DNA from: Centroscyllium fabricii
Taxonomy: Eukaryota
Length of the DNA: 64,000 bases
Direction: 5' to 3'
Assembly (NCBI GenBank): GCA_051313645.2
Contig: JBNRSN020000012.1
Coordinates: forward strand, 150,598,001-150,662,000
Shown: piece by piece, positions 1 through 64,000 of the stretch
Layout: every line of letters begins with the position of its first letter
Numbering within the stretch: position 1 is the first letter of the stretch
Program-made: the position numbers and the translations under genes
Notes under the pieces: model-generated
Database searches by the model: none
Seen by the model: only the letters and a program-made list of their open reading frames with translations
Told to the model about the DNA's origin: nothing

Positions 1-1699
1 ACCCACAATCTTCAGATTGAGAGATGAAAATGGTATCAACTGAGCCAAGCTGATACTCGAAAGAGACAGCTGGCTGGTAAGGTGAGTCCCATTGAAACTG
101 CTTCAGTTGTGAAAAGATCGGTCGAAGGAAGATATCAGGGAAAAGAAAGACGTGCAATTCAGACAATACTCACAGAACAAAGGACTCTTACAACAGCAGC
201 TGTTTCCAGTTAATGGCTGGAGTTGAGTAGACCTAGACTTGTCAAGGTTACAAGTAGAGAACAGACGGGTTATGCTGACTTAGTAAGATAAGGGAAATCA
301 ACTTTATCTGGTCTTGTCCGACTTGCCATTATTTAAGGCTGAGAAAGTGAAATAGTTTTACCAACTAATGAGCAAGTCTGGCCTCAAATTGTTGAAATTT
401 CCTCATTATAAGTTCATAACATGCCTGTTTAAAGTGCTTGACACTTAAAATGAATCCTTGCAGAGGGATGGGTCACATTGATTAGTCCGATGATGAAACT
501 GGTGGGAAAATGGGTCTTATTTTGTGCAAATTACATTAATAACAGATTGTGCTTTTTGACACCCAAACCAGAACTGTAGAGAAGTCCGAGAAGGATTCAA
601 ACAATTAAAGAGAGAAATTACAAAGTAGGTCTTCTAAGCCGAGCTGTTAAGGGTGGACGTCAAAAGTTTCAGAAGTTTAATCACACAGAGGCAAAAGTCT
701 GAAATGTATCACTCTGTCATGTGACAGTTCAACAGAGAGACAATCATTGGAATTCAACCACTGTCCAAAGTATAACAAGCGCATACAAGGTTGGATATAC
801 CAGCAGGAAGGCAGACGAGTGAGGAGCGAAAGAATAGCCCTGCCACGGTTGGAGGTCAACCCTGTCAGAGCATCCAGTAATGAATGAGTATTCCAGAGTG
901 AGGCAGCCCTGCCCAACTTTGCCACATTTGACTCAAAGAAGAGGACAGGAAATGCAGTGCTGGAAGGTTGATCGGGAGGGCTGCTGATGGTGCCTCCTCT
1001 CCCCCCAGAGAAGCAGTCAATGAATCAAATTTCCATCTTAAATACCAGGGCCAGTCCAAGCAATTCAGTTTTTGATTTACTGGGTCTTCCTGGCCATAGT
1101 TCAGGCCTAGAGTCTCCATTGATCCCTACTTTCATGCCTTGGCAGACCTGTACACTGGGTTCATCACAGCGTCCAAGCCATTGGGCAGTGTGGAAACTAG
1201 TGGCCAAGGGAATGGCCATTGTTATGTGTCTCTTCTTGGCCCCTCTCAACATCATGGACCACGTTTGGAGTGGATCAAAATTCCATTCATGTCAGACCCG
1301 GTCAGAGATTTGCAGTCTGCAAGATTCCGAGCAAAGGCCCGGCATTCCCAAGTCCCACCAGAGTTCCTGCATGCTTCAAGGCCTCCCTGTTCCTGACTTG
1401 CACCCCAGGACTTCTGTTGGCGCTAAAGATATATTTAGCAGTGAACCAACTTTGTCTATGATGAAAATTGAAACAATGATGTGTGGGCATGTCAGCAATG
1501 AAAGAAATGGAGGACAGCAGTCCAGTAAAGCTTCAGCCTGATAAACTTCCCCCACCAACTCCAATTCTCTTCCCTCCTTTACTGAAAGCTCCAACTCCTG
1601 CTCAGGTCCAGTTTTCTGGACTGTTTGACAATGGCAGGCATCAAAGTCGAACCCAGTCTTGTCCAATCCTGTTATTTATGCCTGAGGACTTTTCAGCAT

Positions 1700-1892
1700 G
1701 AAAGACCGGAAAGCTACGGAAGGGAAACCCTCGCTGGTTATTTTGCCATTCCCAGCCCAGAACTGCTGAGGCCAGTATTAGCAGTTACTGGCATCCTATG
1801 ATCAGGTAATTCAGCACAGACTTGGGATCAAATCCGTGTCTTCCTAGTATTTATGGCTCAGTTCCACACCAGTGCCTTTACCAACTGAGCCC
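1700..1892 (-). mobile_element. degenerate tRNA-derived SINE remnant
   Basis: Minus strand begins with GGGCTCAGTTGGTAAAGGCAC (A-box-like) and has a degenerate B-box-like GGATTTGATCCC; body is heavily diverged. Confidence 0.35.
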
Positions 1893-1894
1893 GG

Positions 1895-2010
1895 TAAGAA
1901 AGAAACAAATAATTTGTATTTATATAGCGCCTTTCATGACCTCAGGACTTCCCAAAGCTGTTTACAGCCAATTTTTAAAGTGTAGTCACTGTTGCAATGT
2001 AGGTAAATGT
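1895..2010 (-). mobile_element. SacSINE1/DeuSINE-like SINE, 3' fragment
   Basis: Homologous to 4941-5040 (atttatatag.gcctttca...cagga..tcccaa.g...tt.acagccaat); family name from recollection of shark Deu-SINE consensus. Confidence 0.55.
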
Positions 2011-2512
2011 ATTTTATTGTTTTTTCCCCCCTTCAGTAAATCATTATTCGTCTATATCTGACCTTGTAGGCAAGCATTTTTTCATTCAACTCCCTTCTAT
2101 CCCTTGTATCTAGGGTGTTGCAAATAGTACTGGATTCCACACAAGTTGAGGCACCTTTGGTATGTTAGTCTCACTATTTATTTCATCTTTACTTCTACGG
2201 GTACGCATTACACTTCAGTTGCTTTAAATTGTTCTGTGCTGTGTGCTATTATGGGGTAATTGGCTGTAACTGTTTTGGCTGCTGTACAGTGTAAGAGATA
2301 GTGCTCCAGTCCTGCTATACAGTCATCCTCTGCATTTGGAGTGCAACAAGAGATTGTTTATCCAACAAACCATGAACAAATGAATGTCATGGGTCTGTGG
2401 ATTCCCTCCCACCTCCCCCACCACCCTGTTTCCCCTCTAATGGATATAGAGGGTTCCTTTTGCCCACTCGCTTCGGGCTTGTCGGCAGCACTGGACAGAC
2501 ACATGAAAGAAA

Positions 2513-2670
2513 AGGTGGTAGAGATTGGTATGTATTGCGTCCGTTTATCGGACATAAAACAGGCGCAAAGCAGACCAATTTAGCAGTGGGATAACCTGCG
2601 CCCAAACTGCCCAGGCATTGATCCCACTGCTAAATTCATGGGTACCCTTTGTTTAGGCTTCCGGGGCAAG
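2513..2670. mobile_element. truncated Harbinger-type MITE end
   Basis: Similar to the left end of the MITE at 3874 (attggtatgtattgc...ggcgcaaagca.accaatttagc.gtggga). Confidence 0.45.
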
Positions 2671-2679
2671 CAATCTAAT

Positions 2680-3136
2680 TACACAGACAGTGGCCTATGA
2701 GGGGAATGGAGTCAGTGGTGAGGATATGGAGCTTGTGGCGAGGGCTTTGGTCTTCCCAAAGTTTAACTGCACAAACTTACAGCTCATCCAGAACTGGATG
2801 TCAGAGCTCTGAGTGTCATTGGCTTACATGGGAAAGCTGATCCCATGTCTGCGGATGATGCCACCAAGGGGCATTGTGTAGATGAGGAAGCGGAGGGAGC
2901 CCAGGATTGAACCTTGGCTGATCCTGAAGATGATGGTGAGAGGCTGGGAACATAAGCCATTGCTGGAAATGTTCTGGTTGTCCATCGGATAGATAAGAGT
3001 GGAAAGAAGCGAGGGCAGTTCTGTCAGAGCTGGACAAGAGGAGAGATGTTGGAGGAGGATGATGTGATCAACTTTGTTGAAGGCTGCAGAAAGCTCGAGG
3101 AAGATGGGGGAAGGATAATGCACCTTGGTCACAGTC
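2680..3136 (-). pseudogene. L2-clade LINE reverse transcriptase fragment
   Basis: Frameshifted peptides LELSAAFNKVDHIILL, SYLSD and QGSILG..LIYTMPLGGIIRRHGISF are typical of L2 RT. Confidence 0.75.
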
Positions 3137-3157
3137 TATTAAGTTAAATAGACTGTA

Positions 3158-3540
3158 GGGCGGCACGGTGGCATAGTGGTTAGCACTGTTGTCTCACAGC
3201 ACTGGAGACCCGGGTCCAAATCCAGCCTCGGGTACTATCTGTGTGGAGTTTGCACATTCTCCCGGTGTCTGCGTGGGTTTCCTCCGGGTGCTCCGGTTTC
3301 CTCCCACAGTCCAAAGATGTGCGGGTTAGGTTGACTGGCCCTTAGTATTAGGGGGATTGAATATGTGGGGTTACGTGGTTAGGGTGGGATATGTGTCGCT
3401 GCAGGCTCGAGAGGGATATGGGGAGAGGGCAGGGGCAGGGTGCTGGGTTTGGATGATCAGCCATGATCTCATTGAATGGCGGAGCAGGCTCGAAGGGCCA
3501 AATGGCCTACTCCTGCTCCTATCTTCTATGTCTATGTCTA
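3158..3540 (+). mobile_element. HE1-like V-SINE (tRNA head, V-domain, CR1-derived tail)
   Basis: A/B boxes (GGTGGCATAGTGG, GGGTCCAAATCC); V-domain TGCGTGGGTTTCCTCCGGGTGCTCCGGTTTCCTCCCACA; tail matches the CR1 3' end at 43909-44000; second copy at 11145-11543. Confidence 0.85.
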
Positions 3541-3873
3541 AATATTTTCCTAGAATATGGACTATAAGACAAACTGTTCTCCATTGCGATTCATATGATG
3601 ATAGTTGCTAAGGCAGCTGGCAGTCCCTTTTGCTTTTGTTGACTAGGTTAACTTATACCTGCAGCCTATGAGAATCTCTCGCAATGCACACACATTCTTG
3701 TTTTACTCTGACTGACACAACAAGACAGTACATGCTCAGCTCTGCTGTATGTGCATTGTTTGATTTAACCTTACATGAATGGCCTGGTTTAATCATGAAA
3801 CAGAATCTGCAATGTGAGTTTACCATTATTACTGTGACCCTGGAGGTTTTTTTTCAGTAAAGTTGGAGAGTGA

Positions 3874-4535
3874 GGGGTAAGAATTGGTATGTATTGCACC
3901 CGCTTTTAGGATGTAAAATGGGCGCAAAGCATACCAATTTAGCGGTGGGATGGACTGCGCCCAATCTGCATACGCGTTCTTCCCACTTAAATACATGAGG
4001 CCCAGTTTTTAGGTGTCCCAGGCAGATGCTAAACCAGGCGTTAGGTCCCTTGAATATATTATTGAGGAGCCTAATGCCCGTTGAAGGCCCCCTTCCTGAA
4101 ATTGGACTGCCCTGAATGCAGTCTCACCAGGCTGGCTCTGATCAAGATAACCAGGTCTACATAGGACCTAAACAGCGGGCCATAAAGCGACTACAGAAAG
4201 CCGCCACCAAAAAGGTAAGTTTCTTAAAAAAGTCTTTCCTGAATGTGAAGCCAGAAGGAACCGGCTCTGGACTGCTGGCTCCAAAGCAGGCCAAAGTCTG
4301 TTGCTGGCCTCCCCTGCCGCCCAGAATTTACTTGAGGGCCTGGCCTAAAAATAATGTCCTCTTCACCTTTTGAGCTGCCTGGGGACGAGCAGCTAGCGTC
4401 TGAAGTCACTGGTCTAATATAAATGAGAGCCGAGGCCTAATTTTGATCGGGTCTTGGGCCTACCTGTTTTGGCGAAGGGATCATTCACTGCGCCCAGTTC
4501 ATGCTGGCAAGTGGGCGTTATGCAATTTCTACCCC
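3874..4535. mobile_element. Harbinger-type MITE
   Basis: Imperfect TIRs GGGGTAAGAATTG ... CAATTTCTACCCC, same class as other GGGG..AAATT ends in the window; non-coding. Confidence 0.6.
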
Positions 4536-4940
4536 CAATCATCTGAACACCACCGATTCACACTGATGAGTTAACACCACAGACTGGATATCCCAGAATG
4601 CTGTGCGTCAATAATTATTTGTTGGTAAACATCAAGTCTGTACTAAATTAATGTCATCCAATGTCAGTGCAACACTAGAACTAATTTTCCATCAGTTATC
4701 TGAAATATTCACTTATATGAACAAGGTTGATCCCAAACCATTTGGATAAACGTACTGTATTCCTTGAAGTAACGCACAGGAAAGTCCCATTGTCATGACA
4801 ACTGACCACAGAATAGGAACTCGCTAAAGAATCTTCGCCTTCAACATCCATCAGCACGACCAGCAAGCACTCTGTCCAAAAACGTACTACATTCTACTAT
4901 TTATTAAAATATCCTAATGTGGCAACTCTCCTGTGTGTTT

Positions 4941-5108
4941 AAGAAAGAAAGAATTTTCATTTATATAGTGCCTTTCACTTCAGGATGTCCCAAGGTGCTT
5001 CACAGCCAATGAACTACTTTGGAAGTCAATGTTATAATGTAGGCAGATGCGGCAGCCAATCTGCGCACAGCAAGGTCCCACAAACAGCAATGAGATAAAT
5101 GATCAGGT
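4941..5108 (-). mobile_element. SacSINE1/DeuSINE-like SINE, 3' part (continues at 9554-9717 and 20245-20332)
   Basis: Contiguous across the AGGT TSD of the Gypsy insertion; tRNA-like head lies at about 20245-20332. Confidence 0.65.
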
Positions 5109-5354
5109 TGTGGCGGCACGCCCACTGGGACACCAAATCCGCCACGGGAACTCCGCGGCGCAGAGCCCCGCTCATCCGGGTGATGCGACGACGTCACCAC
5201 GTCTGCCGACGCGATGACGTCACCAACCGCGGGACTGTTTAAATATGCTTGTTGCGAGTGGTTCACTCTCTTTCTTGTTTAGCTCTAGTGTATTAAAGTT
5301 GTGTTTTCTCTAGCTCTGGCTCACGTGTGGTTCCTAGGCCTTGCTGGCGCTACA
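5109..5354 (+). repeat. 5' LTR of copy A
   Basis: Direct repeat of 9306-9553; contains TGACGTCA, TTTAAATA and ATTAAA. Confidence 0.95.
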
Positions 5355-5355
5355 G

Positions 5356-5367
5356 TGGTGACCCCGA
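5356..5367 (+). promoter_or_regulatory. primer-binding site, tRNA-Trp
   Basis: TGGTGACCCCGA, 1 nt after the LTR, complementary to the tRNA-Trp 3' end. Confidence 0.85.
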
Positions 5368-5444
5368 ATTGGAACGACTTCCAAAGAAGAAAAGCTGCCA
5401 CAGGATCTGGGACCACCAGCCAAAGAACTTTTTAAACAGAAAAC

Positions 5445-8400
5445 ATGGCAAGAGCAAGGAACCAAGCTCCACGAACGCAAGGACTTGGCCAGAACTTTGG
5501 ACATGGACTAACTCTACCCGAGTTCTGGGAGCAACGGCCAGCAGCCTGGTTTATGTGCATCGAGACCAGCTGCCGCACACATGGCATCCAGGGGGACGAC
5601 CGCTACGACCTGGTGTTCTCAGCCCTACCGCAATCGCCGATCGATCAGATGTGGTCAAAAATACAGCGTGTGCCCACTACAGGCAGGTACAAATCTCTTA
5701 AGGCCGCGCTCATTAAAAAATTTACCCCCTCTCAATTTGAGCGCGACTGCCAGCTCCTCGACCTCCCCGAACTCGGGGCCGCAGACCCATCGGACCTCTT
5801 CGGTCAGATGCAAGCGCTCACACCCAATCCGGCCTCCCTGTTCCGCACCGTCTTCCTCCTTAAACTGCCCTGCTCCATCAGACCGGCCTTGGCGGCCCTT
5901 GGCCAACGGAGCGATGACGAGCTCGCGGAGGAAGCCGACAGGCTCATGGAGGCGCAGCGCACCCGCTCAACCACGTGCGACCCTAACTCCGCATCGGTAG
6001 AGCGCAACCAATCACCCCCAGGCCTAACTTTACGCCTGAACCTAGGGCCCCGCGCCCACCTAAGCAACCGCGTCCCTCTAGCACCGGCTGGTGCTACTAC
6101 CACACGCGGTTCGATAACAAAGCGCACCGCTGCGTCCAGTCATGCACGTTCAAGCCACGGCCCAACTCAGCCCCCACCATGTCTGTAGGCCACACAGGAG
6201 CACTGCTCTTTGTTACAGACAGAGGCACAGGCCTTAGGTTCCTCTGCGACACAGGCGCGCAGCACAGCATCGTGCCAGCCTCCCCTGCAGAAACCAAACA
6301 AGGTACCCGGGGCCCGCCACTGGCGGCGGCCAACGGCTCCAGCATTAAAACATACGGCACCTGCAAGCTCACTATCACACTTGCAAGCCACACGTACACC
6401 TGGGATTTCGTCACAGCCCAGGTCACCTCACCCCTCCTCGGGGCAGATTTCCTCTGCGCCTACTGGTCAATGTGACCCGGCGCCGCTTGGTCAACATAAA
6501 TACCATGACGACCATCCCATGCTCCACAGGGCCCGCACTCCTGGCCCACGCGGCAGCCCAATGCTGCTCACGGAACTCCGATGCCTAAGGCAAACTATTC
6601 ACAGAGTTCCCCGCCCTAACCAACCCCACGTTCACCGCCCGCCAGGCCAAACACGGGGTAGAGCATTTTATTATGACCACAGGCCCTCCCGTCCATGCCC
6701 ATGCCCGTAGGCTCGACCCGGCCAAGCAGGAGATCGCGCGCACCGAGTTCCACACCATGGAGCAACTCGGCATTATCCGCCGCTCCAACAGCCCCTGGGC
6801 CTCTCCTCTCCACATAGCCCCCAAGCCAGATGGGGTTGGCGCCACTGCGGCGACTAACGCCGCCTAAACAACGGCACTACCCCGGATAGGTACCCCGTAC
6901 CCCACATCCAGGATTTTTCCGCCAGATTAGCGGGCTGTACGATCTTCTCTAAGATCGACCTGGTGCGTGGCTACCACCAGTTTCCGGTGCACCCGGCGGA
7001 CATTCCTAAAACGGCCGTCATCACCCCCTTCGGGCTCTTTGAGTTCCTCAGGATGCCCTTCGGCCTTAAAAACGCGGCCCAGGCCTTCCAGCGCCTCATG
7101 GACTCGGTCCTACGGGACTTGAAGTTCATTTTCGTCTATTTAGACGACATCCTCGTGGCCAGCACCTCCCCCCAGGAACACCTCCTGCACCTCAGGACCC
7201 TGTTCCAGCGCCTGGCCGAACACGGCCTTATATTAAGCCCCACCAAGTGCAAATTCGGCCTCGATACCATTGACTTCCTCGGCCACCTCATTTCCCAAAC
7301 AGGGGCCATACCCCTGCCCTCCAAGGTGCAGGCGGTACAGGAATTTCCCCGCCCGCGCTCTATTAAAGGACTGCAGGAATTCCTAGGCATGGTTAATTTT
7401 TATAACCGCTTTATCCCGGGAGCAGCCGCTCTCATGGCCCCCTTATACCAGGTCACCCGCGGGCAGTCCAACAAGGCTGCGGTCGAGTGGACGGCCGACG
7501 CCGCCACCGCCTTCACCGCAACTAAAACCGCCCTGGCAAACGCCACCCTCCTAGCCCACCCTAGGCCCAACGCCAGAGTAGCCCTCACCACCGACACCTC
7601 CGACCACACGGTCGGGGCCGTATTTGAGCAGTGGACCGGCAACTCGTGGCAGCCCCTGGCCTTTTTCAGCCGGCAACTCCGGCCCCCAGAGGTTAAGTAC
7701 AGCGCCTTCAATAGGGAGCTCCTCGCTCTCCATCTGGCAGTGCGACATTTTCGTTTCCTCCTGGAGGGCCGCCACTTCACAGCCTTCGTCGACCATAAGC
7801 CACTCACGTTTGCGATGGCTAAGGTCGCCGAACCCTGGTCGGCCAGGCAGCAGCGCCAACTCGCGGCCGTGTCGGAATTTACTACCGACATTCAACATAT
7901 TTCCGGCCGCGACAACGTGGTCGCTGACTGCCTCTCACGCCCCACCATTAACGCCGCCCAAATGGCGGTCGATTACGCCCAGCTGGCCGCTGACCAGCTG
8001 CCCGACCCGGACCTGCTCAACGCAGCAGCAAATCTCCCCGGCCTCCACTTGGCCAATATCGCGTACGGCCCCGCTGCCACCGTCGTCTGCTGCGACGTAT
8101 CCCTGCCGCAGCCCAGGCCCGTCGTACCCCACGCTTGGAGGCGACACATATTCAGGACCCTCCATGACCTGTCCCACCCCGGCACCCGCGCGTCCAGCAA
8201 ATTAATCTCGGCCCGGTTCGTATGGCGCGGCCTGCGCAAGGACGTTCACGCCTGGGCCAGCTCCTGCATTGCCTGCCAGCGCTCCAAAGTGCATAAGCAC
8301 ATCAGGGCACCACTGGAAACTTTTAAAGTGCTGGCCAGACGCTTTGACCACGTCCATATCGATCTCGTCGGGCCACTACCGCCATCCCGGGGCCACACGC

Positions 8401-9263
8401 ACCTAATGACCATGGTCGACCGCAACACTCGCTGGCCAGAAGCAGTCCCCCTCACCGCCACCGGCACCACGGACTTGGCCAGGGCGTTCATCGCCACCTG
8501 GGTCGCCCGCTTCGGCGTGCCCACCGACATCACCTCCGACAGAGGACCCCAGTTTACGTCGGCATTATGGGCGGCCATCGCCCGCGACCTCGGGGTAACA
8601 CTACATCGAACCACCGCATACCACCCACAAGCGAACGGGCTATGCGAACGGTTCCACCGCTCAATGAAGGCATCACTACGAGCCACACTCAAGGACGCGT
8701 CGTGGACCGACCGCCTTCCATGGGTTCTCCTCGGGCTGCGCTCAGCAGTCAAAGAAGACCTAAACGCCTCGGCAGCAGAACTCATCTACGGCCAAACATT
8801 AACAGTGCCGGGTGAGTTCCTAGCTGAGCCCAACGCTCCCTGGTCAGCCGACCAGTATTTAAAAGACTTCACCAACCCGGCACGAGCTTCCCGGCCACTA
8901 CCAGTGGCCCGGCACGGAGAGCCGGCAGCTCGGGTGCCGGACGGCATCAAAAACACTAAATTTGTGTTCGTCCGGCGCGACGGACACCGATCTCCACTAC
9001 AGCCACCGTACGATGGCCCCTACAGAGTGCTTTGGGTGGGAGCTAAAGCTTTTGAACTACAAAGGGGCAATAGAACTGAAACTGTGACAATAGACCGGCT
9101 CAATCCGGCACACGTTATAGCGGGCGAGACGACTGTCCCCGCACAACCACCACAACGTGGTCGCCCTCCCGCAACAAAACCCGCCCACACTCCACCGCAG
9201 AACCAGAAGCAACAGGCAACATGGTCCGGCCGCATTATCCGGCCACCACAACGGCTCACATAG
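5445..9263 (+). pseudogene. gag-pol: gag-pol of copy A (frameshifts and stops in gag/PR/RT N-terminus; 6963-9263 open)
   Basis: LPEFW gag start, FLCDTGA protease, YLDD RT, RNase H, HHCC and DDE integrase, GPY; lesions near 6018, 6463, 6586, 6835 and 6855 by comparison with copy B. Confidence 0.92.
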
Positions 9264-9305
9264 ACTCTTTTACTATTCCTCCCAGACGGATTCTGGGGGG
9301 AGCTG

Positions 9306-9553
9306 TGTGGCGGCACGCCCACTGGGACACCGAATCCGCCACAGGAACTCCGCGGAGCAAAGCCCCGCTCATCCGGGTGACGCGACGACGTCACCACGTC
9401 TGCCGACACGATGACGTCACCAACCGCGGGACTGTTTAAATATGCTTGTTGCGAGTGGTTCACTCTCTTTCTTGTTTAGCTCTAGTGTATTAAAGTTGTG
9501 TTTTCTCTAGCTCTCTGGCTCAAGTGTGGTTCCTAGGCCTTGCTGGCGCTACA
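9306..9553 (+). repeat. 3' LTR of copy A
   Basis: Preceded by PPT GGGGGGAG; followed by TSD AGGT. Confidence 0.95.
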
Positions 9554-9717
9554 AGGTAATGTGTTTTTAGCAATGTTAGCTGAGGGTTAAACGTTGGCCA
9601 GGCCATCAAAAGATCGCCCCTGCTCTTCTTCAGATAGTGCCATGGGATCCTTTACGGGCACCCGAGAGGCCAGATGGGGCCTCCACAAGTCTCATCTGAA
9701 ACACGGCCCCTCCAACA

Positions 9718-10040
9718 CCGGGAGCGGGACTTGGAGCGAGAGCGGCAGGCTTCAAAAGGAGCAGCGGCGGCGGCAGTGGCCAGACCCGGGAGCGGGACTT
9801 GGAGCGAGAGCGGCAGGCTTCATAAGGAGCAGCGGCGGCACAGGCCAGACCCGGGAGCGGGACTTGGAGCGAGAGCGGCAGGCTTCATAAGGAGCAGTGG
9901 CGGCGACAGAGGCCAGACCCGGGAGCGGGACTTGGAGCGAGAGCGGCAGGCTTCATAAGGAGCAGCGACGGCGGCAGAAGCCAGACCCGGGAGCGGGACT
10001 TGGAGCGAGAGCGGCAGGCTTCATAAGGAGCAGCGGCGGC
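9718..10040 (+). repeat. five tandem ~68-bp GC-rich monomers at the CR1 5' end
   Basis: CCGGGAGCGGGACTTGGAGCGAGAGCGGCAGGCTTCA starts at 9718, 9786, 9851, 9919 and 9987. Confidence 0.95.
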
Positions 10041-10374
10041 AGGACCACTTCAACAGCAGGCAGTGTGACGTCACCAACAGGCGGGTAAGTGATTGGTTGG
10101 TAAGTATTTATCTCTTCTATTTCTCTTTCCTTTTATAAAACTTAAATTTCGGTGTTTTTTAAGTTTCTAGGGTCCCTGTGGTATTGCGGGGTCTGTTACA
10201 AAAGCAGGGCCTTAAATAGGTCACTAACTAGAGTGTAAATTGGTGGGGTGTGATTTGATTTGGGAGGCTTGTATTTTCTTGGATCTCTGTGGTTTAGCGG
10301 GGACTTTTGCAATACAAGTGCCCTAGTGTTTAATTCGTGGTTTAAATTCGTGTAAATTAATACAAGGGTAAGTC

Positions 10375-11730
10375 ATGTCAGGTGAGCTCAGACCCGTGAT
10401 CTGCTCCTCCTGCTGCATGTGGGAAGTCAGGGACGCTGCTGAGGTCCTTGACGAACATGTGTGTGGGAAATGCATCCACCGTCAGCACCTGACAAGCCGC
10501 ATTGTGGCGCTGCAGCTGAGGGTGGATATGTTTTGGAGCATTCGTGATGCTGAGAGGCTCGTGGATAGCACGTATAGTGAGCTGGTCACACCGCAGGCTA
10601 AGGGTGTACAGGCAGAAGGGAAATGGGTGACCATCAGGAGGAGTGATAGAAGTAGGCAGGTAGAGCAGGGGACCCCTGTGGGCATCCCCCTCGCAAACAA
10701 GTATACCGTTTTGGATACTGTTGGGGGGGATGACTTTCCAGGGGAAGACAGCAGCAGCCAACTTCCTGGCACCAGGGGTGTTTCTGCTGTTCAGCATGGG
10801 AGGAAAAAGAGTGGCAGGGCAATAGTGGTAGGGGATTCTATCGTAAGGGGAACAGATAGGCGTTTCTGTGGCCGTAGACGTGACTCCACGATGGTTTGTT
10901 GCCTCCCTGGGGCCAGGGTCAAGGATGTCACTAAACGGCTGCGGGGCATCCTGAAGGAGGAGGCCAACCAGTCAGAGGTCGTGGTTCACATTGGGACCAA
11001 CGACATAGGTAAAAAGGGGGATGAGGTCCTGCAGCAAGAATTCAGGGAGCTAGGTAGAGGATTAAGGAGCAGGACCTCAAAGGTTGTAATCTCTGGATTA
11101 CTCCCTGTGCCACGAGCTAGTGAGTATAGGAATAGAAGGATAGAAACATAGAAACATAGAAAATAGGAGCAGGAGTAGGCCATTCGGCCCTTCGAGCCTG
11201 CTCCGCCATTCAATGAGATCATGGCTGATCATCCAAACCCAGCACCCTGTCCCTGCCTTGTCCCCATATCCCTCTCGAACCTGCACCGACCCATATCCCA
11301 CCCTATCCCCGTTACCCCACCTAATTAATCCCCCTAACACTAAGGGTCAATTTATCCTGGCCAATCAACCTAACCCGCACATCTTTGGACTGTGGGAGGA
11401 AACCGGAGCACCCGGAGGAAACCCACGCAGACACAGGGAGAATGTGCACACTCCACACAGATAGTACCCGAGGCTGGATTTGAACCTGGGTCTCCAGTGC
11501 TGTAAGGCAACAGTGCTAACCACTATGCCACCGTGCCGCCCTAGATAGAGCAGCTTAATGCGTGGCTGAAGAGTTGGTGTAGGAGGGAGGGCTTTAGTTT
11601 CCTGGATCATTGGGACCGCTTCTAGGGAAGATGGGACTTGTGCAAGTCGGACGGTCTCCACCTTAACTAGAACGGGACCAATATCCTTGCGGGGAGGTTT
11701 GCTAGCACTGTTGCGAGGGGTTTAATCTAA
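10375..11730 (+). pseudogene. CR1 ORF1: zinc finger/leucine zipper plus SGNH esterase, split by a SINE
   Basis: CSSC..CGKC; GDS, PGA and GTND blocks; RNRRI|EQLNAWL rejoins across the SINE; DGLH motif; internal stops. Confidence 0.9.
11145..11543 (-). mobile_element. HE1-like V-SINE inserted in CR1 ORF1
   Basis: Reverse-complement homologue of 3158-3540; flanking GATAGA direct repeat at 11139-11144 and 11544-11549. Confidence 0.9.
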
Positions 11731-11777
11731 CTTGGCAGGGGGATGGGATACAGAGGGCAGCAAAAATAGGGGGTGAT

Positions 11778-13169
11778 GTGCAGACAAATATAGAGGAAAA
11801 AATAAGTCAGCTTGGAAGGCAGAACAAATATGTCTCGGCACAAGGGGGTAGGGCAAGGTTAAATGGCATTTATTTTAATGCTAGGAGTCTGGCGAATAAG
11901 GGGGATGAATTGAAGGTGTTGTTAAACACATGGGAATATGATATTGTTGCCATTAAAGAGACATGGTTGAGGGAGGGACAGGAATGGCAGCTTAATATTC
12001 CAGGGTATAGAATCTTCAGGCAAGACAGGGAGGGGGGGAAAAGAGGAGGGAGTGTCGCGATATTAATTAAGGAGTCAATTACTGCTGTAAGAAGGGATGA
12101 TATATTGGCAGGGTCCTCTAATGAGACTATTTGGGTGGAACTTAAAAATAAGAAGGGGGCAAGCACATTACTGGGAGTATACTACAGACCCCCAAACAGT
12201 CAGAGGGAAATAGAGGAACAGATTTGCAGGCAAATCTCGGAGAAGTGTGGAAATAATAGGGTAGTAATAGTAGGGGATTTCCACTTTCCCAATATTGACT
12301 GGGATAGCCAAAGTGTGAAGGGCTTAGAGGGTGCAGAATTCTTAAAGTGCATCCAGGAGAGCTTTTTGAGCCAGTATGTAGGAAGTCCTACAAGGGAGGG
12401 GGCGGTATTAGACTTAATTCTGGGAAATGAGGACGGGCAAGTGGAAGAAGTGTCAGTAGCAGAGCACTTTGGGGACAGTGACCATAATTCGGTAATATTT
12501 AAGGTAGTAATGAAAAAGGACAACGATGGACCAGAAATAAAGGTTCTAAATTGGGGCAAGGCCGATTTTAATATGATAAGGCAGGAGCTAGCCCAAGTGG
12601 ACTGGGACCAGCTACTCGAAGGAAAGTCCGCATCAGAATAGTGGGAGGCGTTCAGAAGGGAAATTGAGAGTACAAGGGAAACATGTTCCCCTTAAGGTCA
12701 AGGGTGGGACCAATAAGCCCAGGGAACCTTGGATGTCAAGGGATATACGTGAATTGATTCGGAAAAAAAGGGGGGCTTTCGGCAGACATAAAGAACTAAA
12801 GACAGAGGAGGCTCTAGAGGAGCATAGAAGGTGCAGGGGGTTACTTAAAAAAGAAATTAGGAGAGCGAAGAGGGGCCATGAGATAACCCTGGCAGGCAAA
12901 ATAAAAGAAAATCCTAAGATGTTTTATAAGTATATTAAGGGCAAGAGGATAACGAGGGAAAGGGTGGGGCCCATTAGTGACCAAAGTGGGAATCTCTGTG
13001 TAGAGCCAGAGGACGTAGGTGGGGTTTTGAATGAATTTTTTGCATCTCTGTTCACTGTGGAGAAGGGCGATGTGGACATAGAAATAAGACAGGAGGAATG
13101 CGATACACTTGATCATATTAGTATTGACAGGGAGGAGGTACTAGCGGTTTTAGCAGGCTTAAAAGTGGA
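11778..13169 (+). pseudogene. CR1 ORF2 5' part (APE endonuclease and linker)
   Basis: YFNARSL, ETW, YYRPP, GDF, SDHN motifs; stop/frameshift near 12640-12665. Confidence 0.92.
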
Positions 13170-13469
13170 TGACGTATCATCAATAGTCTAATAAAACTAA
13201 AGACGCGTAGTTACCTTAACTAAAGGCTTTTATTAGCTTACAAAGGAGCTACGCTCCGATCGAACATCAGGTACAGAATGGATGGGGGCAGGTCAGACCC
13301 CACCTATAAGGCACTCACCTGAGGGGAGGAGTTAGAGGTGTGGCTGACCTGACCCCGCGACAGTGTCGCAATACAAAGCAGTGTATCATGCACCCGGCCG
13401 CTATACATACAGGTTAATATTGGGCAACAATATTATGGTGGTAAAAGACTATATATAACGGTTACCACA
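13170..13469 (-). repeat. 3' LTR
   Basis: Direct repeat of 17753-18052. Confidence 0.95.
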
Positions 13470-13488
13470 TTCACCCCTTCTTTGAAAA

Positions 13489-16400
13489 TTAAGTCCGGTG
13501 GGGTGAATGGACAGAGCAGTTAACAATGAGTTTCTCCGGCGGTCGCGTCTGTCTTGAGGACCGCTGGGTCTCTGTCAGCGGCGCTGGTGCCTGCAGTGTC
13601 GGCGGCGCTGGTGTCGGTAGTATCGGCGGCGCTGGTGCCGGTAGTGGCGGTGGGGTCGGGCCCTCCGGTAGCTGCTGTGCCTGCGGCGCGTTGTCTGAAT
13701 CCTGGTCCTCAGCTGGTAGTGGCGGGGGCTCCGGTGTGTATGTTTGTAACGGCCAGCCTCCGGTGGGTTGTGGGTGGTGTATCGGCCAGTGGTCGAAATG
13801 TAGTGGCTGGACGGGTTGAGGCTCGTCCAGGGGCTCTGCTGTGGTGCTCCCGGCGGGCGCTAGGTCCCTGATGGAGACGGTGTCCTCGCGCCCGTCCGGG
13901 AACTGCACGTACGCGTACTGCGGGTTGGCGTGCAGCAGCTGCACCTTGTCTACCAGGGGGTCAGTCTTATGGCTGCAAACATACTTCCTAAGCAAGACCG
14001 GCCCCGGCATCGTGAGCCACGGTGGAAGGGCTGTCCCCGAAGTCGACGTCCTGGGGAAGGAAAAGAGCAATTCGTGAGGTGTGGCGTTGGTAGCCGTACA
14101 CAACAGAGAGCGGATTGAGTGCAGCGCATCTGGGAGGACTGCCTGCCAACGGGACACTGGAAGGCCTCTGGACTTCAGGGCCAGGCTGACCGCCTGCCAG
14201 ATGATCCCGTTCTCCCTTTCTACCTGGCCGTTCCCCCGGGGGTTGTAACTGGTCGTTCTGCTTGAGGCAACCCCTTTCTGAAGCAGAAACTGACGCAGTT
14301 CGTCGCTCATGAACGACGACCCCCGGTCGCTATGGATGTAGCTGGGGAGACCGAAAATGGCGAACAGCGTGGTGAAGTGTTTGATCACTGTTGCGCTCAT
14401 CATATCTGAGCAGGGGAAGGCGAAGGGGAAGCTGGAGAACTCGTCTACGACTGTGAGGAAGTACGAATTGCGGTCGGTGGAGGGGAGGGGGCTTTTGAAG
14501 TCCACGCTCAGACATTCAAAGGGGTGGGTGGCCTTAATGAGGTGCGCCGTGTCTGGCCTGTAAAATTGGGGTTTGCACTCGGCGCAAACAGGGCACTCTC
14601 GGGTCATAGCCTTGATCTCCGTGATGGAGTAGGGGAGGCTACGGGACTTAACGAAAGTCTGGTGATACCCGGGTGGCAGAGGCGATCGTGGAGTTCCTTC
14701 AGCCGGTCTAGCTGGGCACTGGCGCACGTTCCCCTGAACAGTGCGTCCGGGGGTTCATTGAGTTTGTCTGGTCGGTAAAGAATGTCGTACTCGTAAGTCG
14801 AGAGCTCGATCCGCCACCGCAGGATCTTATCATTCTTGATTTTACCCTTTTGTTTATTATTAAACATAAACGCAACCGACCGTTCTTCGGTGAGCAGTGT
14901 GAAACGCTTACCAGCCAGGTAATGATGCCAGTAGCGCACGGCCTCCACGATGGCCTGGGCCTCCTTTTCCACTGCAGAGTAGCGAATTTCGGGTCCCTGT
15001 AGGGTGCAGGAGAAGAACGCTATGGGCCTGCCTGCCTGATTCAGGGTGGCGGCAAGGGCAAAGTCCGAAGCGTCACTCTCCACCTGGAAAGGGATGGACT
15101 CATCAACGGCGTGCATGGTCGCCTTGATAATATCTTCCTTGACCCGGGCGAATGCCGTTTGGGCTTCTACCGAGAGGGGGAAGACGGCAGCCTTGAGGAG
15201 CGGTCTGGCCTTATCCGCGAACTGGGGAACCCATTGCGCGTAATAAGAGAAAAATCCCAGACATCTCTTCAGGGCCTTGAGGTTGTGAGGAAGGGGCAGT
15301 TCCTGTAAGGGGCGCATATGCTGTGGGTCGGGGCCAAGGACCCCGTTTTCTACCATGTATCCGAGGATGGCGAGCCGATCTGTACTAAAGACGCACTTAT
15401 CTTTATTGTACGTGAGATCAAGCCGTTTCACCGTGTGGAGAAATTTGGCCAGGTTGGCATCGTGGTCCTGCTGGTCATGGCCGCAGATGGTCACGTTGTC
15501 CAGGTAGGGGAAAGTGGCCTGCAACCCGTTCTGGTCAACCATGCGGTCCATCTCCCTCTGGAATACCGACACTCCATTGGTCATGCCGAAGGGGACCCGG
15601 AGGAAGTGGTAGAGCCGACCGTTCGCCTCGAAGGCGGTGTACGGGCGGTCGGCTTTCCGGATTGGGAGTTGGTGATACGCCGACTTAAGATCGATTGTGG
15701 AGAACACCTTGTACTGGGCGATCTGGTTAACCATTTCCGAGATGCGGGGAAGGGGGTAGGCGTCGAGCCCGGTATAGCGGTTAATGGTCTGGCTGTAGTC
15801 GATCACCATCCGCTGTTTCTCGCCAGTTTTAACCACTACGACCTGGGCCCGCCAGGGGCTGGTGCTGGCTTCAATTATCCCCTCCTTCAGCATACGCCCG
15901 ACCTCCGACCTGATAAATGTCCGATCCCCTGCACTGTATCGCCGACTCTTAGTAGCAATGGGCTTGCAGTTGGGGTCGAGGTTGGCGAACAGCGAGGGGT
16001 CGACTTTCACGGTGGATAGGCCGCAAGTTGGGCTCCGCTTTAGGAAGGGATTGTCCCGGCTACTGACGGTGAGGGAGGCCAGGGTCCCGCCAAACTCCAT
16101 TGTCACGCTCTTACGGTGCCACTGGAAATCCAGTCCCAGTAAGACTGGGGCGCACAACCGTTTGAGTATGTACAGTTTAAAATTACGGTACACGCAGTCC
16201 TTAACTGTGAGCGTGACGGAGCAGTAGCCGGTGACGTCCGCCGTGTGGGACTGTGAAGCAAGGGAGACTTGGTAGCGCGTGGGCAGGATCTGCAGTCCGT
16301 AGCGCTGTGCTGTATCGGGGTGGATGAAGCTCTCTGTGCTTCCGGTGTCGAACAGGCAATTAGTGGCATGGCCGTTGACTTTAATCCCCATCATGGAATT

Positions 16401-17728
16401 TGATAGGGTGTGCGGCCTAGCCTGGTCGACTGTGGCTGAGGCCGAAGTGTGTGTGTTTGTGTGTGAGCCCTCCGCTGGCCGGGGCCGTGCACAAGATGGC
16501 GGCGCCCGTGATCCGCACATGGTAGGCCTCTGTGGACAAAATGGCGGCGCCGGGGAATCGCACATGGCTGGCCGCTGAAGACAAGATGGCGGCGCCGGGG
16601 GTCGCACATGGCTGGCCGCTGCGGACAAGATGGCGGCGCCCATGATTCGCACGCGGCGGGCCGCTATGGACGCGGTGGCGGTGCCCGTGGTTCACACGCA
16701 GCGGGCCGCGGTGGCTGGGTTGGCGGTGCCCGTGATTCGCACGCAGCGGGCCGCGCTGGGCGAGATGCCGGCGTTGGGGGGTCGCACATGGCCGGCCGTG
16801 GTCGAGTTTGGCGTGCCATGGGCGCGGCCGGCCTCTGCCGCATCAGGGTGGGAGACGGGGGCGCTTGTACCCTACCCCCGGACCGTCGCTGGGTCACGCT
16901 GCAGCTGCAGCTTACCTGAGGCCAAGGGCCGGTGTTGGAACTTTCGCAGGCCGCGCTGTTGTACCTGGAGCTGGACGCCGGGGCCGATTTGCAGGCCCTG
17001 GCGTAGTGTCCCTTTTTCGAGCACCTCTCGCAGGTCGCGGTCCTCGCAGGGCATTTCGCCCTTGGGTGTAGTCCCTGGCCGCAGAAATAGCATTTCTTCT
17101 CCGCCGGCGTCTACGCAGCTGCCGCTGCCATTGTGGGGGTCTCGACCCGTTGTGGGGCCGCCCAGGAGTCGAAGGCAGCATGTGAGTTTTGGCCGCCGTA
17201 CGCCTGTACTCTGCGGCGCGCGCCATCCACAGCGTTGGAGAGGGAGATCGCCTCGTCCAGCGTTAGTGTCTCTTTCTCCAGCAGCCGCTGGCAGGCCTCC
17301 GCGGACCTGATCCCCGTTACATAGGCGTCCCGGACGAGGAGATTCGCCTCCTCTTGTGCCGTCCATGGTTTGCAGTCACAGGCCCGGACAAGGGCTTGGA
17401 GCGCCAACAGGTATTGTTCATTGGACTCACCCACTAGTTGTGGTCTGGTCACGATCACATGTCTGGCGTAGACTGAGTGGACCGGGCGCTCGTAGCATTT
17501 CCTCAGTTTCTCCACGGCTTCAGGGTACGTCTTAGCGTCGCCGATGAAGGAGTATACCCGGCTGGAGATCCTGGAAGTGAGAACATGCAGCTTGTTCCCG
17601 TCGGTTGTCGCCTTGGTGGCCTCCATGTAGGCCTCGACGAGACTGAACCAGTGTTCAAAGGTATTGGCGGCGGCTGGGTCCTGTGGACTAATGTCCAGCT
17701 TTTCGGGTTTCACAGCACCGCTCTCCAT
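13489..17728 (-). pseudogene. gag-pol: gag-pol with frameshifts
   Basis: Gag 17728-17111; two CCHC knuckles near 17095-16990; LFDTGS protease; YLDN RT; RNase H; integrase with SDRG and VERENG. Confidence 0.92.
16490..16810. repeat. ~7 tandem 45-bp units between gag and protease
   Basis: CAARATGGCGGCGCC at 16492, 16537, 16582 and 16626, then more degenerate copies; encodes 15-aa Pro/Cys repeats. Confidence 0.85.
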
Positions 17729-17752
17729 TTAAAAATTTTAAGTTAATAAAAT

Positions 17753-18052
17753 TGACGTATCGTCAATAGTCTAATAAAACTAAAGAAGCGTAGTTACCTT
17801 AACTAAAGGCTTTTATTAGCTTACAAAGGAGCTACGCTCCGATCGAACATCAGGTACAGAATGGATGGGGGCAGGTCAGACCCCACCTATAAGGCACTCA
17901 CCTGAGGGGAGGAGTTAGAGGTGTGGCTGACCTGACCCCGCGACAATGTCGCAATACAAAGCAGTGTATCATGCACCCGGCCGCTATACATACAGGTTAA
18001 TATTGGGCAACAATATTATGGTGGTAAAAGAGTATATATAACGGTTACCACA
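17753..18052 (-). repeat. 5' LTR
   Basis: Direct repeat of 13170-13469. Confidence 0.95.
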
Positions 18053-19540
18053 GTGGATAAGTCTCCAGGCCCTGACGAGATGTATCCCAGGCTGCTGGGT
18101 GAGGCTAAGGAAGAGATTGCAGGGGCTCTGACACAAATTTTCAGAACCTCTCTGGCCACAGGGGATGTGCCGGAGGACTGGAGAATGGCCAATGTAGTGA
18201 CATTATTCAAGAAAGGTAGTAGGGATAAACCAGGGAATTACAGGCCAGTGAGCCTGACATCAGTGGTGGGGAAATTACAAGAAAAAATCCTAAGGGACAG
18301 AATTAGTCTCCACTTGGAGAGGTAAGGATTAATTAAAGATAGTCAGCATGGCTTCGTCAAGGGAAGATCATGTCTGACTAATTTGATCGAATTTTTTGAA
18401 GGGGTGACCAGGTGTGTGGATGAGGGTAGTGCAGTGGATGTGGTATACATGGATTTTAGTAAGGCTTTTGATAAGGTCCTGCATAGGAGTCTGGTCAAGA
18501 AGGTAAGAACCCATGTGATCCAGGGCACCTTGGCACAGTAGATCCAAAACTGGCTTAGTGACAGGAGGCAGAGGGTGATGGTCGAAGGTTGTTTTTGTGA
18601 CTGGAAGCCTGTGTCCAGTGGTGTACCGCAGGGATCGGTGTTGGGTCCCTTGCTGTTTGTAGTCTAGATTAATGATTTAGATATTAATGTAAAAGGCATG
18701 ATCAGTAAGTTTGCAGATGACACAAAAGTTGGGGGGTTGGTAAACAACGAAGAGGAAATCCGCAACATGCAGGACGACATAGATGGGCGGAACAGTGGCA
18801 AATGGAATTTAATCCTGAAAAGTGTGAGTTGATGCATTTCGGTAGGTCTAACATGGCAAGGGAGTAGACCATGAATGGTAGGACGCTAGGGAGGACAGAG
18901 GATCAGAGGGACCTTGGTGTGCAGGTACATAGGTCCCTGAAGGCAGCAGGGCAGGTGGATAAGGTGGTTAAAAAGGCATATGGGATACTTGCCTTCATTA
19001 GCCGAGGCATAGAATATAAGAGCAGGGAGGTTATGATGGAGCTGTACAAAACGCTGGTAAGACCACAGCTGGAGTACTTTGTGCAGTTCTGGTTGCCACA
19101 CTATAGGAAGGATGTAATAGCTTTGGAGAGGGTGCAGAGGAGATTCACCAGGATGCTGCCTGGGCTGGGAAACTTCAGCTATGAAGGGAGACTGAAGAGG
19201 CTAGGGTTGTTTTCCTTGGAGCAGAGGAGGCTGAGGGGGGACCTGATTGAAGTGTACAAAATTATGAGGGCAATAGATAGGGTGGATGGAGTGGAACTTT
19301 TTCCCTTGGTTGAGGGGTCAATAACGAGTGGGCATAATTTTAGGGTAAGGGGCAGGAGGTATCGTGGGGATGTGAGGAAGAACTTTTTCACCCAGAGGGT
19401 GGTTGGAGTCTGGAACTCACTGCCTGAGAGGGTGGTAGAGGTGGGAACCCTCACAACATTCAAAAAGCATTTGGATGAGCACTTGAAATGCCACAGCATA
19501 AAAGGCTACGGACCAAATGCGGGAAAATGGGACTGGTATA
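18053..19540 (+). pseudogene. CR1 ORF2 3' part (reverse transcriptase)
   Basis: LKV|DKSPGPD rejoins across the TSD; NYRPVSLTS, QGSVLGP and FADD motifs; several stops. Confidence 0.92.
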
Positions 19541-19613
19541 GACTGGGATTGATGGGTGGCACGGACATGATGGGCCGAAGGGCCTCTTTCTGTGCTGTAT
19601 TACTCTATGACCC

Positions 19614-20243
19614 TAAAGTCAGTGTATAAGTAATTAACAGGAAAAGCTTTTAATCAGGCCAAAGAAACAGCACTGAAAACCCAATTTTTTATTTTAATTA
19701 AAAAAAAAATTAATTGAAACCCATTAAAATCAATGCCTTCAACACTGTGAAAACAGCATAAACCTAATTTTTAAGCTACGCTAAGTAAGCATACTTTCAA
19801 AGCAATCAATCGCTTGTGAAACATCCATCACTGCAAAACCCGATTTTTTTAACAATTTTAACCATACACACTGTCTAAAAAAAGATTCACTACTGGCCAC
19901 ACAACATTATAAAACAAATTTAAAAGTTTTTAAAGTTAAAATTCCATTTAAACACTTCAATTACCGTCTTCTACACCGGAGTGCTTTCCCTTACGGAGGG
20001 TTTCCTCCTTTTTTCATGTGCAACTGGAAGACCAGTTACACACAGATGAACGCACAGAATCCCCCCTACCTACCTCGGAAAGTTTCGGTGCAAATCGCTC
20101 CATGCGTGCGAGACTCCAGCCTCGAATGGCTAGGTCTCGGAAAGGAGCGTTCCATGCGCATGCTCCGTTCGAGCGCATACCCGGTACTTTCCTCACGCTA
20201 CCTGCGGGAGTACCGGGTGCACTCCCACTCTAATTTCTGGCCC
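19614..20243. mobile_element. one-ended Harbinger-type MITE fragment
   Basis: Ends in AATTTCTGGCCC, the reverse complement of a GGGCCAGAAATT-type TIR; no left end visible. Confidence 0.45.
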
Positions 20244-20244
20244 A

Positions 20245-20332
20245 ATGTGCTCAAGTCCTTGGAGTGGGGCTTGAACACACAACCTTATGATTCAGGAGGT
20301 GAGAGTGTTACCCACTGAGCCAAAGCTGACAC
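20245..20332 (-). mobile_element. tRNA-derived head of the split DeuSINE-like element
   Basis: Minus strand GTCAGCTTTGGCTCAGTGGGTAAC (A box) and GTGTTCAAGCCC (B box). Confidence 0.65.
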
Positions 20333-20406
20333 TTCTGAAGCCCAATTTTCTAGGTTCATGCTCCCAGCAAATGTGCATCTTGGGAAATCGCAAGCATTAA
20401 TTTTAA

Positions 20407-21068
20407 TCCGGTTCTGACCGCATCGGCCGCCATGGAGGGGACCTCCTCCTCGAGGTAAAGTTGGATCAGCCGCCATCCGTCCATGAGGAACGCCGGGAGG
20501 AGCACTGCATGGATGGTAGGATGAGGGAAGATGGCCGGGAGCGAGCAGGGGAGCAGGGAACCCGGAGGACTCGGGGAGGGGAGAGAGATGCGTGGGCCGG
20601 GGCTGTGGAGAGAGATGCGTGGGCCCGGGCTGTGGAGAGAGATGCGTGGGCCCGAGCTGTGGAGAGAGATGCGTGGGCCCGGGTAACCCGGGTAACCAGG
20701 GGAAGCATTGAAGGAGCTACAGGGAAACATCGAGAGAGGAGCTACAGGGAAAACATCGGCATGGCGTCGGACCAGGGTAGGCCCAGGTCTTCGTACACGG
20801 CAAGAAGGTCTGCGAGTGAAACAACAGAAAGGATATTAAGAACTTTAAAAACTTGCGTGCAGGAGAGGCCGGAGCGGTACGAGAACGTGACTTGTGATTG
20901 ATGGCGCTGGTGAGGTGGCTGCCGTCTCACGGCCTCCGGGCATGTCGGGCAGCTTAGTGTTCTTTGTTGCGCGGTGCGTTCGAACCGTGAAAAAAGCATT
21001 TCACTGTCTAGATTACACTTGTTGTATTTAGTACATGTGACAAATAAAATTGAAATTGAAATTGAATT
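20407..21068 (+). mobile_element. non-coding LINE-tail retroelement with internal 27-bp repeats
   Basis: Four 27-bp units from 20581; 3' CATTTCACTGTCT..GACAAATAAAA(TTGAAA)n tail shared with 41827-41888; 5' boundary approximate. Confidence 0.55.
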
Positions 21069-21996
21069 TAAATTAATGACTAGGAAATCACGGGTAGCGC
21101 TCCCTCAGTTTCCTGATATGTGTGACCAGGAGGCGAGACTAGCCATGGATAGTGTGAACTTGAAAGATTGCCCCCATGGTATAAATATGATGCAAGTTCT
21201 GATTAAATAATACCAGAGTTGGACTTGTATTTAGCCCAATTCCAGTCTGTGGCTCACTTCTTGGTGACCCACCACCATTCTTTTGTCTCCTGTATGAAGC
21301 AGTGAAAGCCATATCAAAGAATAAAGATGACATGAAATTTCTGGCCTGTCATTCACTATACTGCAAAGCTAGTTGAAGGAGTAGGATAAAGATGATGTAG
21401 CAGGTTTTGGAAAAAATGCCAATTTGTATTATGAAACATCAAGCCAGTCTTTTTTTCTGGGGGTCATTCGCCCCGCCCTCTTCTGACAGCCACTTCCTCC
21501 AGGAGTGTTGGCCTTTATCACAAGAGAGGTGGAATACAAAGGGGTGGAATTTATATTACAGCTGTGCAGAGTTCTGGTGAGCAGCCAATGTATTTGCTCT
21601 GCCTGCCTTTTTATGTTTGTCTCTATGTGGAGGCATCGCTGTGCCCCATTTTGTATTTCCCCAAGGTAGTGGGACTAAGCATAAGGGGTTATGATGGCAA
21701 ACTCATGTCCCATCGGTCTGGACACAACAAGTTGATGTTCCAAAGAGCTGCATGTTACACTGTGTCAAAATACATTTTAATAACTACGCTGAATCCTTCG
21801 TATGCCCGCTCCAATTATAGTGGGGGAAGAAACAGGAATAAAGTGAATCATAATACTTGCATTCATCACCGAATTGCAGTGACATTTTAAGCAAAGGTAC
21901 CAGTAGAAACAGTAACCTTTAGAAAATCTCCTCTCAGATTGAATTAAATATAATCGTGAATGCTGCTTTGCCTTTCTGAATAGGTGTGATCTCTTA

Positions 21997-23417
21997 AGCC
22001 CCGCTTTCACTGAGGGCTACGAATATCCCGATATCCCGAATCGTCCCGAATCGAAATTCGTGGCGATTCGGCAAAAAAATGTGAAAATTCGTGGTGGATT
22101 CGGGAGGAGCTACGAATCTGGTACGAATTGACTACGAATTATTCGTGCCGAATGTCAAGAATGGTTTAAGAAACAAGTACGAATTCAAAGAATCAGGTAA
22201 TGCCCTAGTTTCACTGGAGGCTAAGTATGCCAAGTATCCCAAGAATCGTCCAGAATCGAAATCTTGGCGATTCTTGGTGATTCTGCATGTAAATGCGAAA
22301 AATACTTGGTTGAATCTTGGCGATTCTTGGTGAATTCTTGGCGATTCTGGACAAGGTTACGAATCTATCACGAATTATTTTACGAATGAGGTACGAATCA
22401 CTCACGAATCCACCACGAATTGCAAGAATTAATTAAGAATCCACTACGAACTCCACGAATTAGTTACGAATTCTACGAATTAGCTACGAATTATCTACGA
22501 ATGGCATTCGTAGTGCATTCGTGGACATTCGTGGACATTCGTGGTGCATTCGTGGTGCATTCGTGGTGCATTCTTGATTTTGAAAAAATGAAGAATGCCC
22601 AAGAATAGTCAAGAATGCACCACGAATCCACTACGAATCAGTTACGAACGGTAAGAAAGGGTCACGAACGGTAAGAATGGGTCACGAATTGTTTACGAAT
22701 CTATCACGAATTGAAAATTCGTGAACCCTCCTACGAATTTTTTTGACAAACAAAAACTTTCCTTAAAAGTAAAAGAACTCCCGCGAACTACCGCGAACTC
22801 TACGATTCCGCTACGAATCCACTACGAATCTACTACGAATCCACTACGAATTGCAAGAATGACCCACGAATCGGCCAAATTTAAAAATCGGCACGATTCG
22901 GGAATTCGTAGCCTCCAGTGAAACTAGGGCATAAGAATTTAACGAAAAAGGTACGACTCACTTACGAATGTGCCGAATTACTGTACGAATCCACTACGAC
23001 CGATTCGTACTTGATTCGTACTTGATTCGTGGGCATTCGTGCCTGTTTCGTGATGTAATCGGCGTGGGTCCACGAATTTGAGGGAGTCAAGAATAGGCCA
23101 GAATGCAGAAGAAGCGATTACGAATCGGTTACGAACGATAAGAAAGGGTTACGAACGATAAGAAAGGTTCACGAATTGTTTACGAATCATTCACGAATTG
23201 GACATTCGTTAACCCTCCCAAGAAAGTTTTTGACAAGCAAAAACTTTCGTGCCAAATTAACGAAATCACGCGAATTCACGCGAACTGTACGAATGTCTAC
23301 GAATCAACTACGATTCAACTATGAATCATTTACGAATTGCAAGAATTATCTACGAATTTGAAAAATTTCAGATTCGGGACGATTCGGCAATTCGTAGCCT
23401 CCAGTGAAAGCGGGGCA
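21997..23417. mobile_element. PIF/Harbinger-type MITE (outer), ACGAAT-rich
   Basis: TIR GCCCCGCTTTCACTG perfect for 15 bp and extending imperfectly to about 28 bp; TSD TTA. Confidence 0.88.
22201..22931. mobile_element. PIF/Harbinger-type MITE (inner, nested)
   Basis: Perfect 23-bp TIR TGCCCTAGTTTCACTGGAGGCTA; TSD TAA. Confidence 0.92.
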
Positions 23418-23651
23418 TTACAGCTGCTGCAGGGAGAAAGGGGAAGGAGTTCACTGGGACAAATATAGGAACATGCAGCAACATGTTAAAAGGGTGGCCA
23501 CAGAGAAATCAGGGGGAGGAAAAAACAAAGCAGCAGACACGACATATAACAGCAGGGAATTCTTTCAGTATTCGAACAAGAAGAAGGCTGTCAGAGATGA
23601 GGCAAGAATCATAAAAGATGCAAATGGGGCTGAAACAGAGAATGATCACTG

Positions 23652-23889
23652 TGTGGCGGCACACCAAGACTAACGAATCCGCCTCGAGAGCTGCGGGGCA
23701 TAGCCCCGCCCATCGGGTGACGTTATGACGTCACCACATCCCTCGGCGTGATGAGGTCACTAAAGCGGGTCTTTTAAATAAGCCTGCTCCTCGTGTTTCA
23801 GTCTCTTCCTTCCTTACTGTAATGTAATAAACAAGTATTTTTCTGTCTCTCTGGCTCCCTCGTGGTTCTTGGGTCCTGTAAGCGCTACA
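23652..23889 (+). repeat. 5' LTR of copy B
   Basis: Direct repeat of 27845-28082. Confidence 0.95.
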
Positions 23890-23890
23890 G

Positions 23891-23903
23891 TGGTGACCCC
23901 GAC
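23891..23903 (+). promoter_or_regulatory. primer-binding site, tRNA-Trp
   Basis: TGGTGACCCCGAC. Confidence 0.88.
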
Positions 23904-23980
23904 TTGGAACGACTTCCAAGGAGAAAAAGCAGCTACAGGATTAAAGATCAAGCAGCCTCAGGACACTTTAAAAGAAAAAC

Positions 23981-26900
23981 ATGTCTTCAAGGAACCAAGC
24001 TTCTCGAACCCAAGGACTTGGCCAGAACTTCGGGCACAGACTTACCCTACCGGAGTTCTGGGAGCAACGCCCAGCGGCCTGGTTTATGTGCATAGAAACC
24101 AGCTGCCGCACACACGGCGTCCAGGGGGATGACCGCTACGACTTGGTCTTTTCGGCCCTACCGCAATCGACGATCGATCGGATGTGGTCAAAGCTACAGC
24201 GTGTGCCCACAGCAGGCAGGTATGAGTTACTCAAGGCCGCGCTTCTAAAAAAATTTACCCCCTCCCAATTCGAGCGCGACTGCCAGCTCCTTAACTTCCC
24301 CGAACTCGGGGACGCAGACCCATCGGACCTTTGGGGTCAAATGCAAGCGCTCACCGCAGACCCCGCCTCCCTGTTCCGCACCATATTCCTCCTTAAACTA
24401 CCCCGCTCCATCAGACCGGCCCTGGTGACCCTCTGCCACCGGAGCGGGGACGAGCTAGCCGAGGAAGCCGACAGGCTCATGGCGGCCGAGCGCACCCGCT
24501 CCACCACGTGCGACACCAACGCCGCATCCATTTAGCACAACCACTCGCCCCCCAGGTCCAACCCAACGCCTGAACCCAGGGCCCCGCGCCCACCCAGGCA
24601 ACCGCATCCATCAAGCACCGGCTGGTGCTACTACCACACGCGGTTCGAAAATAAAGCGCACCGCTGCGTACAGCCCTGCGCATTTAAGCCACGGCCCGTC
24701 CCAGCCCCCACTATGTCTGTAGGACACACAGGAGCACTGCTCTTTGTCACAGACAGCGGCACAGGCCTCCGGTTCCTCTGCGACACAGGCGCACAGCACA
24801 GCATCGTGCCAGCCTCCCCAGCAGAAGCCAAACAAGGCACCCGGGGCCCGCCACTCGCAGCGGCCAACGGCTCTAATATAAAAACGTACAGCACCCGCAA
24901 GCTCACTATCAAGCTCGCCGGCCACACGTATCACTGGGACTTTGTCACAGCCCAGGTCACTTCACCCCTCCTCGGGGCAGATTTCCTCTGCACCCACGGC
25001 CTGCTGGTCGACATGACCCGGCGCCGCCTGGTCGACATTAACAACATGTCGACCATCCCATGCACCACAGGGCCCGCACTCCTGGCCCACGCGGCGGCAG
25101 AATGCCGCTCCCGGAACTCTGACGCATATGGCACGCTCCTCGCAGAGTTCCCCACCCTTACCAACCCCACGTTCACCGCCCGCACGGCCAAACACGGGGT
25201 AGAACATTTTATTACCACCTCCGGCCCTCCCGTGCATGCCCACGCCCGCAGGCTGGACCCGGCCAAACTGGAGATCGCGCGCACCGAGTTCCGCACCATG
25301 GAGCAACTCGGCATAATCCGCCGCTCCAACAGCCCCTGGGCCTCTCCCCTCCACATCGCCCCCAAGCCGGGCGGGGGTTGGCGCCCCTACGGCAACTACC
25401 GCCGCCTAAACAACGCCACCACCCCGGATAGGTACCCCGTACCCCACATCCAGGATTTCTCCGCCCGACTAGCAGGCTGCACGATCTTCTCTAAGATCGA
25501 CCTGGTGCGTGGCTACCACCAGGTCCCGGTGCACCCGGCGGACATCCCCAAAACAGCCGTTATTACCCCCTTCGGCCTCTTCGAGTTCCTTAGGATGCCC
25601 TTCGGACTCAAAAACGCGGCCCAGGCCTTTCAGCGCCTCATGGACTCGGTCCTACGGGACTTGAAGTTCATTTTCGTCTACTTGGACGACATCCTCGTGG
25701 CCAGCACCTCCCCCCAGGAACACCTCCTGCACCTCAGGACCCTGTTCCAGCGCCTGGTCGAACACGGCCTCATATTAAGCCCCTCAAAATGCAAATTCGG
25801 CCTTGAGACCATAGACTTCCTCGGCCACCGCATTGCCAAAACCGGGGCCATACCCCTGCCCTCCAAGGTGCAGGCAGTTCAGGAATTCCCCCGCCCGCAC
25901 TCCATTAAGGGGCTGCAGGAATTCCTCGGGATGGTTAATTTTTATAACCGCTTCATCCCAGGAGCAGCCGCCCTCATGGCACCCCTATACCAGGCCACAC
26001 GCGGGCAGTCCGGCAAAACTGCGGTCGAGTGGACGGCCGATGCCACCACCGCCTTCACCGTAACCAAAACCGCCCTGGCCAACGCCACCCTACTAGCCCA
26101 CCCCAGGCCCAACGCCAGAGTGGCACTCACCACTGACGCCTCCGACCACGCTGTCGGGGCCGTTTTTGAACAGTGGACCGGCAACTCTTGGCAGCCCCTG
26201 GCCTTTTTCAGCCGGCAACTTCGGCCCCCAGAGATTAAGTACAGCGCCTTCGACAGGGAGCTCCTCGCTCTCTACCTCGCAGTGCGCCATTTTCGCTTCC
26301 TCTTGGAGGGCCGTCCCTTCACAGCCTTCGTCGACCACAAGCCACTCATCTTCGCGATGGCTAAGGTCGCCGAACCCTGGTCTGCCAGGCAGCAGCCCCA
26401 GCTCGCGGCCGTGTCGGAGTTCACTACCGACATCCAGCATATCTCCGGCCGCGACAACGTGGTTGCTGACTGCCTATCACGTCCCGCAATTAACGCCGCC
26501 CAAATGGCGGTCGATTACACCAAGCTGGCAGCAGACCAGCTGGCCGACCCAGACCTGCTCGACCCAGCAGCAAACCTCCCTGGCCTACAGTTGGCCAAAA
26601 TCGCACATGGCCCCGCTGCCACCGTCGTCTGCTGCGACGTTTCCCTACCGCAGCCCAGACCCGTCGTCCCCCGCGCATGGAGGCGACACATTTTCGAAAC
26701 CCTCCATGGCCAGTCCCACCCCGGCACCCGCGCGTCCATTAAACTAATTTCGGCCCGTTTCGTGTGGCGCGGCCTGCGCAAAGATGTCCGCGCCTGGACC
26801 AACTCCTGCATTGCCTGCCAGCGCTCCAAAGTGCACAAGCACATCAGGGCACCGCTGGAAACCTTCACCGTGCCGGCCAGACGCTTCGACCACGTCCACA

Positions 26901-27805
26901 TCGATCTCGTCGGGCCACTACCGCCATCCCAGGGCCACACACACGTCATGACCATGGTCGACCGCAACACCCGCTGGTCAGAAGCAGTCCCCCTCGTTGC
27001 TACCAGCACAACAGACTTGGCCAGGGCGTTCATCGCCACCTGGGTCGCCCGTTTCGGCGTGCCCACCGACATCACATCGGACAGAGGACCCCAGTTTACG
27101 TCAGCACTATGGGCGGCCATCGCCCGCGACCTCGGGGTAACTCTACATCGAACCACCGCATACCACCCACAATCTAACGGGCTCTGCGAACGGTTCCACC
27201 GCTCCATGAAAGCATCCCTGCGGGCCAGCCTCAAAGACGCATCATGGACCGACAGTCTCCCATGGGTACTACTCGGACTGCGCTCGGCAGTCAAAGAAGA
27301 CCTAAACGCCTCGGCAGCAGAACTCGTCTACGGCCAAACTTTAACAGCGCCGGGCGAATTCCTCGCCGAGCCAAACGCTCCCTGGTCGGCCGACCAGTTC
27401 CTAAAAGACTTTGCCAACCCGGCACGAGCGTTCAAACCCATACCAGTGGCCCGGCACGGAGAGCCGGCGGCACGTGCACCGGACGGCATTAAAAACGCCA
27501 AGTACATGTTCGTCCGGCACGACGCCCATCGCTCGCCACTGCAACCGACCTACGACGGTCCCTACAGAGTGCTTCGGGCGGGAACTAAAGCTTTTCAATT
27601 ACAGCTGGGCAACAGAACAGAAACTGTCTCTATAGACCGGCTAAAACCGGCACACGTGATAGCGGGTGACGCAACAGTCCCCGCCCAACCACCTCAACGC
27701 GGACGCCCTCCCGCACCAACACCCGCCCACACTCCACCGCAGAACAAGGAGCTGCGCACGACACGTGCCGGCCGCACCTTACGGCCACCACAACGCTACA
27801 CATAG
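23981..27805 (+). pseudogene. gag-pol: single-frame gag-pol with one premature TAG (24533-24535)
   Basis: ORFs 23981-24535 and 24713-27805 are in the same frame, and the gap reads open through WCYYHTRFENKAHRCVQPC; PR, RT (YLDD), RH and IN all present. Confidence 0.93.
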
Positions 27806-27844
27806 ACTCTTTTATCCTCTCAGACGGATTCTGTGGGGGAGCTG

Positions 27845-28082
27845 TGTGGCGGCACACCAAGACTAACGAATCCGCCTCGAGAGCTGCGGGGCATAGCCCC
27901 GCCCATCGGGTGACGTGATGACGTCACCACATCCCTCGGCGTGATGAGGTCACTAAAGCGGGTCTTTTAAATAAGCCTGCTCCTCGTGTTTCAGTCTCTT
28001 CCTTCCTTACTGTAATGTAATAAACAAGTGTTTTTCTGTCTCTCTGGCTCCCGCGTGGTTCTTGGGTCCTGTAAGTGCTACA
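27845..28082 (+). repeat. 3' LTR of copy B
   Basis: Preceded by PPT GGGGGAG. Confidence 0.95.
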
Positions 28083-29545
28083 ACAGGGCAGTTAATGTCC
28101 TGAATGATTGCTTCCTCCAAGTATTCACCAGTGTAAACATGAACAACCTGCCCTCCCCAGGCAAAGACAACCTAAGCAGAATGAATGACTGATAAAATGG
28201 AATTGTTAGACCGGTTAAGAGGGCTCAAAACAAATGGTTAGATGGCATTTATCCCAGAGTGGTAAGCGAGACAAGGGAGGAGATTTGTGAGGCACTGATG
28301 GTCATTATAAGCGGGGGTCACTGGACCCTAGAGAGGTACCAGTACACTAGAAATAGGTTACAGTGGTGCTCATTTTCAAAAGGGGTAACAAAGCAAGCTA
28401 CAGCTTCATTGTTCTCACTTCAGTACTATGTAAAATAATAGAATTGATTATCAGGAGGATTACCTGTATAATACCACAGTAATATCAATCACCACAGATT
28501 CAGAAAGGGAAGATCCAGCATGACTGACCTCCTTACCTTTTTTGAGGGTGTGACATCCCAAGTGGATTGTGGAAAGCCTGACAACACGCTATACCCGGAC
28601 CTTCATAAGGGACTTGGCAAAGTTCCACACGAAAGGCTATCAGTTAGCTTAAAATATTAAAGTTCCAGAGTAAATCTTGGGATTAGAAAAGAAATAGGCT
28701 TAAGGGTAGAAAAGAACAGGTACTTAGAGCAGCTAAGTTGAGGGGAAACTCTGAATGGGGTGCCCTTGGGACCAGTATTTGGACCATTACTGTTACTAAT
28801 TTATTGTAATGACTTGAACTCAGCAATTCAATGGAAATCTGCCAAAGTTACACATGATACAAACCAAGGAGGGGCAGAAATTACGAAATGCGTTGGACAA
28901 AATATGTATGTTGGCAGTTAAATGGCAGATTAAATTTAATGCAGACAAGTGTAGAGTGCAGCAACAGGAAGGAAAAGTGCGCCTCACACGTACTCCAAGA
29001 ATGATGTTGAAATAGCTGAGGATGAAGTTAAAGAGACCTAGGGAGAAAAATTCGGTTGGTTGCGCCACCCGTTAGCGCCCTAGGAGGGTGCTAATAGGGG
29101 TGCAAAGCAACTAGCACCCGGGCGCGGCGAGTTTAGCGCCGCTCGGCAAATTGACTAGGCGCTCGGTGGCGGCGTTAAACATTAGCATGCGATCTCCTGC
29201 GCATGTAGATCTTGACATAATTCGAGAGTGCAACGCCCTTGGGGCGCCCCAAACCGGAAATTGAGTGGTGCCCCTCTGCTTTCCGCCCTGCGCTACCAAT
29301 GACAGGTAGACTGGAATGCATTCCAATCGCTGTGGGGCTGGGGGGGCGCTATTTAAAGCCTCTTCCTGGATTTGGTGTGGGAGCCTTTTTTGCACCACTC
29401 AGTCGGAGAGAGAGAGAGAGTTGCAGAGAGAGAAAGAGAGACTTCTTCTTTGACTCAATGCTGTCTGAGGTACTTTGGGCCTCTGCTCATAACTTTTCAG
29501 GTACTGTTGGCTTTTGGCCTTCACTACTTTGCTTGCCTCGAGACT

Positions 29546-30600
29546 ATGGGAGCTGCAATGGATGGAGGTGTCATCCTGCTCTATCACATTCGCAGGGCAC
29601 AGAGACGCCGAGAGAGAGTAGCAATTATGGCCAGGTGGAAGAGGGCCAACAGGCATCTGCAAAGGAGACCTTACGCTCCCAGGGTATTCCGCCAGCAATT
29701 CTCTGAGCTAATATGTCTGAGGAGCAGTGTTTGCGCAGGCTGCCCTTCAGGAAGGAGGTGGTCACTGAGCTCTGCCACCTGCTTCAGCCAGACCTGCAGC
29801 CTCAACTGAGGACCAGGATGTCTCTGTCGGTGGCAGTGAAGCTAACTGTGGCTTTCAACTTTTATGCCACCAGCTCATTTCAGGCAGCTACTGGGGACAT
29901 AGCTAATATCTCCCAGTTTGTGGCATTGCTGCATCCGTCAGGTGACAAATGCACTCTTTAAAAGGAGGTGAGAGTATATATTGTTCCCCATGACCCCGGA
30001 CAAGCAGCGAGATCGCAAAATGGGCTTTGCGAGGATAGCGGGATTCCCCATGGTGCAGGGCACCATTGACTGCACGCATGTGGCTTTGCATGCTCCACAT
30101 GAGAATGCCAAGGATTTCCGCAACACAAAGGGCTTCCATTCCCTAAACGTGCAGTTGGTGTGTGACCCACTATCCAGGCAGCAGCCACGATGCCTTCATA
30201 CTGCACCAGACTTCTGTGGCAGACCTCTTCCAGGCACCGCATCACCCAGGTGGCTGGCTTCTTGCTGACCTGGGATATCCTCTGAGCCCCTGGCTGATGA
30301 CACCACTCCGTATGCCCAACACCCCTGCTGAGCAGCGATATGAGAGCCATCAGCCTACCAGGAACATAATTGAGCACACAATCGGCGTGTTGAAACAACG
30401 GTTCTGCTGTCTGGACCATTCTGGAGGAGCCCTCCAGTACTCGCCTGAACGAGTCTCCCACTTCATGGTTGTGTGCTGCATGCTGCATAATATTGCTATC
30501 CTCAGGGCACAGCCAATGCATCACCAGAGGAGGAGGAAGATGATGAGGGGGAGGATCATCAGCAGCACCAAGGCGGGAGGGATGTGGAAAGTGGAAGGGC
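29546..30600 (+). pseudogene. HARBI1-like Harbinger transposase (frameshifted)
   Basis: GFPMVQGTIDCTH, KGFHSLNVQLVCD, PGSSHD, LLADLGYPL, RNIIEHTIGVLKQRF and CCMLHN motifs. Confidence 0.93.
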
Positions 30601-30604
30601 CGTC

Positions 30605-33600
30605 TGTTGAGTCCGCGCTATGTGTCTCATAGAATAACGGACTAGACTTCAGTGTATGAAACAAGGAGGTGTTTATTCTCCAATTACAGAGTATGGAACG
30701 TGAACTGAAACTGAACATATCGCTCCACGCACAAACTAGTGGTTGGCCGAAGTACTACAGTATTATGGCACCACATAAAGTAGTGCCCAGCATAATAACT
30801 TAAAGGCACATACACAACATTCCTCCCTTCTTAATTCAATTGTACAGGTACGATGATAAGTACACAAGGGGGTACAACAGTTAACTTTTGTTACATACAT
30901 TGTTCGGTGCCAGTTAGTCTCTTACAACCATGAACGTACATTTATCACCTTGCTTATGAGTTCCATTTCTTTTCAATCTTCGTCACACAGTCCCTTTCTT
31001 AACAACATTGTACATCAACTCTATACATTTTTAACAATTTTAACATTTTAACGATTTCTAGTTTTTCTACGATGGTGTTTCTTTGCTTTCGCGGTCGGCT
31101 CCTTGACCTGATGGCCTTGCTCCTCAGCTGTCCCAAACAACAACCCCAGCTTCCCGAGTTCAGCATTCATGCAGTCGAGTTTCATTTCAACCTCAACTTT
31201 ACCTTCCGACAATAGCACTTTCTCCTGCTCCATTACAGCCAGTTCCTCCTGAAGTCCATCAACCTCTTCAATTGACTGTTTAAAAAGGTTCTGCACTGCT
31301 AGCAGGTTCTTTTCAGTCTCTTGCTGCTTGACTATTGCAACCAAGCACTTTTCTTCCAAGTCAGTGGAGAGCTGCTCCAACTTGCTCTCAGTCAGTTGCT
31401 TTAGAGCTCAACTGTATATGAAGATCCTTAATTTGTTCATTGGCATCATCCAAATAATCTTGCAGTGCTCTGTTCTTTTCACGCAACTCCTGTATCAGAG
31501 CATGAAGTTTGTCCATTTCCTGGTGCATCTCCTCCAGTGACTCATTTCTGTCTTGCAATGCAGCCACTGTAACTTTGGAGGTTTGTAGCTCAGCTTGCAG
31601 ATATTTCACTTGACCTTCAGAACTAATCTGGAGACAACTGATCTCCTTATCCTTGACATCAGTCTTATCGTTCAATTCAAGTTTGGGTATATCAGAAGCA
31701 GAGCCACCATCAGGGACTGAGCAACTTTCTGAAGCAGCAGTCCTATTGGAAATCACAGGAAGGTTATTTAGAAGACCCTTCTTTTTATTAACGTTCTTCC
31801 CAGATTTAGAGTCGACTACTGGGCTCTGAGTACTGTTAGCCAAGTCCTTGCCGCCCCTTTGTGTGTCTGGGGTGCTTGCCGATATCAGTGATGGAGGTGC
31901 GTAACTCAGTCCAGCACCATAAGGCAACGTGCCGTCTTTTGGTTCAGCCAATTCGGCACCAACGGTCACGTTACTCAAAGTCTCTCCTTCAGTTGTCTGA
32001 AGTGCTTCGTTCAAGCATGATCGGTTGTGTTGATACTCCCACTCACTTTGTGCAGTCCGCAACAATTCAATTTGGTCTCGGGCTTCCTGCAGCCCCTGAG
32101 TCAGACGGGAAATATGCATCTGGTGTATATCCAGTCTGTCCAACGTGGCTGCATCATTTTCCTCAACCTCTATGGGTAAGTCATGGATTGAGTTCCAACC
32201 AATATGGATCTTTTTTATCCATTTACGCCCCAGGAGTAGTGATCCCCCGCTCTTCGAAACATACAGATACAGTCCCTTTACTTTCTTGTCCTTATATTGG
32301 ACTGTTACAGGCAGTCTCCCCATTGTCCGGAACTTCTGTCCCATATATGTTTTCAAAATAACCGGGAATTCTTCTAAAGGTACACCTCTGAATGCCTGTC
32401 TCTTAAGTGGTTTGGCAGTTCATCCCCAAATACACAGTTTTTAGACAGTCTTCTGAGTTCCGTTAGGTACTCTGACTGTGACTCTCCTTTTTGTTGGTCC
32501 CGTTTAAAGAACTTGAAGCGTTCTGCTATAAATGATGGTTTGGGGTTTAAGTTTGCTTTTAAAATGTCTATGATCTGTTGTAGCGTTTTGTCCACTGGCT
32601 TATCTGGGGACACCAGGGTTCTCATCAGTGACTGCCTGTACTTGGCAATAAAAGTCAAAGCGTTCTCGGTATGCCTCCCAGTCTTCCTTTTCTAGTTGGA
32701 AGGCCCCAAATGTTTCTGATTTTGCCATGGTTAAATTTCCCAATGGCGTCCAAAATGGCATCTTTTCCCACCTTTTTGCTTCTCTTCCGGCGCTTTTCCC
32801 GCCTCAAAATGGCATTTTCCTGCCTTTTTGTTTCTCTTCCGGCGCTTTTCCCACCTCAAAATGGCGTTTTTCCGGCCTTTTTCTTTCCTTCCCCACTGAG
32901 TTTCCAATTACCCGCGATCGCTGGGAAGGATTGCGCTCTACCTGCACTCGCCCGTTGTCCTTTGGCTGGAGGACCACACCTGATCCTCGACAGCCTCCGT
33001 GTACGACTGCCTCTGCCACGTTGGCTCTCCGCTGTCGATGCCCGACGTCAGACTGCTGCTGCCGTTGCCTGCCCCTCGGCCGACGCCCGATGTCCGACTG
33101 CCGCTGCAGCACTGGCCCTGCCTCGAGGTCGACGTCCGATGTCCGACAGCCGTTGCTGGGCTGGGTCCCCGCGTTCTGCGGCCTACCTGCCGTTGCTGGG
33201 CTGGGTCCCCGGTTTCTGCTGCCTTCTGCTGCCGACGCTATTGCCAACGCTTCTCCCGCGATGTTGAGGAGCTGGCTGTGCTGATAGTGCCAACGCCACT
33301 CCCGATGTTGGAGTGCTGGCTGTCTCTGTTCCCTCTGCGTCACTGGAGAATCGCTGCCATTCCCTCTTTTGGAGTGCAGGGTGTGTCGTTGCAGTCGACA
33401 GTCGCCGGTAAGAAAAAAATAATCTTTCTTTTTCTTGTTGACCGATTACACTGCTGTGGATTCGACCGACCTCATCGCCATTGTTGAGTCCGTGCTATGT
33501 GTCTCATAGAATAACGGACTAGACTTCAGTGTATGAAACAAGGAGGTGTTTATTCTCCAATTACAGAGTATGGAACGTAAACTGAAACTGAGCATATCGC

Positions 33601-33706
33601 TCCACACACGAACTTATATACACTAGTGGTTGGCCTAAGTACTACAGTATTATGGCACCACATAAAGTAGTGCCTAGCATAATAACTTAAAGACACATAC
33701 ACAACA
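30605..33706 (-). mobile_element. non-autonomous Mag-like LTR element (Gag-PR-coiled coil, no RT/RH/IN), internally deleted
   Basis: LTRs 30605-30819 and 33482-33706; TSD CCGTC; PBS TGGCGATGAGG (tRNA-Ser-like); PPT AAGAAGGGAGGAA. Confidence 0.9.
31048..32728 (-). pseudogene. gag remnant, protease C-terminal half and long coiled-coil tail
   Basis: EDWEAYRERF, PDKPVDKT and IAERFKF gag motifs; LKTY..LLLGRKW protease end; heptad-rich E/Q/L/K tail; an ACTG duplication near 31390 explains the ORF split. Confidence 0.8.
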
Positions 33707-34045
33707 CCGTCCATCAAAGGCTCACAGCAAGCGACTTCTAGGTGTCTGGTGAGGAAAAGACCTCTGCCATTGAGAACAACCTGAATGAAACCAACCCGCT
33801 ACCCCTAAGCAGGTCAAAGCATCAATGATGGCAAACACCAAACATGTCCATTTTGAATAAAAACAAGCCTTTATTTGACAAACTGTCAGCTTTCTGAATG
33901 CAAAATAATAGAAATAAACCCCAAAAAAACAGTCATTAACATAACTGGCTCTCACAACCTGGAGATTATGCCCAAAACAGTAAAACACTTGTGACCATGA
34001 ACCTCAGCCTCTAAGAAAACAATGAACAACCTTTATTCACACCTC

Positions 34046-35875
34046 CTACTTTTTGCTGTTTGATGGTGATCTCCTTCCCTTGTGCACTTCCCCCCTTCCC
34101 ACTCTACTGCTCCTCCGTAATGGGAACCCAGTGGCTGCAGCAAGGCTGGTGGAAGGCTGCTGATTCTCCGACCCTGAAACTGCCGATGTCTTCGAAGGTC
34201 GTCCTCGATCAGCTCTGGGCCTGGAGGGCCCGGCTGCAGACTGCTCCAACTCTGCATGGGTGGCAGCAGTCTGTCCTACAGGTGGGGGCAAGTGCAGTGG
34301 AGAAGTGACAGTGGTGGCAGCAGGAATGCTGTCATCTTGAGAGAGGACAGCACCTCCCTGCTCGAACAACACACTGGCACTCCCACGGGCCCATCATCCG
34401 GAGCAATCTGCTCGAGCACAGAATGCTGGCCTGCTGCGGCGCGTTGAGAGCCCCGGGTAATTGTGTCCAAACTAGACAGGATGACAGCAGTCAGTGCTCG
34501 CATGGCCTCAATGAGCATGCCAGCAGCCACTGACTGCATTGCAGCACTAAGCATCTGCATGGCATCTCCCTGTGCTGCAGCGAAGTGCTCCAGACTCCTT
34601 GCCATTAACTCCATGGATTCAGGCAACCTTCCCACTGCACCCATGAGCTCAGTGTGCCTTTGCCGTGTCTTGGCACTCATTTCAGCGAGGATCTGCTCCT
34701 CCTCTGCGGTCAGTGCAGCAGGAGTCGATGACCCACTCTCCCTCCGGGGAGAAAGCTCCCGAGTTTCCCTCCCCCCATCACATTGCTGCAGGCCGCTGGG
34801 GCCTGGAGCATCCCTCTCATCAGACCATTCCCCCCTGCTCCCCTCCAGGGAAGGCGTATTCCCAGTGTGGGCATGGGCTTCCTCGGGAAAGGGTGGCGGT
34901 GATGCCCCGGCTTCCTCTTCCTCCTCATCTTCAGCTTCCCTCCCACTGGCAGCTTGAGGGCCCGTCTCCTCACCTGGTGAATCACCATCTGAAAGCAGGG
35001 AGGTACAAGAGTGGCTTTAGTGTGAGGACAGGGTGGCAGAAAGGGAGCAATGAGTGCAGCCAAATAGTTATTTGGATGGAAAGTGACAAAGGCTGGTGTT
35101 GTGAAGAACAAGAGGAAGGAGAGAGGACAAGAAGGTGATGACCTCACCATTGCTGTCCAGAACAGGGTCAGTATCTCCAGTGGCAACGGGAACAGTCACC
35201 CGGCTTCCCATCGTCCACTGAACACGCAGCTCCAAATCGCTGAGGGGTTGGAGCTGAGGCCACACTCCACCCATCCGTTGCTGTTGTTGCCCATTGTGCG
35301 ACAGTTTGGCCTGCAAGAAAAAGGACGGCGTCTGAGCAAAAAGACAGCAATGATGTAATCTGATGTGCCTCCCACGGTTGAATAGCCCTTCCAATGTGCA
35401 GCATTGATGTAATCTGATGTGCCTCCCATGGTTGAATAGCCCTTCGAATATACAGCAATTATGTAATCTGATGTGCCTCCCATGGTTGAATAGCCCTCAC
35501 TGCATGCAAAGTGTGGAATGTGCGTGTCTCTTTGATAAAAGGGACATAGGTGCTGAATGAGCGTTGGCATTGGGGTTTTAGAGCCTCTGGCCACAGAGTG
35601 AGTTTGAGATGGAGAGATGTTGACAGGAAGCCACTCACCCTGACAACCCTAGTGAGGTCGTTGAACTTTTTCCTACATTGGATGTGGGTCCAGGGGACCT
35701 TGCTCCTGGAGGTAACGAGTTGAGCCACCTCCCTCCACACTCTTCTGTATTCGCGTGGCACAGGTCTCCTGCCACTCTCTGGGAAGAGAAGCGCTCTTCT
35801 ATGCTCCACTGCGCCAACCAGAACCTCCAAGGCCCGCTCGGTGAAATGCTGCGCTCGCTCCCTGGTCCTCTCCAT
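34046..35875 (-). pseudogene. Harbinger Myb/SANT (NAIF1-like) DNA-binding gene, 3 exons: 35875-35639, 35310-35148, 34988-34046
   Basis: FTERALEVLV..VWREVA..QCRKKFNDL; GT-AG introns with matching phases 0 and 1; acidic region follows; probable frameshift near 34370. Confidence 0.85.
35345..35500. repeat. three 54-bp tandem units in intron 1 of the Myb/SANT gene
   Basis: Units start at 35345, 35399 and 35453. Confidence 0.9.
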
Positions 35876-37528
35876 GGCTGCAAAGTGTAGTCGCAGGTCT
35901 GTCCAGGCCGAGAATCAAGGCTCCAATGAGCAGGGTGTGGCTGGAGAGCAAGGTAGACCCTCCCCCTTTGAGATCTGGCCGGCGCCAGTGTGTCTGTTCA
36001 GTCAGTAACTGACAGGTCCAGCGCTGCGCCCGCGCGTTGAGGTCGCATCTCAGTTCTCGGCCTTTGCACCTTAAGACTAGTGTGCAGCACCTGATTTAGT
36101 GCTGCAATCACCTCCAGGGGTGAGAAAACCCAAGTTTGCTGTTGGTGCCGCTAATTTATGCCACGCACTAAATTTAGCGCTGCGCCGAATATAGCAACCC
36201 AAACGTGGCAATATCGAATTTTTCCCCCCTAGTACTCTTAGTGGATCCAATTCTCAATATGCCTGATCAATGTAAAGTAGCAAGCAACAAAGACAATAAC
36301 ATGCTGAACTGCATAGCCATAACAGTAGATTAATATTGACAGGAACTCGTGCTCCGGACGGAGCGGTCGTTATGATGGCGCGCTGCTTCAAATCTAATTT
36401 GAAATTATGCTTCACCGAATTATTTTGAATTTAAATTTAATACATCGGCCTCGGGACGTCAGCAGAGAGTCTGGCCGATGGTTTAAGTTTAAATTTAGAT
36501 TTAATTTTTAAGTTTATCTTTGAGTTATGGGATTTTTGATGGTTTCGGGAGACCTGGCCATAGGCCTCGGACCTCCGATTCTTTGCTCACGGGGTGCGGG
36601 AGTTCGTGGATCCGTTGGGCCCGTTCTTGGGCCGAAGGGCAGCCCCCGGTCGGCCGTTTCTTTAGTCCCGAGGTGCGGGAGCTCGAGGATCAGCTGGGCC
36701 CGTTCTCGGGCCGAAGGGCAGCTCCCCGGTCGGCCATTTCTTCAGTCCTGAGGTGCAGGAGCTCGTGGATCAGCTGGGCCCGTTCTCGGGAAAAAGGTTG
36801 GAAATCGGGCCTCCTATTCTTCGTTCCCAAATGCTGGAGTTCGTCAAATTCGGCGGTTCATTGGTTGATCTGCTGTAATTCAATCTTCACTTCCGGAGTA
36901 CGAGAGTCTGGCGGTTCGCTGGGCATGTTCTCGGGCCGAAGGTCGGGCACTGGACTCCATTCTTCACTCACGGAGTGCGGGATTTTTACTCCCATAACCA
37001 TCAAAAACCTCGATTCAGCAGTGCATCGCAGTAAAGGAAGAAGGTTAACAACATCGAATTAAAGAGCCGGAGCATTAGCGGGCCCTCAACGATGGCGCCG
37101 GAGAATGGCTTGACGTCTTTGTTATGTTTGTGTTCTGAAGAATGAGGCTTGATTTAATAAACAAGTAATCACTTTATTTTCATAGCAAGTTCAGCAGCTT
37201 GCAGCTTGCAGCAGTCTCACAGAATCCAACATGTCTGCTTAGTTTCAGTTTCCCTTGTACCCAACCCTGTACTCTGAACTCTGAACTCTGAACTCTCCAC
37301 CTCGTGGAACTCTCCACCTAGTGGACAGAACGTGACCACATCTAATCATTACATCCCCCTTTCCTTGAGGCAAAATGCAATACAGGTAAACTAACAAATC
37401 ACAGGTGTCAGTTATCTGAACCATTTCTCATTGAAATGTTATCTTGCAACATACACCAATTCTCCATATATGTGGCATGAATTAACCTGTAAGAAACATC
37501 AACAAATTACACACTTTGTTTACAATAA

Positions 37529-40500
37529 TCAACAATTAGCAATCAGTCTTTCGGGTTTCCTGATTTCTCTTGTGGATTTCCTTACCACAGGTTCACTTGG
37601 AGTGTTTGTGTTGGTGTTACAGTCTGTAGGGGTTGGAGCGATGGACTGAGACTCACTGTGTGCTTCACTGAGCTCTCGAACAGTCTCTGGTGGAGTCTTT
37701 AACAAACTGCGGCGATTGCGTCTGAGGATTTGTCCTTCCTTGGTCCTCACAGTGAACGACTGTGGAGCTACTTCTTGAAGAACAGTGGCTCTTGTCCTCC
37801 ACCCATCTGCATCCTCTATCCTGACTGTGTCACTGCTTGACAGTGATGGAAGGTGCTTGGCTGTCCTGTCGTAGAATGACTTCTGTTTCATTTTCTGTTG
37901 TTTTAGCTTGTAGTCTAGCTTTGGACATTTCTTTGGTTTTGAGTAACTCGGCAGTGTAGTACGCAGCTTTCGATGCATCAGCAGCTCAGCCGGTGATAGC
38001 CCGCACTCGAGAGGTGATGCTCTGTAGCTGAGTAGAGCAAGGTATGGATCTGAGTCACCGTCAGCTGCTTTCTTTAGGAGTTGCTTGAGAATGTGAACTC
38101 CCTTTTCAGCTTTCCCATTGGACTGTGCATACAGAGGGCTTGACGTGACATGCATGAAGTCATACTGCTCTGCAAACCTCTGCCAGTCTGCGCTGTTGAA
38201 ACATAGGCTGTTGTCACTCACCACTGTGTTTGGAATGCAATGTCTGGCGAAGATGGATTTTGTGTGCGTTATGACACAGGCTGACGTTGTGTTTGATAGC
38301 AATGCCATCTCAGGGAAGTTTGAGTAATAGTCAATGACCACTAAATAGTCTTTACCCTTGAGATGAAACAAGTCCATTCCTACTTTTTGCCATGAAGCTG
38401 TTGGCACATCAGCTACCACCATAGGTTCTTTGCTTTGCTTGTTTCTGTGTTTCTGGCATGTGTCACATTTGCTTATTAGTGTCTCAATGTCTTTGTTAAT
38501 TCCAGGCCAGAAGACTGTGTCTCTCGCCCTCCTTTTACACTTTTCGACACCGAGATGTCCTTCATGGATCCTGTCCAGTATGTCCTCTCTCAACTCTCGT
38601 GGAATGACAATCCTGCTTTTCTTCAGTAACATTCCATCGACTACACTGAGTTCACTTCTGATATGGTAGAACAGTGGACAGGAACCCACCGGCCATCCTT
38701 CATCCATGTTTTGAATGACACGTTGTAGCTCTGTGTCTTTTGCTGTTGCTTCAGCTATTTGTCTGGACTTAGTGTCTGACACAGGCAGCGTAGCAGACAC
38801 CAAGTTCACATGGCTTTGAACATCCTCATCAGTTGCACTCACACAGTTTCCAGTAGTTGCTCTTGAGAGTGCATCGGCGAGTATCAGGTGTTTTCATGGT
38901 GTGTAGATCAATTCAAAGTCGTATCGCTGCATTCTCATCATTAGACGTTGAATCCGTGGGGACATTTCGTTTAGATTCTTTTTGATGATGGTGACTAGTG
39001 GACGATGATCTGTCTCTACCGTAAAAGAGGGTAAGCCATATATATAGCTGTGGAATCGCTCTAGGCCATACGCCAGTCCTAGGCATTCTTTTTCGATCTG
39101 AGCATAACGACGCTCAGCTTCAGTCATGGCCCTGGATGCATAGGCTACAGGTTTCCAGTGCTCGCCCTCAGCCTGTAAGAGAACTGCACCAATTCCGTCC
39201 TTGGAGGCGTCTGTCGACACTTTGATCCTTTTCGTGTGGTCATAAAATGTCAACACTGGCACGGTGGTCAGTGTGTTTTTGAGCTTTTTCCACTCATTTT
39301 CATGTTTGTCTGTCCATTTGAACTCAGTCTCATTGTGCAGGAGTTCACGGATGCATGATGTTTTCGCAGTCAAATTGGGAAAGAATTTACCTATGAAGTT
39401 GACCATCCCAATGATGCATAGCACACCTGTCTTGTCCGTGGGCCTGGGCATATTCTGTATGGCATGTATTTTTTCTTTGTCCGGCTGGACACCTTGTGCA
39501 GAGAGCCTGTCTCCCAGAAAGATGAGTTCTTGAACTCCAAACTGGCATTTGCTCTTGTTGAGTTTCAGTCCATATTTTCGTATGCGCTCCATCACTTTGT
39601 TCAGCCTCTGATTGTGCTCTTGGACTGTACAGCCCCAGATGATGATGTCATCAATGTAGACCCGAACGCCACCCAACCCCTCGATGATCTGTTCCATTGC
39701 TCTATGAAATATTTCAGGTGCTGATTTTATTCCAAAAGGCAGTCTGAGAAAGCAATATCTGCCGAAGGGCGTGTTAAAGGTGCAGTATTTGGTGCTGCTT
39801 TCGTCCAATTTTAGTTGCCAGAAGCCTTGTGATGCGTCGAGCTTTGTGAAGTAACCGGCGCCCGCCATTTCGCTGGTGATTTCTTCACGTGTGGGTATTT
39901 GATAGTGTTCACGCTTTATGTTCTCATTCAAATCTTTTGGGTCCATACATATTCTCAACTCGCCATTCTTTTTCTTTGTGGCCACCATCGAGTTCACCCA
40001 ATCTGTAGGCTCCTCTATCTTCTGTATCACACCCAGCGTGGTCATCCTATCAAGCTCTTTCTTTAGGCGGTCTCTCAGTGGTGCTGGGACTCTGCGTGGA
40101 GCATGCACCACTGGCTGTGCGTTTTCTTTCAGCTGGATTTTATATGTGAATGGCAGTACACCAAACCCCTTGAAAACGTCTTCAAAGTTTTGTACTATAG
40201 AGTCAATGGAGTCACTTGATGTACTCACGGCTGTGTTGATGCGATACACTCTTTTCACCAGCCCTAAACCTTCACATGATTTATCACCCAGCAGTGATTC
40301 GCATCCTTCAGCCACAACAGAGAAGAGTAGATGATGCACTTTTTCTTTCACTGTGATGTTCAGTCTGCATGTGCCTAAACACTGAATAGGCTGTCCATTG
40401 TAGTCTTTCAGTCCTGACATTTTCCTCTTTATTTGTGGCTTATCTTTCATTTCCTTGATATCAGACATGCTTATGAGATTTGCTTTTGCACCAGTGTCTA

Positions 40501-41473
40501 ATCTCATTGTGACTAGAGTCCCGTTTATTTGCAATGGTGCTATCCATTTATCTTCTTTAGTGGCATTATTTTCTTTTTGTTGCTCATTTTCTGACTCATT
40601 TTCACAGTTCACCATGCCAAAGAAAACCGTGTCACTGAGATCAGTTTCCTCCACTATGTTTACATATCTTCCTTTCTTCCCCTTTTTTCTTTTTGAGAAG
40701 CATTGTCTAGCAAAATGGTTTTTACCCTGGCAATTTGAGCATTGCTTATCAAAGGCTGGGCACTGTTTTGGCTTGTGCTGTGAGCCACAGTGCATGCAGT
40801 TGAACATCCCATCGTCTGCTCGCTGTGCAGGCCGGGTCTGTGGGCGCCTCCTCCCCTGGTATGACACCGCACCAACCGCTGCCGCACTGTCAATCACGTG
40901 CGCCGTTGTGGTTGCCGCCATTTCGCAGAACGTTTTCACTTGCTTGTGAGACAGTTCACTTGCCTGGCAGATCCTGATGGCTGCTTCCAGTGTCAGCTCC
41001 ATTTCCCTCAGTAGCCTTGCTCTGATCTTTTTATCCTCCACACCAAAAACGATCTGGTCCCTGATCATGGAGTCTTTTAGTGTTGCAAAGTTGCATGACT
41101 GCGCTTTTAGCCTCAAGTCAGTCAGAAAGCTATCAAAGGGCTCGAGCTGTTCCTGCATCCGAGATCGAAATACGTATCGCTCATACATCTCGTTCTTCTT
41201 TGGAGAGCAGTGAGCATCAAATTTATCAAGCACTACATCCAGTTTTTCATTATTATTTTGATTGGCAAACACGAACATATTAAATACTTCCATGGCCTGT
41301 GGCCCTGCTATTGTTAGCAATAACGCTACCTTCCTAGCATCCAGCTTTGTTTCCAGTCCCATGGCCGCAACGTAGAGGCGGAACTGCTGTTTGAAGGTGC
41401 GCCAATTTCCATCGACGTTCCCCGTTAGTTTCAAACTCTCCGGTGGTTTTAAATCCATGATGTTGTCGCTCAT
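37529..41473 (-). pseudogene. gag-pol: single-frame gag-pol with one TGA (38896-38894)
   Basis: Two in-frame ORFs joined as YTP*KHL (canonical PGK); two CCHC knuckles, LDTGA, YIDD, RNase H, HHCC and DDE. Confidence 0.93.
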
Positions 41474-41499
41474 TTGTTATGTTTACTCACTTAGATTTT

Positions 41500-41512
41500 A
41501 CTCCTGGTACCA
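41500..41512 (-). promoter_or_regulatory. primer-binding site, tRNA-Leu
   Basis: TGGTACCAGGAGT directly after the 5' LTR. Confidence 0.8.
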
Positions 41513-42039
41513 TGTTATGTTCGTGTTCTGAAGAATGAGGCTTGATTTAATAAACAAGTAATCACTTTATTTTCATAGCAAGTTCAGCAGCTTGCAGCTT
41601 GCAGCAGTCTCACAGAATCCAACATGTCTGCTTAGTTTCAGTTTCCCTTGTACCCAACCCTGTACTCTGAACTCTGAACTCTCCACCTAGTGGAACACTC
41701 CACCTAGTGGACAGAACGTGTAACCACATCTAATCATTACAGTCTTGTTGCGGGTTCCGGGCGTGCTATGTACCTTATGTTCTTTTGTTGTTGGTTGATG
41801 TGTAGCGCATGTGGAATAGCAGTACCCATTTCACTGTCTGAGTTTTGTTCGGTTATGAGACAATAAAATTTACTTACTTACTTACTTATAGTGCTCTGGT
41901 CAGACTACAGTTTGAATACTGTGTCCAGTTCTGGTCACCATGACATTGGGAAATATTCAAGCATTGGAAACTGTACAGAGCAACCACGAGACTGATCCCT
42001 CATATTAATCTGAGGTATGAGGAAACACTTTGGAAACTT

Positions 42040-42197
42040 GGGAGGAAAAATTGAGTCACGCCCCCTTTGGGGCACTAATTTCGTCGGCGTCCCTGTGGCC
42101 GAAATTCATCGGTAACGCCCCAAGAAGGAAGCAGGACGCTACTGGAAGTGCCCCGTAGGCCGCTAACGGGAGGCGCAAAGCAACCGAATTTCTCCCC
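42040..42197. mobile_element. Harbinger-type MITE
   Basis: GGGAGGAAAAATT ... AATTTCTCCCC; TSD CTT; removal restores CR1 KLGLFNLE. Confidence 0.75.
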
Positions 42198-42223
42198 CTT
42201 GGGCTTTTCAACCTTGAAAGAAG

Positions 42224-42375
42224 GGGGTAAAATTTTGCCTTCACTGCACAGGCAGTAATGTGATGGTGCAGATCATTATAACGGCCAACATAGAAAGTCG
42301 GGTGGGTTCTATAATAGGCATGCGACTTGCTCTGCCAGATTACCACCTATGCGGTGAACATAAACATTTACCCTG
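42224..42375. mobile_element. possible degenerate MITE
   Basis: GGGGTAAAATTTT ... AAACATTTACCC interrupting the old CR1; TSD unclear. Confidence 0.4.
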
Positions 42376-42608
42376 AGCCCTGAGAGGTATGTAAGATAGT
42401 TAAGTGTATGCACAAGGTAAATCTATAGAATTATTTCAAATTAAATTAGGAGCAAGGGGATGCAGGTAAATAATAAGAGACAAATTTGGAACTGAGGTCA
42501 GGAAGCTCTTCTAAAGAGTGATAAGAACATGGAATGAAGTTCTGGACAGAGTAATAGAGGCAAAAACTCAGTAATTATTGAATTGGATGGTGCACTGGAG
42601 AAGACTGT

Positions 42609-43236
42609 GGGGGAGAAATTCATTATAGCCTCGTTTGGGGCGTTAAATTTTAAAAGTTGAGAAAATTAGCGCCAGGCGCTACTGCTTCTGAACTTTAAAA
42701 AAATGTGGTTTTGTCTTCCAGGAAGGAAGTGCACCAAAGCTTCTCGGAGTGCAATCGGCAGCAGGCGGGATGGAGACTTCAGCAGCACTCGACACTGGGC
42801 CTTGCAGCGCTATCGCGTTCAAAGCAGAGTGCCGGGCTGATCGATCACGGGCAGGAAGCCGGGAAAAATCGGGATCAAAAAAGGTACGTTTTTTTAAATT
42901 TCGCTCGGCCAGCTCGCCTTTAATCATCGCCCCCGAAGCGGCTGGCCGCCCGATACACGCCTCCTGCAGCTGTCAGTGTTTTCGACCGGCACTGCTGCAG
43001 GGGGCGGAAGTCAATTTTTGAGTCCGGCGTGCCACTGGGGCAATGCACACGACGATGTTGTCATGAGCTCCGGCTGAAGGAGACCAGGGTGCAACGCCAT
43101 AGCACCAATGCAAAACTCCTGCCAAATATGGTGGGAGTCGATGTCAGCGCCGCGCCCTGTCGCAAAGCCATTTGCACCATGTTAGTGCCCCCCGAGAGTA
43201 CTAACGGGAGGTGCAAAGGCACCCAATTTCTCCCCC
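42609..43236. mobile_element. Harbinger-type MITE
   Basis: Perfect 12-bp TIR GGGGGAGAAATT; TSD TGT. Confidence 0.85.
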
Positions 43237-43294
43237 TGTAGGTCTTTTTGGTTGGACTTCCTCATCCATAATTATCTTGTGAAGTCATAGGCTC

Positions 43295-44000
43295 CATTTC
43301 AATGAAGGCGAGCACGCAGGTGCAGCAGGCGGTTAGGAAGGCAAATGGTGTGTTGGCCTTCATATCAAGAGGGTTCGAGTATAGGAATAAGGATACCTTA
43401 CTACAGCTGTACAAGGCACTGGTGAGACCACACCTCGAGTATTGTGTACAGTTCTGGTCGCCTCGCCTGAGGAAGGATGTTCTTGCCATGGAAGGAGTGC
43501 AGCGGCGTTTCACCAGGCTGATTCCTGGAATGGCAGGAATGACCTACGAGGAGGATTATGTAGTCTGGGCTTGTACTCGTTGGAGTTTAGAAGATTGAGA
43601 GGCGATCTCATTGAGACGTATAAAATTCTGAAAGGTCTGGACAGGTTAGATTCAGAGAGAATGTTTCCAATGGCGGGGGAGTCCAGAACCAGGGGCCACG
43701 GTCTAAGAATAAGGGGTAAACCATTTAGGACAGACATGAGGAAGAATTTCTTCACTCAGAGAGTGGTGGGCCTGTGGAATTCCTTGCCACAGAGGGCGGT
43801 GGAGGCCAGTTCATTAAACATATTCAAGAGGGAATTGGATATATTTCTTCAAGCTAAAGGGATTAAAGGTTACGGAGAAAAGGCAGGGACGGGGTACTAG
43901 CTTGCTAAAGATCAGCCATGATCTCATTGAATGGCGGAGCAGGCTCGAAGGGCTGAATGGCCTACTCCTGCTCCTATCTTCTATGATTCTATGATTCTAT
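43295..44000 (+). mobile_element. 5'-truncated CR1 LINE
   Basis: LYKALVRPHLEYCVQFW and FFTQRVVGLWNSLP; tail (TTCTATGA)n. Confidence 0.92.
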
Positions 44001-44049
44001 AACAGCTTTTTGCTCACTCATTGCTTCCCAGTCTTTTTTTAATTAATTT

Positions 44050-44782
44050 TTTTAAGGGATGTGGGCGTCGCTGGCAAGGCCAGAATTTATTGCTCATCCC
44101 TAATTGCCCTTGAGAAGGTGGTGGTGAACCGCCTTCTTGACCCGCTGCAGTCTGTGTGGTGAAGGTACTCCCACAGTGCTGTTAGGTAGGGAGTTCTAGG
44201 ATATTAACCCAGTGACGATGAAGGATCGGTGATATACTTCCAAGTCAGGATGGAGTGTGACTTGGAGGTAAACTTGGAGGTCGGTGGTGTTCCCATGAAC
44301 CTGCTGCCCTTGTCCTTCTAGGTGGAAGAGGTTGCATGTTTGGTAGGTGCAGCCAAAGAAGCCTTGGCGAGTTGATGCAATGCATTTTGTAGATGGTACA
44401 TACTGTAGCCAAAGTCACTGCTGGTGGAGGGAGTGAATGTTTAAGGTGAATGTTTAAGGTGGTGGATAGGCTGCCAATCAAGCAGGCTGCTTTGTTCTGG
44501 ATGGTGTCGAGCTTCTTGAATGTTGTTGGAGCTGCACCCATCCAAGCAAGTGGAGAGTATTCCATCACATTCCTTACTTGTGCCTTGTAGATGGTGGAAA
44601 GGCTTTGAGGAGTCAGGAGGTGAGACACTCACTGCAACATGCATAGCCTCTGACCTGCTCTTGTTGCCACAGTATTTATGTGGCTGGTCTAGTTAAGTTT
44701 CTGGTTAATGGTGACCCCCAGGATGTTGATTCTGGGGGATTCGGCGATGGTAATGCCGTTGAATGTCAAGGGGAGGTGGTTA
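44050..44782 (-). mobile_element. CR1/L2-group LINE 3' fragment
   Basis: IYKAQVRNVMEYSPLAW..LDTIQNKAACLI ORF2 C-terminus; AATAAA-like motif and A-rich end. Confidence 0.8.
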
Positions 44783-45235
44783 AATGCAAATGCAGCTGAT
44801 TGCTGACAGATTGTTACAAAAAATAGGAAAATGTTTCATTCATTCCACAGCAAGGACATTTTTCACCATGAATAAATGGGAAAAACCAACAGGCCAGCAA
44901 TTCCCAATCCAAGGCCTCTGCTGCCCTTTGTTTGGGACTATAACCAGTTCTAAGGCTTTTTTGTTAACAGTGCTGGATCTCCGAGGATGGGCTAGGGAAG
45001 GATGGCTGGTAGGAGCATACCTATGGTCAAGCAGCCACCAAATGTTGTTGAACAACAACTGTGAGAAGACCAACAACAAAACCAATACCCTGGCATAATA
45101 CTGGGCAGGTTGAGAGTTTACTTTATAAAAAAAGTGAGGGAGCAGGAAAAATTGAAAATTACAAAGCAACAATATTAACACCGACATTGATACAATCCTG
45201 CAGTTCCTTCAGGGAAATAAATTCCTCTTCCATTT

Positions 45236-45440
45236 GAATCATAGAATCATAGAAAGTTACAGCAAGGAAGGAGGCCATTTCGGCCCATTGTGTCCGCACC
45301 AGCCAACAAAGAGCTATCCAGCTTAATCTCACTTTCCAGTTCTTGGTCCATAACCCTGCAGGTTAGAGCATCCTAAGTGCACATCCAAGTACTTTTTAAA
45401 TGTGGTTAGGGTTCCTGCCTCTACCACCCCTTTCAGGCAT
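45236..45440 (-). mobile_element. CR1 3' end fragment
   Basis: Plus-strand (ATCATAGA)n tail, and similarity to 19420-19600 on the opposite strand. Confidence 0.75.
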
Positions 45441-45959
45441 TTGTTCTGTCAATAACAAACAAGAAGGTTCACGCTTACTGAAAAGTTGTTGAATGACTTA
45501 CAACAGCCTGGAAATATTGCCAGATTTCCTTAAGGGAAGTGTTGGTAGAGTTGCGTTGCTCATTGTCAGCTTGTTTGAAGTGAAGACCCTCATATCTTTT
45601 CTCGCCCTTCTGCCCCCCTCTGCCCCCGCACCCGTACAGACATTAAGACTGATTCCTACCTACTGTTGCCTTTTGAAAAATAAACGCATGTAGAAATTAT
45701 AATCATTGCCTGTGCTACAGGTGTTTAAACCATTTTTATGGTGTGCTGAAATGGGTTCAGGGTCACAAGGGGCTACTTTGGCACAAACCGAAGCCAAGTT
45801 CTAAAGTAGAACTGCGTTAAGCACATAACATTTGAGTTCATCGTTGCCTTTGGGTCATTGTTACTGTACATGCATTTGTGTATTTATGTTTTATTAATTT
45901 TTTGTAAACTCTGTGTGTGTCTGTGTTCCATCTGTTGCCCCAGCAGGGGATCTGATATG

Positions 45960-48903
45960 GAACAATGGAACAAAGTTCATTGGAAGGGGAGGTGGGGTGG
46001 CTATGTTAGTAAGGCAAGGTATCACGGCAATACAGCGGAATGATATTGGTTCAGAGCATCAAGATGGTGAAACAGTTTGGGTGGAAATAAGAAATAATAA
46101 AGGGAAAAAAACACTAGTGGGCGTAGTCTATAGGCCTCCAGACAGTTGTAACACAGCTGGTCGGAGTATAAATCAGGAAATAGTTGGGGCTTGTAATAAG
46201 GGAACAGCTATAATTATGGGAGATTTTAACTTTCATATTGACTGGACTAATCAAGTTGGACAGGGCAGCCTTGAGGAAGAGTTCATTGAGTGTATTAGGG
46301 ATGGGTTCCTTGAACAGTACATAACTGAACCGACCAGGGGGCAAGCAATCTTAGATCTGGTCCTGTGTAATGAGACAGGATTAATTAAAAATGTCCTAGT
46401 AAAGGATCCCCTTGGAAAGAGTGACCATAACATGGTCGAATTCCAAAATTCAATTAGAGGGTGAGAGGGTTGGATCTCAAACAAGGGTACTGAGCTTAAA
46501 TAAAGGAGACTATGATGGTATGAGAGCAGAATTGATTAAGGTGGACTGGGGAAACAGATTAAAGGGTAAGACGGTACATGATCAGTGGTGTGTATTCAAG
46601 GAGTTATTTTATAACTTTCAAGAAAAATATATTCCACTGAGGAAAAAGGGGTGTAAAAGAAAAAACAACTATCCGTGGCTAAGTAAAGTAATAAAGGAGA
46701 GTATCCGACTAAAAACAAGGTTATATAAGGTAGCTAAATCTAGTGGGAAGATAGAAGATAGGGAAGCTTTTAAATGTCAGCAAAAGATAACAAAAAGATT
46801 GATTAGGAAAGGGAAGATAGATTATGAAAGTAAATTAGCAAAAAATATAAAAACAGATAGCAAGAGTTTCTATAGCTACATAAAAAGAAAAAGGGTAGCT
46901 AAAGTAAATGTTGGTCCTTTAGAGGATGAGACCGGGAAATTAATGGTAGGAGACATGGAGATGGCAAAAGCGCTGAACAAATATTTTGTATCAGTCTTTA
47001 CAGTAGAGGACACTCAAAATATCCCATCATTGGATAAACAGGTGGCTCTAGGGGGGGAGGAGCTAATTACGATTAAAGTAACTAAGGAGGTGGTACTCGG
47101 GAAAATTATGGGACTTAAGGAGGATAAATCCCCTGGACCTGATGGCTTACATCCTAGGGTCTTGAAGGAAGTGACGGTAGGGATTGTGGATGCGTTGGTA
47201 ATAATTTTTCAAAACTCACTGGACTCGGCAAAGGTTCCGGCAGATTGGAAAACTGCTAACGTAACGCCGTTATTTAAAAAGGGTAATAGACAGAAGGCTG
47301 GAAATTTTAGACCAGTTAGCCTAACATCTGTGGTTGGCAAAATGTTAGAATCTATTATTAAGGAAACAGTAACAGGGCATTTGGATAAACACCATTTAAT
47401 AGGACAAAGTCAGCATGGTTTTACAAAGGGGAAGTCATGTTTGACAAATTTGCTAGAGTTCTTTGAGGACATAACATATAGGGGGGATAAAGGGGAACTA
47501 GTGGATGTGGTGTATTTGGACTTCCAAAAGGCATTTGACAAGGTGCCCCACAGAAGATTATTACTCAAGATAAAAAATCACGGGGTTGGGGGTAATATTC
47601 TGGCATGGGTGGAGGATTGGCTTTCTAACAGAAAACAGAGAGTTGGGATAAATGGTTCGCTCTCAGACTGGCAGTCAGTCACTAGTGGTGTTCCGCAAGG
47701 GTCGGTGCTGGGACCCCAACTCTTTACAATCTATATTAACGATTTGGAAGAAGGGACCAAGTGCAACATATCAAAGTTTGTGGATGACACAAAAATGGGA
47801 GGGAGGGTGATGAATGAGGAGGACATCAAAAACCTGCAAAAGGACATAAATAGGCTAAGTGAGTGGGCAGAGATTTGGCAGATGGAGTATAATACTGGAA
47901 AATGTGAAGTTATGCACTTTGGCAGGACAAATAATAGAGCGAGTTATTATCTAAATGGAAAGGAACTGGAAAGTACTTCAGTGCAAAGGGATCTGGGGGT
48001 CCTGGTGCAGGAAACACAAAAAGTTAATATGCAGGTGCAGCAGGTGGTAAGGAAGGCCAACGGAATGTTGGCTTTTATTGCTAAGGGGATTGAGTATAAA
48101 AGCAGGGAGGTCTTGCTGCTGTTGTACAGGGTATTGGTGAGACCACACCTGGAATACTGCGTGCAGTTCTGGTGTCCCTATTTAAGAAAGGACATACTTG
48201 CTCTCGAGGCAGTGCAGAGAAGGTTCACTAGGTTAATTCCGGGGATGAGGGGGCAAACATATGACGAGAGGCTGAGTAGATTGGGCCTCTACTCATTGGA
48301 GTTCAGAAGAATGAGAGGCGATCTTATTGAAATATATAAGATTGTGAGAGGGCTTGATCGGGTGGATGCGGTGAGGATGTTCCCAATGGTGGGTGAGACT
48401 AGGACTCGGGGGCATAATCTTAAAATAAGGGGCTGCCATTTCAAAACTGAGATGAGGGGGAACTTCTTTACTCAGAGGGTGGTGCGGCTGTGGAATTTGC
48501 TGCCCCAGAGAGCTGTAGAAGCTACTACGTTGAATAAATTTAAAACTGAGATAGACAGTTTCCTGGAATTAAAGGGAATTAGGGGTTATGGTGAACGGGC
48601 TGGTAAGTGGACGTGAGGCTAGGTGCAGATCGGCCATGTGATCTCCTGGACCAGTTTTCGATCGCCTAGATGGGTCGGAGCGGAATTTTCCTGATTTTTT
48701 TTTCTCCCAAATTGGCTACTTTTTTTTTTTAGCTTGTTTTTCGCCTCTCCCAGGTGATCACATTGGTCTGGGCGGGGTGGAGAGTAAAAATAAAATTGAG
48801 GTTAGGATCAGATCAGCCATGATCTTGTTGAATGGGTGAGCAGGCTCGAGGGGCCGATTGGCCTACTCCTGCTCCTATTTCTTATGTTCTTATGTTCTTA
48901 TGT
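45960..48903 (+). mobile_element. 5'-truncated CR1 LINE with most of ORF2
   Basis: Partial APE (VYRPP, GDFN, SDHN); one frameshift near 46445; RT open to 48616 (FVDD); tail (TTCTTATG)n. Confidence 0.93.
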
Positions 48904-49094
48904 AAAGTTTACCTCTAATGCTGAGTGGACTCTTGCCAAGATGGATTTTTAATAGTTGCCATCCGATTTGCACTTTCCTTTCACCTCCGTGATCATACTT
49001 TTAGTTAATCCTTTTGCCACAACCAACATACATGTATAGAGTGCCATTCATAATATGGGCAGTTTAATAATGTGGCAAATATAGAATGGGCTAC

Positions 49095-51813
49095 TGTTGT
49101 GTATGTGATAAGAGTATGCTGGGCAGCTTGTAAACCTATAACAGAGCTGCACTATTTTTGGTATGGTGGAGGGATATTGTAATACCTCCACAGGCCACCT
49201 AGTATAAATAGCGCTGCAGTGCAAGCTGTATTCAGTTTCCCCCTGGACCTTGAAGAGCAAAGACCTTTTGTTCCTGTGACCCTGTGTCCGAGTCTTTATT
49301 GAGTGTCTACCTAACACTGACAACGAGGTGTTAGGACAGAACACAACACTGGTGACGAGGTAATGAACGAATTCACCTGCTACAACACGACAGTGGCATA
49401 GATCCAGCATAAGGTCTGGAGAGTCAGGCGTCAACCATGCAGGACAGCCCATCACAAGACCAGCACAGCAGTAGCGGACACCAGGGATAAGGCTGTCGAG
49501 GATCGCGCTGATTCTCCAGCCACGGGGCAACAAGCGAGTAAAGGTACTGTGAACTCCGTTCAGTTGCCCATAAAGCTCGCACGAAGCTCTGACAAGCTGG
49601 GCTAACAGGAATGACTGAGTGCAAAAAAGCAAACCGGCAGATGCGCTGGGTAAGTGCAACTAGCAGCACTGCACCCGCACGAAAGGCTCCACTGCAATTT
49701 CTGGGCCAATATACATCACTCCATTCGATGCGAGTGAGGAAGATTGTGACACTTATGTAGAAAGAGCAGAAATTTGTTTCCAAATAAATGGGGTGTCTGA
49801 AGACCAAAAGGCTGCGACACTTTTAAATTGTATGGGTGCACACACTTTCGAACTGTTAAGGAACCTTATTAACCCAGACAAGCCGACTGACAGAACATTT
49901 GGCCAGATTATCAAAACTCTAAAGGATCATTCTAAAGGAGTTCAGCACTGCCTGTCATCGCTGAAAGATACCGTTTTTATCAACGCATTCAAAGAAGGGA
50001 TGAGTCAATAGCGGAATACTTAGCTGAACTGCAAAGATTGGCGAGGAATTATCAGTTGAGGGAAGGCTTAACAGACGCCCTGAGAGACAAGTTTGTATGT
50101 GGTATGAGTGACCAATCTACACAAAAACAGTTGTTAACAAAACAACAACTGACCTTGCAGCAAGCTTTCGACATAGCTTCTGTTCGGGAGGCAGCAGCAA
50201 GAGGAGCTGCCGAAATTACACAGCACATACCGAGCTATGATACACACGCAGCCGTGCTCCAATCTAACAGGTGCTATCGATGTGGCAGAACAAATCACGC
50301 CCAAAATGACTGTTGGTTCCGTGAGAAGATATGCTGGCAATGTGGCAAGTTAGGACATACCGCAAAAGTTTGTCGATCACCCAAAACCAACGGAAGAGGT
50401 AGCCCGAAGATGAGCCCAAAGACTTACAGGAAAATCAATAGATTGGGCTACAGTAGTTCCGACGAGGCACCAGCACATGCTCAAATGGATTATATGGGCC
50501 TGGGATGCCTAGAAGTCGACAATGCTCGAAAACAAATGGATCACCACATAGTACAGCTCAATGTCAATATAGCTGGTACGATGCTCAATATGGAATTGGA
50601 TACAGGCTCAGCCTTATCAGTAATCAATGCCAACGATTATGAAAGATATTTCAACCACATACCGCTGCAGGACACCACAATGATTTTGAAAATGTATACG
50701 GGACAACACGTATATCCAAAGGGATATATAACAGTTACCATCAACTATAACGGTAGGACGATACCGAGATTACCTCTATACGTAATACACAATGGTGGAA
50801 CTCCATTACTGGGCCGACAATGGCTACGAAAAATCACTATTGACTGGGACTCATTAAATTACACAAGTGTTGATGCTGAAGATGAATTATGCAGACCAGA
50901 CATGCGAGCTCACAAACAGGAAGAAAAGAGATTTGCGGAAATAGAAGGAGCTCTATGTGAGTGTGTGGACAAAGTTGACCAACAGAGAGATGCCATGCAA
51001 AGCCTAATTGATGGATTGCGCTCAGACATACAATGCCTAGTTGAAGGATTGCAGTCAGAAATTGCAACTCTGAAAGTCGATTTTAGAAAACACCCAGAGC
51101 TATGGACAGACAAAGCAAAGAATGAAGGTGCTGAGCTCAAACAACAACTTCAGAAACTGCAAAGTCAGCTTAACAATTGGTCACAACAAGAGAATGAGGC
51201 ACTGCAGCAGAACCTGCCAGCCTTGGCACAATTGCCATCATCATCACCACCAACTAACTACGAGGAGAAGGAAGTGGTGTACCACAAAGAGGCGTCTAAT
51301 AAATCTCAGCCGAACATGGAAAGAACCCTCGAGGTTGTGCACAATTTTGCAGGACAGAAACACCATCGCAAGGGCAAGACTAAAGCTGGAAGAAATCATT
51401 AAAAAATTTGAGGACAATTATACATACTGCCGTTGTTAAAATGTTAAGAACAATGCCGTATAATGTCAAATTAATAATGTTGTAAAGTGTTGAACTGTTA
51501 GTTAATGATGCTACTTCATCTATCAAAAAGGGGTGATATGTTATTTAAAAGGGGAGGAATGTTGTGTATGTGATAAGAGTATGATGGGCAGCCTGTGAGC
51601 ATATAACAGAGCTGCACTATTTCTTGTATGGTGGAGGAATATTGTAATACCTCCACAGGCCACCTAGTATAAATAGCGCTGCACTGCAAGCTGTATTCAG
51701 TTTCCCCCTGGACCTTGAAGAGTAAAGACCTTTTGTTCCTGTGACCCTGTGTCCGAGTCTTTATTGAGTGTCTACCTAACACTGACAACAAGGTGTTAGG
51801 ACAGAACACAACA
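49095..51813 (+). mobile_element. non-autonomous Mag-like LTR element (Gag-PR-coiled coil, no RT/RH/IN)
   Basis: 254-bp LTRs 49095-49348 and 51560-51813 (about 11 differences); TSD GCTAC; PBS TGGTGACGAGG; PPT AAAAGGGGAGGAA. Confidence 0.93.
49611..51402 (+). pseudogene. Gag (two CCHC knuckles), aspartic protease and coiled-coil tail; 50038-51402 open
   Basis: CYRCGRTNH..C and CWQCGKLGH..C; MELDTGSALS; LLGRQWL; then heptad-rich tail ending KHHRKGKTKAGRNH; frameshifts in 5' gag. Confidence 0.88.
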
Positions 51814-51849
51814 GCTACCAGTTATGTACCATCATGACGTGCAGTATTC

Positions 51850-52372
51850 TCAGTCCATGAGATCTTCTACTGAAACCCTCATGCATGCCTTTGTTAGCTG
51901 CAGTCCATTACTCCAATACTCTCCTGGCCAACCTCCATCCTACACCCTCTGTAAACCTCAGCTCATCCAAAACTATAGTGTCCCTATCCTAGCCCAGAGC
52001 AAATCCTGCTCACCACTGTCCTTACTGTCCAACATTGGTTCACAGTCCTCCAAGGCCTCAAGTTTAAAATTCTCCTCCTTGTGTTTAAAGCCCCTCATGG
52101 CTTCACCCCTCACCATCTCTGTAACCTCTTCCAACTCTAGAAACCCCTCAAACTCTGGCATCTTGAGCATGCCCGCCTTCCTTTGCCCCATTATTGGGGG
52201 TCATACCTTTAGACACGTTCTGGAATTCCCTTCTCCTCCTTCAAAACACTCCTTGCTTTTGGCCAGCCTTGCTAGTATCTCCTTCTTTGGTTCAATTATT
52301 TTTTTGTTTGTTTTTTTGATTACATCTCTGAAGCTCCTTGGGACATTTTTCCACATTAAAGGTGCAATATAG
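51850..52372 (+). mobile_element. L2 LINE 3' fragment
   Basis: ETLMHAFV..KPQLIQN and FKILLLVFKALHG-like peptides; tail TTAAAGGTGCAATATA. Confidence 0.7.
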
Positions 52373-53249
52373 TAATTCATCCGCAAACTTTGAAAAACTG
52401 CATAGATGTCTAAATGACATCAAGACCTCATTTAAATATTGGAACTGGAAAACGACAGGACGCTTTGGTGCTATTTGAATACCTGACTGGTAAAGTTAAA
52501 TGAATGTGTGGAGGTTGCATGTCACTCACACCCACTTTTTGCCTATTTATTGAGTGTCACTGAATGGAAAATCTACCCTAGTGTTTACACAGCTTGGGAC
52601 TGAGTTTCATCTTGTAAATGTCCTGCTTGTGCCACTTCCAATCCTGGATGATAGAAGGAGCCGAGAGCTGTAACATTGGGTTTTCACTCCTTTTGTGCCC
52701 AATACGTGTTCCTGCTGAGGGAAGGGAGGGAGGTGGAAGGTCCTGTTTGTTGCATGCCCACTACCAGTTTTTATTTTAAAGTAGAAAGCAGCGCATGAAA
52801 ATAAAAACCACAATTGGCCAAACTTTGAAATAAAATCAGAAAATGCTCAATGTTCAGCATCTGAAATAGAAAGATAGTTTGCATTTGCTGTATTTATGAA
52901 GGTTTCTTTTTCAGATGCTGACTAACCTGCTATTGATTTCCAGCAACTTCTGTGTTTTTTTCGGTAAAAAAGTGATGTTTTTGTGTTCTTGATGCTATGT
53001 TGGTCGCTCCCGTGGCAATGAGGTTTTTGGACCTAGTTTGCTACTGGTGTTTTTTTTTCCTTCCTGTGATGTAAAGCTGTGGGGACATTGAAGGATACTT
53101 TCACAGATGTGTAATATTAACCTTTGATCTCACTGCTGCGTAATATCAGTAAAGGAGACCTTGAAAATGACAGTAATGGATGCTTAATAGTTGCATTCAT
53201 TCTGTTGACACAGATGTTGGTTTCACAGTGCCCTGTTCTTTATTTCACT

Positions 53250-53430
53250 GAATCTTGCATCTTTTAAAGGACGAGGAGATAAACATTTCATGCAGGGGCA
53301 GATACTGGGTTTCTGAAGAGAGAACAGGGCAGTGGGATTCGCTCTGGATTGCTCCAGCAAAGAGCTGCTGCAGACATGATGGGCCAAATGGTCTCCTTTT
53401 GTCCTGTAAACATCTGTGGCTCTATGCAAA
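53250..53430 (+). mobile_element. old CR1 3' end fragment
   Basis: CAGACATGATGGGCCAAATGGTCTCCTTTTGTCCTGTAA resembles the CR1 tail at 19562-19600. Confidence 0.55.
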
Positions 53431-54215
53431 GTATCAACTTGCTGTCAGAACACCAGTGTTGAAGAGATCTCAAGGGAACAATCGGGGAGCCTCAAGAAGG
53501 GGTCCATGTGTTACATGGCGCAACTTCTACAATGAAAACATAGTTTCATGATTCAAAAGTATTTAACTTGGTTGATTTTTCTATTAGATTACATTCCTTA
53601 GAATAAAAATATATGATTGCCAAATTATTTGGTTGAGTTACATCTTGAATAATATTAGTTATGCATTGGCACCAGTGCAACATCCTGTAAAGAGTCAACA
53701 CTACCTACAGGCCAGTCATACAGTACATTTGGTGTCAAATTACTGTGAACACCATATCAAATTGGCAGAGACTATGCAGTGTAATGGCAGCGGTCCCAGC
53801 CCAATAGAAGTGGTGAGAGGTCACCAGGTGCAGTATAAATCCAATCAGTGTAAAGCAAACTTTAAAATGTTCCTAGATATTCTGAATAAACCTCATTTAA
53901 GAACTTTAGAATGTCAGCAAAGAGCCCATTCCCTTTCAACTCTTCAGTAATATTAAAAACCCAACTGAGCTTTGGATTCTGGAACATTAAGGTCATCCCT
54001 AATGGGCAACTGAAGTTGTGAAAGATGCTATATAAATGTAAGTTCTTTCTTTTTAAACATTTCTAGAAGTGAACTAAAATGGCAAGAACTTCTATCCCAC
54101 ATGTCCACCTCTGTCGACTGGGTAATATTTCTTCCTGTAAGAGGAGGTAATTTAACAGATTAACACTGTCACTAACATTAAGTCAAAAAACAGCTGTCTT
54201 CCATGAGTTTACTTA

Positions 54216-54521
54216 GGGGCCCTTCACAATTTTCAACATTTTCACAAGTGTACAAAGAGTACTCTTTTTTGCTACCCCCTCCCACCCCCCTGGAAGTGTA
54301 CACCAAAAATGTTGATTTTTTCCAACATGGAATTTAAAAGCGGCCGGAGCAGCATTACGATGTTGTATTTTGCCGCTGGTGGCGCTTATTATTTTCGAAT
54401 GACGGCGGAATTTCAATCGACATTTTTAATAACGAAAAAAGCGTACGGACAAGTCGGACCCCCTCCCCCCCAGCGTACGGTTTGTACGCTCGTGAAAATG
54501 TTGAAAATTGTGAAGGGCCCC
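54216..54521. mobile_element. Tourist-like PIF/Harbinger MITE
   Basis: Perfect 30-bp TIR GGGGCCCTTCACAATTTTCAACATTTTCAC; TSD TTA. Confidence 0.92.
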
Positions 54522-55402
54522 TTAGATATAAAAAATAAACTTGTAAATGTCTGCATAAGCCCTGAGATAGAGGCTACGTTGCATAACCGAGGCAATGTAG
54601 AAAGTGCTTTACTCTGCATCTAGCTCATGCTGTACCTGGTCTGGGAATGCTCAATGTGGGAAAGTATTGCATCGTATGGGAGTATACCCCAGAAAAAAAA
54701 AACCTTTACAAGTGATAAAACACACTGCAAGTTGAGTAGCGTGCAATTTCCCTGGCAGTCTTCGAGCAGAGTTGTTGGAATAGACTGTCCCCAGCAAGTG
54801 AACCTGCCCAAACATCCCCCCCATTCAGCCAATAATAATCTTTCAAGCTCTTGGCTCTGTAGTCATTCTTCTGGCTGGTGTCTGTGGAAACTTTAATGCT
54901 TACAGCACATATTCTGGATTCAGTGCCATGGTTATATTAGGATAAATATGAAGCCGAGGTATATGAAATATGAGGGGGCTTTACACATCACGTTGGGAAG
55001 TGTTTGGGAGCTGTTACATCATTGATCTTCATTCTCAGAGTTTGCTCACCCAACAGTTTTATGTAGCTGAATATTGTGTTTGGATAGCTAAAGGTCAACT
55101 ATACAAGAGGGCGAGTCTCCAGCACCAGAAAACTGAGGGAGGACTTGAGATATAAAAGATTCTGGTAAAGGACACAAGAGTTAGCAAGTACCCATACCCT
55201 GAGCAATTCCCTGTTTGAAAGCAAGAAACTCAACTCATTTTCTTCATGCCAACGATTTGAAGAAGAATGTGAAGCCACTTTTACTTGGAATTTTTTCTGA
55301 AAAATGTTGTAGTGAGTAAAAGGCAAAGGCCCTACATTAGTTTAAAACAACCCATATGTTGTGCATCTTTCTCATCCCTTTACTCTTAGCCTGCAATCTG
55401 CT

Positions 55403-55680
55403 TGAGATAACCTCAAATTATGACGGCAGTGAGTTTCTTAATAAAGAGGCTTTTATGAACAAGGAACTGAACCGTGTCCCCGATGAGTCTGCCTGGAATG
55501 AGAGACAAGTGGGCGGAGCGTTCTCCTTTATACTAGCACCCAGAGGCGGGGTCAGCCGGTACAGGTCCTTACAGAAAGGTAAAGACATTAACCGATATAT
55601 AACAAGATATATACAAACACATTAAACAGAACTATATACAATAACCGTACAGTGTGAACCACACCAAAAGGTTCATCACA
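55403..55680 (-). mobile_element. solo LTR (Gypsy-like)
   Basis: TG..CA ends; 5-bp TSD CTGCT; TATAAA on the minus strand; no internal domain. Confidence 0.8.
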
Positions 55681-55724
55681 CTGCTCCATTCTGCTTTCTG
55701 TCTTAATTTATTTTTGTTGCTTTT

Positions 55725-56210
55725 TGGTTATGGGTGACACTGGCAAGACATTATTTATTGCTCATCGCCAGTTGCCCTCAGAGCATTAAAAGTCAACGGG
55801 GTCATTTTGACTTTGTACGATAGTGTAAAACGGACGGTGGCGAATTAGAACCCTTTTTACATCTCTCCCCATTTTTATTTCCATTGACTTCAAAATCGGG
55901 AGCAATTTAAAACAGGTTGCTGATTCATTATTGTCTGTTTTACACTATCATACAAAGTCAAAATTACCCCCAACCACGTATTGTGGAACTTCAGTCATAT
56001 GTAGGCCATACCAAGTAGAAGTGGTAGGTTTCCTTCAGTGAACCAATTGCATTGTTACAACCATCCAGCACTTTACATGATCATTTTTCTGGTGCCAGCC
56101 ACAAATTACCACATTTATTGACGTTAATTTCACAAATTGCTGTGGTGAGATTTGAACTCACAATCTCTGGGTTGATCCTTTAGTCCTATAATCACTAGGC
56201 TGCCATGCCC
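55725..56210 (-). mobile_element. degenerate tRNA-headed SINE sharing its tail with the LINE at 44050
   Basis: GGCAAG..ATTTATTGCTCATC matches 44073-44098; A/B-box-like head near 56150-56210. Confidence 0.55.
55798..55971. mobile_element. palindromic MITE nested in the SINE
   Basis: About 33-bp TIR GGGGT.ATTTTGACTTTGTA.GATAGTGTAAAAC; 3-bp TSD AAC. Confidence 0.8.
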
Positions 56211-56569
56211 AATTTCCAAGCAACTGAATTAATTAGTCCCAAAGTGTGAAATAGAACTGATGAATGCTTGTCACAGAAATTGGAATGCTATTTGTCTAAC
56301 TACACTACACATAGATAAGCCCAGGGCATGCAAGCTGTCTCAAATGCATCTTACTGTTCCTTTGATCATCACGTTCCCAGAACATAAACTATGAATTGGA
56401 CAGAGGCCATTCCACCCATTAATCACACTCCTTCCACTCACAGCGTATATTCCATTCCTCAGCGCTATGAGACAGCATTGTCTGAAAACCATTCAAAAAT
56501 GGTGATAAGGCACGAGCCACATATCATTAATTTTTGCATTTGAGCTGACTGCTGCTGTGAACTGCTCTA

Positions 56570-57206
56570 ATACTCAACTAATCAGACGTAAGTACAAGGG
56601 ACAGCTAAAGAAAGCGAAGGCTGCTATTAGATCAGCTTAAAAGATAATGGAAAAGAGGATTGTAGACAAGTATGGAAGTATTGGAAAAGGCTTTTCCAGT
56701 TATGTGAAAAGACAGAGAACTCTCAAAGACTGTTGGGCCATTGAAGAACACTCAAGGACAGGTTACGAAGGACTCACTGGATATGGCGTAAATATTAAAT
56801 GAGTACTTTGCATCAATTTTCACTCTTGAAGACAATGCTCAACTGTTAGAATTTAATGATGATGGTAATAATAAAACTAGTAATATTAACATAGATGAAC
56901 ATATTCTTTTAGATAGAATTAAGAACCTGAAAATAGATTGACCAGCCAGGCCAGATGATGTCCACCTGATGATCCTCAGGGAGATGGAACATGTGCTGTG
57001 TGAGCCCCTTGCCTGTATTTTACATAGCTCACTGCACTCTGGGATGGTTCTAGTACACTGGAAAGAGGCTAATGTAGTCCCCATCTTTAAAGAAGGAGAC
57101 AAGACAAACTCGGGTAACTATAGGCCCATTTGTTTGACATCAGCAATAGGAAAGATGCTTGAGGTAATCATCAGGGATGCAATGTATTATTACTTGAATA
57201 GAGAGG
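56570..57206 (+). pseudogene. old CR1 ORF2 fragment
   Basis: WKEANVVPIFKEGDK..NYRPICLTS. Confidence 0.8.
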
Positions 57207-58465
57207 GACACCAAAGGGAATTCCTCCAACTGACCCATGAGGGTCCAGGAGCAGGGCATCCCGGGCCTGAGGCCACCTGGCAACGGGTGCAACAGGCAGG
57301 ATGGTGGCCAGGACTGAGGGGACAAGTTCTGTGTCGGTTGTCTGGTGTGTGCTGCCAATAGCCCTGACCCCCAGAAAAGACAGGTATCTTTGGGACACAT
57401 CAGGAATATAGAAGGATCATGGCAGTCAATGCAAATCGATTACATCGGGCCCCTATCCACCGTCCAGGGAGGCTACAAGTGCTGCCTGGTCCTGGTGGTC
57501 GTGTTTTCAAAATGGGTGGAAGCTTTTCCCTACCAAACAGCTACCGCATTGGGTACAGCTAAGATCCTGGTCAGGGAAGTGTTCTCACGATGGGGACTAT
57601 CGCAGTATGTGGAGTCTGACCAAGGGAGTCATTTTACCGGGCAGGTCATGCAAGAGACCCTCATGGGCCCGGCATTGAAGGGAAATGGCACGTAGCCTAC
57701 AACCCACAGTCATCGGGTCCTGTGGAGCGTTTAAACCGCACCATCAAAGAAAGGCTGCGCAATGAGACAGGAGACTCACCCAAGAAGTGGGTAGAAGTCT
57801 TCCCGTTGGTCCTAATGGGGATCCGAGCCAACCAGTCAAAAAGCACGGGGTATTCCCCATACGAGCTCATGACTGGTAGGGTTATGCGGACTCCCACCCA
57901 TGTGCTAGCCCCGGTGCTCATGGAAGGTCAGCTCAGAGAGGTGAACCGGGACAGCTTCATCAGGAATCTGTTTGAACACCTTAAAAAGATTCACTGGTAG
58001 GCTGCTAGCAACATGGGAAAACAGCATCGGAGTAACCAACTGCTGCTAGATTCCCACAGGCACCATGAGTGGGAGACAGGGGATCAGGTCATGGTGAGGA
58101 ACTTTGCCCGGTTAGGGAGTTTTGAACCATTGTACATGGGGCCGTACAGCATTGTAGACAAGGCCAGCCCCATGGTATATGCCATAGAGATGCCCCGCCA
58201 CACAAAGTGGTTCCACATTAACCAGTGTAAACTGTTTAAAACCAAGAATGGAGAACGGCCAGCAAGGGTGAACCGCCCAAAAGATAGAGATCCTCAGCCA
58301 GCAGCTGTGGCAGACTCACAGACCGCACCGGAGGGGGCAGTGGTTTGTGTCACTGGAGAGGCCAACCCATCAATTATGTGGGACTCGGACACACCCCCAG
58401 TAGCCGGAGCCTTAAGAAGGTCTCTTTGCATACCACAGCCTGAACTACCGTGGTCACCAGTGTAG
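57207..58465 (+). pseudogene. pol: integrase of a retrovirus-like element (5' part of the element missing)
   Basis: HEGPGAGH..C..C; WQSMQIDYIGPL; FSKWVEAFP; SDQGSHFTG; NPQSSGPVERLNRTIK; GPY module; frameshifts. Confidence 0.9.
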
Positions 58466-59002
58466 CAGTTTAAACGGTCCAGCCCCAGAGGGGCCGCAAC
58501 CCGTAAAAGAATGGCCAAGGTCAGGGATCAGTCCAAGGTCAGGGATCTCCAGCCTGCAGCCTCAAAGGGTGAGGGACTTACAGGTGAGGTAGCGTTAGTC
58601 AAAGAAAGCAAGGGGGACCCCAGCCTGCAGCCTCAGGCTGTGCGGAACACACAGGACAGGATAGGGACTCGGCAGCCACACAGGAGGGGGTAGGGTGCTG
58701 CAGTACAGGAGGGCATACTCCCCCGACCAACTGGGATTCAGTGAAACTCCCAATCCTTTAAGAAGAAGTCTCCGGGTCCGGTGGCACAGGCCACCTTACG
58801 TCCAACTGTACAAGCTGCCCAGAGGACACAAAAGACAGAAGCCAAACAGGAATTAGCTTGGCCATCAGTTTTCTTAATTTTAAGTATGTTTTACAGTTTT
58901 TGACAGTTTTAGGTTTACTATTGTTTAATTAGTTATGATAAGTTTTAAGTTTTCGAAACTCAGTAACTGTGTCAAGCCAGAGAACCTTCTCGGGACATGG
59001 CT

Positions 59003-59025
59003 ATCTGTTTTATGTATCCCTACAG
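59003..59025 (+). promoter_or_regulatory. putative env splice acceptor
   Basis: TCTGTTTTATGTATCCCTACAG ends just upstream of the signal-peptide ATG at 59039. Confidence 0.5.
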
Positions 59026-60146
59026 AGAGGAAATCGGCATGAGAAGGGTTCTGCTCCTGCTCACCCTGGTAGGGATGAGCATCGGTGAACGAGCTGAAGT
59101 GGAGAACTCCCACATCTTTGGGTGCTCGGGAGAGAGAGCACCAATCGTTACCGCAGGGGGTGGCGAACGGGGTGTGGAGGGGCTCACTGTTTACTTCCAC
59201 GAGGGAAGGTGGCCAGGGTGGCTGGGGTCCAACTCTACAAAATACTCCAGCCAGACCGGGTTCAGATACAGGGAGGCCTCCATCCCGTGCTCCAGGGTAC
59301 AGATCGCGGCCACATGGATCAGTGTCACTGAGGGGAAACGTGTGTGCCTCACATGTAAAGGACAGATTCTCCTGGATAGGTGGTGGCTAAGGAAACTGAG
59401 CAAGGACATAGGGGACCGTACAGTCAACTGGGAACGTTTGGGGAACAATACCCATCGGACTATCACAGGGACCCGAGGGGGAGTGAGTGTGTGCTGGGAC
59501 AAGTGGTGGGAGCTGGATCAGGGGATTTACATTTGTATGTGGGGGTCAGAGAAAGCCTGCCACACAGGCGTATCCATCATCTTCCACAGTCAATGGCAAG
59601 ATAACGGGAATGGGATGGAGTGGGATTCTAGCTTACATGCGTGTGCGGTCCCATACTCCCCGATCCCAGTCAACGCCACCGAACTTGTAACCCGCCCCCG
59701 AATGCCCCTGCCCACGACCACGACATCACGGCCCATAGTAGAGAGGTGTCCTACCACTACCAAGGGACCAGGGAATGGGCTAGTATTAGTGCCGACCAAA
59801 AAGGTATTATACCAGGGGTACACTATGCAGTAGCTTCAGTGATCCTAAACCTTACCGAGGTACACTTACCTGAATGGTGCCCAAAGGAGACAGAACAGCT
59901 GTACCAAGCCCTGCTGAAGGAAATGGTTAGGTAATTTTATGAATTTGACTTTGCCAATGTAAACAAAGCAAAACTGTACAGTTTACATCCTGAATATAAT
60001 ATGGGCACGGAGAGCCAAAGAAGGGGAACCTGGAACGATATTTTCACTGCCTATAATACAGGATTCTCGGTAATAAATAGCCTGGATGACATAGAACTGC
60101 AAACACAGATAAATGGTTTAAAAACCCAATTAAGATAAATCCTAAC

Positions 60147-61577
60147 TGAAAGGATTACAACATTTCGTGTGTGTTCCCCCTGTAGAAGATTGGCGGTATT
60201 ATGTTGTGAAGATTAATGTAAAGACCCTGGCGGGACTGTTTTAGAAGCCCAGGGCAGAAATGGGCACATAAAATGTTCAAAAAATGGCCGATCAGTAAAA
60301 CGCTGCTTTTCTTAAAGTGAAAAGACAATCTCCCAGCCGGTGTCTGTGTGAATTATGCAAAGATCTGCCGAGGTGGCTTGAAAACCAAGCCTGTCTTTCA
60401 TATGCAGAAAGGACAATGAGGTCCAGTAAAAACCTTTCCAGGTGGGAGAAGCAATTTTTACATATGGATACAGCCGGAGCCTCTGAGTCTCGAACAAGCC
60501 TCAAAAATTGTACTGTAACAATGAAACGGCAGTTGGAAGCCAATCACAGCTAGTAGGTGTTAATCAAATAATGAGGTAAAGTCATTGAAATTCGAACAAC
60601 ACAATGGGAGGTGTTAATGGCCATTCAGGAAAACGATCACCGGCCATCAAAGTGGATGGACCATCATCGAAACCTTTTGTCTGAGATTTTACACCCAAAC
60701 CAGTTCAAAGGTGCAGAAAGAGTATAATTGGGATGTCCAGCCTCTCTCTCACGCTCTCTGTTTCCTATTCTGCTCTCTGCCTGAGCTCTGGACCTGGCTG
60801 TGTGAGAAGGAAGACCTTTTACTAGAAGATTACTTTGACAACCCGCAGCCAGGAAAACCCAGGCCAGGCATAAGCAATATTCAACTTTCTGCAGGTGAGC
60901 ATAATTTTTCTGACTGTCGCAGACATCTTAGGCTAGGCTAGGTTTAAGGGAAGGGGGTTAAGGAGATTGCTAAAATTGTCATTTTAGAGATTTTCCCTCG
61001 ATATGTTCGATTCCTCTCCCCCCACCCCCCGTTAATTGCACAGCTTTAAGTTTGTCTTATGTATGTAGTCGTTTTAACCTGTAATTTTATTAGATCTGTA
61101 ATAAAACCATTTGTTTTCTTGTAACGAAACCACGACTCTGCCTGCTGTTTGTCTTATCACTGCTGGATAAGTCCCAGGACTAGAACTGAGTAAAGGGGAG
61201 CGATTCAAAACGTACTGTCTCCCAAGTGTCTATTTAAAGAGTATTCTCCACCCAAATTCTGGAGTTAGAACCAGATAGGGGCATTAGGGCGCTTCAAACC
61301 CGCCAAACTAGGGACCAGCAGACTAGGGAAAAGGGAGAGGACTCCAGGCGCACGTGGGCTCGAGAATACCCCCACAGGTTAGGTATAAACTGTGTGGGTT
61401 GCCACCGTATTGAGTTCTCCTCTATAAGCTGTTGTTTCCCTATCTCCTTAGAGGGTGTTTAGTGACACCCGACCTGCAGGTCATAACATAAGCTGTAAGG
61501 GTATAAAGGAGACCAAGGCCCAATACACCAACAGGCACTAGAGACCCCTGCAATTGGGCAGACCAAAAACCCCTACA
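60147..61577 (+). mobile_element. long solo LTR (ERV-like)
   Basis: TGAAAGG...CCTACA; 4-bp TSD TAAC; AATAAA near 61100; removal restores the env frame (ILT|EENRV). Confidence 0.8.
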
Positions 61578-62170
61578 TAACAGAGGAGAATAGAGTGGCA
61601 GGCTCAGAGTTACACGAGGACCAAGCTATGTCAGTCCATTTAAAGGAAATTATTGCTGAGCTGGAGACACGCCAAATCAGTAAATGCATTGTTACGGGTG
61701 GACAGGAATGCTTCAGATCAGGCTGTACAGAATGAGGTGTGTGTGCTATACAGGACATGGTTGCTAGGTGAGGGATGTAGCAAACTGGAGGATTTAAAAC
61801 AAGGTTTAGTCCCCTCCTGAATTAGCAACAAGCACCCCGCAGCCCTCCACCTGTTTAGGAATTCGCTGAGCCCGTGTCAGCTTCATCTAGCCTCTGAAGC
61901 CTACCCTGTCCCAGTGGATTGTGGACGTTCCAATCACATTATTATGGGGATAGTAGTGAGGATGCCGGTCATGGGTGGGACAGCCCAACCCGCACCGGTA
62001 TACAGGGTGGAGAACATTGGGATCATTCAAGGGGGTGCACACATCCGTTTCGCAGCGGTCCCACCTTATGTCATAAAATGGGAGCACGCTATAACAGGTA
62101 CAGACCGCTCCGGAGCCGGGGTGCCCACATAATACTGTGTCCCCAGCACTTGAATGCCTATTCCAGACCA

Positions 62171-62335
62171 TTGTAAGAAGTCACACAACACCAGGTTATA
62201 GTCCAACAGTTTTATTTGAAATCACAAGCTTTCGGAGTAGCTTGTGATTTCAAATAAAACTGTTGGACAATAACCTGGTGGTGTGTGACTTCTTACAATT
62301 GTCCACCCCAGTCCAACACCGGCACCTCCACATCA
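62171..62335 (+). mobile_element. Penelope-like hairpin insertion
   Basis: 60-bp inverted arms 62171-62230 and 62239-62298 plus a 37-nt tail; 12-bp TSD TATTCCAGACCA. Confidence 0.75.
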
Positions 62336-62456
62336 TATTCCAGACCACAGTGCGGGTTTAAAGCTGCTGGCTCACAACCTATTAACTGTACCATGGAGGT
62401 AATGGCACAAGGACATGTTCCCCCACAGGTAGCATTCATAGCGGGTGGGACATATT

Positions 62457-62654
62457 AGGCCAGAAATCCCGCTGAGCGCAGGAGGTTTTGGAGCCGGGTG
62501 TTAGTGCACCCGAGCTCCGAATTGCAGGGAGCAGCAGTTTCCAGCTGCTACCTGCAATTCCGAAGGCGGCCAGCGGGGGGTCGAGAGCTGCTGCGAGCTG
62601 GATCGCGTTCGCCTGCGTACCACGAGGTGCGCAGTGCACTTACGATTTTGGCCC
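62457..62654. mobile_element. Harbinger-type MITE or MITE end truncating env
   Basis: AGGCCAGAAATC ... GATTTTGGCCC; the right end overlaps the inverted RT copy. Confidence 0.4.
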
Positions 62655-64000
62655 ATCACGGCCTAATTGAAACCCTGCGATGGGGGCAATGGGCCCACCA
62701 GGTTGAATTGACAACTGGACCAACACCTGCCAGGACTGTCAGCGCGCCAAGGTCCATCAGCATACCAAAGCTCCCTTGCAAGATTTTCCGGTGCCCGAGC
62801 AGCGCTTTGATCATGTCCATGTGGACCTGGTGGGCCCATTGCCCCCATCGCAGGGTTAACAATTAGGCCGTGATGGGCCAATCTCTGAAAAAGAGAGCGC
62901 AGGTGCATTACATGTTGAGATTCGTTAGCACTAGCAACTAAAATGTCATCAAGATATACAAACAAAAAGGCCAAGTCCCGAAGGACAGAGTCCAGCAACC
63001 GTTGGAAAACCTGTGCCGCATTCTTTAACCCGAAAGGCATGCGCAGGAATTCAAAAAGTCCGAATGGCATAATAACGGATGTTTTTTGGATGTCATCTGG
63101 ATGGACCGGGACCTGGTGATACCCTCGCACGAGGTCGACTTTCGAAAAAATGGTAGTGCCCACTAAATGGGCCGCAAAGTCCTGAATATGTGGTACCGGG
63201 TATCTGTCTGGCGTGGTGGCGTCGTTAAGGCACATGGTCGCCAACCGCCTCCTGGCTTGGGGACGATGTGGAGTGGGGACAACCACGGGCTGTTGGAAGG
63301 TCGAATGATCCCTAACTTCTCCATGGCTGAGAATTCCTGCTTGACCACCACCATCTTCGTAGGGTCGAGGCGTCTGGCTCGAGCGAAGACCGGTGGACCA
63401 GTAGTAGCGATATGATCTTGGACGCCGTGTTTGGCTGACCCATCGGAGAATGTTGGCTGCATGATGGCCGGGAACTAGGCCAGCAGGTGTGCGTACTTGT
63501 CGCCCGGAGGAGGAGAGCAGGAGCTTATGAGGGGTTGGCCATCACTTCGCTGGCAGGGGAACGATGCGAAAGTAGATGCATCCATCAGACATCTGCCCCG
63601 GATGTCCATGAGCAGGCCGTGGGCACACAGGAAATCCTCACCCAGCAATGGATGTGCTATATTGGCCGTGACAAAATGCCAGGCAAACCGTTGGTCACCC
63701 AGTCGGATTTCCGCTTGCCGCTTACCGAATGTGGCTATTGCTACGCCATTCACTGCCACGAGGAGTGGGCCGCTGCGGCCGGACTGTTGATTGGAGTGCG
63801 TGGCTGGTAAGATGCTGAGCTGGGCCCCTGTGTCGCAGAGGAATTGTTGCCCGGATAGAGAGTCTGTAATATACAGCAACTGACCTGCTGTGCCCATGGC
63901 GTTAGCAGCGGCTGGTCCTTGGAGGTGCAGCTGGCTCGGAGAATTGGGCTTGGTTTGGGCCACCTTGCCGTCGAAGGAGCAAGGTGGTCGGCAGCGGTGG
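62649..64000 (-). pseudogene. gag-pol: rearranged CsRn1-like gag-pol fragment (runs off the window)
   Basis: HRCRPPCSF CHCC end; FLCDTGAQ protease; RT with YLDD; stop at 63475; inverted integrase piece at 62706-62856. Confidence 0.88.

Follow-up and report, generated by a model that had tools for sequence, protein, structure and literature searches.

E26 (gag-myb-ets) is a helper-dependent defective transducing retrovirus in which in-frame fragments from two host genes stand in the place of pol. Among retrotransposons, the maize element Bs1 (Elrouby and Bureau 2001, 2010) is described as present in 1-5 copies, with one of its three donors out of frame (PMC5131818, PMC7264820). LTR-mediated retrocopies of animals were reported from fly, mosquito and zebrafish as well as from chicken, mouse and human (Tan et al. 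2016), and the same account gives partial, multi-gene and poly(A)-less pieces as the marks of LTR template switching (PMC5131818). In the diamondback moth, Pxyfem retrocopies yield piRNAs against their parent gene (PMC9674220).

The element described here lies at 30605-33706 on the minus strand of the window, that is, the whole stretch of 64,000 nucleotides of Centroscyllium fabricii DNA that was analysed. Like Bs1, it is an LTR element in which parts of several unlinked host genes are joined in a hybrid frame that is recopied as a unit; unlike the plant element as described, its family belongs to vertebrate Ty3/gypsy, has both identified donors in frame, retains a protease and apparently reaches far more copies. 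With the retrocopies of Tan et al. (PMC5131818) it shares partial mRNAs between discontinuous arms, multi-gene chimeras and non-autonomous spread. Those retrocopies are described as young and few per genome, whereas the present chimera is old (26-41% divergence), amplified and found in variants, and the species list given there includes no sharks (PMC5131818). Multi-copy partial host-gene cDNAs within retroelement sequence are also a trait of Pxyfem (PMC9674220); the divergence of the captured pieces from their parents may be too high for silencing of that kind.

The Mag lineage of Metaviridae resembles the 30605 element in Gag and protease and in a 5-bp target duplication; a second element of the window, at 49095, has a pair of adjacent CCHC knuckles and lacks a gag-pol frameshift, as described for Mag (PMC5408684). 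Unlike Mag, the 30605 element lacks reverse transcriptase (RT), RNase H and integrase and has a host-derived tail instead. It also differs from E26 in that env or any sign of an extracellular stage is absent, and in that what was captured is a linker region and a stalk instead of intact effector domains.

Structure of the element

The original prediction had claimed a second LTR element at this place, and the sequence bears it out: two LTRs with ends TG..CA, which agree at 208 of 215 aligned bases, a primer-binding site-like TGGCGATGAGG, a purine tract and a CCGTC target duplication were all found at 30605-33706, the full set of marks of an LTR retrotransposon insertion. The protease end LLLGRKW..GWNSI and the C-terminus KKHHRRKTRNR are both present, as had been reported. 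The layout, in the direction of the element, is as follows.

33707-33711, no strand: target-site duplication CCGTC, right copy (sequence comparison of flanks)
33482-33706, minus: 5' LTR, 225 nt, TG..CA (208/215 identical to the 3' LTR)
33470-33480, minus: primer-binding site-like TGGCGATGAGG after the 5' LTR (motif match)
32729-33469, minus: long 5' leader with short internal repeats (sequence)
32396-32728, minus: Mag-like Gag, N-terminal part, broken by frame changes (weak PNMA match)
32395-32396, minus: deletion junction of this copy, Gag to protease (tblastx; contig loose ends)
32189-32395, minus: aspartic protease, C-terminal half (database matches)
31985-32188, minus: in-frame 68-residue segment, source not found (without usable database match)
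31676-31984, minus: captured host ZNF608 piece, residues ~611-720, native frame (76/103 to Heptranchias)
31400-31675, minus: captured HMMR/RHAMM coiled-coil stalk, residues 181-283 (64/92 to Chiloscyllium XP_043559088)
31177-31389, minus: HMMR piece resumed past the frame break, residues 288-358 (42/71 identical)
31048-31176, minus: final 42 codons with the end KKHHRRKTRNR (31083-31051), then stop (sequence)
30820-31047, minus: 3' UTR with the polypurine tract at its end (sequence)
30605-30819, minus: 3' LTR, 215 nt (pair of the 5' LTR)
30600-30604, no strand: target-site duplication CCGTC, left copy (flank comparison)
29972-30604, plus: Harbinger-type transposase remnant that holds the element in its end (DDE_Tnp_4, E 3.6e-22 and 7.8e-6)
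49095-51813, plus: second pol-less element, used as comparator (LTRs 243/254 identical, target duplication GCTAC)

The primer matching TGGCGATGAGG is presumably tRNA-Ser, and tRNA genes were not found in the 64-kb window. At 29972-30604 and 34276-35016, the Harbinger-type remnant is split by the insertion, and beyond it runs a 246-aa minus-strand frame, which we take as a possible second ORF of Harbinger and which had no match in Pfam.

The Gag-PR plan, as originally proposed, is not intact in this copy. Gag is frame-broken and jumps from its middle to the second protease half near 32395, where the copy proved by tblastx to be shorter than the 49095 element by ~560 nt, and both zinc knuckles as well as the protease catalytic motif are gone. 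The 49095 element has gag and protease in one frame, with two adjacent CCHC knuckles and an intact DTG protease motif, followed by a 183-aa open tail. In the 30605 element, the matches of two full-length relatives are confined to Gag and the protease end, and in the 49095 element to Gag-PR, whereas in the positive control, the 37120 element of the window, one of the two matches over residues 6-1291. Hence neither pol-less element has RT, RNase H or integrase, none of which was found in them by Pfam either. By the similarity of its Gag and protease, the 30605 element would be classed as Mag-like Ty3/gypsy.

Origin of the tail

Measured from stop to stop, the two ORFs of the tail are 343 and 119 aa long. 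When residues 60-343 of the longer frame served as query, eight proteins were returned, all ZNF608, with sharks on top. The exhaustive search returned 314 proteins, and among the 150 listed were 2 ZNF608, 15 HMMR-like proteins matching residues 241-342 and 133 that matched the protease end. Eight of the 15 HMMR-like matches were tested against Pfam and all eight passed the HMMR_N cut-off; the names in the source records are HMMR/RHAMM. The first Pfam HMMR_N matches in the tail, below threshold, had been taken for generic coiled coil, and the exhaustive search proved them real. The ZNF608 piece (31984-31676) is identical at 76 of 103 residues to Heptranchias ZNF608 from residue 611, just after a C2H2 finger, and holds no known Pfam domain. 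The HMMR part is identical to Chiloscyllium HMMR (XP_043559088) at 64 of 92 residues in 31675-31400 (residues 181-283) and, past the frame break, at 42 of 71 in 31389-31177 (residues 288-358).

Identity of the ZNF608 piece amounts to 72-74% in sharks, 66% in a ray and 45-51% in tetrapods; for the two HMMR pieces it is 70% and 59% in sharks and 59% and 38% in coelacanth. Since the identity of both captured pieces drops in coelacanth, bony fish and tetrapods, the donors are judged to be the own genes of a cartilaginous fish.

The two pieces abut directly at 31676/31675, where the donor proteins are alike over ~10 residues at the protein level, a resemblance compatible with a homology-guided switch. 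Each donor is read in its native frame, in phase with the protease. The two fragments are internal to their mRNAs and lack poly(A) and a 3' end, and, as in Bs1, these partial host coding pieces sit between discontinuous arms of one LTR element. Intron loss is likely in the HMMR piece, because its 178 codons run uninterrupted and mouse Hmmr is described with 18 exons (PMC7226759); isoform comparison gave no exon boundary within the captured part. Exhaustive and further searches returned no source for the 68-residue segment (Atlas scores at most 0.81, chance level), and protein searches detected none for the last 42 residues.

The description of the tail as largely coiled coil is right for the HMMR stalk part and fails for the 103 of ~380 tail residues that derive from ZNF608. 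As this part shows no heptad signal, the tail is predicted to be only about half coiled coil. The frame break noted earlier near 31390 is real, in that the two ORFs are collinear within one HMMR stretch (to 283, from 288); the tandem ACTG duplication offered as its cause found no counterpart, as no four-letter row occurs there among the 8 indel rows with a share of at least 15%. Two metagenome loci, L001 (5001-5171) and L002 (140-337), resemble the HMMR-derived coiled coil at 35-37% over 57-69 residues and were judged generic. Viral contigs gave no match.

Evidence for a multi-copy family

Contigs from three studies, in four runs (X1, X2, X5 and X9), were placed at 80% likeness on 30400-33481; of the 2006 loose ends 24 were shown, of the 76 joints 15 and of the 45,138 pieces 32. 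All 30 bins were covered in all four runs, of which those that match best may stem from the source of the window itself. At sites within the ZNF608 piece, 30-36 contigs were counted in X1, 27-31 in X2, 9-11 in X5 and 12-14 in X9. Summed depth over 31224-32150 reached 20,000-69,000 in X1, with single listed contigs at 12-32 (the sum is not a copy number), and this high-depth pattern was repeated in all four runs. A single-copy host gene cannot give such contig counts and summed depth, and the element thus appears to be multi-copy, with many diverged copies that carry the captured pieces. In X9, the HMMR part and the 68-residue segment are covered by diverged contigs with depths of 57-147, most other listed pieces having a depth of 2-5. 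The many diverged contigs that both captured pieces have in each of the four runs, together with the element's own target duplication, mark a secondary retroposition of the chimera.

Other copies keep the Gag/protease stretch that the 30605 copy lost, as shown by loose ends at 32396 (27, 26, 10 and 5 contigs), which by eye continue into the missing Gag stretch. Extra letters near 31518 in an X9 contig of depth 102 resemble 11 HMMR codons absent from the 30605 copy. At 32710, loose ends of 36, 27 and 11 contigs in three runs lead into another leader and Gag start, a variant that could represent a sister subfamily or a helper. Summed depth in X1 falls to 4,487 at the protease-tail junction (32151-32253) as against 33,393 and 79,845 alongside, similarly in the other runs, and depth in the Gag bins is 2-4 times that in the bins of the tail. 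Hence some relatives may carry pol or another tail.

Some copies have internal skips in the tail, at 31568-31749 (180 nt) and 30928-31290 (361 nt). The first removes whole codons and spans the donor junction, which is crossed by one contig each in X1 and X2 joining 31568 to 31749, weakly, as the short side measures 22-23 letters. None of the listed contigs spans the whole element.

Open frame and divergence of the captured pieces

No stop codon occurs in the captured codons. Under a neutral null on the host proteins (2000 draws each), the power of which depends on how much divergence is the element's own, the probability of no stop was 0.18-0.24 at 10% divergence, 0.09-0.11 at 15%, 0.03-0.04 at 20% and 0.005-0.01 for the whole 31%; taken by itself, the ZNF608 piece gave 0.34-0.53. 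The two indels relative to host ZNF608 are both whole codons and, as far as the indel table shows, common to other copies; no indel row with a share of 15% or more falls inside this piece.

The captured pieces differ from shark proteins at 26-41% of residues. Shark ZNF608 orthologues are 87-95% identical to each other, and the branch of the captured piece measures 0.32 as against 0.01-0.07 for these orthologues. As the LTR difference of 3% explains just a few points of this divergence, most of the change in the ZNF608 piece is estimated to have arisen during replication of the family. The open frame is suggestive of selection to translate through the tail, and the fast drift argues against a retained ZNF608 or HMMR function.

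Comparison with the 49095 element

A block of 58 nt in the leader (32996-32939) has 78% identity to 49490-49546 (0 of 500 shuffles as high), and the LTR starts of the two elements are alike (1 of 500). The 13 nt under KHHR (31082-31070) equal 51356-51368, a match reached by 0 of 500 shuffles in a region chosen after it had been seen; in the unbiased region downstream of the protease, two 13-mers are common to both elements, as in 32-42 of 3000 shuffles. These short cis blocks make a common ancestor of the two families plausible.

Alignment of the tails, recommended earlier as a check, proved impracticable: the tail proteins do not align, and 92 of 200 shuffles score as high as the tail DNA. 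The 49095 tail matches neither ZNF608 nor HMMR, and no donor was found for it in searches that included a word-seeded one, the type that missed HMMR in the 30605 tail. The 3' UTR motif TAAAATGTTAA is present in both elements as had been stated; it starts at the stop codon in the 30605 element and ~35 nt past the stop in the other, and the likeness of the whole 3' UTRs is at chance level (48 of 500 shuffles as high).

The protease halves of the pair are 41% identical, the median of the database matches being 39%, and the pair score is third-best. The proposed Gag/PR phylogeny, run here on 71-72 columns of the protease, placed the pair both ways. In the tree of 123 rows (the window pair plus 121 of the 133 matches, with 62 or more aligned residues), the pair falls in one five-row group with an unstarred SH-aLRT of 94. 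In that of 40 rows (the pair plus the 38 best-scoring of the 121 rows) it stands apart, joined in 1% of bootstrap trees, and forcing it together is not rejected (AU p 0.64). Among the 133 protease matches, 69 end within 70 residues and 21 are without the searched motif; in the other 43 neither tail was seen, and nearly all enter a pre-RT linker (by eye; Pfam on 24), so that no wider class came to light. Since the 30605 tail is composed of shark ZNF608 and HMMR and the protease halves are only 41% identical, this tail would postdate the split of the families.

KHHR was found in 0 of 149 database matches checked. Expected to be conserved among copies, the peptide is not fixed within the family: three extra bases lie inside its codons (place 31075) in 41-58% of depth across the four runs. 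The DNA motif could act as a cis signal, or it could be a relic.

Genomic neighbourhood

Full-length gypsy elements lie at 13170-18052 and 37120-41741 (both minus strand; LTRs 95-99% identical). The cis blocks of the 30605 element's 3' end are absent from both, which are therefore not the obvious helper; a helper must exist somewhere, and none was found. Another gypsy family is present as copies at 5109-9554 and 23649-28082 (86% identical over 4471 nt); in the latter, gag is followed by a stop and then by a PR-RT-RH-IN frame of 1089 aa. A related RT fragment (~70%) lies at 62666-63541. CR1/L2-type endonuclease and RT frames of 188 and 737 aa occupy 45898-48616 (plus), with decayed relatives near 18135-19610 and 43303-43887. 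A 288-aa frame at 58967-59830 (plus), with a signal-peptide-like stretch, several Trp/Cys, a Thr/Pro-rich end and no Pfam match, could be a surface or envelope-like fragment. A short TACGAA-rich repeat array with two blocks of ~486 nt was observed at 22381-23418.

Proposed origin and alternative explanations

We consider it probable that the 30605 element is a decayed copy of a multi-copy, pol-less Mag-like family that arose by Bs1-like multi-gene capture and whose frame was kept mostly open by selection. An ancestral particle would have packaged host mRNAs, and RT would have left the element for ZNF608 mRNA as its template, moved on to HMMR mRNA and returned to the element, so that host fragments took the place of RT-RNase H-integrase; expression of HMMR is described as high in gonads and dividing cells (PMC7226759). 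With LTRs, primer-binding site and purine tract kept, an autonomous relative could copy the chimera in trans. As the copies show in part, the family would then have spread and diverged with the long Gag-PR-X-ZNF608-HMMR frame mostly open. Translation through the tail would have been selected, most likely for a generic property and not for ZNF608 or HMMR function, such as a soluble coiled-coil extension cleavable by the protease or an RNA shielded from nonsense-mediated decay. The 30605 copy would afterwards have lost ~560 nt of Gag/PR and gained its frame breaks.

The capture may be real and the open frame incidental, the host pieces being a drifting neutral stuffer that sets RNA length; this is possible, though we regard it as the less likely course. 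The long branch of the ZNF608 piece implies that host-type constraint is gone, the piece lacks a known domain, deletion variants of 180 and 361 nt exist, and at 10% divergence a stop-free frame is far from rare under the neutral null. Against such a stuffer speak the native frame of both donors, in frame with the protease, the restriction of indels relative to the host to whole codons except for one break in the 30605 copy, and the 183 codons that are likewise open past the protease in the 49095 family. It is improbable that the element was defective beforehand and received the host pieces as processed pseudogenes made by LINEs or through DNA recombination: the CR1/L2-type RT ORF at 46403-48616 attests LINE machinery, but the pieces are internal mRNA fragments without poly(A) or 3' end, fused directly and exactly where pol is absent, and LTR template switching is described as leaving pieces that are partial, come from several genes and lack poly(A) (PMC5131818).

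A single conserved Gag-PR-coiled-coil class, with tails and KHHR end homologous and functionally conserved, would agree with the common overall plan, the 13 identical bases under KHHR, the shared leader block and LTR start, the absence of KHHR from the database matches checked and a single protease clade that the AU test does not reject. Of this class as originally proposed, the non-autonomous, multi-copy state and the shared cis blocks stand. The homology of the tails does not, as they are unalignable and that of the 30605 element consists of pieces of shark ZNF608 and HMMR; an extra codon within KHHR is present in about half of the depth, and neither tail occurs in the 43 protease matches with 70 or more further residues. 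Conservation in this strict sense is therefore very improbable. That the chimera arose only once, at this locus, or is an artefact of assembly is barely credible: no listed contig covers the entire element, but all 30 bins are covered in four runs of three studies, diverged X9 contigs reach depths of 57-147 against 2-5, and the X1 and X2 contigs joining 31568 to 31749 cross the donor junction, weakly in view of their 22-23 letter side.

More tentatively, and with considerable doubt, the proposed capture may belong to a wider pattern, in which pol-less Mag-like elements of sharks were selected for a coiled-coil extension of Gag-PR, gained more than once and from different sources, that aids co-assembly with and takeover of helper particles or localisation in dividing germ cells. 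If true, a selfish element co-opting host protein parts for its own spread would be domestication in reverse.

Significance

Our principal finding is that a Ty3/gypsy family which is amplified in a vertebrate has captured pieces of more than one gene. No published report of the 30605 family was found in mainly open-access literature, outside Repbase and Dfam. The animal LTR-mediated captures so far described are young and few per genome, and the multi-gene classic, Bs1, is a plant element of 1-5 copies in the accounts cited above. In these genomes, matches that resemble ZNF608 or HMMR may be carried by transposons. With two host pieces in frame, an old and amplified family of this kind in a vertebrate makes it possible to test from extant copies who benefits from such captures, the element, the host or neither.

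What the first reader, a model, noticed from the sequence alone, without database searches (positions are those of the whole stretch)
59039..62456. Retroviral-type envelope with an F-like (lokiretrovirus-like) fusion ectodomain, hidden by nested insertions
Seen: removing the solo LTR (TSD TAAC) and the hairpin insertion (12-bp TSD), and correcting a 1-nt loss in the G-run near 59817, gives one polypeptide downstream of an integrase. It reads GLVLVPT..VILNLT..C..SQRR|GTWNDIFTAYNTGFSVINSLDDIELQTQINGLKTQL..ILTEENRV..C..MGIVVRMPV..VYRVENIGII..VPPYVI..IILCPQ..QCG..INCTMEV, with a few further stops and frameshifts. No CKS-17/CX6CC signature of gamma-type env is visible. Known: lokiretroviruses carry an Env related to Mononegavirales F proteins. 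From memory they were reported in lampreys, bony fishes, amphibians and reptiles; I cannot verify whether shark copies have been described. Inference: this is a loki-like or related env-bearing element in a probable chondrichthyan. The TM anchor is not visible because of the truncation at 62457.
Basis: partly seen in the sequence, partly recalled or inferred. Interest (0 to 1): 0.82.

Follow-up and report, generated by a model that had tools for sequence, protein, structure and literature searches.

The report
Shark retrovirus with measles-type fusion envelope
This is a broken copy of an abundant fossil retrovirus family in what is likely a shark or ray genome; its envelope protein is predicted to fold like the fusion protein of measles-type viruses, but its copying enzymes place it among ordinary retroviruses, not lokiretroviruses, a pairing that would bear on where retroviral envelopes came from.

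Summary
Env pieces at 59039-62457 follow an integrase remnant and map in order to residues 2-605 of an unbroken 782-aa Env in another genomic copy (58-80% identity). They are split by a solo LTR (TAAC duplication), a hairpin insert (12-bp duplication), three frameshifts and three stops. A TM-proximal piece lies about 0.9 kb past the window, so the end is interrupted, not simply truncated. The natural Env's AlphaFold model matches paramyxo/pneumovirus F (Foldseek E 8.5e-12; Z 12.8); no CX6CC or ISD. The loki label fails. RT carries the canonical LPQGFHNSP motif rather than loki's CPFGYANSP, nests inside canonical retroviruses (100/99), and an AU test rejects grouping with a loki RT (p=0.001). 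It is a class III-like (SnRV/clade Huo grade) ERV family: over 4,000 candidate loci, LTR pairs 88-99% identical, env dN/dS mostly 0.05-0.3. Env relatives occur in six sharks, a skate and frogs. Snakehead retrovirus Env scores weakly against the family profile, and walleye retrovirus Env models match the fold. This pairing was not found in nine literature searches. It favours, but does not prove, an F-type ancestral retroviral Env.

The parts
57208..58390 (+). Integrase remnant of the ERV (zinc finger, core, SH3-type C-terminus); frameshifted, with a stop at 57998-58000; gag, PR, RT and 5' LTR are missing from this copy
   Evidence: Pfam; 64-71% aa to L027 Pol, with no gag or RT match of this family in the window or 20 kb upstream; groups with L027 IN at SH-aLRT 100
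59039..59818 (+). env piece 1: predicted signal peptide, N-terminal domain, start of the F2-like subunit; ends at a frameshift
   Evidence: Open frame 58967-59833; aa 2-260 of P0001 at 61%
59294..59590 (+). Probable immunoglobulin-like domain within env piece 1 (weak evidence)
   Evidence: Ig_3 E 2.3 here, 0.015 in L021, 0.0027 in P0109, 0.0085 in P0044, all below Pfam cut-offs; 11 of 16 weak PDB hits are Ig-domain proteins; fold model unusable, pLDDT 36
59815..60146 (+). env piece 2: F2-like region, degenerate furin-type site (near 60013-60024), predicted fusion peptide and start of heptad repeat A; stops at 59932-59934 and 60136-60138
   Evidence: aa 260-372 of P0001 at 71%; translations; 11 of 11 other copies caught by the motif scan keep a full R-x-R-R site
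60147..61577 (+). Solo LTR of a sister subfamily of the same ERV family; 4-bp target duplication TAAC (60143-60146, 61578-61581)
   Evidence: the same LTR flanks gag-pol-env of this family in L069/L070 (env 71% to P0001) and L068; 4-bp duplications at 5 of 7 other copies checked
61578..62170 (+). env pieces 3-5: heptad repeat A, helical core and cysteine-rich beta domains; frameshifts near 61665 and 62112, stop at 61818-61820
   Evidence: aa 369-569 of P0001 at 73-80%
62159..62347 (.). Short hairpin-forming repeat insertion with a 12-bp target duplication (62159-62170, 62336-62347); family not identified
   Evidence: same repeat at 89-96% in L054 and L056
62348..62457 (+). env piece 6: further cysteine-rich region; ends where foreign DNA begins
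   Evidence: aa 559-605 match; 78-81% nt to five fetched copies
62458..64000 (-). Nested Gypsy-type LTR retrotransposon (RT, protease) in opposite orientation, continuing about 0.9 kb past the window; after it comes Env aa 691-742
   Evidence: RVT_1 E 1.8e-22 and protease E 0.006
56942..57207 (+). LINE-type RT fragment abutting the 5' end of the ERV remnant (label recalled from its motif, not from a call)
   Evidence: Open frame 56942-57361; ERV similarity starts at 57208-57215

Best explanation
The window holds a dead, multiply interrupted copy of a large endogenous retrovirus family whose polymerase is canonical and likely class III-like (snakehead-retrovirus grade) and whose envelope is predicted to be a compact paramyxovirus-F-type (class Ib) fusion protein. 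Shown: element layout LTR-gag(CCHC)-PR-RT-tether-RNase H-IN-env-LTR; gag stop followed by pol in the same frame; 4-bp target duplications; an unbroken 782-aa Env in other copies with an R-x-R-R site, conserved cysteines and one C-terminal TM segment; purifying selection on env. Predicted: the F fold of residues 241-782. Inferred from F-protein biology: the precursor would be cut by furin into F2- and F1-like halves, form trimers, insert the new N-terminus into the target membrane and zip its two heptad repeats to fuse membranes. A probable N-terminal Ig-like domain would be the receptor-binding module. The family likely spread in the germ line by reinfection in several waves. The window copy belongs to an older wave, and a later sister subfamily inserted into its env and left the solo LTR.
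For: Collinear match of window pieces to natural Env. Domain layout. Model pLDDT 71.8; 37 of 37 listed Foldseek PDB rows and 50 of 50 VIA rows are paramyxo/pneumovirus F (best E 8.5e-12; Z 12.8, and Z 12.2 at 5.2 A over 290 residues with postfusion Nipah F). Atlas feature hits are Gypsy/Baculo_F/Fusion_gly clusters at 0.94-0.95. RT trees and AU test. Window IN groups with the family; the window's own subfamily has the same RT motif (L054). The only viral contig recovered by the RT alignment is SnRV (L038, 45% identity). Env dN/dS is 0.12-0.30 within the young subfamily and 0.05-0.15 between subfamilies; the two pairs within an older subfamily give 0.38 and 0.68 (28 pairs in all). LTR pairs: 96.7% and 98.8% (young), 88-93% (older).
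Against: No sequence-level match to F: 0 Pfam Fusion_gly hits for P0001 or 23 relatives (one Baculo_F at E 0.001 in P0068) and no F in PDB profile searches. Whole-model TM-scores are only about 0.4 with high rmsd, and pTM is 0.52. The predicted fusion peptide is not among the five most hydrophobic windows. The trees do not join the element to SnRV: it sits in an open basal fork, and SnRV groups with class I. Over RT+tether, plain identity to the loki fragment (35%) equals that to SnRV (34%). Only one loki RT (partial) and no loki IN, ERV-L or fish foamy-like reference was in the trees. The Ig domain is below Pfam thresholds. Young copies were picked for long open frames, which biases dN/dS within that subfamily. 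Host class is inferred.
Confidence: 0.85

Rival explanations
1. It is a lokiretrovirus, the first from cartilaginous fishes.
For: F-like Env, dual RNase H and R-x-R-R site, all listed as loki features in PMC7947760; nearest named Pol proteins are annotated 'NYNRIN-like' and loki IN is close to CGIN1/NYNRIN; by eye the Loki-Lch Env row has the same cysteine spacing.
Against: RT motif differs from loki; nested in canonical retroviruses at 100/99 in two trees; AU p=0.001; dual RNase H is shared by all retroviruses, including SnRV.
Confidence: 0.04
2. Same identity as the best explanation, but the F-like env is a later capture: a class III retrovirus took it by recombination from a loki-, errantivirus- or mononegavirus-like donor, so it says nothing about the ancestral retroviral Env.
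For: env swapping is common in anamniote ERVs (10.1101/2021.11.23.469661, passages); the SnRV-like elephant-shark ERV with a similar Pol carries a gamma-type env (ISD and CX6CC read by eye from PMC4422223 supplement); best BFVD matches are lispi-, filo- and baculovirus proteins, ahead of retroviral Envs.
Against: The env family is deep and diverse (18-31% identity among shark and frog members); a second lineage also sits behind class III-type Pol (L092); the family profile ranks foamy and SnRV Envs above all gamma/delta Envs and shuffles.
Confidence: 0.45
3. It is a fish foamy-like element (clade Tu), which would explain an F-like Env directly.
For: Best PDB match for IN is prototype foamy virus IN (E 3e-33); the top profile score among reference Envs is equine foamy virus (14.9 bits).
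Against: RT lies outside the four foamy references (100/100); best PDB RT match is MLV/XMRV-type (E 2e-65 versus 3e-55); gag has a CCHC knuckle and in-frame gag-pol; Env is about 780 aa against about 990 aa and has no large insert before the cleavage site. Fish foamy-like references were not in the tree.
Confidence: 0.07
4. The family spread inside cells as a retrotransposon and env is a passenger.
For: Most copies have broken env (11 of 150 scored matches sit in frames of 780 aa or more); a neighbouring relative appears to have lost most of env (L072); two within-subfamily older pairs have dN/dS 0.38 and 0.68.
Against: dN/dS 0.05-0.15 between subfamilies and 0.12-0.30 among young copies; furin-type site kept in 11 of 11 other copies caught.
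Confidence: 0.12

Closest known systems
Snakehead retrovirus (SnRV) and SnRV-like / clade Huo class III ERVs (PMC6001957, PMC4977317)
   Same: RT motif blocks and 45% RT identity; CCHC gag; gag stop then in-frame pol; non-gamma Env with a weak profile match (hhalign prob 71.5, E 3.6e-5; 12.4 bits against a shuffle maximum of 2.4).
   Different: Not recovered as SnRV's sister; Env about 780 aa against 1134 aa; no 3' accessory ORF seen; endogenous and high-copy.
CmiERV lineage I of elephant shark (PMC4422223)
   Same: SnRV-like Pol in a cartilaginous fish, with the same RT motifs read by eye from the supplement.
   Different: CmiERV-I has a gamma-type env (ISD, CX6CC); this family has an F-like env and far more candidate copies.
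Lokiretroviruses (PMC7947760)
   Same: F-like Env with signal peptide, R-x-K/R-R site, heptad repeats and TM; dual RNase H.
   Different: RT type and tree position; no Pfam Fusion_gly hit; N-terminal extension with probable Ig domain; host group scored 0 of 6 for loki.
Foamy virus Env, class Ib fusogens (PMC11468914)
   Same: Shared F-type core; FFV Env model is a Foldseek hit (E 5e-5).
   Different: Foamy Env has a leader peptide and an RBD inserted between the subunits; here the extra domain is N-terminal, as in coronavirus spike. That paper puts orthoretroviral Env in class Ia.
Paramyxo/pneumovirus F; errantivirus and baculovirus F (PMC12583693; 10.1101/2023.10.26.564294)
   Same: Predicted fold.
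   Different: 7-17% identity; encoded by a vertebrate retrovirus; carries its own N-terminal domain.

Membership tests
Lokiretrovirus | RT forms the sister lineage to canonical retroviruses | tested here: not met
   (100/99 inside canonical retroviruses); AU p=0.001; one partial loki RT as reference
Lokiretrovirus | Loki RT motif (C/T)PFGYANSP | tested here: not met
   Family reads LPQGFHNSP; supplement search
Lokiretrovirus | Env related to Mononegavirales F with R-x-K/R-R site and TM | tested here: met
   Structure only; motif and TM; no Pfam PF00523 hit
Lokiretrovirus | Dual RNase H (tether plus RNase H) | tested here: met
   not diagnostic, SnRV has it too
Lokiretrovirus | IN closest to CGIN1/NYNRIN | tested here: inconclusive
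   Neighbours are named NYNRIN-like, but no loki IN or CGIN1 was in the tree
Class III / SnRV-like (clade Huo) ERV | RT inside Retroviridae, outside gamma/epsilon, delta and foamy clades | tested here: met
   class I clade 92/97, foamy 100/100 and delta 100/100 all exclude it
Class III / SnRV-like (clade Huo) ERV | RT groups with SnRV or ERV-L/ERV-S in one supported clade | tested here: inconclusive
   Open basal fork with SnRV; SnRV with class I; no named ERV-L reference
Gamma-type Env | ISD and CX6CC in TM | tested here: not met
   gamma/delta Envs score at shuffle level against the family profile
Class Ib (F-type) fusion protein | F domain I-III topology across the cleavage site | tested here: met
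   Predicted monomer model; VIA alignment spans model residues 4-411 or more against F 26-432
Class Ib (F-type) fusion protein | Trimer formation, cleavage and membrane fusion | not testable with these tools
   Needs experiment; no complex job was run
Spumaretrovirinae / fish foamy-like ERVs | RT in the foamy clade; gag without CCHC knuckle; separately expressed pol | tested here: not met
   the gag and pol criteria are recalled; fish foamy-like RTs not included

The most novel reading that the evidence does not exclude
The F-type (class Ib) envelope is the native Env of the SnRV-like retroviral lineage, including SnRV itself, and with loki, foamy and walleye epsilonretrovirus Envs it represents the ancestral retroviral envelope. 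Gamma- and beta-type Envs would be later replacements. This shark family, with a compact F core plus a captured Ig-like receptor-binding domain, would be a minimal, recently active example.
Probability: 0.4. Interest if true: 0.85.

Novelty: new variant of a known kind. Interest (0 to 1): 0.64.

Why it matters
The origin of retroviral Env is open. PMC7947760 lists four scenarios, PMC9040795 prefers separate acquisitions by loki and canonical retroviruses, and PMC11468914 splits foamy Env (class Ib, F-like) from orthoretroviral Env (class Ia). An F-like Env on a canonical, non-foamy Pol, in at least two lineages in this genome and with relatives in sharks, a skate and frogs, weakens that split and makes Env-versus-RT congruence testable. 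Surveys seeded with gamma- or beta-type Env (10.1101/2021.11.23.469661) could not have seen it, and databases label these proteins 'uncharacterized'. The window copy itself is an ordinary dead fragment; the interest lies in the family.

Tried and rejected
Pfam on five window env pieces: 0 of 5 hits. PDB sequence and profile searches found no F protein. hhalign of the N-terminal alignment against SnRV's N-terminus gave nothing (prob 2), although that region has a weak V-set hit (E 0.08); a shared Ig domain with SnRV is not shown. BLASTP of P0001 against SnRV Env is not significant alone (20% over 427 aa, E 0.81). The first RT tree lacked loki references and was superseded. Rows dropped before trees: P0027; six of 33 Pol hits; eight more rows; 27 of 36 reference genomes unused. 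In one search, 35 of 37 candidate ORFs and 89 of 200 shuffles were reported; coiled-coil or TM composition may add to the foamy and SnRV scores. Sequencing runs: no RNA holder listed; no reads were laid. IN query in viral contigs gave 0 loci. Earlier scan findings: none. Absolute ages were not trusted: 1.2% and 10% LTR divergence give about 3 and 23 My at 2.2e-9, or ten times more at the 2.2e-10 rate assumed in PMC4422223. The primer-binding site begins TGGCGAC; its tRNA was not identified. Not seen: Calcraft et al. 2024 (only as cited in PMC12583693), Repbase/Dfam, bioRxiv supplements and most of the loki supplement; any of these may already note F-like Env in SnRV, epsilon or shark ERVs.
Full report
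Observation. The window is G000:C224:150598001-150662000 of a 7.2-Gb genome. Both insertions are as described. A 1431-bp TG...CA element at 60147-61577 has TAAC on both sides, and a hairpin insert has a 12-bp duplication at 62159-62170 and 62336-62347. Close relatives run straight across the first site (L042, L054). The env pieces have no Pfam hit (0 of 5), but one piece found 4150 candidates in the genome; 150 of 150 scored matched, and 11 of the 150 lie in frames of 780 aa or more. A naturally unbroken copy (L021, P0001, 782 aa) maps onto the window in six collinear pieces covering aa 2-605 at 58-80% identity. The window copy has three frameshifts, three stops, two insertions and a degenerate furin-type site.

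Surroundings. Upstream is an integrase remnant (57208-58390); gag, RT and LTR of this copy were not found in the window or 20 kb upstream. The 3' end is interrupted by a Gypsy element. Env aa 691-742, entering the TM segment, reappear 933-1088 bp past the window; I infer this is the same copy. The solo LTR matches neither LTR type tested from the window's or the young subfamily, but it flanks gag-pol-env of this same family in L069/L070 (env 71% to P0001). So one subfamily inserted into another's env.

The element. Fetched copies show LTR-gag(CCHC)-PR-RT-tether-RNase H-IN-env-LTR, with pol following the gag stop in frame. Of 8 copies fetched, four have env frames of 787-790 aa and none was unbroken in all genes. 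LTR pairs are 96.7% and 98.8% identical in two young copies and 88-93% in four older ones. Target duplications are 4 bp. Env dN/dS over 28 pairs is 0.12-0.30 among young copies, 0.05-0.15 between subfamilies, and 0.38 and 0.68 in two within-subfamily older pairs. This fits spread by reinfection (inference; reasoning recalled from ERV literature).

The envelope. P0001 has a hydrophobic N-terminus, an R-x-R-R site at 326-329, 22 cysteines, one TM segment (733-751) and no CX6CC or LQNR. An AlphaFold model of residues 241-782 (32 sequences, pLDDT 71.8, pTM 0.52) gave 37 of 37 listed PDB rows as paramyxo/pneumovirus F (best E 8.5e-12, TM about 0.4) and 50 of 50 VIA rows (Z 12.8). Among viral models, lispi-, filo- and baculovirus proteins rank first; walleye epidermal hyperplasia virus 1 (E 8e-9), walleye dermal sarcoma virus (4e-6) and feline foamy virus (5e-5) Envs also match. 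Sequence searches alone do not reach F. The N-terminal region probably holds an Ig-like domain, on sub-threshold Pfam and PDB hits only; its model failed.

Relatives. The representative search gave 48 proteins. Of the 16 looked up or named, named ones come from a skate (Rhinoraja, 79-88%), six sharks (Pristiophorus, Scyliorhinus, Heptranchias, Heterodontus, Chiloscyllium, Mustelus) and three frogs (17-21%). All close named relatives are elasmobranch, and a sawshark host-gene exon matches this genome at 67% (no comparator), so the host is probably an elasmobranch. A second, distant env lineage exists in this genome and also sits behind a class III-type RT (L092, about 50% to L027 and the coelacanth Pol).

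Not a lokiretrovirus. PMC7947760 (main text parts 1-3 of 4; supplement rows, part 29 and motif searches) defines loki by an RT sister to all sampled retroviruses and scores 0 of 6 chondrichthyan genomes. Its loki rows read PFGYANSP (31 occurrences); this family reads LPQGFHNSP and shares LDISNGFWSI with the SnRV row. The RT alignment recovered one viral contig, L038, whose RT matches the published SnRV row. A metagenome contig with the loki motif (L039) served as loki reference. In RT+tether trees it is sister to all canonical retroviruses, this element included (100/99), and the AU test rejects holding them together (p=0.001). With foamy, gamma and delta references the element is outside each and sits in an open fork with SnRV and coelacanth, frog, turtle and ostrich ERVs. 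So 'class III-like, clade Huo grade' is supported and sisterhood with SnRV is not. The window's IN pieces group with the family. No loki RT was seen in this genome.

Env links. A profile of the F-like region scores equine foamy (14.9 bits) and SnRV (12.4) Envs highest. The top nine of 35 reported ORFs are foamy or SnRV; gamma/delta-type reach 2.3 and shuffles 2.4. hhalign to SnRV Env gives prob 71.5, E 3.6e-5. These are weak signals, not proof.

Literature. SnRV-like ERVs are known in cartilaginous fish (PMC4422223, part 1 of 2 and supplement 1 part 1; PMC6001957 and PMC4977317, passages), but CmiERV-I has a gamma-type env (read by eye). F-like Env is published for loki, for foamy viruses (PMC11468914, passages and section 10) and for invertebrate errantiviruses (10.1101/2023.10.26.564294, passages). 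PMC9967133 (passages) says walleye virus Envs lack gamma hallmarks without naming a fold. Viro3D (PMC12583693, section 9) expects further retroviral cases. The anamniote Env survey sought gamma and beta types only (10.1101/2021.11.23.469661, parts 1-2 of 6 and passages). Passages of PMC9040795, PMC13709493, PMC12690878, PMC11521997, PMC10699275 and 10.1101/2024.03.17.585361 did not describe this pairing; PMC12193657 was seen as a listing only. Nine searches found no report of a class III ERV with F-like Env in sharks. Calcraft et al. 2024, subscription papers, Repbase and bioRxiv supplements were not seen.

Verdict. The feature is real and the fold call was right; the family call was wrong. 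It is a new variant of a known kind: a class III-like ERV with a class Ib Env. Interest 0.64. The boldest open reading, an ancestral F-type retroviral Env, has probability 0.4 and interest 0.85.

Noticed in passing
L085 (G000:C933:116220661-116222661, minus strand): Unbroken 851-aa stop-to-stop frame of the second F-like env lineage (40-45% to Chiloscyllium P0046) in a decayed setting with only an IN remnant and a Gypsy insert upstream; the other 15 of 16 matches are broken or short. Candidate host-kept env.
   Followed up: partly
P0045, P0049, P0053 (Mustelus, Heterodontus, Chiloscyllium): These annotated shark proteins are 44-62% identical to each other and 27-31% to P0001: a third old lineage or a co-opted gene. 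In this genome all 14 matches carry stops.
   Followed up: partly
P0002, P0038 (Rhinoraja skate) versus L021: The young subfamily's Env is 79-88% identical to a skate's, closer than to older subfamilies in its own genome (about 60-79%): a skate-like host or cross-species spread.
   Followed up: no
P0003, P0004, P0042, P0068: Public shark gene models fuse pieces of this env to host genes (Niban, cadherin, a zinc-finger protein, fbxo15): annotation artefacts or exonised ERV fragments.
   Followed up: no
P0078 cluster (Mantella aurantiaca): A 16-member cluster of mostly 677-aa env-like proteins on several large contigs suggests a recently amplified frog ERV with the same Env type.
   Followed up: no
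BFVD hits Q9WHI8, A4GTG3; L038:6131-9535: Walleye epsilonretrovirus Env models match the F-like model, and SnRV Env matches the family profile weakly; both may be unrecognised class Ib Envs.
   Followed up: partly
L072 (G000:C224:150682001-150692000): About 20-30 kb past the window lies another family member on the minus strand, 79% Pol identity, with only a trace of env.
   Followed up: no
window 49095-51813: A small LTR element: 254-nt repeats (96%) 2465 bp apart around a gag/protease-like frame 49936-51402.
   Followed up: no
window 62648-62881: Nested perfect inverted repeats (33 and 22 nt) inside the Gypsy insert, a fold-back rearrangement joining RT and IN-like text.
   Followed up: no
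window 54212-54525 and 55798-55970: Two short elements with terminal inverted repeats (54 and 61 nt arms), MITE-like.
   Followed up: no
L058:2546-4230 and L024:5119-6227: Older-type env copies lie right beside young proviruses, so family members often nest in or next to each other.
   Followed up: no

What the first reader, a model, noticed from the sequence alone, without database searches (positions are those of the whole stretch)
59318..59590. Immunoglobulin-like domain capping the envelope N-terminus
Seen: after the signal peptide the ORF reads ISVTEGKRVCLTC..RWWLRK..VSVCW..DQGIYIC..GVSIIF. Known: V/I-set Ig domains show VxEGxxVxLxC (B strand), a C-strand Trp and DxGxYxC (F strand). Here the two canonical Cys are separated by 59 residues. 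An extra Cys pair (VCLTC and VSVC) sits on the predicted adjacent B and E strands. A Thr/Pro stalk (PLPTTTTSRP..PTTT) links it to the fusion ectodomain. Inference: a captured host Ig domain displayed on a stalk, serving as a built-in attachment or immune-decoy module. F-like fusogens normally need a separate attachment protein. I do not know this architecture from described retroviral Env.
Basis: partly seen in the sequence, partly recalled or inferred. Interest (0 to 1): 0.85.

Follow-up and report, generated by a model that had tools for sequence, protein, structure and literature searches.

The report
Antibody-like head on shark retrovirus fusogen
A very abundant endogenous retrovirus of a cartilaginous fish encodes, in one reading frame, a predicted antibody-type (immunoglobulin) domain in front of a likely paramyxovirus-F-type fusion protein, and this head, which related viruses appear to have swapped or lost, likely serves as the virus's built-in cell-binding module.

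Summary
Largely confirmed. The motifs are at the stated places in the env gene of a lokiretrovirus-like element (tether plus RNase H, F-like Env) with at least 145 copies in this cartilaginous-fish genome. The window copy is dead (frame change near 59820), but 22 of 29 other top copies keep Ig and F parts in one frame. The Ig part is under purifying selection (dN/dS 0.09-0.29 in 10 of 12 measurable pairs).

The Ig fold rests on several weak, agreeing signals: full-length profile match to the CRTAM V domain (E 0.002), AlphaFold pLDDT 64 with Ig-domain Foldseek hits (TM up to 0.54), and Pfam Ig_3 below threshold.

Corrections: about 68 residues precede the Ig domain, and the stalk is a short Pro/Thr linker.

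Added here: distant Envs of sharks, frogs and coelacanth carry, at the same position, other Ig-like heads, an unrelated Cys-rich head, or none, so the head looks exchangeable. Receptor binding is inferred, not shown; host capture is plausible but no donor was found. Gamma-type Env has an analogous Ig-like RBD plus proline hinge. Not found in print; this scan noted it before in another genome.

The parts
57200..58465 (+). Broken 3' part of pol (integrase zinc-binding region, core and C-terminal SH3-like domain) of the element; the 5' part of the element is missing here
   Evidence: Pfam rve E 1.6e-9 and SH3_Tf2-1 E 2e-5; ORF pieces; the 5' boundary is approximate, read from the sequence
59003..59025 (+). 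Splice-acceptor-like pyrimidine tract and CAG, 13 nt upstream of the env ATG (inferred env acceptor)
   Evidence: Sequence; a similar loose pattern in 19 of 21 copies checked, no chance control
59039..59086 (+). Env start and predicted signal peptide
   Evidence: Hydropathy peak 1.65; no SignalP run
59087..59287 (+). N-terminal pre-Ig segment of about 68 aa with a conserved Cys; fold unknown
   Evidence: Alignment A1; Cys kept in 71 of 72 loci; pLDDT below 50
59288..59590 (+). Ig-superfamily (V/I-type) domain with the canonical B-F Cys pair, C-strand Trp, DxGxYxC and an extra B/E Cys pair
   Evidence: CRTAM profile match E 0.0021; AF2 pLDDT 63.7; Foldseek and VIA Ig hits; ESM Atlas features 0.91-0.92 to Ig clusters; Pfam Ig_3 below threshold in 15 of 25 and 14 of 20 members
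59591..59692 (+). Post-Ig segment with an invariant Cys and a glycosylation sequon
   Evidence: Cys in 73 of 73 loci; sequon list
59693..59743 (+). Short Pro/Thr-rich linker
   Evidence: Sequence; composition over 69 loci
59744..60153 (+). Start of the F-like ectodomain (F2-like part, degraded cleavage site, fusion-peptide region); frame change near 59815-59820 and further stops
   Evidence: tblastn against an unbroken family member, aa 238-373; the same Cys-Pro...Gly-Leu start in all 13 distant Envs used for the tree
61577..62455 (+). Further broken pieces of the F1-like part (family aa 370-606), after a 1.4-kb insertion and interrupted again near 62170-62300
   Evidence: tblastn HSPs; inverted repeat I6 at 62166-62303

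Best explanation
This is the front of the env gene of a lokiretrovirus-like endogenous retrovirus, in which a predicted immunoglobulin-fold domain sits in one frame with a likely paramyxovirus-F-type fusogen and likely acts as its built-in receptor-binding head. Shown: gag-pol-env family with LTRs and tether plus RNase H; one frame for signal peptide, Ig-motif domain, Pro/Thr linker, R-x-[RK]-R site and a hydrophobic C-terminal anchor; purifying selection on the domain; different or absent heads at the same position in relatives. Predicted: the Ig fold and the F fold. Inferred: after furin cleavage the head stays on the F2-like subunit, projects on the short linker, and grips a cell-surface protein, perhaps another Ig-superfamily adhesion molecule of the nectin/CADM type, which positions or triggers the F machinery, much as the RBD and proline-rich hinge do in gamma-type Env. 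Inferred: the domain came from a host Ig-superfamily gene long ago. The window copy itself is a decayed fossil.
For: Same frame in 22 of 29 other top copies, and unbroken frames over 700 aa in 15 loci chosen for long frames. Ig fold: CRTAM V domain matched over profile positions 8-101 of 108, E 0.0021; the listed Foldseek PDB rows are antibody or other Ig-superfamily domains as far as the titles and lengths show, probability 0.94-1.00, TM up to 0.54; VIA top rows titin/obscurin Ig, Z 6.0-6.7; viral library hits include herpesvirus vIg proteins. F part: ESM Atlas first hit PF00523 cluster, score 0.94, 208 of 256 features. dN/dS of the Ig region 0.09-0.29 in 10 of 12 measurable pairs. The head varies more than the fusogen (76 of 101 identical against 82-89 of 100) and is replaced or absent in relatives, as expected of an exposed specificity module. 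CRTAM is the highest-affinity CADM1 partner (PMC6090299, abstract). Gamma-type RBD has a V-type-Ig-like core followed by a proline-rich hinge (PMC7683403, PMC9967133, passages).
Against: No single Ig test is decisive: Pfam stays below its cut-off (best E 0.0012), the window's own protein has no Pfam hit, Foldseek E is no better than 3.7e-3, VIA Z is under 8, and the 243-aa model had pLDDT 37.6. No binding data. Relatives without any head (coelacanth P0048, P0037) show that this fusogen family does not need one, and pneumovirus F attaches by itself (PMC3564117, abstract). The CRTAM match is weak and may only reflect a generic V-set pattern; the search of longer proteins with the Ig profile returned six Env-type sequences and no host Ig protein. 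Two near-identical young pairs gave dN/dS 0.53 and 1.06, and six pairs were saturated.
Confidence: 0.6

Rival explanations
1. The Ig domain is an immune decoy or modulator: a mimic of a host Ig-superfamily receptor that engages immune cells or shields the fusogen, while attachment is done by the F part.
For: Best host match is CRTAM, a T/NK-cell molecule; the head of P0038 is a V-set-like domain lacking the canonical Cys, as in CD2-type receptors (Pfam V-set E 0.0012; family resemblance recalled); large DNA viruses carry such vIg proteins; headless relatives exist.
Against: Viral decoys are usually separate proteins (recalled). An unrelated Cys-rich head occupies the same slot in the sister lineage (tree support 100/100), which suits a slot for binding specificity better than mimicry of one receptor. 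Selection is purifying, with no sign of the fast change expected under immune pressure (pairwise averages only).
Confidence: 0.15
2. The Ig domain is a structural cap or folding aid: together with the Cys-bearing segments on either side it packs on the F head and holds the prefusion state until cleavage or triggering, with no receptor role.
For: Five further conserved Cys outside the canonical and extra pairs (family positions 29, 84, 175, 203, 238) could tie the arm together and to F2; many conserved Trp; the linker is short.
Against: Heads of unrelated sequence, or none, sit in front of homologous F parts, which is hard to square with a tight structural interface; the head diverges faster than F.
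Confidence: 0.15
3. On origin: the domain is an old virus-borne Ig-like beta-sandwich inherited from the ancestral Env and diverged among lineages, not a capture from the vertebrate host.
For: The profile of this head scores weakly on the heads of the frog P0018 (E 1.6e-4 for one comparison) and bamboo-shark P0012 (0.0019), above reversed controls (best 0.036); the E-F motif W-x-x-[FW]-W is shared with the second shark lineage (HHalign E 0.008, probability 4.8%); no close host donor.
Against: It keeps the full canonical IgSF signature (B Cys, C Trp, DxGxYxC); the P0038 head looks like a different V-set class and its sister P0037 has no head (99/98); HHalign does not link this head to the frog heads (probability 0.2%).
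Confidence: 0.3
4. The Ig ORF is a separate accessory gene, or the motifs are chance.
For: In the window copy the ORF stops at 59833; two of 29 other top copies (L009, L026) show the same out-of-frame tail.
Against: 22 of 29 copies keep one frame past family aa 290 and 4 more run past this point; 15 loci have unbroken full frames; the F part has no signal peptide of its own; 0 of 200,000 shuffles match the motif.
Confidence: 0.02

Closest known systems
Lokiretrovirus (lokiortervirus) Env (Wang and Han, PMC7947760: parts 1-3 of 4 of the main text read, supplement searched and part 8 of 57 read; PMC9040795: passages)
   Same: gag-pol-env with LTRs, tether plus RNase H, Env with signal peptide, RXKR-type site, fusion peptide and TM related to PF00523; Env homologues found here in Latimeria and Xenopus tropicalis, known hosts
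   Different: The paper's Env model names no Ig domain ('immunoglobulin' 0 times in the held supplement; none in the parts read). It found lokiretroviruses in 0 of 6 chondrichthyan genomes. Here about 220 residues, including an Ig-like domain, precede the F part.
Gamma-type retroviral Env: RBD plus proline-rich region (PMC7683403, PMC9967133; passages)
   Same: N-terminal beta-sandwich with similarity to a V-type Ig fold, followed by a proline-rich hinge, ahead of the fusion machinery
   Different: Unrelated fusion module (gamma-type TM against F-type). The gamma RBD is a decorated Ig-like sandwich, whereas this domain keeps the canonical IgSF Cys/Trp/DxGxYxC signature. An analogy of layout; homology was not tested.
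Paramyxovirus/pneumovirus F, baculovirus F and errantivirus F-type Env (bioRxiv 10.1101/2023.10.26.564294: passages and section 6 part 1; PMC3564117: abstract)
   Same: Predicted class I fusogen with furin site and fusion peptide
   Different: These start the F2 part right after the signal peptide or use a separate attachment protein; 'immunoglobulin' and 'Ig-like' occur 0 times in the errantivirus preprint.
CRTAM / nectin-like V-set domains (PDB 4h5s, 3rbg)
   Same: Full-length alignment of A'-B-C-D-E-F-G motifs, E 0.002-0.004
   Different: Low identity; extra Cys and Trp residues; no C2 domains; orthology and donor status not established.
Captured Ig-superfamily genes of large DNA viruses (herpesvirus vIg, poxvirus haemagglutinin)
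   Same: Viral surface glycoproteins with a V-like domain; weak fold matches
   Different: Those are stand-alone proteins, not fused to the fusogen (recalled).

Membership tests
Lokiretrovirus | [quoted passage not shown] | tested here: met
   Zinc knuckle, protease, RT, IN and env ORFs in family copies. A terminal repeat of about 277 bp found upstream in 2 of 6 upstream loci; 98.7% identical over 227 bp in one copy. No LTR pair is listed around the window copy.
Lokiretrovirus | Dual RNase H (tether plus new RH) | tested here: met
   RT_RNaseH/RT_RNaseH_2 at aa 175-307 and RNase_H at aa 355-497 of the pol frame, all above cut-off
Lokiretrovirus | Env similar to Mononegavirales F (PF00523) with RXKR cleavage site | tested here: met
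   ESM Atlas 0.94 to a PF00523 cluster; RQRR or RQKR in 15 of 15 unbroken frames, which the filter partly required. Direct Pfam evidence is weak: Fusion_gly E 0.23 in L062, Baculo_F E 0.0011 in homologue P0034, none in the reference copy.
Lokiretrovirus | Integrase closest to CGIN1 | tested here: inconclusive
   Best named relatives are 'NYNRIN-like' proteins of sharks, eel and turtle; that NYNRIN is CGIN1 is recalled; no IN tree with references
Lokiretrovirus | RT falls in the published lokiretrovirus clade | tested here: inconclusive
   Quick tree of 13 rows: outside Ty3/gypsy (99) and outside the class-I-like Gag-Pol group (99), beside NYNRIN-like elements in an unresolved fork; no named Loki reference in the tree
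Lokiretrovirus | Optional smc gene | not tested
   A coiled-coil-looking frame 5' of the gag core was seen in L090 and not examined
Ig superfamily V/I-set domain | B-strand Cys, C-strand Trp, F-strand D-x-G-x-Y-x-C | tested here: met
   Present in the window and conserved in 65-72 of 73 loci, with D or E in 70
Ig superfamily V/I-set domain | Greek-key beta-sandwich fold | tested here: met
   AF2 pLDDT 63.7, pTM 0.54, all-beta; Foldseek TM up to 0.54 to Ig domains; VIA Z up to 6.7. Moderate confidence only.
Ig superfamily V/I-set domain | Curated Pfam score | tested here: not met
   Best Ig_3 E 0.0012, scores under the 30-bit cut-off; window copy no hit
Ig superfamily V/I-set domain | V-set versus I-set (C' and C'' strands) | tested here: inconclusive
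   Sequence and Foldseek favour V, VIA favours I-set; the model does not resolve C'/C''
Nectin/CADM/CRTAM V-domain family | Descent from, or binding like, nectin-like V domains | tested here: inconclusive
   Only the CRTAM profile match, E 0.002; no nectin or CADM chain among the 9 hits; binding not testable here

The most novel reading that the evidence does not exclude
Lokiretroviral F-type Env has an exchangeable N-terminal receptor-binding slot that has been filled more than once with captured host Ig-superfamily domains (a CRTAM/nectin-like V domain in this shark and skate lineage, a CD2-like V domain in another, further Ig-like heads in bamboo shark and frogs), replaced by a Cys-rich domain or left empty in others; the virus would enter by posing as a host adhesion molecule fused to its own fusogen.
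Probability: 0.35. Interest if true: 0.85.

Novelty: new variant of a known kind. Interest (0 to 1): 0.62.

Why it matters
F-type class I fusogens are known either alone or with a separate attachment protein. A version with its own Ig-type head on a proline/threonine hinge would be a convergent counterpart of the RBD-PRR layout of gamma-type retroviral Env, on an unrelated fusion machine. It suggests how a single retroviral env gene can gain and change receptor specificity by swapping a front module. The head is a small, soluble, well-delimited domain, so the open question of lokiretrovirus receptors becomes testable without handling virus. The family also extends lokiretrovirus-like elements to sharks and skates, where the original screen found none in 6 genomes.

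Tried and rejected
Single-sequence searches of the window ORF: no Pfam hit; PDB phmmer only E 0.38 or worse, though FcRL5 and a kappa V domain led. Whole-Env queries against PDB sequences: no hit; profile A1 one unrelated hit. AF2 of the whole 243-aa arm: pLDDT 37.6, too low to use alone; its Foldseek list was Ig-type but with E 0.03 or worse. Search for a host donor among longer proteins: six Env-type sequences only. Profile-profile comparison between heads: no significant link to the frog heads, the Cys-rich head (only a CxxC stretch) or between the second shark lineage and the frogs. PDB profile searches with those heads: antibody V domains at E 0.15 or worse, no Ig hit for the frog heads. 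The Ig call for the Mantella head rests only on motif and 34% identity to the Pelodytes head. Expression: no RNA holder listed, which says nothing either way. No complex prediction was sent, as no host partner was in hand. Literature searches without a description of this architecture: 'lokiretrovirus' (15 papers, 10 listed), 'lokiortervirus' (56), and combinations; word searches in PMC9040795, PMC12440569, PMC13709493, PMC11521997 and the errantivirus preprint found no relevant use of 'immunoglobulin'. The published Loki Env sequences were not compared, so it remains open whether some of them also carry an unnoticed Ig head; subscription journals and bioRxiv supplements were not searchable.

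Full report
Setting. The window lies in a 7.2-Gb genome whose element has its closest database relatives in Rhinoraja, Pristiophorus, Heptranchias and Scyliorhinus, so the host is a cartilaginous fish (inference). The finding is inside an ORF at 59039-59833 that follows a broken integrase (Pfam rve E 1.6e-9). A search of the genome with this ORF scored 145 matches out of 9,256 candidates at 61-85% identity, a lower bound on copy number.

Observation. A V/I-set pattern written from the motif matched 0 of 200,000 shuffles. Across 73 fetched loci (known duplicates removed) the canonical Cys are kept in 72 and 70, the extra pair in 71 and 67, and the first C-strand Trp in 71.

One frame or two. 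In the window the frame changes near 59815-59820, and the rest of env is in pieces up to 62455, split by insertions. This is decay. Of the 29 other top-scoring copies, 22 align in one frame from the Ig region past family residue 290, 4 run past the window's break to residues 270-286, and 3 end at the same residue, two of them with the same out-of-frame tail. Among loci chosen for long frames, 15 have an unbroken frame of over 700 aa with the Ig motif, an R-Q-[RK]-R site and the pre-TM motif; they belong to two subfamilies about 79% identical.

Is it an Ig domain? No single test is decisive, but several agree. A profile of 10 natural sequences matched the V domain of CRTAM over positions 8-101 of 108 with few gaps (E 0.0021; two CRTAM chains led 9 hits). 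Pfam Ig_3 was the commonest family, always below cut-off (15 of 25 members; 14 of 20, best E 0.0012); the window copy itself scored nothing. ESM Atlas features gave unnamed clusters first (0.93-0.94) and Ig clusters at 0.91-0.92, with all ten best named hits in one clan. AlphaFold2 on the isolated domain gave an all-beta model of pLDDT 63.7. Its Foldseek list consists of antibody and other Ig-superfamily domains as far as titles and lengths show (best E 3.7e-3, TM up to 0.54), and VIA ranked titin and obscurin Ig domains first at Z 6.0-6.7, which is below the level that excludes a merely common arrangement. The model of the whole arm was poor (pLDDT 37.6). I put the Ig fold at about 0.9.

Selection. 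Pairwise Nei-Gojobori values between natural copies (18 pairs): Ig region 0.09-0.29 in 10 of 12 measurable pairs, 0.53 and 1.06 in two near-identical pairs with very few changes, and dS saturated in 6 pairs with dN 0.20-0.37. The domain was thus conserved as protein while the virus replicated. It varies more than the F part (76 of 101 identical residues against 82-89 of 100 between the two young subfamilies).

What the element is. The family has zinc-knuckle gag, protease, RT, tether, RNase H and integrase, terminal repeats of about 277 bp (98.7% identical in one copy), and an Env whose residues 240-760 match a PF00523 fusion-glycoprotein cluster by features (0.94). These are the marks of lokiretroviruses in PMC7947760 (parts 1-3 of the text read). 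Best named pol relatives are 'NYNRIN-like', and a quick RT-tether tree places it outside gypsy and outside class-I-like Gag-Pol, without a named reference. Membership is likely, not formally shown. That paper found none in 6 chondrichthyan genomes and names no Ig domain.

The head is variable. A search of 1.84 billion representatives gave 48 proteins. Those with an intact front end and a distant F part fall into classes. Ig-like heads: Chiloscyllium P0012 (named 'Ig-like domain-containing' by UniRef; Pfam Ig E about 0.1), a matching second lineage in this genome (L062), the frogs Pelodytes P0018 and Mantella P0044 (motif-level evidence; 16 cluster members for Mantella), and the unnamed P0038 (V-set E 0.0012, no canonical Cys). 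A Cys-rich head with no Ig signal: Mustelus P0011, Pristiophorus P0020, Chiloscyllium plagiosum P0028. No head, with the F part starting right after the signal peptide: Latimeria P0048 and P0037. On a tree of the F part alone (13 rows) this family is sister to the Cys-rich group (100/100), and P0038 is sister to headless P0037 (99/98). Heads have therefore been gained, replaced or lost more than once. Whether the Ig-like heads share one origin is unresolved: weak links to P0018 and P0012 (HHalign probability 4.8%), none to the others. Within this genome, four-fold sites differ more in the front third than in the F1 region between two subfamilies (41 of 75 against 39 of 126, Fisher p 0.001; second pair p 0.007), a hint of recombination at the head-fusogen border; the pairs are not independent.

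How it likely works. Inferred: Env is made from a spliced RNA (acceptor-like site at 59025, loose pattern in 19 of 21 copies), cleaved by furin at R-Q-[RK]-R, and the arm with the Ig domain stays on the F2-like subunit. The exposed, exchangeable, selectively conserved head on a short hinge most plausibly binds a cell-surface protein. The CRTAM likeness suggests, weakly, a nectin/CADM-type partner (CRTAM-CADM1 affinity: PMC6090299, abstract). Rivals are an immune decoy (0.15) and a structural cap (0.15). On origin, an old virus-borne sandwich (0.3) competes with host capture, since no donor was found.

Comparison with what is known. The layout is thus analogous to a known design, but on an unrelated F-type fusogen and with a canonical IgSF signature. 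I found no description in the searches listed under Tried and rejected. The scan's own notes record the same architecture in another genome (50 notes hold the search words, 8 shown); these agree but are not independent support, and none held the words CRTAM and nectin together with the others.

Verdict. A real, selectively conserved, in-frame Ig-like domain on a lokiretrovirus-type F Env; new variant of a known kind; function inferred. Interest 0.62.

Noticed in passing
L062:1459-4011 (minus): A second, distant Env lineage (30% identical to this family, 45% to Chiloscyllium P0012) with an 851-aa open frame and its own Ig-like head; it is the only long stop-free match of that lineage listed, while its relatives are decayed. 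A candidate co-opted env gene or a rare young copy.
   Followed up: partly
P0044 cluster (Mantella aurantiaca): Sixteen cluster members, most of 677 aa, on many large contigs: a young frog family of F-type Env with a possible Ig-like head.
   Followed up: partly
P0007, P0002, P0010, P0034: Database proteins join pieces of this Env to host domains (C2H2 zinc fingers, Niban, cadherin, F-box). Either exonisation through env splice sites or gene-model artefacts.
   Followed up: no
L031 against L070, env codons 20-237 and 431-730: Synonymous divergence is higher in the head region than in F1 between two subfamilies (p 0.001), suggesting recombination near the head-fusogen border.
   Followed up: partly
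window 60154-61576: A 1.4-kb insertion inside env with no match among the fetched loci; possibly a solo LTR or another element.
   Followed up: no
window 62166-62303: A 65-nt inverted repeat, 95% complementary with an 8-nt gap, interrupts the env remnant.
   Followed up: no
L090:1743-2267: Coiled-coil-looking frame at the 5' end of gag, about 1.4 kb after the LTR; may correspond to the smc-like region reported for some lokiretroviruses.
   Followed up: no
window 1-64000: The window is mostly mobile DNA: several 4.2-4.6 kb elements with near-identical terminal repeats (D3, D9, D10, D11), a 737-aa LINE-type RT frame at 46403-48616 and a gypsy-type pol at 62663-63999 (types judged by eye).
   Followed up: no
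P0011, P0020, P0028 N-termini: A conserved Cys-rich head of about 120 aa with no Pfam hit occupies the same slot in the sister Env lineage; fold unknown.
   Followed up: partly
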